64,000 nt of DNA, from assembly GCA_002269645.1 (NCBI GenBank), contig NIVC01000139.1:1-64000 (forward strand), written 5' to 3'. The notes beneath the pieces were generated by a model that saw only the letters and a program-made list of their open reading frames with translations, was not told the DNA's origin and did not search any database. The DNA is from Macrostomum lignano. Lineage: Eukaryota. Each line of letters begins with the position of its first letter. Position 1 is the stretch's first letter. Made by a program: the position numbers and the translations under genes. Below are positions 1 through 64,000 of this stretch, one piece after another.

Positions 1-192
1 CTAACCCTAAAACCTAACCCTAACCCTAACCCTAACCCTAACCCTAACCCTAACCCATAACCCCTAAACCCTAACCCTAACCCTAACCCTAACCTAACCC
101 TAACCCTAACCTAACCCTAACCCTAACCCTAACCCCTAACCCTAACCCTAACCCTAACCCTAACCCTAACGCCTACCCTAACCTAACCCTAA

Positions 193-228
<36 letters not shown>

Positions 229-288
229 CCTAACCCTAACCCTAACCTAACCCTAACCTAACCCTAACCCTAACCCTAACCCTAACGC

Positions 289-319
<31 letters not shown>

Positions 320-1216
320 TAACCCTAACCCTAACCCTAACCCTAACCCTAACCCTAACCCTAACCCTAACCCTAACCCTAACCCTAACCCTAACCCTAA
401 CCCTAACCTAACCCTAACCCTAACCCTAACCCTAACCCTAACCCTAACCCTAACCCTAACCCTAACCCTAACCCTAACCCTAACCCTAACCCTAACCCTA
501 ACCAACCCTAACCCTAACCCTAACCCTAACCCTAACCTAACCCTAACCCTAACCCTAACCCTAACCTAACCCTAACCCTAACCCTAACCCTAACCCTAAC
601 CCTAACCCTAACCCTAACCCTAACCCTAACCCTAACCCTAACCCTAACCTAACCCTAACGCCTAACCCTAACCCTAACCCTAACCCTAACCCTAACCCTA
701 ACCTAACCCTAACCCTAACCCTAACCCTAACCCTAACCCTAACCCTAACCCTAACCCTAACCCTAACCCTAACCCTAACCCTAACCCTAACCCTAACCTA
801 ACCCTAACCCTAACCCTAACCCTAACCCTAACCCTAACCCTAACCCTAACCCTAACCCTAACCCTAACCCTAACCCTAACCCTAACCCTAACCCTAACCT
901 AACCCTAACCCTAACCCTAACCCTAACCCTAACCCTAACCCTAACCCTAACCCTAACGCCTAACCCTAACCCTAACCCTAACCCTAACCCTAACCCTAAC
1001 CCTAACCCTAACCCTAACCCTAACCCTAACCCTAACCCTAACCCTAACCCTAACCCTAACCCTAACCCTAACCCCCTAACCCTAACCCTAACCCTAACCC
1101 TAACCCTAACCCTAACCCTAACCCTAACCCTAACCCTAACCCTAACCCTAACCCTAACCCTAACCCTAACCCTAACCCTAACCCTAACCCTAACCCTAAC
1201 CCTAACCTAACCCTAA

Positions 1217-1252
<36 letters not shown>

Positions 1253-4200
1253 CCCTAACCCTAACCCTAACCCTAACCCTAACCCTAACCCTAACCCTAA
1301 CCCTAACGCCTAACCCTAACCCTAACCCTAACCCTAACCCTAACCCTAACCCTAACCCTAACCCTAACCCTAACCCTAACCCTAACCCTAACCCTAACCC
1401 TAACCCTAACCTAACCCTAACCCTAACCCTAACCCTAACCCTAACCCTAACCCTAACCCTAACCCTAACCCTAACCCTAACCCTAACCCTAACCCTAACC
1501 CTAACCCTAACCCTAACCCTAACCCTAACCTAACCCTAACCCTAACCCTAACCCTAACCCTAACCCTAACCCTAACCCTAACCCTAACCCTAACCCTAAC
1601 CCTAACCCTAACCCTAACCCTAACCCTAACCTAACCCTAACCCTAACCCTAACCCTAACCCTAACCCTAACCCTAACCTAACCCTAACCCTAACCCTAAC
1701 CCTAACCCTAACCTAACCCTAACCCTAACCTAACCCTAACCCTAACCCTAACCCTAACCCTAACCCTAACCCTAACCCTAACCCTAACCCTAACCCTAAC
1801 CCTAACCCTAACCCTAACCCTAACCCTAACCCTAACCCTAACCCTAACCCTAACCCTAACCCTAACCCTAACCCTAACCCTAACCCTAACCCTAACCCTA
1901 ACCCTAACCCTAACCCTAACCCTAACCCTAACCCTAACCCTAACCCTAACCCTAACCCTAACCCTAACCCTAACCCTAACCCTAACCCTAACCCTAACCC
2001 TAACCCTAACCCTAACCCTAACCCTAACCCTAACCCTAACCCTAACCCTAACCCTAACCCTAACCCTAACCCTAACCCTAACCCTAACCCTAACCCTAAC
2101 CCTAACCCTAACCCTAACCCTAACCTAACCCTAACCCTAACCCTAACCCTAACCCTAACCCTAACCCTAACCCTAACCCTAACCCTAACCCTAACCCTAA
2201 CCCTAACCCTAACCCTAACCCTAACCCTAACCCTAACCCTAACCCTAACCCTAACCCTAACCCTAACCCTAACCCTAACCCTAACCCTAACCCTAACCCT
2301 AACCCTAACCCTAACCCTAACCCTAACCCTAACCCTAACCTAACCCTAACCCTAACCCTAACCCTAACCCTAACCCTAACCCTAACCCTAACCCTAACCC
2401 TAACCCTAACCCTAACCCTAACCCTAACCCTAACCCTAACCCTAACCCTAACCCTAACCCTAACCCTAACCCTAACCCTAACCCTAACCCTAACCCTAAC
2501 CCTAACCCTAACCCTAACCCTAACCCTAACCCTAACCCTAACCCTAACCCTAACCCTAACCCTAACCCTAACCCTAACCCTAACCCTAACCCTAACCCTA
2601 ACCCTAACCCTAACCCTAACCCTAACCCTAACCTAACCCTAACCCTAACCCTAACCCTAACCCTAACCCTAACCTAACCCTAACCCTAACCCTAACCCTA
2701 ACCCTAACCCTAACCCTAACCCTAACCCTAACCCTAACCCTAACCCTAACCCTAACCCTAACCCTAACCCTAACCTAACCCTAACCCTAACCCTAACCCT
2801 AACCCTAACCCTAACCCTAACCCTAACCCTAACCCTAACCCTAACCCTAACCCTAACCCTAACCCTAACCCTAACCCTAACCCTAACCCTAACCCTAACC
2901 TAACTAACCCTAACCCTAACCCTAACCCTAACCCTAACCCTAACCCTAACCCTAACCCTAACCCTAACCCTAACCCTAACCCTAACCCTAACCCTAACCC
3001 TAACCCTAACCCTAACCCTAACCCTAACCCTAACCCTAACCCTAACCCTAACCCTAACCCTAACCCTAACCCTAACCCTAACCCTAACCCTAACCCTAAC
3101 CCTAACCCTAACCCTAACCCTAACCCTAACCCTAACCCTAACCCTAACCCTAACCCTAACCCTAACCCTAACCCTAACCCTAACCCTAACCCTAACCCTA
3201 ACCCTAACCCTAACCCTAACCCTAACCCTAACCCTAACCCTAACCCTAACCCTAACCCTAACCCTAACCCTAACCCTAACCCTAACCCTAACCCTAACCC
3301 TAACCCTAACCCTAACCCTAACCCTAACCCTAACCCTAACCCTAACCCTAACCCTAACCCTAACCCTAACCCTAACCCTAACCCTAACCCTAACCCTAAC
3401 CCTAACCCTAACCCTAACCCTAACCCTAACCCTAACCCTAACCCTAACCCTAACCCTAACCCTAACCCTAACCCTAACCCTAACCCTAACCCTAACCCTA
3501 ACCCTAACCCTAACCCTAACCCTAACCCTAACCCTAACCCTAACCCTAACCCTAACCCTAACCCTAACCCTAACCCTAACCCTAACCCTAACCCTAACCC
3601 TAACCCTAACCCTAACCCTAACCCTAACCCTAACCCTAACCCTAACCCTAACCTAACCCTAACCCTAACCCTAACCCTAACCCTAACCCTAACCCTAACC
3701 CTAACCCTAACCCTAACCCTAACCCTAACCCTAACCCTAACCCTAACCCTAACCCTAACCCTAACCCTAACCCTAACCCTAACCCTAACCCTAACCCTAA
3801 CCCTAACCCTAACCCTAACCCTAACCCTAACCCTAACCCTAACCCTAACCCTAACCCTAACCCTAACCCTAACCCTAACCCTAACCCTAACCCTAACCCT
3901 AACCCTAACCCTAACCCTAACCCTAACCCTAACCCTAACCCTAACCCTAACCCTAACCCTAACCCTAACCCTAACCCTAACCCTAACCCTAACCCTAACC
4001 CTAACCCTAACCCTAACCCTAACCCTAACCCTAACCCTAACCCTAACCCTAACCCTAACCCTAACCCTAACCCTAACCCTAACCCTAACCCTAACCCTAA
4101 CCCTAACCCTAACCCTAACCCTAACCCTAACCCTAACCCTAACCCTAACCCTAACCCTAACCCTAACCCTAACCCTAACCCTAACCCTAACCCTAACCCT

Positions 4201-7200
4201 AACCCTAACCCTAACCCTAACCCTAACCCTAACCCTAACCCTAACCCTAACCCTAACCCTAACCCTAACCCTAACCCTAACCCTAACCCTAACCCTAACC
4301 CTAACCCTAACCCTAACCCTAACCCTAACCCTAACCCTAACCCTAACCCTAACCCTAACCCTAACCCTAACCCTAACCCTAACCCTAACCCTAACCCTAA
4401 CCCTAACCCTAACCCTAACCCTAACCCTAACCCTAACCCTAACCCTAACCCTAACCCTAACCCTAACCCTAACCCTAACCCTAACCCTAACCCTAACCCT
4501 AACCCTAACCCTAACCCTAACCCTAACCCTAACCCTAACCCTAACCCTAACCCTAACCCTAACCCTAACCCTAACCCTAACCCTAACCCTAACCCTAACC
4601 CTAACCCTAACCCTAACCCTAACCCTAACCCTAACCCTAACCCTAACCCTAACCCTAACCCTAACCCTAACCCTAACCCTAACCCTAACCCTAACCCTAA
4701 CCCTAACCCTAACCCTAACCCTAACCCTAACCCTAACCCTAACCCTAACCCTAACCCTAACCCTAACCCTAACCCTAACCCTAACCCTAACCCTAACCCT
4801 AACCCTAACCCTAACCCTAACCCTAACCCTAACCCTAACCCTAACCCTAACCCTAACCCTAACCCTAACCCTAACCCTAACCCTAACCCTAACCCTAACC
4901 CTAACCCTAACCCTAACCCTAACCCTAACCCTAACCCTAACCCTAACCCTAACCCTAACCCTAACCCTAACCCTAACCCTAACCCTAACCCTAACCCTAA
5001 CCCTAACCCTAACCCCTAACCCTAACCCTAACCCTAACCCTAACCCTAACCCTAACCCTAACCCTAACCCTAACCCTAACCCTAACCCTAACCCTAACCC
5101 TAACCCTAACCCTAACCCTAACCCTAACCCTAACCCTAACCCTAACCCTAACCCTAACCCTAACCCTAACCCTAACCCTAACCCTAACCCTAACCCTAAC
5201 CCTAACCCTAACCCTAACCCTAACCCTAACCCTAACCCTAACCCTAACCCTAACCCTAACCCTAACCCTAACCCTAACCCTAACCCTAACCCTAACCCTA
5301 ACCCTAACCCTAACCCTAACCCTAACCCTAACCCTAACCCTAACCCTAACCCTAACCCTAACCCTAACCCTAACCCTAACCCTAACCCTAACCCTAACCC
5401 TAACCCTAACCCTAACCCTAACCCTAACCCTAACCCTAACCCTAACCCTAACCCTAACCCTAACCCTAACCCTAACCCTAACCCTAACCCTAACCCTAAC
5501 CCTAACCCTAACCCTAACCCTAACCCTAACCCTAACCCTAACCCTAACCCTAACCCTAACCCTAACCCTAACCCTAACCCTAACCCTAACCCTAACCCTA
5601 ACCCTAACCCTAACCCTAACCCTAACCCTAACCCTAACCCTAACCCTAACCCTAACCCTAACCCTAACCCTAACCCTAACCCTAACCCTAACCCTAACCC
5701 TAACCCTAACCCTAACCCTAACCCTAACCCTAACCCTAACCCTAACCCTAACCCTAACCCTAACCCTAACCCTAACCCTAACCCTAACCCTAACCCTAAC
5801 CCTAACCCTAACCCTAACCCTAACCCTAACCCTAACCCTAACCCTAACCCTAACCCTAACCCTAACCCTAACCCTAACCCTAACCCTAACCCTAACCCTA
5901 ACCCTAACCCTAACCCTAACCCTAACCCTAACCCTAACCCTAACCCTAACCCTAACCCTAACCCTAACCCTAACCCTAACCCTAACCCTAACCCTAACCC
6001 TAACCCTAACCCTAACCCTAACCCTAACCCTAACCCTAACCCTAACCCTAACCCTAACCCTAACCCTAACCCTAACCCTAACCCTAACCCTAACCCTAAC
6101 CCTAACCCTAACCCTAACCCTAACCCTAACCCTAACCCTAACCCTAACCCTAACCCTAACCCTAACCCTAACCCTAACCCTAACCCTAACCCTAACCCTA
6201 ACCCTAACCCTAACCCTAACCCTAACCCTAACCCTAACCCTAACCCTAACCCTAACCCTAACCCTAACCCTAACCCTAACCCTAACCCTAACCCTAACCC
6301 TAACCCTAACCCTAACCCTAACCCTAACCCTAACCCTAACCCTAACCCTAACCCTAACCCTAACCCTAACCCTAACCCTAACCCTAACCCTAACCCTAAC
6401 CCTAACCCTAACCCTAACCCTAACCCTAACCCTAACCCTAACCCTAACCCTAACCCTAACCCTAACCCTAACCCTAACCCTAACCCTAACCCTAACCCTA
6501 ACCCTAACCCTAACCCTAACCCTAACCCTAACCCTAACCCTAACCCTAACCCTAACCCTAACCCTAACCCTAACCCTAACCCTAACCCTAACCCTAACCC
6601 TAACCCTAACCCTAACCCTAACCCTAACCCTAACCCTAACCCTAACCCTAACCCTAACCCTAACCCTAACCCTAACCCTAACCCTAACCCTAACCCTAAC
6701 CCTAACCCTAACCCTAACCCTAACCCTAACCCTAACCCTAACCCTAACCCTAACCCTAACCCTAACCCTAACCCTAACCCTAACCCTAACCCTAACCCTA
6801 ACCCTAACCCTAACCCTAACCCTAACCCTAACCCTAACCCTAACCCTAACCCTAACCCTAACCCTAACCCTAACCCTAACCCTAACCCTAACCCTAACCC
6901 TAACCCTAACCCTAACCCTAACCCTAACCCTAACCCTAACCCTAACCCTAACCCTAACCCTAACCCTAACCCTAACCCTAACCCTAACCCTAACCCTAAC
7001 CCTAACCCTAACCCTAACCCTAACCCTAACCCTAACCCTAACCCTAACCCTAACCCTAACCCTAACCCTAACCCTAACCCTAACCCTAACCCTAACCCTA
7101 ACCCTAACCCTAACCCTAACCCTAACCCTAACCCTAACCCTAACCCTAACCCTAACCCTAACCCTAACCCTAACCCTAACCCTAACCCTAACCCTAACCC

Positions 7201-9735
7201 TAACCCTAACCCTAACCCTAACCCTAACCCTAACCCTAACCCTAACCCTAACCCTAACCCTAACCCTAACCCTAACCCTAACCCTAACCCTAACCCTAAC
7301 CCTAACCCTAACCCTAACCCTAACCCTAACCCTAACCCTAACCCTAACCCTAACCCTAACCCTAACCCTAACCCTAACCCTAACCCTAACCCTAACCCTA
7401 ACCCTAACCCTAACCCTAACCCTAACCCTAACCCTAACCCTAACCCTAACCCTAACCCTAACCCTAACCCTAACCCTAACCCTAACCCTAACCCTAACCC
7501 TAACCCTAACCCTAACCCTAACCCTAACCCTAACCCTAACCCTAACCCTAACCCTAACCCTAACCCTAACCCTAACCCTAACCCTAACCCTAACCCTAAC
7601 CCTAACCCTAACCCTAACCCTAACCCTAACCCTAACCCTAACCCTAACCCTAACCCTAACCCTAACCCTAACCCTAACCCTAACCCTAACCCTAACCCTA
7701 ACCCTAACCCTAACCCTAACCCTAACCCTAACCCTAACCCTAACCCTAACCCTAACCCTAACCCTAACCCTAACCCTAACCCTAACCCTAACCCTAACCC
7801 TAACCCTAACCCTAACCCTAACCCTAACCCTAACCCTAACCCTAACCCTAACCCTAACCCTAACCCTAACCCTAACCCTAACCCTAACCCTAACCCTAAC
7901 CCTAACCCTAACCCTAACCCTAACCCTAACCCTAACCCTAACCCTAACCCTAACCCTAACCCTAACCCTAACCCTAACCCTAACCCTAACCCTAACCCTA
8001 ACCCTAACCCTAACCCTAACCCTAACCCTAACCCTAACCCTAACCCTAACCCTAACCCTAACCCTAACCCTAACCCTAACCCTAACCCTAACCCTAACCC
8101 TAACCCTAACCCTAACCCTAACCCTAACCCTAACCCTAACCCTAACCCTAACCCTAACCCTAACCCTAACCCTAACCCTAACCCTAACCCTAACCCTAAC
8201 CCTAACCCTAACCCTAACCCTAACCCTAACCCTAACCCTAACCCTAACCCTAACCCTAACCCTAACCCTAACCCTAACCCTAACCCTAACCCTAACCCTA
8301 ACCCTAACCCTAACCCTAACCCTAACCCTAACCCTAACCCTAACCCTAACCCTAACCCTAACCCTAACCCTAACCCTAACCCTAACCCTAACCCTAACCC
8401 TAACCCTAACCCTAACCCTAACCCTAACCCTAACCCTAACCCTAACCCTAACCCTAACCCTAACCCTAACCCTAACCCTAACCCTAACCCTAACCCTAAC
8501 CCTAACCCTAACCCTAACCCTAACCCTAACCCTAACCCTAACCCTAACCCTAACCCTAACCCTAACCCTAACCCTAACCCTAACCCTAACCCTAACCCTA
8601 ACCCTAACCCTAACCCTAACCCTAACCCTAACCCTAACCCTAACCCTAACCCTAACCCTAACCCTAACCCTAACCCTAACCCTAACCCTAACCCTAACCC
8701 TAACCCTAACCCTAACCCTAACCCTAACCCTAACCCTAACCCTAACCCTAACCCTAACCCTAACCCTAACCCTAACCCTAACCCTAACCCTAACCCTAAC
8801 CCTAACCCTAACCCTAACCCTAACCCTAACCCTAACCCTAACCCTAACCCTAACCCTAACCCTAACCCTAACCCTAACCCTAACCCTAACCCTAACCCTA
8901 ACCCTAACCCTAACCCTAACCCTAACCCTAACCCTAACCCTAACCCTAACCCTAACCCTAACCCTAACCCTAACCCTAACCCTAACCCTAACCCTAACCC
9001 TAACCCTAACCCTAACCCTAACCCTAACCCTAACCCTAACCCTAACCCTAACCCTAACCCTAACCCTAACCCTAACCCTAACCCTAACCCTAACCCTAAC
9101 CCTAACCCTAACCCTAACCCTAACCCTAACCCTAACCCTAACCCTAACCCTAACCCTAACCCTAACCCTAACCCTAACCCTAACCCTAACCCTAACCCTA
9201 ACCCTAACCCTAACCCTAACCCTAACCCTAACCCTAACCCTAACCCTAACCCTAACCCTAACCCTAACCCTAACCCTAACCCTAACCCTAACCCTAACCC
9301 TAACCCTAACCCTAACCCTAACCCTAACCCTAACCCTAACCCTAACCCTAACCCTAACCCTAACCCTAACCCTAACCCTAACCCTAACCCTAACCCTAAC
9401 CCTAACCCTAACCCTAACCCTAACCCTAACCCTAACCCTAACCCTAACCCTAACCCTAACCCTAACCCTAACCCTAACCCTAACCCTAACCCTAACCCTA
9501 ACCCTAACCCTAACCCTAACCCTAACCCTAACCCTAACCCTAACCCTAACCCTAACCCTAACCCTAACCCTAACCCTAACCCTAACCCTAACCCTAACCC
9601 TAACCCTAACCCTAACCCTAACCCTAACCCTAACCCTAACCCTAACCCTAACCCTAACCCTAACCCTAACCCCTAACCCTAACCCTAACCCTAACCCTAA
9701 CCCTAACCCTAACCCTAACCCTAACCCTAACCCTA
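1..9735 (-). repeat. Telomere, (TTAGGG)n on the - strand / (CCCTAA)n on the + strand, left chromosome end
   Basis: Near-pure CCCTAA array from base 1 to 9735 with an abrupt junction to unique sequence (cccta|gtttgag). Indels are concentrated in the distal part. Confidence 0.99.
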
Positions 9736-9958
9736 GTTTGAGTCTTTTTTGAGGCTCACCAACTACTATTACGCGCGGTACATTCAGTCCTATTCCGATC
9801 GGGTCGAGCTACTGACGGCCCTCAGGAGCAAGATCCGCTGCATTGAAATGTCTATGGCCCTTTCTACGTTTTTTGAGTGTCGTAGAAGAGATTCAGATGA
9901 TCTAGAATGAGAGTGCGAAATAGAGTGCGAAAGCTTTTACCCTCAGCGAACAGCGATC

Positions 9959-10291
9959 ATGCCATCAATCCATGTAAACTGCGTCCTCTGCGATTCGGAA
10001 ATGCGAAAAGACAACATGGCACGCCATGCTAGAAGTCAACACCCCGATCATCGCGTCGAAGATATCTTATGGTTTGCGACCTTCCAGCGATCAGTTACTT
10101 CTGGCCACGGCATGTGCTGTGTGTGTAGAGAGGCGTGCGTGCAGCTCCGTTCGCACTACAAAAGACACCACCCGGAGCTCAATGAGCATCAGCGGACACA
10201 GCGTCCACGTCCCTCTTGCAGCAAGGAACCGCTGGCGGAGCGGAACAAGCGGCTGGAGAGACTGCTGTTGAGTCCGAGTCCGACAGCTTAA
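9959..10291 (+). CDS. Small two-finger C2H2-like zinc-finger ORF (110 aa) next to the telomere
   Basis: CVLC-x11-H-x4-H (CVLCDSEMRKDNMARHARSQH) and CCVC-x9-H-x4-H (CCVCREACVQLRSHYKRHH). Whether it is expressed is unknown. Confidence 0.55.
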   Translation: MPSIHVNCVLCDSEMRKDNMARHARSQHPDHRVEDILWFATFQRSVTSGHGMCCVCREACVQLRSHYKRHHPELNEHQRTQRPRPSCSKEPLAERNKRLERLLLSPSPTA

Positions 10292-11546
10292 CTGTTAGAA
10301 CTCAGGAGACCACCGCACCTCTGAGACGTAGCGAGCGCAACAACAAAGGTGTCTAAGTGGTGAGGGGGATGTGGCGCCGCTGGGTTGCGTCACTTTTGAT
10401 GAAGATGTTTTTATTGACTGACTATAAGTTTAATTTACAAGCATTGTACTCATTGCATATGGGCCTCCCCGGACCCCGGCGTGCCGATGTGAGATGTAGC
10501 TTATTTCACTTGAATAAGATTTTGTTTTGAGGTGCCCTCACTTAGACATTACAGTATAAACATACGAAGCTTGACGTAACAAGTCGTAAATCTCGGCCAA
10601 ACCAATCTGTCTCTGATTTCTTATTATACGGCATGACAGGTAGACTGAGAGGAGCTTCGTAAAATCGGGATTCGCATCACTAAGATAATCACACAAAAAT
10701 CCTCTATAGTAAACACTCCTGGTAGCTGATAATCAATCAGTGGTTCGTAACTTGACTAAAAGAAAGCCACTCATTTGCAGATTTTTAATCAGTAATCAGC
10801 ACTTTATAAAATTGGTCCCAGATGTTGCCGCTAAGGTGGTCTAGGTAGATAAAGGTGTCTCAGTGGTGAGGGGTCCTTGATAAGTAGATAATCCTTCTAC
10901 AGCCGTCCCTCGCTCTATACAGGTCTGTTTTCCCTATATAGAAAATGTTCTTAGCTGCCTTATAAAGCATCCTACTGTACCTCTTTTAATCGTTTTTAAC
11001 GCTGAGAACTAGAAAAGCATTTTATGCCATATTGTAAATGTTTTGAATGAAATGATTTGACCATACGAGATGTGAAGATGTGAAGAAACTTTATATAATG
11101 GTTTCCATACCAAATTGATAATGTATGTTTGACCCATGATCGGGGCTTGATGTGTTATTTATTTTTTATTGCTCTAAATTGTACGAGTATACTATATGCT
11201 AAATTAAGTTCTTCCGGTAATTAAAAATGAACTGCCATGTTGAATTAACAAAAAGGGACGAAATATATATATTCGCTGTCGCTGTCGCTTTTGGAATTGA
11301 AAATTGCATTTTATAAATTTGCGAATTTCTTAATTTTGAAATTATTAATGAACTTAATTAAATAATTATTACACTAAATAATATAGCTACCTACCAGTCT
11401 ATAAAACTAAAGTGAGAATCCTAGAATAGCGTCTCTGTCTTTAATGCTGTAGATTATGCAATAAAAGACTTAAGCAAAATGACGTCTGTTCAAATTATAA
11501 AAAAGTTTACACCGACTTCATTTTCTACCTCGCTTTTTTAAGAAAT

Positions 11547-14500
11547 ATGATGCGAGAGTCCTCATCTTCAGAGGAAGACGAAAGCTGGAAATATGCTCAA
11601 GGACCATCTACGAGTAAAATTCAGCCCGCTCTCATCCAGCCAAAATTTGGTGCCCCGGAAGATAACCGACCCTCAAGTCCGCAGCAGCAGCCCCTGCATT
11701 TAAAGCTAAAGGATTCGCCAGCATCTATTGCTGATCGAAAAAACTCTAGTACATCAGCCCTTGCAGTGCCTTTTGGTAGATGTACGCCCGTGATTCGCCG
11801 AGCCTCTGGAGAGCCACGTTCGACAAGCCCCTCTCCCAGCCTACTGTCTGTCTCGGCTGGCCTTAGCGATACTGAGCAAGAGGCTGACAGACGGGAAAGA
11901 CTACTCCTTTACGTTCTTGTCATGCGCTGCATTGCCTACCCGTTCTGCGCCAATCAGCCTACCGACGTTGCTCAGCGGCAACTTAAAGTTACACCGGCAC
12001 AGCTGCTCCAGGTTTGCTTATAACCTCTTTTCACCATGTTACTACCGTTTTAGTCATTTCGTGATTTTTTGCTAGATTGCTATCTCAAAACATTCTTTTA
12101 TAATGCAGCAGCTGTCGCATTCACATAGAAGACGATCGATCCCTCACTACTGCTTCGCCAGTCAGCTAAAATACGCAATAATATATTAATTACACCTTAC
12201 AGTTAGCGAGTAGCAGAATTACTTTTACGTGGGTAAAATCCTTAGTCTTAAGGTTTGAATGTATTCTGTAAAGAAAATTTTTCAAGAGTGTTCGCGTCGG
12301 TCTCGAGAAAAATTTTGTTTCGTTTCAAAAATACGTAACTTTAATAACAGATACTATTGTAAATAGAGGAACGCAAAATTTTCCTTCGCACTGACAATAC
12401 GCTCGTAGTTATGTTTTGCTGCTTAAGCTCAGGAGTTGGTCACTTGTTTTAAAAAATCAAAGTGCACCACCCTGCTAGACTAAAAATTGGAGTGACCAGG
12501 TGGGCTTGAAGATAGCATTTGAACGCCATCAAATGAGACCAAAGTGATCTGATCATAGAACATGATGATTACTTCCATGGAATACGTGAAGTGGAATCAT
12601 TTTACAGACTCTTTTCTTCTACTGAAGCCACTTTACCAGACGGGACACCAAATTTTGCCGAGTCTGACTTAAAAAATCGCAACTTTGGCGCATTCGAGCT
12701 TCTTCTAGCAATTAAACCATCATAAGAAAAATTTAACGACCCACAAAAGTTATTTACAAGCCATGTACGGTTTCATGATTTAATCACGCAAAAGTTGATC
12801 TCCTTTGATGGCGGCGTGAATCCTAACCTTTGATGGCGACTCAAATGATAACCGTTGCGACTTCTCTATTGGACTTGTTCTCTGTCCGGAGGAAAATAAT
12901 ATCATCAAATCAAAGTTGTAAGTCTAAAGGTGACTAGCTTTATTGCAAATATGTAAAAATTGTGTTTACTCAAGCTGAAGCGGATACCATCAGGCAGCTA
13001 TTTGGAATTCCAGCGCCGATGTTCTTTCGCAGAGTTTACGGGACAAATATTATTGTATGTCGTTCATTCATACTTAATATTTCACTTTCTGTAAAAATAT
13101 GTTAATAGTTATTTTCAACTCTAGAGAAAAAAAAATAAACTAACTAGTTTCCGTACACTGCTAACAGATTCGCGACCGCTTTCAAAAATTTGTGTCTGGC
13201 GGCAGTGGCATCGTAGCTGACGAGGCCTTCAGTAACGCGGTGCGCAGCTACCAGGAGGTATTTTTGCAATCCGAGCGAGTAGCCGCCCTGGTCCGTTCAG
13301 GTGGCTGCTCCGTGCGCGACTTTCGGGACGTTTTTAAGAGCGATATCGAAATGCGAGTCCGATGCCTGCCTGAAATCGACGGTCTCAGCAAGGAGACTGT
13401 ACTGAGCTCATGGATGGCTAAATTCGACCAGATATTTCGTGGGGATGAGGACCCAAGAAGGGCGCAGCGTATGGCTGCTGCCTGTCAAAGTGAATTGGTG
13501 CTTAGCAAGGAAGAGCTATATGATCTGTTTCAAGCTGTGCTAAATGTTCGAAAGTATGAGCATCAGATCATGTTCAATGCATGTCAAGTGAGTTTTGCAA
13601 AAGAGCCGTAGAGGAATCAAATAATCAGACTTATTTAATGCAATTCTATGTAGTTAAAAAGTTGAGTGGATGAATGGAGTAGATCAATGGATTGTATGAA
13701 TTCTTTGTCAAATAGGAGCTTAGAGATCCGACGATCCGATCGTCCAGTAGTAGCAGATGGATGAGCCCCACTGAGCCCCCAAATTTATGAGCCACACGAA
13801 GGTTCTCAATTCTTCCAGGTGTCGGGTAGTTCTTGAATTACTGTAGTAACATCTTCATTCATTCGGCATTCATAACTTGTAATATTCAAAACTAGGAACT
13901 CAACTTCATCCTTATTCCACTTTAGCTTTTATGTATGGAGTTTTTCTCCCTCAATCGCGACAGTCTCTCAAACCAAAATACTTAAGAGTTCCTTTGGCTT
14001 GCAAGCCAACTTGTTTAGCGTTCAGTGTTTAGCGAACAGTTTAGCGTTTAGCGAGCCATACCATTTTTCATTATCAATGCCCTTTGAAGTACTGGGGTTT
14101 TTGGTGGTTTCTAGTTTGTCTTGCCTGTTGTTGTCTAGAGGCCTTCAATAGAATCGTTGCCACCAGTGAAGTACAGGCTTCTTCGATGTTGTAGGTCTCC
14201 TGGCGCAAGGTGGTGACCTCTAACTGCCTGTTTCTTAGAAACGATACTTGTAGCGTAGGTAGTGCTGCCACCAGCTCGCTCGGATCTTGTCCTTCGGTGA
14301 GGGAGACTCCGGGCTGAGGGAAATAAATGAGACACGAGAACTCAGCACGCCGTGCAGATTTGACAGCTCGCACCGGTGCACACCTCGTCAGCGGTCCTGC
14401 CGGGCTCAAGTGCGGGAAAAGGAACTGTGCTAGTTTCTTGTTAGCTTGGCCGGGAGTCTAGCACAAGCTCAGATACACCGTCAATGATAGATCAGAAGTC

Positions 14501-17500
14501 AGAATGGAGTTCGCAAGGACCAGCGCGAGATGCGCGAATCTTAAAGTTAGAGCGAAACTTAGCCCAGCCTCATAAACGAGGGCGGATAAGCGAGAGTTTA
14601 AGCGCGGAGTTGAGAGAAGGGTTGCCAAACAGAGGCACGAGAGGCCCGTACTTATAGGATAGCGGATCGATTTCAACATACCGTGCAACACCCCATTGCG
14701 CCAGAGTGCTCAAGGCCGCTCTCACTGCGCCCCTCAACCTGGCGTGGTTCAGTTCTATTTTTAGAAACAAGCGCGGAGCCCGCCTGAGAGGCAAGGACGC
14801 TATTCCAAATTTAGAGACTGACACCCAAGATTGCACAAGGCTGCGCAGAGCGACTGGGGCACGTGATCCGCTACTGTACAGGCCGGACAGAGAGAACAAA
14901 TGCAGCCACACGAGAAAGAGGGGGGGGAAGGCCAGACAGACAATGAATCAAGGACAGGCTGAGCGGAGAAGCTCAGACACTGGGAACGCAAACGAACCGG
15001 AAAAAGGGGGGACAAAGGGGAGCGCAGGCAGACAAAAGGACAGCGAGGGACGGAGAGGGAGAGAGGGAGCGGGAGAGGGAGAGAGAGGGAGAGGGAGAGA
15101 GGGAGGGAGAGCTGCGGCCAGCGGCAGCCAACAGCTCAGAAGGGCGCAGGGCACAGCTGACAAAGGGGGCACCTAACACTAAACTAGTGCTCACTTCACC
15201 TTGTTTCCAGTTAGACAACGCGGATGAGCAGGCGGCGCAAATCAGACGTGAACTGGACGGTCGGTTGCAGGCTCTGGACGAAGCCATGATGGCAAGTTGG
15301 GCAGGAGATTTAGACTTGTACCCATCTGGCACAATTACTTATGATTTATTTTTACGTTCTGGAATAAATGAAAGTTTGATTCCAATTTGTAACAATTAAA
15401 ATAAAATATTTTCTAAATCTATTAATCAGTCGACTCCGAAATGACAAAATGACAATGACCCACAGACTCGAAAGTACCCGAGGTTCGCAGTGAAAAACAT
15501 GGAATCACTTTATTATGATGAAGCCACGGCCGCTGTAGCACAGCTCATGAGCAACCTGGAGGCTGTGCCCGTGCATAAAGGCAACTCCGACGCCAGTGAC
15601 CGTCATCCTGGGTTGCCCCATCACCACCAGACCCCACTGACGCTTAAACAAAAATGCAAGCGTCACATTAGGGGCCCTGCTGGTGAACCTGAGGGAGGAT
15701 TTTTGAACTACAGCCGAGCCAGTATACAGTTGAACTTCTGCATTGAGGTAAACCTTTTATATAAGACTATGCAAAAATCTGAGTGGGAAGGCTCGTACAG
15801 ATTTATCTATTCGATTTCTTCTAATTCATTTTAAGCGAGATCGTATATCTTCCATAGTATAGTACATTTTTCACACCAAATATATATTTAACCAAACAAA
15901 TTTGGCTGTACAATAGAGAATAAAAATTAAGCTCACTTAATTTCATGACTACCGGGCCGTTGCTATGAGTCATGGATACTCTTAAATAAGTCCATTAGAA
16001 GTTTAGATGATATGGGGACACTTTTAGAAGCAATTTCGTTGGTTAGTGAATAAGAGCAATGCGGTGGTTCGTTTAAGTTATCAACAGAAATTAGATCAGG
16101 TATTTGAGGTGAGGAGAAGGGTGATTTGCGTCACTGCAGTCACCGCATATTTATAGATATGTGAATGCTTTCCGTAAATTTCTAAAAGGATTGGATGCAT
16201 TTTAACAAAGCGATTAGACAATTATTTATATACGTTACGCAAATACAAGTAGAATATTGGCAGTTAAGTAAACATTAATTATTTACTATTGATTATACAT
16301 ACGTTATGAATAAGCTGCTGACTCGAAGATGTTTCTGGAATGAATGTTTGACTTTTAGAAATATGACGAAAATTCGAGAAGGTTATTTATTAAAGTGCTA
16401 GTGCGCTACAACAGTTTTCCCCACGGAGACAGAGTCCCTAAGTGCGCTACACACTGGCCTCTTTCTTTATATGTTTCTCAACTCTTTCAGAACTCTAGAA
16501 TCCCTAAAGCACCGAGTATAAAAATCATTTCGACGCTTAGTTTCCCAATGTAGAAAATTCTCTGGTCCTAAGAGCAATTAAAATTGTACGCAAAACTTGT
16601 CAAGAACTGTTGAAGTCGGTTGCACAGAAAACAAAACTTAAGCATCCTTAATAGCATTGCATAAATTTTATACATTTACTCAGCAACATTGAAAATAAAA
16701 GATAATAAAAAATAAAACTGATCGGGGTAGCTTTAATCCGTCCAACCCTCGCACAACGCTCGATCCCCCACTTCATTCTTCAACTCAAATCTGCCGCGGC
16801 GTAGCTAAGTTGCGTAATTCGCAGAGATGGAGAGACTTTACTTGCACTCTCAAAAGTGGCGACCACAGACGGAATCTTCTGTGATGGCGACTTTTCGATG
16901 TTGCTGAGTGAGACGTGGATCAAAGTAACAATTGACTTTTCGATTGTTATATAGTGGTTTGCTCTGTATTGCAATGATAATTTTAGGTCGTATGACGAAC
17001 TTTATTCATTCAGCCTAATTAGCTCGTAGCTAAAAGCCTTGCCCCCCAATATGTAGCGCGTGCAGTGCATATATGTACGGTTTCTCCGACCTGCATGTAA
17101 ATTCTACTGTTGAATTTTGCGTTTCTGTATAATATATGTACACCAAAAAACTAAAACTGAACATATTTCCACTCCAATAATATTTTTTTTTCATTGCTGA
17201 TTTTCTCCATCAAAATCTACTCAAATCTCTAAATGTGTAATTAAACACTTGGCTTACTCTTCCTAGGCAGCCACCAGAACCGTGTTTACTTAACGAAAAA
17301 TTTACTATGCTTGAGTATGTTTTGACTTCTGGCTGTGGGGGAATTTTTTCTTGGCTGATTGATAGTAGACCAGAATTACTCAGAAAATCCATAACGTCTA
17401 TCATGTAGCTTATCATGTAGGGTACATAATGATACGAAAAAATCTGTAGAAGATTGAGCAACAGAATCGAAAAACCGCTGTGGCGATGAACGCTCAGTTT

Positions 17501-20500
17501 TGCAAAAAGTACATTAAGAGCGGAAAGTAGCAGACGAGTTCACTATGAGAAGCATGATCTAGCATGTTTGATGATTGCAAATGGCTCGGGCGGGAGTGAG
17601 TGCCTCCGGCTCTGCTAAGCGAGTGGGACTGTGTAAAGCGGGCAGAGAAAATCCAATGCAATTTTCTGACCTTCAGCCCAGAAAATTTTATATCACAGAG
17701 AGGCTTAAAAAATGTGCAGCGCTTGAAACTGGGTGCTTTTCTGAGCTAAACCGAGCTTTGCACGGCTTTCGTGCGATAGAGTCGTCTAGCTGTTATTTTT
17801 ATTGACAAACTTTACTTATACTCATACGCAGTATCTCGGCTTGAATTTTCCTAGCAGGAGTAACTGTATGTTTACAATTTTTGTATTTTTGTCCCAGTAG
17901 AGACGAGATGGTTCTTTATGAATCCGTTGCTTTTTAACCTACCGTTTTGACTTTGGGCTCAGTGTCAATATTGCTACGGTTACAGAAGGGTGTGATTTAA
18001 AGAGATTCTAGTATAGTACTGGCTGAAATTAATGTTAAAAGAATTGTGAAGAGAAAGGATTCCATCCAAGTGGCATTACGGCTTATTAATCTTGGTGCTT
18101 GGAGTGTTGATTCTCGCTATAAAGTAATCTGAAACATATTTAGCTCATATGTGGCTCGAGAAACGAGGAACGAGGAACCTCAGTTTCTGAAATCAATCAC
18201 CAATTCCATTTAACCTATTAGAGTTGTATAATAATAAATTGTTATTATTTATCTATTTATTTACTATTGCGCTAATAAATGTCCTAATATCTATCCAAAC
18301 TATCAAACCAATTTTATCCAACCGTCTTGCGTCATAAAAAAATCGAAAAATACTCCTTTGGCAGGTAGTAGTGTGCGAGGTGCGCAACTTAAAGTGCGTC
18401 CCTGGAAACCGCATTGTATACTGCACTATGGAACTGGATGGCAGCGAGAAGTTTCAGACGGATCAAGCAGAAGCCTCGCGGGCTATGTGGGATACTCAAG
18501 CGGATTTTACCACGTCTCAGCCTCTGCCCACCATCAAAGTGAAGCTCTTCGCCGAGAGCTCACGGATGCTGAGCCTGGAGGACAAAGAACTGGGCAAGGT
18601 TAGACTTTACTAATACTAAATTAGATGTACTATAGAATTTTTCGGTCTAGTTGGGAGTTCGAGCTTTTAAATTGGACAAAAATGGAGCTAGCCTCCCATC
18701 AACAAGCTATCTTGAGATGCGGCCGATGTCAATGACTTATGAAATGCATACCCAGAGACCTCTTAATCACTCGGGACAGGAACCTCTGAAGTCTTAAGTT
18801 GCTACGGAGCCTCCATTTCGCAGTGATCGTCATCTCACTAGGCGATGCAGCTGTAAATATAAAATTCGTCCTCTGTCCATCTTTTCCATCTGTTTTTCTG
18901 CGCACGTGTGAGGTGCAGTTTCAGCATATTAAATTTGTTATAGATTTTTTACCTTGGAAGCTGGAAAAACAGTGAGGCTTTGATGTGCAGGGCTTCGAAT
19001 ATATACTCAGCAACATCGAAAAGTCACCATCACAGAAGATTCCGTCTGTGGTAACCAATTTTGAGAATGCTGGTAAAGTCTCTCAGTCTTTGCGAGTGAC
19101 GCAGGAAAGCTTCATCTAAGGAAGGCGCAGAGGCGCAGAACTGTGCCTTTTTTGTGCTTTGAGTTGAGACCATAGAATTAGATGAACACGTGCATTCACC
19201 TGTTCTAATTGATGTCCGCGCCATAGACCTGAGCTACATTTTAAGATAAGATAGGAAGCTCTATGTCAAATTTAAAAGCCCGCAATCTGCAGTCCTAACT
19301 AGACTGTGTTTCTATGTGCTGTATTTCGTCTTATAATTTCGTTGTTCGATTTACGAAGATCTTTGTGTTATAGATTTGAATTTTGAATTTAACTTTTCAT
19401 GCGCTTGTATTATTTCTGCCTTTTTTCAGGTAGTTATAAAGCCTACCTGCACAAAAGCAAATGGTTGCGAATGGCACAAAATGACAACAAGCAAAGACTG
19501 TTCGGACGATTTGAGCATAAAAATTATAGTGCACATGGAGAAACCCTCGAATTTAAAACACTGTGGCTGGTTATGGGTTGCTGGCAGACATCTTTTTAAA
19601 AAGTGGAAAAAGCGCTACATCTGCCTTATTCAGGTTTTCATTTCTTATTCTTTGTTTGCAATTTTTGCGTCGAAAAGACGCTGGTTGCTAATGAACTTTA
19701 CTATCTTAATCTGTCTTCCTCAGGTTAGCCAGTACAACTTTGTTATGGCCTCATTTCACGAACGAAAGTCCGAGCCACAAGAAGTCATGTCTCTGAATGA
19801 TTGCACCGTCGACTATCTTTTCGAGACACCGCCTGAGCTGCTGTCTTCCACATCAACCGCTGTTCACTACTTCTTTAGCACCGTCCGCGAGGGCGATTCC
19901 GTGACGTACGCTGCGGAAGACGAGACCAGCCGTCAGCTGTGGGTTCAGGCCATCTACCGGGCTACCGGCCAGGCCCACAAACCTCAGCCGCCTCAGGCTG
20001 CTGTTCAAACGGTCAATGCGACTACCGCTGCCGCTTCTGTTGTCCAGGCTCCGTCCTCATCCTCGCTGACCTCGGCAATGTCAGCCACTCGACGGACTGT
20101 GTTGGACGATCTTGTTTATGCAGATCCACGCCGGCTCGACCACGCTGCCCTTTTTCGCAGGCTTCAGTGCCTCACGTTGGAACATCGGCTATCAGATCCT
20201 TACTGCAGCCTGGGTTGGCTCAGTCCTGGCCAGCTCTTTGTGCTTGATGAGTACTGCGCCAGATACGGCGTGCGCGGCTTCCTCAGACACATTTACTATC
20301 TGGAAAACTTACTCGATGCACAAGAAGCTCGCAACTTGACCATAGACCCGACTCTTATGCACTACAGCTTTGCCTTTTGTGCTTCCCACGTACATGGAAA
20401 CAGGCAAGTTCACATCTTTATCAGGACGTAGATTCTTGGAACGCTTCTCTATCTATGCTTACATTTATTTATGCACTTCTTAATCTGCTACCCTCTGATA

Positions 20501-23500
20501 TTTGGATACGTTCACATCTCAGTTTGCATCAATATGAACCTAAAGACACTTGACTGTGTACCTGCAGACCAGATGGCATTGGTACGGTGCTGCAAGAGGA
20601 GCGCGCTCTCTTTGATAGAGTGAAATTGCGGCTGAGGCAGCTGCTAATGCGGCAACTCACTGAGTTCCGTTTCTACTTTCCTTTCGGCCGTCCTGAGGGC
20701 GCACTGAAGGGCACCCTTTCCCTACTGGAGCGGGTAAGGTCTCATTTCAAAAAAAGCTGTGTCAGCTGTATTTTTACTTTAGTTTTGTGCTCAACCATTA
20801 GTGCTCGATTCATTAGTTGGATTGAATGGGTCTTTGCTTTAGCAGCAAAGCTCATAAATCGTTTAAAGCTCATAAATTTGAGCTGCACCTCCCTTGCATG
20901 CCATGTAGCCTGAATTTTAGGTACTAGTTTGAAATACTCGTATAGCTCAAAGCAAGAGTTTTTCAAGTCTCAAGTAGCAGCGCGCTGTTATTAATAAATA
21001 GGTTTTGCTTAAGTATCTTTGTAGGCTTATATAGGCTTACTTATCTAGTTTTTTAACCTACTGTTGTCCGAAATTATTATACTACTGAGCTGCACTGACT
21101 CGACAAGCGTACATGGCCGGCCAAGCTTACATTCACTATGCAACCTATCTTTGTAATTTATTGTATATTTGTGGTGCCGGAGTGCTGAGCTCAAGGCACT
21201 GCAGTGACTAACTATCTAACCGATATTACGTGCACCGGCAACATGCACACTATCCTCTTCTGAACTCTTCGCCCTGTCTGGCAGTATCATTAAATAGGCT
21301 GTTTGCTAAGTGAAACAGATCTAAGAATTTTGTCAAACGCACGGCACGACAATATTATTAGTCTTTTTGTCACAAACGCCAAGCGTCAGCCTTACAATTA
21401 ACTTGGTACAGCAATAGAACTGAAAAAAACAGTCTCGGTAGGACGCCATATAAACAGCAAGATTTTGAAGTAGCTAAAAATGCTCGTGAATCAAGCTGCA
21501 CGAGTTCTTACTGAACCCACAAAAGAAATTGTACAGACTGTGCAATCTCATCACTGATTTTGCCCATGTTCTTTGTTTGCGGTCACCCTGCTCGTCTGGA
21601 GCCGTTTCATGGCTAGTGTCGCTAGCTTCAGCTTTCCAGTTCATATTGTTGCTGATTTGTAGGCTAGAGAGCGATGGTGATCTTTATCAGACATGAGAGT
21701 ATTAATTTGAATCCTCCAAAGAGGTTTCAAAGTCTTTGCTCACCAGTCACACTGGGTAGCAGCAGTTGTCTTAAGTGTAGCGCTCATGCCACTCTCGATT
21801 AAGTCGACTGCTCCTAAGCTCAAACTGGCTGCAAAAGCTAAAATATCATTGATAAAAACCAGCAGTTTTGACTTCAGTATGTACTCGTAATTACTGGACT
21901 GACCAGAAAAGGAACAAAATGCAGAACAGGAGTGCAGATGGAACGAAATCAAACTACTTTTCCTGCCGGACAATTTTTTTACTTTTGTAACTTTGCATTT
22001 TTTCGCTAAAAGTACGTGAGAATAAAATAAAAAAATTAGGCGAGCTAGAGACCGAGAGGACAAGCCTGTGAAGCAAGAAACACACATATTAGAGCGCCAT
22101 CTAAAGCGCACTAACCACCCACACCACTGCCAACCCCTGCCCTTAAGCAAAACAGAGGCAGACCATGGCAGGCAATCCCTGCCGCCACTAACAACGATTG
22201 ACTGATAAATCTAAACTACAATAAAATAGACTTAAAATAGTGCTTACAAGTGTGTACTCAAAGAAATTCAATAAATCTTATCCCCTTCTGCTCTTCTCCC
22301 AGGTACTAATGAAAGACATCGTGACTCCAGTGGACGCAGCTGAAGTTCGCAAGGCGGTACAAAGCTGCCTTGAGGAGGCAGCCTACGTAAACTATTGCAG
22401 AATTGCAGATTTCGCGAATATCGAAGGTGCTGAAAATTTATACAATTGATCCTACTTTAAAAAGACTCTGATAATAGTACGAGCTAATATTGGCGTATCA
22501 TGTATTTCTTGAATTAATGCCACCTGATTTGCGTCGTCTGAGTTCATGTTAGCGGCAATTGCAGTTTGAGATAGGGTTTTAAGCCACGGGAATGATATTT
22601 AATTTACTGAACTTATTGATAAGATCACTAACATTGTTCAGTTCATTCCTGGGTTGTTATTTTACTGAAAACATAGCTGCAGTTTTGTAACTAGGGTTTG
22701 AATTTTTGTTGCAAAATAAGATGTGGTTGAAAATTGCGTATGCCTAAATTGCTTATGCATCTGTTCCTGTCTAGGAAAGTCTAAGACTAAGACTAAGGAC
22801 TAAACAAGTACAATTGCAACGTGTAATATTAAAAAACCTAAAGGCTAAGGAAGGCTAAGGAAAAATAAACGAATGATAATTTACTAACTCAGAAAGAACC
22901 TGGTAGAGTTGCTCGCTTAATAAATAGGAATAGAATAAATGAGAGAACAAACATTAACTTGTTACTTGATTTTATTTTATTTTACGGCCAGTGCATTTCG
23001 ACCCTTATAGGTCATCGTCCGGGCAGTAATGAAAATTGAATAAGCAGCTGAATAAATATACATGTATTTAGTTGAATAAATACTATAACTTAAGTGTACG
23101 TAGTTCTCAGTCGAAACAAGTTCAAACAGGGGAGAGAGAGCAAACGGTGCAGTAGCGTACACTCCAAGCTAAAACACGCTGAGTTGGCGGCTTGGCACCC
23201 CCATAGCTAGCTGGCAGTTTAGGCTAGGGTTCTGATCTTTGATGTACATAGCCTCTAAGATGCTCAAAGTGCATGGCGGTAGGAATCAATAATCTTAAAT
23301 AAATCAATAGGTTTGCTGTTCGCATGTGAGAAGGTGCTCCTGTACGGCAGATATTTTGGTCCAGTGCTCCTTGACCCTGGTATACAAGTGTCGCTTAGTT
23401 TTTCCGATGTACGAAATACGAAATACGAAATACGAAGTACGAAATAAAAAATGGTCGCCAGAGCAATGAAACTTGTAAACTTATAAACGACACTTGCATT

Positions 23501-26500
23501 AAGAGGTCGAGGCACACGGGACTTCAAGTTGCAGACATACTGGGACACCTTCTTCATGCGAAAAATGATCCTAAGCTGAACGTTGAGGCTTTTTTGAACA
23601 GTTTTTCAACTTTTTTCTTGAACTCAATAGAGCACAGGCCAAAAAAACGGAAACACAATCGTAGGGCTGTTAGTTTCGTTAGCTTTATCCTCCTGAGTGC
23701 TCTGTTGATTAGTCAGCTTGTTATTTAAAACTGGTTCACAATGCGCGACACGTAGTTCCTGGGGTAGCCATTCCCAATGAGATGGCCAGTAAGCTGTTCC
23801 ACCTCATTATGATACAGTTTCCAGGAGCGACAGATCCAGAAAGCTCTATACAGAAAGCAGCGAATCAAGCCATTCGTCCATTGCCACGGGCAAAGGGCAT
23901 CGAATCTCAGCATAAGACCGGTGAAGCTGGGCTTCCTAAAGACTTTAGTTTCGATCAGTTCATTGCTGACACCAATCTCCATGTCAAGAAATGAGAGTCT
24001 AGTTCCTCCACCTTCGGTCGTGAATTTAATATTAGGATGAGTATGATTGATAGCATGGAAAAATTCTTCGTTTTTCTTATCATCCTCGAAGATGGCGAAA
24101 GTGCCATCCACGTAGCGTCTGTAAAACCGAGGCGCACACAGGAGGGCCATCCAGTCTTTTTCCCAATGGGCCATGCAAAGATTAGCCAGGGTGGGGGCTA
24201 TAGGGCTGCCCATGGCACAACCATCAATTTGCTTGTAGTACCTATCCCCGAACAAAAAGATACCAGAGGTGGAAAACCCGAGCATCTTTTTAAGGACGGT
24301 CTTCGGAAAAGGCGGATGATCAGGGTGCTCGTAAACCAGGTCAGTAGCCAAATAAATCGCAAACTTCAGCGGGATATTGGTAAACAGAGACACGACATCA
24401 AAACTGAAAAGTCTGTCAGCAGAACCACTGCTAAACTGCAAAGGGTCGAAATGCATTGGCCATAAAATAAAATGAAATCAAGTAACAAGTTAATGTTTGT
24501 TTTCTCATTCAGAAAGAACCAGTTGCAGAATTTGCACATGGTTTGAAAATCTTTAATTTTTTGTTGAAATTACAACGGCCATTAAAAACCGGCCCAGTTT
24601 ACAACCGAAATTCAAGATTTAGGTAAATTATTCCAACATTCAAGTTAGGATTAGTGTTAGGGCAGAGCGAGCATCAGCCTACTCCTTTGAATTCGCTGAT
24701 GCATCGAATTCACTCTGCAGAGATGGTGCAGTCCAACTGGCCTACCGACCGCAAGATGGAGTGCATTGTTCACGTGGCGGAGATGTGCATAGAAGTCCTG
24801 CAACAAAATGAGGAGCACCACGCGGAGGTAAATGCCACCCATTTCTTGATGTAAAATTTGATCATAGCTCATCGCCTCGTACTTCGCGCTGACATTATTG
24901 TTTCGACATTACTGTCTTAGGAATTTTCGGATCCGGGATAGGAGATATGACAATAGAATCTATAGTTTTTACTTTACTTTTGAACCCGATTTTAAGCTGA
25001 GCACGTCTGTTTTCTGAATCGGCCTATTGACTAGTATATTAATCTATCAGTTAATTAAACGCTGATTGCCGATTCAGATGGAACGTCAAAGAGAATTGAC
25101 ATTGGTTATGTTTCTCTGAAAATTCACGTCAGAGACAGATAAGAGTTATAAAAAACCAATACTATACATTTTGAACTGCTACCCTCTGACACAACTTTCA
25201 CTGGTTTTAATTGCAACATCTAAAAACTCGAGTATTTGCTGCTTACGCTTATTCTACAGTTACATGTGGCTATTCTTTTTTATTGCATGGCATAAAATGG
25301 GGTATTATGCGATAGAAGCACTATTTACGAGGGGTGTCCAAAAAGTAGTGGGAATTTTCAACCTAACTCATAGTTGGATTCAGATAGATACATGGCGCTG
25401 ACGTTAAATGAAATCGGCTTTATCTATCAGGGACATACTTTCTAGATTTCGTAAATATCTACCGGCATTCAGAAGTTATGTCCAATCTTGTACCGTGCCC
25501 TTGGGCCCCTGGGAAGCTTACAGAAAATGACTTTATCTTCTATCAAGTCATTTTCTGTAAGCTTCCCATGCTCCACCATGCTCCGATGCTCCATCCACCA
25601 TGAAAATGCCCGACCACACACGGCTTCAAGGACAACGCATCAACGCATGAAATTTGAACTCCTGCCTCACCCACTACTTGCCTGACTTGGCGCCAGCAGA
25701 TTTTTGTCTTTTTCCGAGGCTGAAGGAGCTGTTAAGAGGCAAGGTCTACGTCAATCGTCACTGCCTTGAAAAAGAGATTCGGCGCCTCCTTGTTTATGCG
25801 ATTCCCAAGGAGCAGTACGCACATACCATTGATTCACTGCTCATTCGCAGGGATAAATGCGTCAACTGCAACGGTGACTACGTGGATAAGCTTTCCATCC
25901 CTAACGACAAGAATATTTGAGTGTGACTTTGCTTGACTTCTGTTGAGAAAGTTATGTCAAGAAAAACTTCAATGGATATGCCAAGGACAACTGAAGTTAC
26001 GTTATATATCTACGTTACGTTGTTACGTTACGTTACGTTAAGAACAAAATTCTGGACCTAACACCGAAAGAATTAGCTTTTTACGTGCAACTAGTCGAAA
26101 ATTACATATATGGGAAGACCAGGCCTCCAATAAAAATTACACGATACGCGAGTGTTGCGTCCTACTACTTCAGTTGTCCTTGAGATATGCTCTTACAGAT
26201 TATCATTTTATGTTTTTTTCGGAATATACCTGTTTTTTAGTTTCTCTAAGTTACACCCATGGGCACGGTACTAGATTGGACATAGCTTCTGAATGCCGTT
26301 AAATATTTGCAAAATTCAGAAAGTATGTCCCTGATAGATAAAGCCGCTTTCATTTGACGTCAGCGCCATATATCTATCTGAATCTGTGTTTGAATCCGAA
26401 TCTGAATCTATCTGAAACTAGGTTGAAAATTCCCACTACTTTTTGGGCACCCCTCATATATAGCATTTTAACGCCAAATTTATTGCATTGGTTTTTATTC

Positions 26501-29500
26501 ATATTGACCACTGATTCCATAGCATGTTGTGTATGTAGCACTTATCCTTAGCTAAACCATACTTTCTGCTGAAAGCTGTTTATCTGAGAGTTTTAATATG
26601 CAACTTGTTTTCTTTGATTCAGGCCTTTGCTTGGTTTTCCGATCTACTAGTTGAACACGCCGAAATATTCTGGTCCATGTTCGCAGTGGACATGCAAACC
26701 GTACTGGAGAGCCAGCCCCCTGATGTGTGGGACTCCTTCCCACTCTTCCAGCTGCTCAATGACTACCTCCGTTGTGACGGTTCGTGCATATTATGCTGCG
26801 CTTCTAATTTTTAAATTTTAACTATGCATTCTAGTTCTATGCATTCATGTGTGCTCTGCATGTTAACAGTAGGAATCGCAGACATTAGTATTCCAATGGA
26901 GGGCGATCCTATCAATTTTCTGACCTTCCTGTTCGATACATGAATAAACAACGTCTTTCTGTCGTTTTCTGCAAGTACTGTGTGCATTATACTCGGCAAT
27001 TTTAGGTTACAAGAACCTATTACCGCCCAGATATTGACCTCCGAGCGAATTGACCTGACTGTTGATCAATTTCACAAAAACTATAAGGATTATGTGAATC
27101 GGATTGCATCACGGGGTTCCCATTTAGTGTCTATCCAAACCAGAGCTTCTCTTTCGTTTACAAGGCATCAAAATATCATGCGTATAAAATCCAATGGACT
27201 TATTACAGTCTTAGTTTCATTCTAGAAAAAAAACTGCCATGCAACTTTCGTGCCTTTAAATGTTTTACTCTTGTAGCTTTCCGTTCAAGCGCTACAAGAA
27301 AAGTTCAATAGGCGTACAATTATTCCTTAAGCACTTCTGCTTAAAATTTTCCCTACCTATAGTATCGCTTGCTGTTGTGATATCAAGTTCAGTTCTGCTT
27401 CCAAGTTCAAACTGTACATCTGCCAATTTCACAGCAAACCTACGGCATGGAAAATTTCACAAGCAACTGCAAGAGACATTTGCACCTCAAGTAGTTCGAT
27501 ATGTGGACCTGATGGAGTCGTCCATCGGGCAGTCTATTCACAAGGGATTCGAGCGGGAGACTTGGACGCCCAACGGCGGTGGCTGCGCTACTAGCAGCAA
27601 CCTACTGTGGAAGCTGGAAGCGCTGCAATCATTTATCGCTGATCTGCACTGGCCAGAGCCAGTTTTTGCTGAACACCTGGACAGCCGGCTTAAATCGATG
27701 GCCGCCGACATGTTAGAGGCCGCTGGCAGGAGAACCGCCACTGCCTTCGATACCGAACTGAAACGGGGAAGTAGTTGGGTTGACTTTTTGCTGTCTGTTG
27801 AGCTATGCGTCATGTTCAACACCTGTGTGGAGCTGAAGTCCAAGGTGTTCAGCCTCTGTTCCATGTCTTCTGGCGAGACTATGGTGAGACGCAAGGGCTA
27901 CTCAGAGCTTCAAAGATTCAATATTGATATGAATTCAATACCTACTTTAAATTATTTTTATTTTTTTGGCAAAAGAAGTCCATCTTCTTTCAAATCTTCT
28001 TTCGATTTCCCTCTGGTCCCACTGCAGCACGAGTACCACGCGAGGACGGGCGAGTTCCTGGAGGGCCTGCAGTCCCGACTAGTAAACAGCATTGTTGATC
28101 ATTTCTGCGGCGTATTCGAGATGGTGCTGGCCCGACTGGCACGCTACGATGAAGGCGCGATGTTTTCAACACTTTTTTCTATCGCCAAGCCAACAGATGA
28201 GATCGGGAAGGAGTATGTGGACTTCTGTCAGGCTAACATCGAGCAGGTCCGGCGCCATGTCTACGATGAGTTGCTGGTGCTCAGTCTGTTTGAAGTAAGC
28301 TTCAACAGTTTCAAAAGCAACTGTTTTTTGTAGTGAAATTATTGTTTGCCTTTTACTAGAGCTTTGTTTTTCTACTTCTCAGGCTTTGTATGATATGAAT
28401 AAGTCTGCTAAAATATAGAAATCACATTATGGGTGATCAGGGAGTACACGTTAGAATCAATGACTTCATTCTCTCATGTGTTCTTTTATTAAATACTAGT
28501 TGACTCCTTAAATCTGCCGCCTTTAAAAAATTGCCCTTAAATCAACTAGCTATTAGGGGATCCCCCGACAACTTTTTTGCTGCACCAGAACAAAGCAACG
28601 CAGGAACATGAAATGCAAAACCACTGGCTATTTTTTTATTGCGCACCTTCTCAAACAAGAATCAAGTCACAAGCCCTCCGTACCATTAAGATATTCAACG
28701 ATTTCTCCAGAAGGTCGGATTTTACCATAAGCGCTAGTGTTTTCAATGCACCCTTATTTGCCAATCAGCATTGCGCCTCAGTGCAGCTTTTCCAAGCCTC
28801 CAAATTTCATCAGGACGTCAACCACATGTGCTCGTATCAGCTGTATATTTGTTGGTCACTGGCCTTTCACCAAAGCGGAGCTTTTGGACCTTAGGTATCC
28901 AACAAAATAGTTTGATATCTTCACGGTCCTGAGGGCTGCCGACTTGATTACTTGAATTTAGCGTTCCTGCGTTGCTTTGTTCGCTGCTCAAAAATTGTCA
29001 GAGGATTCCCCCTTGGTAATTCAAACTGCGAAAAATGGCTTCATATTTCTACTGTCAATACGTCAAAATTTTATTTTCATAAACTTTAAGTTCTGAAACT
29101 CGAATTTGGTAACCAATGCTGCAGACAGTCTCTCCTGCTTAAGCGGAATCTCCCTGCACAAAGTGAGTTTTACATGCGATCTTAAACCTGCAGATCTGGT
29201 ACAGCCGTCAATTCCGCTTGCTGCAAGACTGGCTGGTGAAGGAACGAGCCTCAGACTCCCTGCATCCTTATCAGATCACCTGCCTCAGCTTCATCATCAA
29301 GAAGCTGCATAGTGACTTTGAGTTGCAGGGCATCACCAGAGATGTATTGGAGACTACCTGCTTTGCGGCAGTAAATTCCCGCATTCAGGTTGGTAAAAGT
29401 TGTAAAAATGTGTAAAAATGCCTTAAAAATAATTTGTTTTTTGGTTGTGTGCTAAATAATTGTCGCATTCATTCACTTTTAATGATATAACTTGGAGATG

Positions 29501-32500
29501 GGCTAGGTTTCTAAATGTTATCATGGCAACGAAAAACCTACGAAGTAGAATGCATGAGGGGGCTTCTGGGACAAAATTTTTCACCTCCTCCATAATCCAC
29601 CTAAATCCATCCATATTATCCCTGACAGAATCAGAAAAAAGGGGGGTCGCACCTGCTCACAAAACATCGTCCATAATCCCATTAAATCCATCCATATTAT
29701 CCCTGACAGAATCAGAAAAAAAGGGGGGTCGCACTCGCTCACAAAACGTCCTCCATAATCCCATTAAATCCATCCATATTATCCCCGACAGAATCATAAA
29801 AAAGGGGAGGGGTCGCACTTGCTCCGAAAACTTCGAACATAATCGTATTAAATCCATCCATATTATCCCTGACAGAATCAGAGCATAACAAGTGTCCACT
29901 AACACCTGTTATGCTCACTGACACTGACATAATCCACTAACATCCACCCAGAACCAATCAGAAAATAATCTGCATTCTTCTCCCCACATTCAATCCGCAA
30001 CGTGCTACCACATCCCTAAGACTTTAAATCCCCTAACCCAGGGTCCTTACCCTTTGAAAAAAAATTAAATTTTCTCTAAAAATGTTTCCAGTTGTCTCTC
30101 CAGGTTCTTATTACAAAGCGCACGAGCCTAATTACAAGAGTAAGTACCGATGCAAACTTGAATGCAGCGAATACATGAGAAAATATTGGCCCGACGTTGA
30201 TATCAATGTCCCTAATATTAATCTAGCTCTCCAAAGACACTGGTTTCATAAGTATGGAGTAACCTACGTAAAAGATTACGACAGCTACTATAACTTTGCA
30301 GAAATCATTAGGCAATTGCGTTAAAAAACCGAAAGGCCAAAAAGCCGAAAGGCCAAAAGGCCAAAAGGCCAAAAGGCCAAAAGGCCAAAATCGTTTGCAT
30401 TCTGGCCTTGCGCGAGGCCGAAATCCTTTGCATTCTGGCCTTCTTTCGAGACGGAATTCTTCCTCGGCTGGGCTCAGTTAAAGTGAAAATCTCTCTCCCC
30501 TCACGCGCGCTCTCTCTACTCCCATATCTTTCAAGAGCCTTCCCAATTCATTGTTAGGAGCGCAAAAAATAAACCCTGCTCCCGAGCACTCCGCACACCC
30601 ACCCTCTCTCCCCAAACACCCACCCTCGCCGTCGATCCCCAACCCCAACTTAGACTTACCAAAAATAAGCGCCTTGACTAATTTCCTAGCAATAGACTCG
30701 CGAAATCCGCTTGAAGCCCCTATATTGTCTAGTCTCCTAAGCATTTCTTTGTCGCAACGATTCTTCTCCTCAGGAAAATCTCTATATTTAACGTCATGCC
30801 ACATGCAGACAGAGTCTAGCTCGTTCACAGGCTCATGCCCAGGATTTGGATTATTGTTTTTATCTAACTGTATTTCAAGTGGATTCAAAGGCCCGCAATA
30901 TTTATAGCCGGGAAGTGTCCAGCCTTTGTTTGGATGAGGAAGCTTTTCTATCAGTCCATGTGAATCTAACTTACCACCAGAGCGTTGCATTATTTTATTT
31001 TAAATTTTCTTTTTTAAAAAATGACAGATCAGAAACTTAAAAAACTCTACTACAGCAACAAAGGATTCTTTGTAGGAAAAAATGCAGTCACCAAACTCGC
31101 AGAACTAAGTAAGGAACCAAAAGATAAAGTAGAAAAGTGGCTCTCTAAGCAAGCAGTCTACCAAGTCTATTTCCCACCAGAAAAAATTTGAAAGGCCCCA
31201 TTTCAGTATTTATAAACCTAATGAGGCGCACCAAGCAGATCTTCTGTTTCTCCCCAATGACTCAGGCTACAAGTATGCTCTTACAATTATTGACATTGCT
31301 TCCAGATATAAGGAAGCTCGCCCACTCAAGACGAAGAAGTCAGAGGTTGTTGCCAGTGCACTGCAAGATATTTATAAAAACTCTCCGCTCACATACCCCC
31401 AAATCTTTATGACCGACTCGGGTAAGGAATTCATGGGTGCAGTGAAATCCCTTATGGAAAAGCACAATACAGAGATTCGCTACGGAAGAACAGACCTGCA
31501 CAGGGATCAAGCGTACGTTGAGAGATTCAATCTAACTCTAGCCAAGAGACTATTCACTAAGCAGACAGCGCAAGAACTCAAACTGAGTGCGGGGCAGTAC
31601 TATACCAAGTGGACAGAAAGACTCCCCACTGTTATAGAGCAACTGAACAATGAAGTCACGCGCATGACTGGATTGAAACCGTCCCATGCAATTAAACAAG
31701 ACACTGTCGAACTTAAGTCATCTCATAGAACAGACAACAACACGACAACCCCACACAACACGCACAACACAAAACACACCTCGAACTACCCTAAGCTTCC
31801 AGGAGTTGAATCACCATACATACTGACAAACTCTGAGTTTCTACGCTTTTTATATCTACCTGGAGAGCTAGAGAAAGACACCAAAAGAAGAGCTACAGAT
31901 CCATACTTCAGCCTTGATGTACATAAAATAGACAGACATTTTACCTCCGACTCTGGAGAGTATTACTTTTTATCTCAGGCTTTTAACCCTAAATCCCCCA
32001 CGCGGTCATTAACTAGAGCTGAACTCCTAGTGATACCAGCTGACACAGAAATTAATTAAAATATTAAAATAAAAAAATGACAAAGATTGAAACCAGAACC
32101 ATCAATAAACTCAATAAAATCATTGAATCAAAGAAACCAGGTCTTATATCAATTAAAGGTGTCAAAGTAAAAATCGATCCCACGCAGCAAATAGTTCAGT
32201 GTAATGAACAAAGACACAGCATCACAGATGAAAAGTCAGGAGGAATCCTACCATTAGCAGCTCTTATTCCGATCATTGCAGGCGCTGTAAGTGCCGCAGG
32301 TGGTGTAGCTGGAGGTGTAGCAACTGCTGTTAAAGCTGGGAATGATAGAGCCCACCAGCTGGAATTGCAAAAGATTGCAAGAGACAAAGGTATAACAATT
32401 AAGGCAGGAGAGGGCTGCCCTGATTTTGATGATCGTGATGATTGTGAGCATGAAAATTCTGTAAGCAAGTCTGACATTGTCAAAGCAATCATGACACTGC

Positions 32501-35500
32501 ACAATGCTGGGTTTACAATAATGCGGATGTGATGAGGTTTAAAACCCCACTTTATCCAGCTTCATAAACCTAATACTACTTATAGGATGTAGAAACAGTT
32601 CAACTTTTCTATCAGGGTGGTAACCCTCAAAGTTTTTTTTTATTTTAGAGATAAAAATGCCAAAAGCCAATCCAGAAAAAGATTTGGTCAACAAATATTT
32701 TTCAAAAGGCGTCTCATTTCAAGACAAAAGTAATTTACTAAGAGAAGCATGTAAACAAACGTTTAACACAGACCCTGGTCACCTGGGAAGCTATGAAAAA
32801 CAGTTGGAAATCATCAAACAATTAGAATCCAACCAGTATGCGCCTATACAAAATCCTGCAAAGGAACACCAAGAGAGGAGTCGCAACTTAGTTAACAAAT
32901 ACGAAACTCTCACTGGTGAAAAAGCAAAGTACCCACAAAATAAGCAGGAACAAGAGAAATTAGAGCAATTAATCCATTTAAAAGAGTCGGAGCTTGCCAT
33001 TGAAGAGATTAATTTTGCACAGAGGAAGTTTACAGAACATTACATAGAGTACAAAATCCCAATTAACGGCACCAACCAAATTAACGACACCAACGACACC
33101 ACCGCAAACATCTACGACTATAAAGACAGCATCCAATCAGTTGTTGATCACACACTCAAAACACGCAAGACCTTTAAACTACAGATATCATTCAAGATTG
33201 CGTTTTATATGCCTGCAAAACCCACTGAGCATCTCGAGTATTACATGACAACAAAGGCAAAGCCATTCACCCCTACAGACACACTGGATCCTTTCCTTCA
33301 AGATGTCACTAAGAAAATTGAAGCGTTTACATCCAGAGGTTCCGGATGGGTCGTGGGAGGGATTCAAAGAGCGACTGTCATGGTCATGAAATATGACCCA
33401 CTTAAAGCCTCCTCTTATATAGAGCTCCCGCATAAGCTTGCCGGCAAAAAAGCTTGCATAAATGTTAAAAATAAAGACAATTGCTGTGCTCTATGGGCAG
33501 TTCTTTCTGCACTTCTTCATGATAGTGTCCCTCACCACCCTGAAAGAACCTCAAATTATCAAAATTATTTCAACTACTATCTCATTGAATGCGAAAAGAA
33601 GGGAATCAGGTTTGACAAAGGAGGCTTGGCGATCTCTCAGATCCCAAAGCTGGAAGAAGTGTTTAATAACAAAATTAGAATCACAGTCTTTGAGTGGAGT
33701 GAAAAAACTGAGAAAGTTCAACCGGTCAGATGTAGCAAAGACGTTTTAGATCCTGAGGGGAAAAGGCGGACTGAAGTGGATCTTCTAGTGATTGGTAATT
33801 TACTAGAGGAGGCTCACTATGTTTGGATTAAAGATCTTTCAAGACTCATTCACAAGCAGTTGAATAATCATCACGAGGCTGTTGCCATCTGCCGCTTGTG
33901 CCTTAAGCATTACAGTGGACCTGAGCGCTTTGAAAAACTAGCAGAGCATGAATTATCATGCGAGGATCACCCGACAAACTGCTCTCTTCCTTCAGCTGAA
34001 GAGAAGTATCTCCGGTTTAAGAACTATCACAAGATGGAGAAGCTCCCATTTGTTGTATATGCTGATTTCGAATGCTCAATCATGCCAGAAACACAAAAAC
34101 AAACTCCAACTCAAAAACATGTCCCCAATTCAGTAGCATATGCCTTTATTAATACAAAAGGACTTGTTGAGTATAATTATTTCTTTGGAGAGCAGTGTGT
34201 GGAGCAGTTTATTGCCAGAATGTTAGAGTTGCAAAAAGTGATTAGCACCCTTCAACCTGTTCCAATAATGATGACTGAGGAGGATGAAAGCAATTTCCTA
34301 TCAGCAACTCATTGCCACATCTGCAGGAAACATTTAACTTGCACTAATATTAAAAACCCCACCGTTAGGGACCACTGCCACTTTACTGGGAAATTTAGAG
34401 GCGCCGCGCATAACACCTGTAATCTAAAGCTAAAATCGAACATTCATGATCTAACGATATTTTGTCACAACGCAAAGAACTATGACATGCATTTAATAGT
34501 TGAAAAAATCGGCATGATTCCAGACATACACCTTGATTGCATCGCAGAGAACAAGGAGAAGTTTAAGTGTGTTGATATTAAACAGGATAATTCGGGTAAA
34601 GGTGAAGGTTCGAGTGAAGGTAAAATAAGACTGAAGGATTCATATCAATTTCTAGCTGCCAGTCTAGACGAACTAAGCAAGAATCTAAAAGATGAACAAT
34701 GTACATATACAAAGATGTTTGCAAGTAAAATTAACAACACTGATGAATCATTTAAACTTTTAAGAAAGAAAGGCTTCTACCCCTATGAGAATATTACTGG
34801 GTATCATGTATTTGAAGAAGGTTTACCACCACAGGAGAAGTTCTTTTCAAAGCTAACAGACTCTGGAATCTCTGACAAAGACTATGAGCACGCGAAGCAT
34901 GTCTATAATTACTTTAATTGTCAAAACTTCTTCCAGTATCACCTGCTTTACCTCTTCACAGATGTGTTTCTGCTGGCCGATGTGTTTGAAACTTCAGATA
35001 CACCTGGTACACAGCATATGGCCTCGATCCAGCACATTATGTGTCTCTGCCTGCCACTAGCTGGGAATCTTTGCTTAAAATGAAATGGGATCAAGATCCA
35101 GATTGGTACATTGAACTTCTTACAGACATTGACATGTACAATTTTGTCGAATCGTCAAAGCGAGGGGGGATCTCAATTTGTGTTAACAGGTATGCAAAAG
35201 CAAACAATCCCTACATTGAATCTTACAATAAGGAGCAGCCCTCAAACTACATTACTTACTTGGACGCTAATAATCTCTATGGGTGGGCGATGAGTCAAGA
35301 TCTTCCAGTTAGAGATTTTCGATGGCTACCCTCATCAGAATTCAAATGGGACTTTTCATTGGCTGCCATTTATGAGGTTGATGTTTACATTCCACCAGAG
35401 CTTCACGACTATTTCTCTGACTTTCCACCCTTCCCAGAGAACATCAAGTGCCCGAAAATAATCGAAACTCCCAATGATAATAATGGAACTTGGCACCTGT

Positions 35501-38500
35501 CAGGAACAGAAAAAGAACATACAGAGAAACTAACACAGAATCTAAACAAAAAGACACGTTACAAAATCCATTACAAACTGCTTCAGTATTTTATCTCACT
35601 GGGTTGCAGGGTCACCAAAGTTCACAGGGCTCTTACATTTACAGAGGAAGCGTGGATGAAACCCTACATTGATAAGAATACCCAGTTTAGGACCAAAGCA
35701 ACCAACGACTTTGACAAGAACCTCTTTAAGTTGGCCAACAACTCTGTCTATGGCAAGACTCTTGAGAATGAGAGGAAAAGAACAAACCTGAAACTTGTTA
35801 CCTCATCAGAGCCTGCTGTTATTCAGGCAAATATGTCAAAGCCAACATTCAAAGAACTCCATATCTTTAATAGCTACTTAGGTGTGATCATATTTTACAA
35901 AACCAAGGTGACGCTGCGCAAGCCGATCTATACAGGTGTCACTGTGCTCGACGAATCAAAACGTCTGATGTACCAGTTCTTCTATGGCATGAAGCAGCAG
36001 TACAAGGATAAAATGAAACTCTTGTACACTGACACAGACAGTTTTATTATGGATATTCAAACAGAAGACATTTATCAGGACATGCTGCAGCAAAAAGATT
36101 TGTTTGACTTGTCTGAGTATGATGAATCTTTCAGGACACAGAATGGCGATCAAGTGTTTGACGCCACTAACAAGAAAGTGATTGGGAAAATGAAGGACGA
36201 GATTGCTGGTGACATAATCACTGAATTCATTGGGTTGAGAGCAAAGTCCTATTTTGTAAAATGTGAGTCGTCAGACCCAATTAAAAAATCAAAGGGAATT
36301 CCGAAACGTGTGGTTAGGAACGAAATTAATGAAGCTGAATACAGAGACGCCTTGAATTGCAACAAAAAGACATCACATGAGTTCTCAAAGCTACAATCCA
36401 AAAACCATATTATTCACACAATTCAGCAAAAGAAGATTGGACTGTCAGGTGCAGATAACAAGAGATTCATTTTTGATGACAATATCAACAGTCTGCCGTT
36501 CGGGCATTGGAGATTAGGTTTAGGAGGTTGGGTTTAGGAGGTGGAGGTTAGGTTTAGGTTTAAGAGAAAGTTTAATAAACCTCATAAAAAATGACATAAA
36601 AATGACAACAAATAACTTTCTTGAAGATTTGGCTAACGAACTGGAAATCCCAAACTTTAGAGGAATATTTATGAGGGACACTCTGCCTGATTTTCCTCTA
36701 AGAAAGGAATGCGGCATCATGAACTTTGACACCACCGATAAGCCAGGATCTCATTGGGTTTGCTGGGTGATTGATCTCGATCGCAAGCACAAGTGTTATT
36801 ACTTCGATAGCTATGGGACGGCAGTACCAGAAGAGCTAAGAAATTATATGAAGGGAAAAAAGAATAAAAAAATTTATCGCTCAGACTTTATTCTCCAAGG
36901 TCTTAGCAGTGATATTTGCGGTGAGCTGTGCATGACTGTTTTGTATGCAATGACCAAAACACGAAAGACCTACAAGGAAATTATTCTTGGCTGTGTTTCA
37001 TAGGGGTTCATTGTGCATTTCTCGTTGTCCTTCTTGCCGAATTTCTTGCCGACTTTCTTTCCACATAATGTTGAAAAACTTTCTCGAGTTCATTTTTCAG
37101 CTGACTCATGTCATCAGTACCGACCATGTTCAAGTTCATTCGAATTGATTGTTCATAAAGATCCTGAATGGTTTTGAACTCATCCTCTGAAATGAACTTA
37201 TCCTCGATTGCCCTTGAAATGTACCCTATAATTGATGTGTGCACCCCTTTCTCTTTTACTTGCTTCTCCTGTAGCTGTTTTAGTTTTTTTCGCCTGTTTC
37301 GCGCTAATGCTCCAGTAATTGCTGAAATAAGTCCACATGCAGCACCCAGAGAGCCGAGCGGGATTGCGATTGGGGCTGTGATGACTGGCAACACTGAGAC
37401 AGCTGCAGCAGACCCAGATAGAACAGACACAGTTCCTAGAATCATATTGTTGTAGTCGAAAAATTTACAGTGGTTGTCATAGCGCTTAATTTTCTTTGTG
37501 TTGTGGAAAATATTTTTTTCAAGATCATCGCGCATTTTTTGAATCTCCACCAGTCGAAACTGTTGAGAGTTACAAGTAATGACGGGGTAGAGTTTTTGTT
37601 GCTCATATTGGGGTGCACTAGGTGCACTAGGTGTTGTGGGAGCATTCTGATCATAAAGAGAATTTTGAGCATCCATTTTTTAGGGAATTTTTTTAAAAAA
37701 ATCGGCAACTAGTTGGTGGTGGTTAGATTTGTTTTACGGTTGATTGCTTCGTCTGCAGTCACGGCAACGGGTCTCTTCGAATCTGCCTATTCATTGTCTG
37801 TGAGCTCCATTCTACGTCTGATCTCAAACAAGTCGGTTGGATCACTTATTTCCCTTGTGGTCTGTGGTGGTGCCTCTTCAGCGTCAATGTTTTTGAGATT
37901 ATGCAAGCGTTCAAGACGACCGATTCTTCTCACCGATTTCTGCCATTCGGTAAAAACTAAATCTACATAGACTTTAATTGCAGTAATTCTTACTTTGATT
38001 TGATCATGCAACGCTGTTGACTGAGTCATGAACTCTTCTAAATTCCTCACTTTACATGTGTTGGTTGCGACGTTTTCTTTAATTCTATCATGCAATGCTG
38101 TTGACTGGTTCATGAACTCTTCTAAATTATTCACTTTAGCTGTGTTTGTGAAAACTCCTCCTTCAAGAATACGCATCCGTCTATCAGTGGAATTTCCCAG
38201 AAGATTAACTGTCGATCTCAAACCGTTGATTTGCGAGACTATCGAAGTTATTTCTGACCTAAGTTCATTAGTTGCGTTTAACAACGGCACATAAAGCTTA
38301 TCACTTTCAAACTTCTGCCTAGCTACTTTAAGCACTAGAATCGGCGGGCACGGCCTAGTTTTGACAGAACTTCGTCAATTGTGGGCGTTGTTGACACCAT
38401 GTCTTTCAGCAGTGGGTTGAGGGTAACCTTGTAGTCACCACAAATCCGAACCTTTCCTGACTGCTTTCGAACACAGACAATGGGTGTAGCCCACTCGCTG

Positions 38501-41500
38501 GATTCCACCTTCTGGAGCTGTCCAGCCTCTTCCATTCTCTTCAACTCGGCCTTGACATCGTCCTGAATCCCGTATGGAATTTGCCGAGGTTTAAAAAAGA
38601 TGGGCTTTGCTCCCGCCTCAATGGCCAATGATACAGAAAATCTTTTTACAGAGCATGCCGTTGTAGGATTCGAGCCGTCTTCCTCAGGCACCGTACATTT
38701 TGTAATAAAATTGTAGAGGTCTGGCTCAAGGGCAGCAATCCAATCTAGGCCATAGATAGATTCGGCTTTTGGGTTGTCCACCACAAACAGAGTTAGGTCG
38801 GAACTTACTGAGTTTAGCTTGGCGTTCACAATAGCTTCGCCTTTCACTAGCACTGGATCCCCTTGATACGCAGCGAATCGTCTGCTTGTGGGCCTTACAT
38901 TTGCTGGTTCGAGTAGGCTTTGAAACACCGAGCTTGACACGAACGTTGAGCACGACCCGGTGTCCAGTAGCATCTTGATTTTCGTACCATTGACTACTAC
39001 ATGTCGCGTTATCCTTCTGCTTCCACGACCATCTTCCGGCGTCATCATCGAGAAAATGTGCCCGACTTGATCAGCTGCATCGTCGATTGCTCTGACTCTG
39101 CTCCTTGGATGCCGTCCGCCTCCTTGTGACCATTTGTTGCTCGTTGAAGGCCGTTGTCCACCTTTGTTCGGTCCGCACCTGCAAACTGCTTTGAGATGAC
39201 CAACCTTACCACACTGAAGGCATGTCTTAGTCCGGTGGTGGCACTGGTCCTTTGTATGTCCTTCCTTGCCGCAGCAGAAGCACTTGACTTGGCGCAATTG
39301 GCCGTTCTTCTGGTCGCTTTTCTGGTACGCTGGCTTCTGGGCTTTCGATGTCGAAGGAGGATCTGACTTGACATGTAGAATTTCGCCTCCTGAGATTTGT
39401 CTCTCGCCGCGACTTACGGCCTCGCATGCATTGGCCACCGTAGTTACTTTTTCCCACGTCAGATCTTTCAGTTTCTCCGTGAGCAACTTTCTGACGATCT
39501 CCTTGTTCGACAATCCGAAGATAAATTGGTCCCGCAGGCGGTCATTCAGTTCGGCGGTTGAAAAGCCGCAGTTCTCCGAACCCAGTCGCAGCCTTCTTGC
39601 GTAGGCAGAAACGTCTTCGCCATCGTCCTGCTTGAGGTGATGGAACGCGTACCGGTATGCAATCTCGGATTTCGCCGCTTTCGTCTCCTTGATCAGCTGA
39701 GTTTTCAGATCAGCGTAGGTCTTGGCGTCAGGCTTATCTGGCAATAGCGCATCCGCCAACAGTGCGAAGGCCTTCTTGCCGAGGTGTGCGATGAGGGCGA
39801 ACTTCTGAGCGGTGTCATCCCACTTGTTCAGCTTGGAAACTGCTTCGAAGCGTTGGAACCAGCGCTCAATTTCCGCTGGGGCTTCTGTCTCCAGAGGCTC
39901 GATAAGACCAGCCGTCGTCGCCAGTGTTCGTTTTTTGGGACGAGTAAGAAAATTGATTGAGTCTCAGCCTTTAGCTTAACTCTGCAGACGCTTGGTCTTT
40001 TCAATTATATTTTGGCAACTCTTTAAGCCACCGAATTGAACTGTACAAATGTCCATAGACATCAATAGAATTCTCAGCCGTTGACGGCTACTAAGCAAAG
40101 TACATTCTCTAATAAATAAAAGTTCATCACAGTGCTAACAGATCTCTTCATCAGTGTTAATGTAGCGCTTGTCAAGGAAGGAAGTTGTGAGAGTGCTGTT
40201 GCCTGTAGTTGACTCACCTGCAAAATTAATAGACATTTTTTTTAAATAAAAAATTAAAGTAAAATTTTTTTCTCCTTATTAATCATGACAAACTGATAGG
40301 GTTGGTTCCACTTTTCATAGCATATGTTAACAAATTCCTCCTGTGATATTGTTCTGTTAGAGTTCTTAGCTGGATATGTAATGTGAGCTGGGGCAATTAC
40401 CTCATTATAAAATCGTTTCAGTCGATCCTGTGGTATGGTTGGGAAAAGGAGAATCAAATTACAGTTACCTCTAATTGTTTTATTTGGCAGTTCAAACCAG
40501 TTTTGGGCAATGTAAATAACATTGCAGTTATTGTGTCTACCCCGGGTGAAATAATTTTCTATCTGTTTCTGGGGACCGGTCATGCAGTCATCAAAGACAA
40601 TCAGGTGCTTTCTCCCCTTTTCTAGTTCATCAGGTTGAGGTAAGAGTTTAGTTTTAGGATCTATCTGTGGATCTCCATAAGTGAAAACTTTAATATTTTG
40701 CCATTTTTCATTGTCTGGGATGTGCTTTGCGTATTCAGTGGCTACAACTTCCGGGTTGCTGTTGAGATCTTTTTGATGTCTAAAACATTGGATAATATCT
40801 TCCTTGTTGAGTTTGTTCTGTAGGCCCGCTACTAGCATTTTATACTCATCTTGATACAGAGTGGGTGAATAGATATGTAGTGTGTCATAATCGAGGAATC
40901 CAGGTCTGAGGAGCATATTAAAAACTCTGAAGGTTTTCCCTGACCCAGATGAGCCAACAACAATGCATCGGAAGTGCCCTGGAATTATCTCGTTGTGAGC
41001 AAATTTTATCTGATTGCGTGTCCAGTGGGGATGAAAGTCGTTTGTGAAGTCCATTTTTATGTAAAAAAACTTTTTCTTTTTAAAATTGTGTATTTAAGAC
41101 GCGTGTGTCTTTTTTCGGGATGTGTATGTGTGTGTCTCTTTGCGGGATGTGTGTGTCTTTTTTTCGGGTTGTGTGTGTCTTTTTTTTCTACTAGTCCTAC
41201 ATCCGACTAGTCCTACACCCTCACACCTCTTTTACCGTCAGGGTGCACCAAATTAGTCAAATTAAAAACCGCCTCCTTTCTTATATTCAGCTCTCATCTT
41301 TGCGTAGATGGCTGGATCGACACTATCTGCACTCGGTGCAAGGGGTTGAATATCTGGTATTGATTTCCGGGTTTCATTAACCGTATCCTTTATCTTTTTG
41401 GCTGCTGTGGCTACACTGCCAGCCGCTTCGGCAACGTTCTTGATGTTCTCTTTGTTCTCTCCAATGACCTTAAAAATCTTGGCCCCCTGAGCGATCAAAT

Positions 41501-44500
41501 CGGCAAGACCGTTCCCAGAGCGTTCTTTTCTTGGATAGTGGCCTGCAGGGAAAAGTCCAGATCCGCGTTTAATGAGATTAAGTTCCTCTTTGTCGTAGTA
41601 TTTGTCAATGTCTTTTTCGAAAATAATCGGCATCTTTTTAAATAGAAATTTATTTTTTGTTGAACCGCGAAAGCAGAAGCTCTCTCGCCCTCTAATCGAT
41701 GTATTTTCTCTCAAGCATTTTATTGAGGATGTTGACAAATTCTTTTCTATTTTCATCTTTCATTCCGGTCTTTGCTGCTCCTAAAAGAACCGCTACTCGC
41801 TTGTAGATTTCAGAAATTCCTTTTCCAGTTGAGGACGGTTGGTCTTGGGGTTGTGGAGTTGGTTGGGCTTGTAGCTGCTGGGGAGGTGATGCAAAAGACT
41901 GCTCACTTTCAGAGATGGAACTGTCATGTGGTGCCTGTCTTTGTTGAGGTGTGAAAACTCTTTGTTTGATTCTATTCATTCGATCTGGAGAGTGTTGTTC
42001 TAAGTGTTGCCAGTCTGTTGGGTTTTGTTTTTTATATTCAGCTACTTTCAAAGGGTCTAACTGCTCGAGTTGACTGAGTACTTGTTCTTCTGTGGAATGT
42101 TGCTGCTGTGGTTGTGGTTGTTGCTGTTGCTGTTGTTGTTGTTGTTGTTCTAGATATTTTATCCGATCAATGACTTCCGCCTGATCTGGCAAATCGAACC
42201 ATTGTTTAAAGTGTTTGTACTTTTTGAATCTAGTCAGGTTGACACCGTTATCATACATAAGTCTCAGGACTTCTGGGGCCTTTAGTATTTCTATATCTCT
42301 AGCAAGAGCAAAAGTCACTAGATCTCTATAGTTCTTTAGCTGTTTGTCCGAGATTCTCTCTTGGTTCTTGGTCATAAAAGTCAGTAAGGTGTCTGTGAAA
42401 GGAATTTTCATAGTTTCTGAGCCTTTGACAACAGAAATATTTTCCTTATTTATGTCGATATAATATTCCACTGGTTCATTATAAATGTTTCTTCTCCACA
42501 CACTTATTCCAAATACATATTTCCCATCATGTTCTACACGCTCTACTGGTCCAAAAATGTTATCTGTCACTTTTAGTTGCTGTTGTGGTTGTGATTGTTG
42601 TGGTTGTGATTGTTGTGGTTGTGGTTGTTGTGGTTGCGGTTGTGTCTGTGGTTGCGGCTGTATCTGTGGTGCTTCTGGAATTTTGCCCAAAGCCTTTTGC
42701 ACCTGAGTTTCCTGTATGTCGTCGATAGTTTCTTTGACCTGATCAATACTTTTCTTAGCTTCTCCATACCCGGGCTTATGAAACTCTGTGGCTGCTTGGA
42801 CAAACTCATTGTAGGATTGTTGCTCCTTATTTATTAGCCCGGTAACTCGTTTCTCTGCTTGTGCTAGCTTCTCCAATTCAGATATCTGCTGTGTACTTTT
42901 TCGCTTCATTTCTTATTTTATTTTATTTTTAGTTAAAAAATGAACGACCCACTGACACCAGTTTTCTACAAGATTAACAAGCCTATTTTGAGTGATGATA
43001 GCACAATCAAAGCGACTCAGGTAAGAGTTCCCAGTCAGGAAAATCAGAATGAAACTAATCTTGGTCCTGGCCAAACACTGACATTTACATACAATGGATG
43101 TTCGTCTTTGGTTAGTGTGCACAGTCTTAAGAGCGGCTTCCATATGACATTTCAATTCAAGACAAAAGGTGGTGCGGATGCGGCTCGTGCTAACGTTGAC
43201 AAGCATGATGCGGATGTGACTCTGATCAGTAACTTTTGGGCGTACATGTTCAAGGAGTTTAGTGTATCGAATGGGAGCACTGAGTTGGAGCGAATCGCCA
43301 ACTTTGGAATTGTCTATGACGCTCATTGTTTGATCGAGAATCCTGATTTTATTCAATTGGGAAGTGGTGCGGGTTTTATTGCAGACGAAAAAGGAGATAT
43401 CAATGACAGTGGTTATAAAAAATAGGAAGAAGAGATACAACTATGCATTGCAAGGTGCTGATGATGCTGCTAAGAACCCGCAGTATCGGTCTGTTGATGT
43501 ATTTGTACCATTGAGATTCATGAGTGGATTCTGTAATACATTTAATCGACTGACTAGTAACTTTAGCTACACATTTAGGATGACTAGAGATGATCGCAGT
43601 AGAGTGTTGTGGACTGGGGCGGACCACACTGGGATGGCTGTGAAGCTAACCGGAATCGAGCTGTATTTGGAAGTCATTGAGCCAAAGACCGCACTAAAAG
43701 CGGATTATCTCAAGGCAATAGAGAAGGACATTGATGTTGCATACACAGCCTACATGTGTCGAGATGAGCGAAACGAAACTAGAACAAACATCTGCATTAA
43801 AGAGGGATCATGCAGCAATCCAAGTTATATCATTATTAATATGAGAAACCCAAATAGCATTATACGCTACATGCATGGAGACGTGCGGTCCATTCAGCAT
43901 GAAATCAGTGATAATCTTTACCCTGCACTGCCACAAAATGGAGATTTCAGTCAGAACAAGATTAGCAAATTTTACAGCGAGTTGGTCGACTTGGCTGTGA
44001 AAGAGAACAATGGAATTGCTATCACTGCTCTTCAATATGGAACTCTATATCCAATGTTTGGCGCTGATGTGTCTGCCAGACAAATGCCTACTGATAACAG
44101 CCCTGTGAATATCGTGACTAACATTGAGAGGACTGTCGCAACACCCGTGGACCTGTACATTATCTATGCATTAGAGAGGAAGGTGAAGCTTAACATGATC
44201 AACAATTCATCCAGTAAAGTTTAAATATTTTTTGTGGGTGAAAAAAATGGAAGCTATAGCCGAAAGACTAAACAACATTGTTTCACACTCCAAGGAGAGC
44301 ATTCCTATTACAATAACTGGGCGAATTAATGACTCAAACGGGATGTTTGTTGAAAAATTAGAGCAGGCGATTCGCCTGGATCCTGGCGCTAATTACCATG
44401 TCTATCTTAACGACTTCACTGGTTGGTCAAACGTTCCCAATGTGATGGCAGCAAATAATAAGTTTTATTACAAATGGAAAGGTGCAGCAGCAGACCCTGT

Positions 44501-46418
44501 GGTATTCCATGTGAGCACGCAAAGTGTGGATACCTACAATAACTTTCTAGAAAATGTCTTTACTAAGAGAGGCCATTTCGAGACACCTGATGCGAGTAAG
44601 CCAGAAAAGAAACTGTTCCCTGTCAAACTAACCTATGATCTCACTGTAATGAGAGTGGTCATGCAAGTTCACAAAGATGCGGAGGTTGAGTTTAAAGATA
44701 ACACTTGGTATAGGGAACTGGGATTCGAGAAGAAAGTTTATAAGGCAGAATCCGCGGCGCGGACCGCCACTCAAGCATCGGGGACTGTTAGAATGGTCCG
44801 GGAAAGTGTAAGCGGTTTGTTCTTAGCACCCAATATAGCAGACATTGTAAAGGGTTTGATATTCTAATCAGAAGCAATCTCAGTCTTGATTGGGTATTTA
44901 AGGGAAAGCGAACTAATATTTTGTACAACATCTCCAACTCTGTTGCTGGAGGACAGATGGTGGTAGAGAAACCAAATCCAGTGAAAAGAGTTGTATTGAG
45001 TAATAAGGAGATTCACGAGATTGTGCTACAGTTTGAGACTGAAGATGTTGGGTTGATTTCAAGTGTTGGGTTGATGAAGAAGTGTTGATTTCAACGGTGA
45101 AGAGTTTGTATTGACGTTAATCATTGAGAGAATGTAAGAAATCACAATTGCCTAATGATTTCTGCAAAGTTATAATAGCTGTCGTAATCTTTTACATAGG
45201 TTACTCCATACTTATGAAACCAATGTCTTTGGAGAGCTAGATTAATATTAGGGACATTGATATCAACGTCGGGCCAATATTTTCTCATGTATTCGCTGCA
45301 TTCAAGTTTGCATCGGTACTTGGGTTTGTACAATGGATTAGGCTGAGTATAATAAGAACCTGGAGAGACAACTGGAAACATTTTTATTGAGAATTTAATT
45401 TTTTTTTCAAAGGGTGAGGACCCTGCGCTGATGATTTAAAGTCTTAGGGATGTGGTAGCACGTTGCGGATTGAATGTGGGGAGAAGAATGCAGATTATTT
45501 TCTGATTGTTTCGAAGATGCTATGGGTGGATGTTGGTGGATTATGTCTGTGTCAGTGAGCATAACAGGTGTCCACAGTGAGCATAACAGGTATCAGTTGA
45601 CACCTGCTCTGATTCTGTCAGGGATAATATGGATGGATTTAATGGGATTATGTTCGAAGTTTTCGGAGCAAGTGCGGCCTCTCCCCTTTTTCATGATTCT
45701 GTCAGGGATAATATGGATGGATTTAATGGGATTATGGAGGACGTTTTGTGAGCGAGTGCGACCCCCCTTTTTTTCTTATTCTGTCAGGGATAATATGGAT
45801 GGATTTAGGTGGATTATGGAGGAGGTGAAAAATTTTGTCCCAGAAGCCCCCTCATGCATTCTACTCTACGAAGTTGTAAAAGTCATAATCAAGCGAATAA
45901 TTTATTTACTTATTCGCCTGATTTACTATATGGGCTACCCTTATCTTTTGCAGGAGTACACTGAGTAATTCAGAATGCCTCTTGCTTACAGCTAGCACTT
46001 TTTAAATTTTAAAATGTTTAAAATATTTTTCAGCAGCAGTTTTTTTAAAGATTTCTCTGGCACGAAGAATCAGTAGCATGATATTATAAAATTTAAACCA
46101 CAATGAGGATCAATGTTGAGATAATAGAAAAATTTTTCATAAGTAAATCTGAACTGACGTGGAGTCCAAATAAAGATTCGAGAAGCACTGCAGAAGCTGA
46201 GCCAGACCATGTTTCTGTACTCCTTTCAGGCGGAGGAGGCAACGCTGTCCATGAGGCTGGGCGAGGCCTCAACCAGGCCGGGCAGCCGGTCCCCGCCGGG
46301 TAGCATGGCGGGGTCGATCTCTTCCATCGGGAGCAGCAAGTCGCCTGGGGCCGGTGGGATTTCCAGCATCGCCAGTAGCTTGTCTGGCTTTTTGCCTAAG
46401 TCTGGCGGCACTAGCTGA
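11547..46418 (+). CDS. CADPS: Calcium-dependent secretion activator (CAPS/CADPS), 15 exons: 11547-12011, 13168-13587, 15211-15291, 15466-15747, 18365-18598, 19430-19633, 19724-20403, 20568-20733, 22303-22426, 24721-24827, 26623-26779, 27435-27883, 28028-28294, 29194-29388, 46230-46418
   Basis: Hallmark CAPS peptides: [51 protein letters not shown]2 [19 protein letters not shown] domain [60 protein letters not shown]. Splice phases are consistent across all joins. Confidence 0.95.
14135..14950 (-). pseudogene. Degraded tyrosine recombinase (DIRS/Ngaro-like) remnant in CAPS intron 2
   Basis: Frame-broken YR-like motifs in the expected order: LRFAHLALV (LRxxEL), C*TPGQ (KT), CAPVRAVK (CPVxAL), [14 protein letters not shown] (HSxRxGGAT). 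Confidence 0.45.
22975..24465 (-). mobile_element. 5'-truncated, decayed Penelope-like retroelement (RT, linker, start of GIY-YIG region, 3' end)
   Basis: [35 protein letters not shown] (YVDD changed to YVDG), [20 protein letters not shown]; then [18 protein letters not shown], which is truncated. A hammerhead-like motif and AATAAA lie at 22975-23021. Confidence 0.85.
25328..26456 (+). mobile_element. Internally deleted mariner element with long (about 175-195 bp) TIRs and TA TSD
   Basis: TA|cgaggggtgtccaaaaagtagtgggaattttcaacc ... ggttgaaaattcccactactttttgggcacccctca|TA. Transposase C-terminus [40 protein letters not shown] at 25590-25920. Confidence 0.9.
29544..30318 (+). repeat. Left TIR (775 bp) with four ~81-84-bp internal repeat units and an 80-aa ORF
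   Basis: Reverse complement of 45145-45865. Unit core cataatccc-attaaatccatccatattatccctgacagaatc starts at 29591, 29672, 29754 and 29838. Confidence 0.93.
30082..30324 (+). CDS. TIR-encoded hypothetical protein, left copy (80 aa)
   Basis: AAAAATG start, open in both TIRs; isolated differences between the copies are synonymous. Confidence 0.7.
   Translation: MFPVVSPGSYYKAHEPNYKSKYRCKLECSEYMRKYWPDVDINVPNINLALQRHWFHKYGVTYVKDYDSYYNFAEIIRQLR
30478..30990 (-). CDS. Parvovirus VP1u-like phospholipase A2 (Polinton PLA2)
   Basis: [12 protein letters not shown] Ca-loop-like motif and [16 protein letters not shown] catalytic HD helix. Confidence 0.85.
   Translation of the reverse strand: MQRSGGKLDSHGLIEKLPHPNKGWTLPGYKYCGPLNPLEIQLDKNNNPNPGHEPVNELDSVCMWHDVKYRDFPEEKNRCDKEMLRRLDNIGASSGFRESIARKLVKALIFGKSKLGLGIDGEGGCLGREGGCAECSGAGFIFCAPNNELGRLLKDMGVERARVRGERFSL
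31021..32059 (+). pseudogene. Polinton retroviral-type DDE integrase, +1 frameshift at the A6 run 31181-31186
   Basis: [12 protein letters not shown]-terminus; after removing one A the frame reads [15 protein letters not shown] (D), MTDSGKEF (D), [11 protein letters not shown] (E). Confidence 0.9.
32077..32532 (+). CDS. Adenovirus pX (mu precursor)-like core/membrane protein (151 aa)
   Basis: [30 protein letters not shown] resembles the adenovirus pX C-terminus GGILPLLIPLIAAAIGAVPGIASV. Confidence 0.65.
   Translation: MTKIETRTINKLNKIIESKKPGLISIKGVKVKIDPTQQIVQCNEQRHSITDEKSGGILPLAALIPIIAGAVSAAGGVAGGVATAVKAGNDRAHQLELQKIARDKGITIKAGEGCPDFDDRDDCEHENSVSKSDIVKAIMTLHNAGFTIMRM
32657..36537 (+). pseudogene. 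Protein-primed family B DNA polymerase (pPolB) with EndoVII-like insert; 1-nt deletion at 34989-34991
   Basis: ExoI YADFEC, ExoII HNAKNYD, Exo[13 protein letters not shown]; Pol [29 protein letters not shown]; [19 protein letters not shown] insert. Adding one A restores [21 protein letters not shown]. Confidence 0.95.
36602..37003 (+). CDS. Adenain-type cysteine maturation protease (133 aa)
   Basis: GSHWVC (His), YFDSYG (Asp), [12 protein letters not shown] (Gln/Cys). Confidence 0.92.
   Translation: MTTNNFLEDLANELEIPNFRGIFMRDTLPDFPLRKECGIMNFDTTDKPGSHWVCWVIDLDRKHKCYYFDSYGTAVPEELRNYMKGKKNKKIYRSDFILQGLSSDICGELCMTVLYAMTKTRKTYKEIILGCVS
37008..37676 (-). CDS. Polinton membrane-active protein with hydrophobic hairpin (222 aa) and PSAP/LYP motifs
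   Basis: PSAPSAP..KLYPVI, FRLVEI, long G/A/V-rich hydrophobic hairpin, [15 protein letters not shown] tail. Confidence 0.7.
   Translation of the reverse strand: MDAQNSLYDQNAPTTPSAPSAPQYEQQKLYPVITCNSQQFRLVEIQKMRDDLEKNIFHNTKKIKRYDNHCKFFDYNNMILGTVSVLSGSAAAVSVLPVITAPIAIPLGSLGAACGLISAITGALARNRRKKLKQLQEKQVKEKGVHTSIIGYISRAIEDKFISEDEFKTIQDLYEQSIRMNLNMVGTDDMSQLKNELEKVFQHYVERKSARNSARRTTRNAQ
38335..39924 (-). pseudogene. Gag-protease-RT N-terminus, truncated
   Basis: Two CCHC knuckles ([28 protein letters not shown]), LLDTGS protease, [17 protein letters not shown]; breaks just before the RT motif-A aspartate. Confidence 0.9.
38339..40140 (-). mobile_element. 3'-truncated Mag-like Ty3/Gypsy element nested in the Polinton (5' LTR 40140-39925, PBS, gag-pro-partial RT)
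   Basis: LTR TGTTAG...GAACA, followed by PBS TGGCGACGA; no 3' LTR present. Confidence 0.85.
40254..41054 (-). CDS. A32/FtsK-like genome-packaging ATPase (266 aa)
   Basis: Walker A GSSGSGKT, Walker [23 protein letters not shown]. Confidence 0.95.
   Translation of the reverse strand: MDFTNDFHPHWTRNQIKFAHNEIIPGHFRCIVVGSSGSGKTFRVFNMLLRPGFLDYDTLHIYSPTLYQDEYKMLVAGLQNKLNKEDIIQCFRHQKDLNSNPEVVATEYAKHIPDNEKWQNIKVFTYGDPQIDPKTKLLPQPDELEKGRKHLIVFDDCMTGPQKQIENYFTRGRHNNCNVIYIAQNWFELPNKTIRGNCNLILLFPTIPQDRLKRFYNEVIAPAHITYPAKNSNRTISQEEFVNICYEKWNQPYQFVMINKEKKILL
41262..41633 (-). CDS. Small virion core protein with GxG sites and an amphipathic helix (123 aa from ATG 41633)
   Basis: [29 protein letters not shown]-terminal KKGGGF. 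Confidence 0.6.
   Translation of the reverse strand: MPIIFEKDIDKYYDKEELNLIKRGSGLFPAGHYPRKERSGNGLADLIAQGAKIFKVIGENKENIKNVAEAAGSVATAAKKIKDTVNETRKSIPDIQPLAPSADSVDPAIYAKMRAEYKKGGGF
41692..42909 (-). CDS. Gln/Pro-rich Polinton hypothetical protein (405 aa)
   Basis: Long ORF with AAGAAATG start, polyQ/QP tracts and a C-terminal helical motif [28 protein letters not shown]. Confidence 0.7.
   Translation of the reverse strand: MKRKSTQQISELEKLAQAEKRVTGLINKEQQSYNEFVQAATEFHKPGYGEAKKSIDQVKETIDDIQETQVQKALGKIPEAPQIQPQPQTQPQPQQPQPQQSQPQQSQPQQQLKVTDNIFGPVERVEHDGKYVFGISVWRRNIYNEPVEYYIDINKENISVVKGSETMKIPFTDTLLTFMTKNQERISDKQLKNYRDLVTFALARDIEILKAPEVLRLMYDNGVNLTRFKKYKHFKQWFDLPDQAEVIDRIKYLEQQQQQQQQQQPQPQQQHSTEEQVLSQLEQLDPLKVAEYKKQNPTDWQHLEQHSPDRMNRIKQRVFTPQQRQAPHDSSISESEQSFASPPQQLQAQPTPQPQDQPSSTGKGISEIYKRVAVLLGAAKTGMKDENRKEFVNILNKMLERKYID
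42940..44224 (+). pseudogene. Double jelly-roll major capsid protein (hexon-like), +1 frameshift at the A6 run 43417-43422
   Basis: SDDSTIK..., [33 protein letters not shown]; removing one A restores GYKNRKKRY. Combined length about 427 aa; position next to the penton gene. Confidence 0.8.
44247..45137 (+). pseudogene. Single jelly-roll minor capsid protein (penton); frameshift at 44849-44857 and 37-nt duplication at 45047-45083
   Basis: [26 protein letters not shown]; -1 frame continues [19 protein letters not shown]; typical C-terminus [14 protein letters not shown]. Confidence 0.8.
45142..45381 (-). CDS. TIR-encoded hypothetical protein, right copy (79 aa)
   Basis: Paralog of 30082-30324. 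Confidence 0.7.
   Translation of the reverse strand: MFPVVSPGSYYTQPNPLYKPKYRCKLECSEYMRKYWPDVDINVPNINLALQRHWFHKYGVTYVKDYDSYYNFAEIIRQL
45145..45865 (-). repeat. Right TIR (721 bp) with three internal repeat units and a 79-aa ORF
   Basis: Inverted copy of the left TIR; one repeat unit fewer and patchy divergence. Confidence 0.93.
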
Positions 46419-47293
46419 GGCGCTTTTCGATTTCGATGCTCTACGTCTAGTAGCACTGAGTAGTAGGCTAAGTTGGAAGTTGTGATGAATCGTTTATGAG
46501 CTCATTTAGCTGCGAGCAATTTTCTTAGACTGATGCAAAATTTATACAGTTGATGATTAATACGGAAAGTTATACGGCAATCTTTGCCACGAGTAATTCT
46601 ATATTTGTTAGCTGCCGTCTTTTGTTTCATTGTTTTCTTTCTAATAAAATTTGTATGTCAAATTAATTGTCAGTAACATTACGATCGTATCAATCCAAAA
46701 AGCTTAATAACTTAAAGATAAAAGATTAAGGACAAAATAGCTCTTAGAGCAGCTTGAACTTTGCTCACCATCAAATCAAACTATTACTGTTGAAAAATAT
46801 ATACGCTGCTGATGTGCCTGGAGCTTGCATACTCGCAAAATTCAGAGTAAGTCACCCTAAATTTGGCGTGCAGTGTTCGAGTTAACGATTACATTGGAGA
46901 AGTACCAGCAAATCACACAGTGACTAACGAGTACTACGGCTGTTGTTTGGAATACGGAGACATTTTTGTATATTAACATTATTACATTGAAGCTTTGTTT
47001 CGCCTGTTTCTTCAATCAAATAATTTTGTCTCGTTCTTGAATGAATTAGGCTGGGACGAAATGTTTTGCAAAATGCATGAATCGTTTTGCGTGAACGCAG
47101 CTGTCTATGGCCTGATCTAAACATAGCTTTTTAACAATTTTATTGGACAAAGGTGGATTTTATTTAGTCTATGGCTAGCTATGCTAAAGAAAAGTGAGTT
47201 TGATTTAGTCAGCACTCGCATTTGACTATATACTATTGCCAGGAAGGAAAAGTTGATTTACGCTCGTAGTCAAATGCCCTTCCCATGTCCTGA

Positions 47294-48465
47294 TTTTAGT
47301 CCAAGTGAATTTAAATTTAGTCCCCAACACGGAGGCCGCACAAGGATCACTAACTTAAGGCCATCATTAGAAGAGTGAAAATTCCCGAGCTTGACAGACG
47401 AAGACTTGTCAACGCCTTCGCAATTGCAACGAGGATTGGCTCCATCTGGCGCAACAACTCAAAGTTCTGCGTCAATCAGCTAGGAATGTCATAGTCGATC
47501 AGGTTTGAACCAACCAGTCGCGTTGAGGCTTCGAGGCGAGGCGGCAACAAGCCTAAGGCTCTGAGAGAAGCGATGATCCAGTTTTTGTCCAGCCCTTGTC
47601 CAGTTTTTGGCTGCGAAACCGGCTGCGACGCTCGATCACATGCGGCAACACATCATACATACAATTGTTTCCTGACTGGTAAGCAAGTACAATTCAGACC
47701 ATAAGCCATGCTTTGGATGGTCAGTTGATAACGTTGAAACTATTGCGCACTATTCCAGGGGCTTGGAATGCTGACCGCATCAAGCAGGAGCGTCGCGAGT
47801 TCGCCGAATGGATGATGACTGATGGAATGCGGAAGACACTGATCTTCACTGCAGTGCGAGTCGTGGCAAACCAACGTGGCCGAAATGTAACTGTGTCTGG
47901 CCGTCAGCCCGACGCTTGGACTGGTCTACTGGAAGACTGTGCGTAATGGAATGACACGTGACTTTTTGTTTGCCGAATTCGTCGCGGAGCTTGCCGCCTT
48001 AGTTGGCGAACCATACTGCCTGCTGTACGACAATGCTCATGCCCACTGAACCCACCTGCCAGGGTGCAGACCAAGAATAGAGGGCTCTTGGGCCATATTC
48101 TCCATTTTTTAAATACGACGGAGCGCACCATCTCTGCTTTCAAGGCATCGCTAAAGCGATCGCTTAGCAAAGTGGATCGTTACCGCGGTAGCTCAGCGAC
48201 AGGGATGCAGCTGGTGGTCTTGGTATTATCACTCTGCACGAGCATCGCACCCGCATTCTCGAGCGCGAACTAAATGATGCCAGCATGGCGGCCGTCACGT
48301 AGCCTGGCACAGAGAAAATCTTCGTTATATTCCACGTTGCGTTGCAATGGAAGAATTGTTGCCTGAACTTTTTGATTTGTGATTCGACTTTATTGAATTG
48401 AATAATAAACTTTGAAAGAATGAATTGAATAATTATTCGACTTAATTAATTCACTTGGACTAAAA
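47294..48465 (+). mobile_element. Degraded Tc1/IS630-like DNA transposon remnant
   Basis: Perfect 18-bp inverted repeat ttttagtccaagtgaatt (47294-47311) / aattcacttggactaaaa (48448-48465) flanking broken transposase-like frames (CETG, DNAHAH, ERTISAFKASLKR). True ends are uncertain. Confidence 0.45.
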
Positions 48466-49085
48466 CAAATTCTAAAAACCCGAGCAAGCCCCATACGACT
48501 GACTAAATTAAATTCATTGTCTATGGGCAAATTCAAAGTGCTGACTATATGAAATTCGATTGCTTATTTTTCAGGGGCAAAATAAATTTCTCACGAAGAT
48601 ACAGTCACGAAGCAGCCAGTCAATCAGTGGTGGCAAAACGTAAAAGCCGAATTCAAAGTCGCTTTTTCTTCGAACTAGAATCAATAATACAATATGAAAG
48701 GCTTAGAAGACTCCAATTTTAACGCTTTCTTTGCTGCTTTCGGAGTTGAGTCGACAACTACGCTCGTAGAGTTTCTGCTGAGTCTTCGGACCAAGCTGCT
48801 CTAAAAAAAGAATCGACGAAAGTTTGCCTGCCGCTACCGTTGAAGATGCAGGGCGGCTGGAAATAACGTTCCGGGACTAAGAGGATGTACATGTAAGAAC
48901 TCTAATCCGTAAACTGTTTGAACTGGATCATGCAAATTGAGTATGCTAAGTTTTGTTGTTATGTCAGTTTTGCTTGTTGCTAAATATACTGTGAGCTTGT
49001 TCACTTCAATGTTCCATATAATGCTCCTGATTTCGAGGAGATTATACGAACAACAACGTCGCCGAAATTACTGCTGTTTACGCTT

Positions 49086-49814
49086 GTGTTCTACCTTGGC
49101 AAGCAGTTCGCTTTGCGTGGAGGCACGGAGCTGCATGGTCTGAGATATAGCTGTGAGATCCAGTTGCAGCATGAAGACGGTCAAGAACTTCTAGTTTACT
49201 GTGAGAACAGAGCCACGAAGACCAACAACGCTGGCATAAAGCGACGTTTTGTTCCATTGAAAACCGTTAAAGCATCTCATACTGCTGATCATGATAGATG
49301 TCTACCCTGCATCTACAAGCTGTATGTGGACAAAAGACCGGAAAACTGTACGGTTCAGAATTTGTTCCTGGCTTGGATGCGTAGCGATGCCAGCATCCAG
49401 CAAGGCAGTTGGTACCAAAACGCACCCGTCGGCCGGCACAGCTTGGACGGTATTGTTCGTGAATTAACGGCTCCCCTAACTGGAGTGACTGAAAGGTACA
49501 CTAATCAGTCTCTACGCAAGACTTGCGCAAGTACTCTACACCGTGCTGGCTTTGCTAGAGAGGACATCGCTCGTGTTACAGGACACTCTTCGACAGCTAT
49601 TGAGCGCTATATTCAGTTTGACGTACAAGACCATGTTAAAGTATCGCATGCTCTTCAATCTGGTGGTCAGTCATCAAGTCTGTCTATTGACACCGAGCCT
49701 GAACGCTCTGTTGAAGCTATGGAACAAAGTAACGTAGTGACTGCTAATCCTGCAAAGAAAATGAGGCTTAACATCAATGGTAACACCAACACCGTTGAAA
49801 TCGTTTTCGAGTGA
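49086..49814 (+). mobile_element. Crypton-type (DUF3504-like) tyrosine recombinase catalytic domain
   Basis: FALRGGTE (R), TKTNNAG (K), WYQNAPVG, YTNQSLRKT (HxxR with H changed to Q), VTGHSS (H), IERY (Y). The N-terminal part upstream (~48800-49085) is degraded. Confidence 0.85.
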
Positions 49815-49945
49815 GTGCTTACAAGACGCTTCTAAATCTTACTATTTGAACTTCCTGTTGTTGGTTTACATTTGTTAAATACAACTGTTTATAGCAGGAC
49901 TGAGAACTATTTTTCAGGCCTCGTTTGGGGACTGAGAAATGGTAT

Positions 49946-50079
49946 ATATTCCCCATTTATTTTGTTGTCTAGCGGGAAAAAGCAAGAGGTGTCTCGTTTA
50001 TTGACCGAGGCGAAGCCGAGGTCAATGATCGAGACACCGAGTGCTTTTGGCCCTAGACAGCTAAATGAGTGGGGAATAT
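49946..50079. other. ~134-bp imperfect palindrome centred on a GGC-GAA-GCC mini-hairpin
   Basis: ggtgtctcg-tttattgacc-ga-ggc GAA gcc-ga-ggtcaatgat-cgagacacc core (49988-50038); arms extend to atattcccca/tggggaatat. Confidence 0.85.
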
Positions 50080-50734
50080 GATATGTATCCCCCGTTCGTT
50101 GTCTATGGTTGTTGTCTCGAATTTAGCAGCCCGCGGGGCAGCGGGAAATAAATGATTTATTCACCTAGGGAAATAAATGAAAACATGCGTCACATAGACA
50201 CTCGCCCGGGGCAAAAGGGGGATACATGGTTCTCAGTCCTCCTACAACCGATAAATTACCATAGAAGTTGTTGTTCCTCGGGAAAAGGATGAGACTGCGA
50301 AAGAGGCGAGAAATGCACTTTCTGTAGGTTAATTTATTTTCCATTGCCACACTGGGAAAAGGAGGAGAATGTATACTTCTACACTTTAGAAACGCATCCA
50401 GGAATCCCGTTATTTCTGGTATTTCTTTGTTCTTTGTTAAACATGTTCACAGTTCACCTCGTTCATCTTTTGGAGAAAATACAAATGACTAGTCGGAATA
50501 CAAGCACATAAAAGGCTTTTAGACTTCAATTTCTATAAATGTATTACACACATTGCTTCACAAGCAAAAAGGCCACTAAAACCATTTAATCCCCGCTTTG
50601 GCCGGCCAGCTGCCTATCTCCTCTGTGTATTTTCATTTCTTGGACTCCAAGAAATAATTGTCTATGGCTAAAAAACATTCTTTCAAATGAGTTGAGACTC
50701 CCATCAGGCGTTTCTTGGAGGCCAAGAAATAATT

Positions 50735-51012
50735 GTCTATGGTAGAAACACAAAGATCCCCAACGACTTTGGGGTCCCTTCGTAGTCCTTGTGAGCCGCC
50801 CTGATGAGTTTTGGTCACGGCATTGTCCACATACTTCAGACACTCTTCATCGTCAACCGTCTCAAGCTTGATTTGGCGATCGAACAGCAGATCTCGTAAC
50901 TCCTGGCCACCACGCAATGCAAAGTGTTTGCCAACGAGCCAAACAAGCGTGATCACCAGCATCTTGGGTTCCTTCACTCCAAGCACACCCTCGATCCAAA
51001 GCTTCTCTTCAA
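50735..51012 (-). pseudogene. Second, truncated Crypton-type recombinase copy, convergent with the first
   Basis: EEKLWIEGVLGVKEPKML..LVWLVGKHFALRGGQELRDL..TKTHQGG; similarity ends after RDPKVV. Confidence 0.85.
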
Positions 51013-51173
51013 TAGACTCGGCTTCGCCTCGGCCTAGAAACGCAGTCCTCAGCCGTTCCTAGGCCAAAGAAACGAAATCAAGTGGGGATTATCTTATACA
51101 GACACGTAGCTCGTACATTCAAAGCGGCCTTTTAGAATTCTGCCTATATTTGCAAGTGTAACGTCCTGTGTTG

Positions 51174-51374
51174 TTAAGTAGTCCTTGGAGCAGCCTTCAC
51201 GAGCGAGCGCTTTACCTCCTTCAGTTTCGCCCACTGATGCATATTCAGATTGAAGCCGGGAACTCCAGGCTTGAGGCTGGCGCTGCTGCCGTGCCGAAAA
51301 AACTTCCTTATGGCAATGAATTTTTGCCTTTCAAATTCCTGCACCTGTACCTTGTAGCCTTCGCTGATGTCCAT
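51174..51374 (-). CDS. PC4/Sub1-like ssDNA-binding domain ORF (66 aa)
   Basis: YKVQVQEFERQKFIAIRKFF..SLKPGVPGFNLNMHQWAKLKE aligns by eye with the PC4 pattern VSVRDFKGK.LIDIREY..MKPGRKGISL..EQW..LKE. Confidence 0.7.
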   Translation of the reverse strand: MDISEGYKVQVQEFERQKFIAIRKFFRHGSSASLKPGVPGFNLNMHQWAKLKEVKRSLVKAAPRTT

Positions 51375-53540
51375 GATTCACGTGAAGTCGTCTTCAGAGC
51401 TTAAAAAGTGAAGTATGATCTTAAAAATGCTTTTCAAAGCTGGCCCTTTTATATACTCATGGCGGAGTGGGGTGGGTGCCGGAGGGTGGGTGGGTGCTGG
51501 GGAAAGGGTTGGCCAGTATACATTAGCCTCCCCCACTCCAGATGCACAGCACTTCACACTGCAGGCACAGTGCCGGGCTGATTTCAATTAAAGCAAGCAT
51601 ATTACAAACATTAAACAGCAGCGGCCCCACCCAATTTCCGTGCCTTTCCCTGCGACAGAGTGCACCAACGCATTTACATAGGCGCTATGTTCACACACTA
51701 GACAGCGATAGCTCGCATTTTTTGGTAAAAAGAAGCTCCAGACCGAAAGAGTAAGCAAACAAAAACCTGCGAATTGGCAAATTCTTAAAAAGTATACGAG
51801 CGTATTATAATTTCAGTATCTTCTATGTATAAATGGTTAAAAAACAGTTGCATTTCTACTGGTACCATCACAAAAGTCAGACACAGCCATATACATGCAC
51901 AGTATAAGGGCAGCACCACTATTTTATTCACACTACGCGCTGCTCGTTTTCCGCTCCTGCTGCTTCATGGTTTCATAAAATCCTAGTTGCAATATCCTTC
52001 CCCCATAACTGATACTCATCACTGAAGGCTAGCCATTTACACGCTAGCCAATTATAGCCTTGCTACCTTACACCCCTACCCCCCCCCCTCCGCCCCTTAT
52101 CTCTCCCCCTAGCTAGACCTATAGGCTGCTGTGCTGCTGCGCCACATTGCGGCCTATCCTTAACATTGCCGCCTATCTCTCCAGTGCAAGTGCGTCAGAG
52201 TTGAACTAACACATACTACTGCTTAGACATAAGATATTTCCTAAAGAAAAGTTTGCACATGGAGGAAAGAATAGAATGGAGTGCTAATCTGAGCCATTTA
52301 TTTTTGTCTCGCACGATCTTCACTTTTAGCATACCTTTCCCCGTTTGTTCCTATTGGCTCGTGACAAAGTCGTTTTCGTCTCGTTTTCGTTCCCCTTTGA
52401 AAGGTATGTCCCGGCTTAGTACGAGCTCACATAAAAATATGCTTTCAGCCATGTAGAGCGGCATCCCCCCGCACGTCTAACACACCTTACTTACAGTGAC
52501 AATTGCATTATCCCAATATCATCGTGCTGGGGAGCACGGACGAGGTCGAGTCGGACTTTTTATTTCTTACCGAGTAGTCCTGGGTCAAGTTGAAAGGTTT
52601 GGCACTGAAGACTGCATGGTCACTTGTAGTTAAGAGTTCCATTTATTGCCTAAGTTGATAGGCCCTTAGGAATCAATCTATTAACAATCAATGCAGTGGA
52701 AAATTTATTTGCTGCAGCATCCAGCATTTATTATAAATATTAATGAGTCTCTTACATGTATATTTAAATATTCATTATGGTTATATCGCTTCAAACACAC
52801 TACAGAGGCTCCGTCGGATTCTCTGGAATAAAAACAATGAAAAGGCTATAAAATTACGAGTTTTATTCTAAATAGGTATGCGAGCTAATTAGTAAAAAGT
52901 ATTAAAAGGCACTCGCTAATGAAATGGGAAAAAGACATCGCAAGCTATTTTATTGTTTTAGACAACGATTTCTCAGTGATCTATACGCAGAATAATATAA
53001 TGAGAGAAAGGTAAAAAAATTACTAGGGTGAAGAATTAAAAACTGTGGCACTTATAACGAATTTATAAAAAAAAGTTAAATATATACTTAACACCAGTCA
53101 AAAGTGCCACCTCATTGCAAGTCGACGCGACGTTTTCACACTCGACATCGCTTTAGAAATCTATATGGCCAGTTTAAAATAGCGAATAGTTTAAGAAAAC
53201 GTTGCAATTTTTTCCTGATTGATGGCGTAGTTGCGTAACTAACTTGGATTGAATTTTGAATGATAATTGTCCCTGACTCTGACTACGTACGATATGCTCG
53301 GGTGGCTCTTTTGATTGTTGTTGAGCATAGCTAGTGACAAAGTAAAAAACTTTGGTCAATTTCAGAATATGTGAAACTGAAAAGCCACATCGATGTTTCG
53401 GAAGCACAAAAAATCAAAATAAGACCTTCATAACATCGTCACGTGCTATATACTCGTAGTGAGTAAAATTCAGGATAGTGGTGCAAAGGCCTGAAACCCT
53501 GAATCGTTTTGTGTTAAGACAGTTGGAATTACGGTATGTA

Positions 53541-56500
53541 TTATCCAATGCTCAATTTTGCTTGCACCTCCGATCGCTTGCTTTCAGGAAACTCCTGCAG
53601 AACTTCATATAGAAGGCAAGGCAGATCCGTACTGATTTTGATACTTCCCACAGCCGAGTTTTCTGACAGCACTAAAAAGGAGTCGATTGGAAATTGCATT
53701 TATAGTTTTATCACGTATAGTTTTATGTATTAGCTTTATGTTTTATGAAAGTTTTATGTATAGTTTCATATACTAGTTTTTAAAGCATTTTTAACATCAA
53801 AATGGTTGGCCAGATGATAGACGCGATAGAGGCATTTGATGACTCGTGCGAGGTTCCTGCATGCAGTGCGGCTGGGAACGAGCCCAAAATTCAAATTTAT
53901 TTCTATAAAGCCAAACGTTGCCTCCTCCGCCTGTTTTTAACTTACGTACTTTTGATCGCAGCAATAGCTTGTAATTCAACACATATACAGAATTATGGGG
54001 TTTTATTAATTATCCAATTTACCTATGTTGTGTATGAACTTTAAGTTCTATGGTTTATGGGTGAAGCCTTATTCATATTTTAAGTATAGCAGCCAGCTAT
54101 TTCGCTGCGGAAAATATACGCGCTGCATGCATCTACGATCTCTTCCTAACTCGGCATCTTGCATTCGTCTTCGTTACTACGAAAAGTACAACATGGCGAC
54201 GAGGAAAATTTAATTATTCGCGGGACGATACTGCAGTCACCAAATCTTCATTCCGATGTCTTCCGGACTCGACTTCCGACTGGGGGAGATGCCGCTGTGC
54301 TACCCCGATGTCGAACAGTATTTCAAGCGTCTCGGTTTTTACATTAGCGCAACGGAAAAGAATGACCAGAGCAAAGCCGTTCTACTTGCTACTTGTGGAG
54401 ATGCCGCATTTTCACTGATTGAGACACTTGTGCAGCCAGAAGACATTTTAAACGATACAAAGTGTACGTTCGATTTCATCAAAGAAGCGGTACTGAGCCA
54501 CTTGAAACCCAAGCGCCTTCTTCACTACGACAGACATCTGCTACATACCATGGTCCAAATACAGGGTGAGTCGGTGACAAAGTTTTTGGAGAGACTGAAG
54601 ACACAGGCCAACAAATGCGAATTCGGCAACCTGCGAGAAGAGTTAATTCTTTCTCAGTATATTTTTGGACTGGCTGATAATTCTCTGAAGCAAAAATTAC
54701 TAGTGAAGGAAAAGCTGGATCTAGAGACTGCGGTTAAGGATAGTCTCTTATCGGAGTCCGTATCTCAAGCCACTGATTCGAGCAAAACCGTCGCAGCAGT
54801 GCAAAAAAACACTCACAAGAAGACCGGCAGCAACCAAAAGTATCCAACGGTATCCAGGCCAATGCCAACAACGCCGAATCATTCTAAGTCTAGCTGCCAT
54901 TCCTGTGGTAACCCGGGTCATCTTAGAAATACCTGCAAGTTCCGTAATGCGACATGTCACAAGTGCGGAAAAACCGGGCACATTGCCAGAGCATGCAGGT
55001 CCAACATCGGTGCCAGCAAGAAAGTCACGTACGCGGAAGTTGAAGCAACCGACGCTGATCCACCTGATTCAGCTGTGTACTCGGTGATCAAGGCTACTCC
55101 ATGCGACGAACTCTAGAAAATAGTCTGCACGATCGGTGATTTCACAGTCCATATGTGCGTCGACTATGGTAGTCAGGTAACAATTTTGCCAGTAACCATC
55201 GTAGAGCAAGCCGGATTGCACATGGTTGACGCGGACATTCGATCACTCAAAGTTTTCGGGGGAGCTTCAGTTTCCGTACGAGGCACGGCTAAGGACGTCA
55301 CGATTGAGCTGAGAAACGGCAAAACAGCATGCGGAGACATATATGTCGGGGACCCATCCAGTCAAGCCATTTTGGGAATAAATTTTATTCGTGCCTTCAA
55401 CCTATTGACGGTAGACGAATTTCTGTGCCATCCAGTGCAGTGTGATGAAAATTCAAGATTCCAGGCCAGCTTTCGCCTGAAGGACGGGGCCTCTACCGAT
55501 GGAATGTGCTTTCCTGCCAGATCCCTTCCGTTCTCAATTAAAACTTTGGTTGAACTGGAGCTGAAAAGACTGGAAAGTGCAGGTATCATCTACCCAGTTC
55601 ACTCGCCTAAGGTATCGTGCCCTATTGTTCCTGTGTTGAAACCAGAAGGATCAAAGAGACCCATTAGACTGTGTGGAGACTATTCAGTCACTCTCAACAG
55701 ACTGATAGACCGAGATCGATATCGACTGCCAACTTTGAAAGAAATCCTTCAAAAGATCCCAAATTCGAAAGTGTATTCAGTGCTCGACCTCGAAGACGCA
55801 TTCTTGCAGATTCCCCTAACGCCAGAAAGTCAGGATCTTACGTGTATTTCCACCCACGTAGGACATTTTGCCTTCCGTAAGTTACAATTTGGGATATCGG
55901 CAGCACCACTGATATTTCAGGAAGTTATGGATATCTTGCTCAAAGGAATACCAGGCACTGCTTCTTATCAGGACGACATCATTCTAGGCACTGAAACAGT
56001 GGAGCAGCATCGACAGATCCTGGTGCAAGTCAAGGAAAAACTGAAAAAGCATGGATTCAAGATCAATGAGCGTAAGACTCAGGAGTGCAAGAAAGAAGTC
56101 ACATTTCTGGGATTTCTCCTTCGAGATGGGAAACTTTTGCCTGATCCTGCAAGAGTGGAAGCTCTATCCAACTTGTCAGAGCCAAAAGACCGGGATCAAT
56201 TGAGAAGTGCTATATGCACCTTAAGACACTACGGGATTTTTTGTCGGAACTTCTCTATGATCGCCAAGCCGCTCTATTACCACCTAAAGAAAGGGGTTCA
56301 GTGGAAATGGACTGTCGTTCACTCAAGTGCGTTCTCCCAACTGAAAGCTGCTGTAACGGAAGGTCGAATCGTTTCTTATGATATAAAAAGGCCGTTGTTT
56401 CTAACTTGCGACGCTTCTCAGAGTGGAGTCGGATTTGTGCTGTCCCACGACACGAACCAAAAAGAAGTTGTATGGCTGGGAAGCAGAGTTTTGACCAAGG

Positions 56501-59500
56501 CTGAGGCCAACTACGCCAACATTGAGCGGGAGGCTCTTGCAATTATCGAGGGTGTAAAATATTTTCATCAATTTCTGGCAGGCCGTCATTTTACAATCAT
56601 CTCTGATCACAGACCTTTGCAGTACATCTTCTCTACAACGAAAGTTCCTGACCGAGTTTCTGCGAGATCCCAGAGATGGGCATTGCTGCTCAGATCCTTT
56701 GACTACACTGTCACTTATTCAAAAGGAGACACCATGCTCGCAGCAGATACTCTGTCCAGAATTCCTTCAACAAACGCTTCTACTTCGTTTTCAAATTTTG
56801 ATGTCAATCTGCTGGAGGTAAACTCTCTCGTAGAATTTTCTTCTTCTGGGACAATTCTTCGGCGTGTCGCCAACACCAGAGACCCTGAAATTGATACTAT
56901 CAAGAAGTTTGTTACTCAAGGTTGGCCAAGCTACATTTCTAAACAGCTGCTTCCGTACACCAAATCCAAGGCGGAATACTCCATTCAAAACGGGATTCTG
57001 TTCAAAGGGATCCGAATCGTGCCTCCAAAGTCCATGCGCAGAGAAATTCTTCAAATTCTTCACGAGAATCATCCGGGCATTGTGCGCATGATCAGACTAG
57101 CTCGAGAGTACTTCTGGTGGCCTTACATTGACGCCCAGATCAATAGCTTCGTTCAAAGGTGTCCTTCCTGCCAACTAAATTCGAGAAAGCGAACAAATGC
57201 AAATCTGCATTCATGGGAGGATGCAAAGTTCTTCTTCGAACGTGTTCATCTGGACATAGCATATTTCAAGGAGAAACACTTCTTGGTTCTCATCGACTCC
57301 TTCTCTCGGTGGATTGATGTACATCAGCTGTCCAATCTCACAGCCAACTCTCTTATTCAAGCATGCAGACGAACATTTAAGTACATGGGACTTCCAACGT
57401 GCATTGTGACTGACAATGGAACCAATTTTCGATCAAAAGAGTTCGCAGAATTTCTCAAGAAGAATCTAATTAACCATGTCCTAACACCACCTGGTCATCA
57501 CCAGTCAAATGGGATTGTGGAGAGAGCTATCCAAGAGTTGAAAGTGACTCTGAAGCAGAACAGTAATGACATAGGTTCCGAATGTGAGAAGGTGTTGATA
57601 TCATTCTGCCTTTCGAAGAACACTACACCGAATTCCGAAGGAGCGATTCCTGCTGCACAACTGTTTATGCAACGCCCAAGAACGCGCCTCACTGCAACCT
57701 TTACAGAATGGGACAAACCGCTAACTACCCCAATTCCTGTCTACATCAACGTAGAAGGAAAGTCAGACAAGGTCCCAGAAGAAATCCAAGGACTTCATGG
57801 ATCAAATACCTACTTGGACAGCAAAGGACGGGTTGTCCATGCATCTGATGCAACGCCAAGGACTACAGAGAACTCACAAGAGATTACCTCGCCTGGACCT
57901 GCCAATGTTGGCAGCAGCAAGGAGAAGGAAATGGAGACTACGACTCCTGCTGAAGTGGAGACAACCAGCGATCAAAGTCCCGAGTACCAAGTTTCTCGTC
58001 GAAGTCAGAGGCTCCGAAAAGCCCCTGATCGGCTGACCTATTCCTGATTTATTTGATCGTTAGACAAAATAGAAAACAGTCATTTATTTCTCTCCAGGTT
58101 AATTGCTAAAATGTGGGGGTGTTGTGTATGAACTTTAAGTTCTATGGTTTATGGGTGAAGCCTTATTCATATTTTAAGTATAGCAGCCAGCTACTTCGCT
58201 GCGGAAAATATACGCGCTGCATGCATCTACGATCTCTTCCTAACTCGGCATCTTGCATTCGTCTTCGTTACTACGAAAAGTAAAACACCTATATTAATTG
58301 CTTCTTACCCCCTTTATTGCCCTTATTAAGTAATAAAGGTTTCTTTAGCTTTAGCTTCGAGTACTCCGAAAATTTTCTGGTTGCATATGCATAGAGCGCA
58401 ATTGCCTAAAAGTGTAGTTACTGCGCTCAGAATCTTGCTTTGGCACATAACAGAGGCAATTTTCGGCGAGCCCGGGGGGCATTTCATAGCAAAATAAGCG
58501 CCAGTTACTTTAGCAGGCAAGAGTGTTGGCCTCGACTCAAAAGCCTGTTTCATCTGCTCAGATCTTTCAAAGGACACAGGCAAATCTTTCATAAATAAAT
58601 AAAACAGAAAGTGGCACTCACATGGAAACGAAGTCTCATTGAGTTCCTGCCCTCTGACTGTCAGCTCAGCCAATGGCACCGTGGCCTGGGCCAGGTCGAG
58701 AAAGAACTCGCTCTCCTCATCTTTGGACTCGCAGACCACCGAGAACCGCAGCTCTACTTGTCCCTGTAGTAAAATTGTTGCCAGCTGCAGTCTTCTGTTG
58801 TACTCATTCTCGTAGCTGAAGTCAAATCTCTGTAAATCATAGTTTAGTACAGTTTTACATTCAGCACATTGAAAACTGTACACTATATAGAATGTATTCA
58901 TTTTAGAACACTATTATTAAGTTAGGTTATTTGAGACCAGTAGTTAAAATATTACGGAATTAAATATGAAACGCCGTGGTTGTCTCAACACCACCACTGG
59001 TCTCAACACCACCACTGTACCCCTACCGGGTATGTCCCAATTCGACTATCTAGAGCGTTTTAAATCCTAGAGTAGTTTATAAAAATCTGCTACTTTTGTG
59101 CGGAATCCGAGCAGACCACGACATACAAATATTCGCATATAAATTACCGTTTAAATCGATCAAAAATATTTCGAATAATCAATGATATTTCGTATATAGG
59201 CAGCTATGTTTTGTAAACCATTTGTTCCTTGAAGTTTAAGCACGTACGAGTTAAAAATGCTTAAAAATGCTTATAATACACGTACCGAACACGTAAGATA
59301 AGTTAGGTATAATTTGCATCCCAGCTGCAAGCCAGTACCTTCTGAAAGTTGAACATCAAATCGAAGTCCTTCGACCGCGACTTCCCGGGCCGTGGAGTCG
59401 GCAGTGACAGCGGTGTCTCAGTTTCCTCCATGTCATAGCCAGGCAGGTCAAAGGACACGTAGCAGCGGGTCGCATCCAGATCCGGATTGTGCAGCTGCTT

Positions 59501-62500
59501 GCACTGTTCGTCTAGGTGAACCTGAAATATCTGAATTGAGCAGCTGTCCACTGCTCGCCCGCCAGTAACAGCCTCAACGACTACGTCATCCGACTCGTGT
59601 TCTGATTCGAACTCGCCGTCATAACTTTGCTCTGTCTCTCTCTGTGCCTCTTGCTGCCTCTGTTCTTCTTTGTGAAGTTTTGCTTTTAGACGGGGAGACT
59701 CTGGCGCTGAAATCCGGGGTGACATTTGTAAAACACATACGGAACACAGTAGAACAGACCCGTCAGACTCTGTGTAATAAATGTGACTGTTAACCAAGCA
59801 TGTTCATACAATCCCAACTCCCAACTTTAAGCCCTTACATCTATTCTATTCCCATATCTTTCAGAAGTCTTGTCATTTCTTTAGTTTGCGCTTGCAATAC
59901 CCTCCCTCTAAGCACCCGCAACACAGAAATTCCTAAACCTAACTTTTCCTCGACAAAAATAACCGCCTTGTCGAATTTTCTCGCAATAGAGTTATGAAAT
60001 CTACTAGAACTAGAAGGTCCCATAGTATCTAGCATCTGTATCATTCGTCTCACCTACTTTTCTCATCGGGACAATCGAGCTATATGGTCATGCCACATAG
60101 AGATGGAGATTTCAGAGCCGGTTTTTATTGGCTAGCTCTGTAATCAATTTTAGCTGACCGGGGCCTTTGCCTCTGCCCGGCCCGGTGGGTGGGATGGGAG
60201 TGTGGTGTGCGTCGTGTGTGTTGAGGGGAAGAGGGTGGGTTGCTCAGGTATTTCTTTCTTGGGCTCTAATTTTTGTGGATAAAAATATATTGATCTTCGC
60301 TTGATCTCCGTGCCTGCCTGTCAAGGACTATGTCAACGACCTGTCGGGCCTAGCAGACGAGCTGTTTACCCGGGACAGCTCAGATGGACTGGTGCTCAAG
60401 AAGTCGACTAAATTGGATGGCATGTCAGTCGGGCAGCAGCTGTCTGGCAGCATGAGCTTGGTTTCCGTGACGATTTCGAATGGAATGAGACGTGAGCGTG
60501 AAGAATGCAGATGGATAATAAGAGGATTGAGCCAGTACCAAGTCAGATTACATGCACTATTTTGGAAGAATTTCGACCTAAATTGGCCCCTTTTTATTCG
60601 ATTTCTTCTTAGGGAATAATAAAGATAGAGTGGATAAAATCATGGATGCCGTGAAAATTTTTGTTTTAAAGCCACATCACAACTACTACTCACTATAGAA
60701 GAAACCGACCAGTAACTTAAGAATTAGGTGAAGAAATAGATGAGTTCAAAGGAATTTTTCAGCATAAATATTGAGCCGTGTGTCTGCATTGGAGTTCTGC
60801 AGTTATTATCTTGCTTTATAGCTTTTGCGATAGTTTCTGTAAGTTTCACGAAACTGAATTGTTGCTAAAAGATTTAAAACGTCAAAAAACGTCAAAAAAT
60901 TCGCTACTAACCTGCTTTGCTGAAATTATTCTCGAAAGTCCTGGGCTCCATGTTGTCCTGCTTCTGTTCCAGGTTCGACTGCGACAGGCTTGGTTGATCG
61001 ATATTGACGGGTTTAGGCTGGAAATTCGAAGGGCATTCAATATAAGATTGGCACATCTGGCATTAATCTGAGTCTGTCTAAAGCTTTTGCGCAGTTGCAC
61101 AGTCAAAATTCAATTTCCAATGAAGTGGATTAAATGCTTAACCAGAATTTATGTCAGATAACTGACGAGTCCAATGAATATAAACAACATGATTAACAGT
61201 TAGCTACAATAATAGCCTAGGGTGAACGTTTTAAAGCTATCTTAGTCCAGGGTCGATCTTACGAACGTAGCGCTTTTTAATTTTAAACCATTTTTTCTAT
61301 CGGGATACGAGTTTGGATCGACCACATGAAAATAGTTTTAAATCCAACTGCCAATAATTAATGATAATAATACCTATGTTTAAAAAACAATACTCAATGA
61401 GGGTCGCACGCAAACGTGAAGCTTCTAAAATTCTATTAGGAGTGCTCAGCTTGCGGCCTCACCGTGTTTGTCAATCTTTGTTATCATCCTGCAGATCCAG
61501 ACTCTACTATAGAACCCAGAACCTTCCTACAGAAGCCTGTAGAACTGCTCATCAACACCCAGTTGAATTTCTGTAGAATTTCATATTCTTGAGCGTAGAC
61601 TAACGAAAATGCAAAATTACGCTCGAAAAGTAGTAGGGTCATTATTTGTGAAATCTTACATTAACTATGGACTCAGGCAACGTGCAGAGTGGTTAGGAAG
61701 GATTAAAGCGGAAATTGCCAGCCACGCGGCAACCCACCTCTAAGCGATCCTCTTCAGCCACTGCCGAGTCCGCTCTGTTGTGGCTTTGCAATCTTTGCTG
61801 CCGTGGCTCTGTAAACGACCGCTGCTGCTCACGTAGCTGAACAGTAGTCTGTTGTGACCGGTGTGGCCCGGCGGACTCGAGTTCTGCACCTTGGACTCTG
61901 CACAATATTATTAGGTAGACAAAATTAAATGTGCTGCTGCGATTATTGCAAGCCCCAAGGCAGTCTGCGATACCCGCTTGCGACCCTCGACCGTTTAAGG
62001 CTCGTTCACACCGCCATTAAACAAACCATCAAATCACAAATTGATTTACAAAGCAACCAAAAAGTATTATAAGCTGTGCGATCACGCTAAAATTGTCTTC
62101 ATCTGATTGCGGTGTGAACGAGCCTTTAGACTCATACTGAATAAGTTTAGACTGCGTTGAGAAGAAGTTCTAGATAATAAGGATAACGTATCAAAATTGA
62201 AAACGATCTGCTTCTTCCTAAGAAAAATTAGTTGTCAACTATTAGACAGATTTTTATAAAACAACATTTTGCTAAGCCACTAAAATACGACCCATTTAAA
62301 TTTGATAGCTCGTAGCTCTCCAGAAAACCAATCAAAGCATACAATCCAAAACCCCATAGTAGCTCCTCCAAGCACCAAAAATAGCTCGTAGTTCAGCTGC
62401 ACTAGAGACCGGCTAGAGCCAATCACATCTGCCCGAACCGACCTATTCGTACCAATCCTTAGGTTGAATACGCCAAGGAGGGACGAGATTTTCATTGTTC

Positions 62501-64000
62501 GTTTGGGCCATAGGTCGGTAAAGTGCATGCCATAAGTGTTTACTTTTTAGCATCTCACACTTATTCGCCCTAACTTAATAGCATACCCATTAATTTAACC
62601 ATATATATTGCACCACTAGTCAAGTCGTTCTTTTTTCTTACTTGGCCTTGTCAGATATAGGTGAGCTGCCGAAATGTTTTTGGGTCGTTCAGATCATTTT
62701 TATCTCTGGTTTGTAACTCTGGTGCTAATTCTACCCAGAAGAGTAGTTTGAAAACTTCTTGTTCTGGTGATCCATTAAGATGCCATTTAACACAGTTTTG
62801 AAAAATCGTCTACGATTTAAAAAAAGCTTTGACGCATGAATATTCTTTACTTAACACCAAGTTGCAAACAGGATAAAATTTGTTTATCAACTTAACGTGG
62901 GAAGCTAGGAAGGATTATTCCAGGTATTCAGTTGTGCGTACTTGAATAACTAAATTACAAGGTCAACTAGCTTAAAGACAAAATAACTCACTGAAAATCA
63001 CTATGAATGCTGTGAAAATTATTCAGTAAAATCTCTAGCTATACACAAAATATTGAGTTTTGCTTACCTATTCAGCTGGTCAGCTTCCTCTGCGAGTAGT
63101 GGCAGAGGCTCCGACTGTCCGTTCCAACCCCCAGTCGGCGCATACGGCAAGTGCCAGGAAATCTCCACGTCAACGGTGCCGCTTGGCCGTCCATTGGGAT
63201 CAAGTAGCTGGTAAGTTCCATGAAGCATCTTGTTTTGGCTCAGGCTCACAAGGTCCACCTTGGCAACGCCGAGATAAGCGCTCTCATCTGGGTCGGCTTC
63301 GTCAATAACCCAGACAGCGAGCTGTGCAGTGCGCAAGTATTTGTCCAGAGCTGGTCCCGGCGGCAACTCCAAGCGCTGATGGAAGTGAAACTCGGGCTCG
63401 CATGAGTTTGGAATGGCTGGTGACAGCGCATCCTCGCAGCTAAAGAACTTGTAAGAGCAATAAGGACTTGGTTGTACACCAGGTCGTCTTGCTTTCAGAT
63501 CTCGACAGCGAACCACTTTCACATCGAGCAAATGTGCACCTCCAGCTTCCCGTCGCTGGTCAGCAGACGTGTCTAGAGCCCGGAGACCATCGGCAGCGGC
63601 CTGCTGATTGGCTGACATGTAGCCAAGCGCCTTTGCCCGCTCTCTGTACAGCCGCATGGCCTGCTCCATTGGCACCCTCATGCGCATCCGGTATTCCACA
63701 ACTCCTACGGGATTGCCGGTCTCAGACAGAAGGGTTGCCTGTCCAAGCACAGGAACTGTGGGCTGTGACTCGAGCAGCTCACGCACTGATATTCTGCACG
63801 CTGCTATCGATTTGTATTCCATTCCGTGAGCCTGAAAGAGCTCCAGCTTCATTTTTTCTTTATTCACGTAATGTAGAAAAGAGTCATCGACCTTAACAAC
63901 ATACTGAACTGTCTTGTCAAAGTCAGGATCGTTGCTTTGAATTACCTCAGTGGTTTGCATTTCGCAAGTGTAAAAAGCCCAGGTGCAAAATAACGCTGGC
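53541..64000 (-). CDS. RPGRIP1L: RPGRIP1L/fantom-like ciliary transition-zone protein, 3' part. Exons 64000-63068, 61897-61738, ~59750-59339 (acceptor unresolved), 58829-58622, 53671-53541
   Basis: FCTWAFYTCEMQTT, RVPMEQAMRLYRERAKALGY, C2 domains, RID-like ETPLSLPTP, LRFSVV..DLAQATVPL, terminal AVGSIKIS. Splice phases fit for the last three exons; one middle exon may be missed. Confidence 0.88.
54256..55116 (+). CDS. gag: Gag (286 aa, two CCHC knuckles)
   Basis: CHSCGNPGHLRNTC and CHKCGKTGHIARAC; ends at a TAG in frame with pol. Confidence 0.9.
   Translation: MSSGLDFRLGEMPLCYPDVEQYFKRLGFYISATEKNDQSKAVLLATCGDAAFSLIETLVQPEDILNDTKCTFDFIKEAVLSHLKPKRLLHYDRHLLHTMVQIQGESVTKFLERLKTQANKCEFGNLREELILSQYIFGLADNSLKQKLLVKEKLDLETAVKDSLLSESVSQATDSSKTVAAVQKNTHKKTGSNQKYPTVSRPMPTTPNHSKSSCHSCGNPGHLRNTCKFRNATCHKCGKTGHIARACRSNIGASKKVTYAEVEATDADPPDSAVYSVIKATPCDEL
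55117..58047 (+). CDS. pol: Pol (protease-RT-RNase H-integrase), in frame with gag after a single TAG
   Basis: VDYGSQ protease, VLDLEDAF and YQDD RT, CDASQ/EREALAI/SDHRPL RNase H, HHCC plus HLD/TDNG/VERA integrase. Confidence 0.93.
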   Translation, partial: KIVCTIGDFTVHMCVDYGSQVTILPVTIVEQAGLHMVDADIRSLKVFGGASVSVRGTAKDVTIELRNGKTACGDIYVGDPSSQAILGINFIRAFNLLTVDEFLCHPVQCDENSRFQASFRLKDGASTDGMCFPARSLPFSIKTLVELELKRLESAGIIYPVHSPKVSCPIVPVLKPEGSKRPIRLCGDYSVTLNRLIDRDRYRLPTLKEILQKIPNSKVYSVLDLEDAFLQIPLTPESQDLTCISTHVGHFAFRKLQFGISAAPLIFQEVMDILLKGIPGTASYQDDIILGTETVEQHRQILVQVKEKLKKHGFKINERKTQECKKEVTFLGFLLRDGKLLPDPARVEALSNLSEPKDRDQLRSAICTLRHYGIFCRNFSMIAKPLYYHLKKGVQWKWTVVHSSAFSQLKAAVTEGRIVSYDIKRPLFLTCDASQSGVGFVLSHDTNQKEVVWLGSRVLTKAEANYANIEREALAIIEGVKYFHQFLAGRHFTIISDHRPLQYIFSTTKVPDRVSARSQRWALLLRSFDYTVTYSKGDTMLAADTLSRIPSTNASTSFSNFDVNLLEVNSLVEFSSSGTILRRVANTRDPEIDTIKKFVTQGWPSYISKQLLPYTKSKAEYSIQNGILFKGIRIVPPKSMRREILQILHENHPGIVRMIRLAREYFWWPYIDAQINSFVQRCPSCQLNSRKRTNANLHSWEDAKFFFERVHLDIAYFKEKHFLVLIDSFSRWIDVHQLSNLTANSLIQACRRTFKYMGLPTCIVTDNGTNFRSKEFAEFLKKNLINHVLTPPGHHQSNGIVERAIQELKVTLKQNSNDIGSECEKVLISFCLSKNTTPNSEGAIPAAQLFMQRPRTRLTATFTEWDKPLTTPIPVYINVEGKSDKVPEEIQGLHGSNTYLDSKGRVVHASDATPRTTENSQEITSPGPANVGSSKEKEMETTTPAEVETTSDQSPEYQVSRRSQRLRKAPDRLTYS
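61998..62125. mobile_element. 128-bp PIF/Harbinger-type MITE
   Basis: TTA|aggctcgttcacaccgc ... gcggtgtgaacgagcct|TTA: 17-bp TIR and 3-bp TTA TSD. Confidence 0.8.

Follow-up and report, generated by a model that had tools for sequence, protein, structure and literature searches.

The stretch of DNA analysed here, 64,000 nt in length and hereafter called the window, opens with approximately 9.7 kb of CCCTAA telomere repeats. These are followed on the plus strand by a host CAPS gene, modelled with 15 exons and approximately 1,360 amino acids (11547..46418; Pfam matches to C2_CAPS, PH and MUN). The model was built by coordinates with splice sites picked to fit, and exon 10 could begin at any of three acceptors; it contains no internal stop codon, and its introns comprise 12 of the GT-AG and two of the GC-AG type, the latter at 15292-15465 and 20404-20567. 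Almost no subtelomere exists within positions 1-11547, as only about 1.8 kb separate the telomere array from the start codon of CAPS. Two introns contain short elements of their own. Intron 9 (22938-24509) has an RT fragment (23725-24477, minus strand) between 69-bp inverted repeats that are 94% alike, and in intron 13 there is a short element with inverted ends (28588-28982), which shows very high depth in four of four public runs and is likely a MITE.

The last intron, intron 14 (29389-46229, GT..AG), measures 16,841 nt and separates exon 14 (29194..29388, +, 195 nt) from exon 15, the last coding exon (46230..46418, +). The element that is the subject of this study makes up, together with one copy of its target-site duplication (TSD), 16,328 nt or 97% of the intron, and 513 nt remain without them. 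A preliminary description of this DNA had placed the element in an intact host gene near the telomere, as nearly all of a 16.8-kb last intron, and each part of this placement held: 16,328 of the 16,841 nt are accounted for, the modelled CAPS frame is open with the three domain matches given above, and the CCCTAA repeats stop at about 9,720, 20 kb from the element. Downstream of CAPS, a DUF3504/tyrosine-recombinase ORF (48984-49814, +) and a similar-looking piece (50633-51058, -) are presumably the remains of a Crypton-type transposon. Further along, a young full-length gypsy element (54026-58287, +) has 168-bp LTRs that are 98.8% identical; its gag and its 976-aa pol share a frame and have one stop codon between them, at 55116, which is either read through or a mutation. 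Exons of an RPGRIP1-like C2-domain gene (58326-64000, -) come last.

In the window sequence the element spans 29544-45865 (16,322 bp), starts with AGTAG and ends with CTACT, and is flanked by the duplication CTACGA at 29538..29543 on the left and 45866..45871 on the right, so that the precise ends and the TSD given in the preliminary description were recovered at the same letters. The left terminal inverted repeat (TIR) is approximately 775 bp long, begins with AGTAG (29544..30318) and contains an approximately 82-bp tandem unit in 3-4 copies; the right one is approximately 721 bp long and ends with CTACT (45145..45865). Global alignment of the pair gave 663 matches, 33 mismatches and 16 gap events. 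Each TIR harbors an 80-aa ORF belonging to no family (30082..30324, +) or its twin (45142..45381, -), and 73 of the 80 residues are identical between the two. Leaving aside one replaced block and the last codon, this ORF pair has three differences, all of them synonymous, which is a weak sign that the ORF may be a real small gene. These synonymous differences suggest that the TIRs of this copy were already unlike before it landed. Dating the insertion from the TIR divergence (approximately 5%) was rejected, since the TIR ORF differences outside the replaced block are synonymous.

Between the TIRs, putative functions could be given to most of the genes. The first is a parvovirus-type phospholipase A2 (PLA2) of 170 aa with an open frame (30478..30990, -; PF08398, E 2e-13), in which Pfam found no pX match, sequence comparison found no PDB match and Rfam found no group I intron (RF00028) at E<=1. 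GGNCC sites number 20 against 23.2 expected, which is no loss of these sites. The PLA2 gene is followed by a retrovirus-like (rve) integrase (31021..32059, +; PF00665, E 8e-10, above the cut-off) split by one frameshift into frames 31021-31191 and 31133-32059, by a 151-aa protein with an adenovirus pX-like motif (32077..32532, +; PF05829, E 4.7e-7) and by a protein-primed DNA polymerase B (32657..36537, +), also with one frameshift (frames 32657-35083 and 34990-36537). The adenain-like cysteine protease (36602..37003, +; 133 aa, frame open) matches PF00770 (E 8e-4) and PF02902 (E 1e-3), both below the cut-off, and its His, Asp and Cys motifs are visible in the sequence. A 222-aa protein of an unnamed family with a long hydrophobic stretch (37008..37676, -) reaches an Atlas score of 0.94 to unnamed clusters only, weak by the Atlas's own measure. 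The 3' part of a coiled-coil-like gene (37787..38333, -) is cut by a gypsy element, and 40141-40236 is likely its 5' part, the joining of both parts being inferred. Next come an A32/FtsK-type packaging ATPase (40254..41054, -; 266 aa, frame open; PF04665, E 7.5e-7), a basic protein with an amphipathic stretch in a 164-aa ORF (41262..41756, -; no family, true start probably internal) and a Q/P-rich protein of 405 aa (41692..42909, -), likewise of no family and with no usable Atlas match.

The morphogenetic genes close the series. The major capsid protein with its double jelly roll (42940..44224, +; one frameshift, frames 42940-43425 and 43334-44224) shares 83% identity with residues 1-162, and 73% with residues 161-428, of its relative P0001, which itself passes PF21738. 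Thirteen relatives were found among 7,995 candidates and none is informatively named; the AlphaFold model of P0001 is poor (pLDDT 34.8). The penton, or minor capsid protein (44247..45137, +), has two frameshifts and runs through three frames, the frame changes being placed by comparison with P0137 and P0142. It has 38 relatives, and the model of the closest (P0134, 69%; pLDDT 87) resembles mavirus and adenovirus pentons in a fold search, with a best E of 1.8e-10 to the mavirus penton. Both capsid calls are thus made via close relatives, by PF21738 on P0001 and by the fold of P0134. Weak Pfam matches that fell short of the cut-off, colicin, Zot, TRPM2 and FKBP15 among them, were set aside. The gene list first proposed (major capsid, penton, ATPase, adenain, PLA2 and pX) is therefore supported by Pfam, relatives or fold, with the protease below the Pfam cut-off, and the amphipathic and hydrophobic proteins named with it correspond to the stretches in the 164-aa and 222-aa ORFs, neither of which belongs to a named family.

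In the polymerase the recognizable regions are a vOTU-like one, an endonuclease VII insert (Pfam match below the cut-off), exonuclease and palm. The C-terminal piece matches 4,238 of the 7,984 scored candidates, the best 120 being 41-47% identical, and among these best 120 listed there is one named virus, the Corynactis coral adintovirus, whose PolB shows 41% identity in the C-terminal and 31% in the N-terminal part. In the N-terminal piece the Cys and His predicted for the OTU, and also the endonuclease VII insert, are in register with the Corynactis PolB. Many of the 120 best-listed relatives carry PF03175; the polymerase pieces of the window itself gave no Pfam match to it.

Judged from its sequence, the element is a Polinton/Maverick of the Alpha adintovirus type. 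The polymerase and the rve integrase (both present, both frameshifted), the ATPase, the protease and the two capsid genes are those of the class, and the lengths of the TIRs and of the whole element as well as the 6-bp TSD conform to it: the class is defined with TIRs of 100-1500 bp, a length of 13-25 kb and TSDs of 5-8 bp, usually 6 (10.1101/2023.08.22.554363), and Mavericks of vertebrate genomes have a 6-bp TSD and AG..CT ends (PMC8097293). The Alpha assignment comes from PolB, the hexon relatives (n=13) all being without an informative name. A PolB with an N-terminal OTU marks the Alpha group, and the predicted polymerase is collinear with that of Corynactis, with the OTU Cys and His aligned; the Corynactis PolB is itself among the Alpha PolB contigs in Fig S2 of PMC8502044. 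Finding it in that panel led us to drop a tentative Beta, or group 1, assignment. PLA2 and pX are separate ORFs on opposite strands here; PLA2X, a single protein of PLA2 with C-terminal pX, is described as characteristic of Alpha adintoviruses and not as required (PMC8502044). In a polymerase tree of 49 of the 120 relatives, with no outgroup and no Beta sequence, the element sits on a long branch, and long-branch attraction may account for its grouping with P0063. Alpha adintoviruses, or group 2 Polintons, of invertebrates are now placed in the family Eupolintoviridae (PMC8502044; PMC12451622).

As to novelty, Orthopolintovirales insertions have been reported in Rhabditophora (10.1101/2025.04.19.649669). 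No description of this family was found in the literature on Polintons and Mavericks of Macrostomum, flatworms and planarians or on intronic polymorphic insertions (subscription papers and Repbase lay outside the search), and scans of viral and metagenome contigs yielded no relatives with flanking DNA for a comparison of gene order. With a polymerase at most 47% identical among the matches listed and with unnamed capsid relatives, the lineage looks undescribed. The suggestion that both the lineage and its gene combination might be new thus stands for the lineage, whereas the gene set is the usual one of Alpha adintoviruses as far as PMC8502044 describes it, except for the PLA2/pX split.

The element had also been called complete, and this is not the case. 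Five frameshifts interrupt four core genes (one each in integrase, polymerase and major capsid, two in penton); the capsid and polymerase alignments contain no in-frame stops. In addition, a truncated Ty3/gypsy fragment of approximately 1.8 kb (approximately 38334..40140, -) is nested inside: its 5' LTR (TG..CA, 40140-39925) is followed by the primer-binding site, gag, protease and the start of RT, after which it is cut off, and no second LTR for it is present in the window. It likely interrupts a Polinton gene, and an adjoining piece is likely lost. Frameshifts and gypsy fragment had both escaped the preliminary description. A Maverick is called 'intact' when all core ORFs are uninterrupted (PMC8097293), which does not apply here. 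In four of four public runs, sister contigs show an indel relative to the window at four of the five breaks (12 of 62 differences listed), and their match to the window stops at 38333, at the start of the gypsy fragment; the damage is therefore peculiar to this copy or to its assembly.

The second of these options deserves attention. Repeats polish badly in assembly, and if the frameshifts were errors in a high-copy repeat the element would be near-intact except for the gypsy fragment. The indels in sister contigs at four of the five breaks fit such errors, as do the lack of premature stops and the fact that two of the four breaks tested fall in 6-base runs of one letter. Real private change is nevertheless indicated at no fewer than 17 sites of the element, among the 40 substitutions listed, at which almost the entire contig depth carries a different base, and the insertion and deletion of the gypsy fragment cannot be a polishing error. 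Moreover, the element has five breaks over 11,524 coding nt, whereas the other coding DNA compared in the window (host CAPS and two gypsy frames; 9,503 nt) has none; the chance of no breaks at the element's rate is 0.016, which is weak evidence, the compared frames having been chosen for being open. Taken together, we consider assembly error decidedly unlikely as the source of the frameshifts and favour real, modest decay. As predicted from its reading frames, this copy is now unable to make its own integrase, polymerase or capsid.

The stretch is present in 20 of the 24 listed public runs, all of one organism and none recorded as RNA, and contigs only were used. Sister copies, whose search the preliminary description had recommended, turned out to be numerous, with depth far above that of the host flank in four of four runs. 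The element reached 39,000-256,000 against a flank of about 280 in run X1 (gypsy bins about 2,500), 460-11,000 against 17-18 in X2 (gypsy bins 135), 3,000-47,000 against 30-33 in X7 (gypsy bins 320-460) and 120-3,300 against 14-16 in X11 (gypsy bins 87); such sums of contig depth are not copy numbers and are read here only as many copies. The same element end was found with other flanks in at least 9+4 contigs in X1, at least 9+4 in X2 and at least 2+1 in X18. The element thus belongs to a many-copy family.

Such a family could also have supplied the enzymes by which an element that was already defective, gypsy fragment included, was recently copied into CAPS. The whole ends, the perfect TSD and an empty allele in other samples are what a non-autonomous jump of this kind would leave, and the gypsy bins stand several times above the host depth. 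The latter, however, is explained by the gypsy family itself, as gypsy contigs continue beyond 38337 into sequence absent from the window. Furthermore, the contigs did not show this gypsy junction in any other copy, and the haplotypes are about 3% apart here, so the insertion need not be recent. We regard such a jump as unlikely and prefer decay after the insertion.

An empty-site allele, for which PCR had been proposed, was found directly in the contigs. In X1 a contig of 1,189 nt (depth 170.6, minus strand) matches 29080-29546 with letters 721-1189 and 45866-46606 with letters 1-729, placements taken as one record on account of their equal length, depth and strand and their complementary ranges. 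It joins both flanks and holds CTACGA once, the 9-letter overlap being the TSD plus three bases common to both sides. In X7 a 1,190-nt contig stops at 29546, and in X2 a 948-nt contig begins at 45866 without TIR. An empty allele of this site therefore exists.

For the filled allele, the window assembly is the sole source. Among the contigs listed for six runs, none connects this flank to an end of the element; as rare paths are lost from contigs, the missing bridge does not mean that the filled allele is absent. The filled site could, in principle, be a mis-assembly in which a repeat was joined into the intron, and it is true that the runs examined gave empty-site contigs only. The exact 6-bp duplication at both ends, single in the empty allele, is nonetheless the trace of an integration and unlike a mis-join. 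At 46577-46813, moreover, some 30% of the depth in X1 and X2 belongs to a haplotype that is identical to the window there, its upstream part lying outside the listing, and we hold a mis-assembled site to be very improbable. The filled allele may be on this minor haplotype and have been dropped by the contigs. More broadly, the depth over 45866-46813 in these two runs splits approximately 70:30 between two haplotypes about 3% apart, which suggests three copies of the region or mixed samples.

Splicing of the last CAPS exons could be followed in run X18, which covers exon 15 and the 3' UTR and not the intron. In one of its contigs (depth 9.3) exon 15 follows the end of exon 14, and in another (depth 4) it follows the end of exon 13 (28294 to 46230), so that the 195 nt of exon 14 are skipped in frame. 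These exon junctions confirm the CAPS gene model. The preliminary description had held that CAPS must splice across the insertion; the exon 14-15 junction is indeed seen, but only from an empty-type haplotype, X18 having the differences in exon 15 and UTR that are found in the empty-site contig of X1.

The reading that we prefer, with a probability of roughly 0.8, is that a Polinton/Maverick of the Alpha adintovirus type lies in the last CAPS intron within a 6-bp TSD and is a broken, likely dead member of a many-copy family. By analogy with the class, a linear dsDNA form would be copied from its ends by the protein-primed polymerase, the rve integrase would make the staggered cut that yields the 6-bp duplication, and capsid, penton, ATPase and protease would package the genome, with PLA2 and pX acting in entry and core. 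Terminal-protein-primed replication, rve integration and a capsid module possibly forming particles are general background on the class (see PMC8502044, PMC11071308 and PMC8097293). We infer that this copy landed in a 513-nt intron, lengthening it 33 times and leaving both splice sites untouched, and that decay would have followed through frameshifts and through a gypsy insertion with subsequent deletion. As the ends of the element are whole, sister copies could in principle still mobilise it.

A bolder picture is tentative and, to our mind, rather doubtful. It would have an undescribed, deep-branching Alpha lineage with tens or hundreds of copies that is still active, its intact sisters making virions with separate PLA2 and pX and with a small gene in both TIRs, while the host splices CAPS across the 33-fold enlarged intron, possibly skipping exon 14 more in transcripts of the filled allele.

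As a single locus the insertion is ordinary, for endogenous Polintons are mostly broken (96% in PMC8097293), and insertion sites specific to a strain are known. Its value is as a marker for a high-copy family whose capsid lineage is unnamed, in a group of hosts on which little has been written about Polintons. The pair of alleles, filled and empty, also offers a natural experiment on what a large viral insertion does to host gene splicing. Virions of animal Mavericks were unobserved as of 2021 (abstract of PMC8097293); a high-copy family is a place to look for them, a question that this copy cannot answer.

Three known systems can be compared with the element. Nematode Polintons (10.1101/2023.08.22.554363) share with it the core genes and insertion sites that vary between strains of one species; they differ in a fusogen gene, which was not found in this element. 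Degraded vertebrate Mavericks (PMC8097293) are similar in size range (12.7-24.6 kb), TIRs, 6-bp TSD and AG..CT ends, and in decaying by frameshifts and large insertions, as do 96% of the surveyed loci. Here, in contrast, the host is an invertebrate, the gene order is another and PLA2 is present, and the end motif is AGTAGA instead of the (AGT)2 or (AG)3 of the vertebrate elements. With Alpha adintoviruses such as that of Corynactis coral (PMC8502044), the element has in common an OTU-type PolB with an endonuclease VII insert, the rve integrase, adenain, FtsK/A32 ATPase, hexon and penton, PLA2 and pX motifs, inverted terminal repeats and integration in an animal genome. Unlike the fused PLA2X of those viruses, PLA2 and pX are two genes in the element, which further differs from them in a capsid without named relative, a long-branch polymerase and the defective state of the copy.
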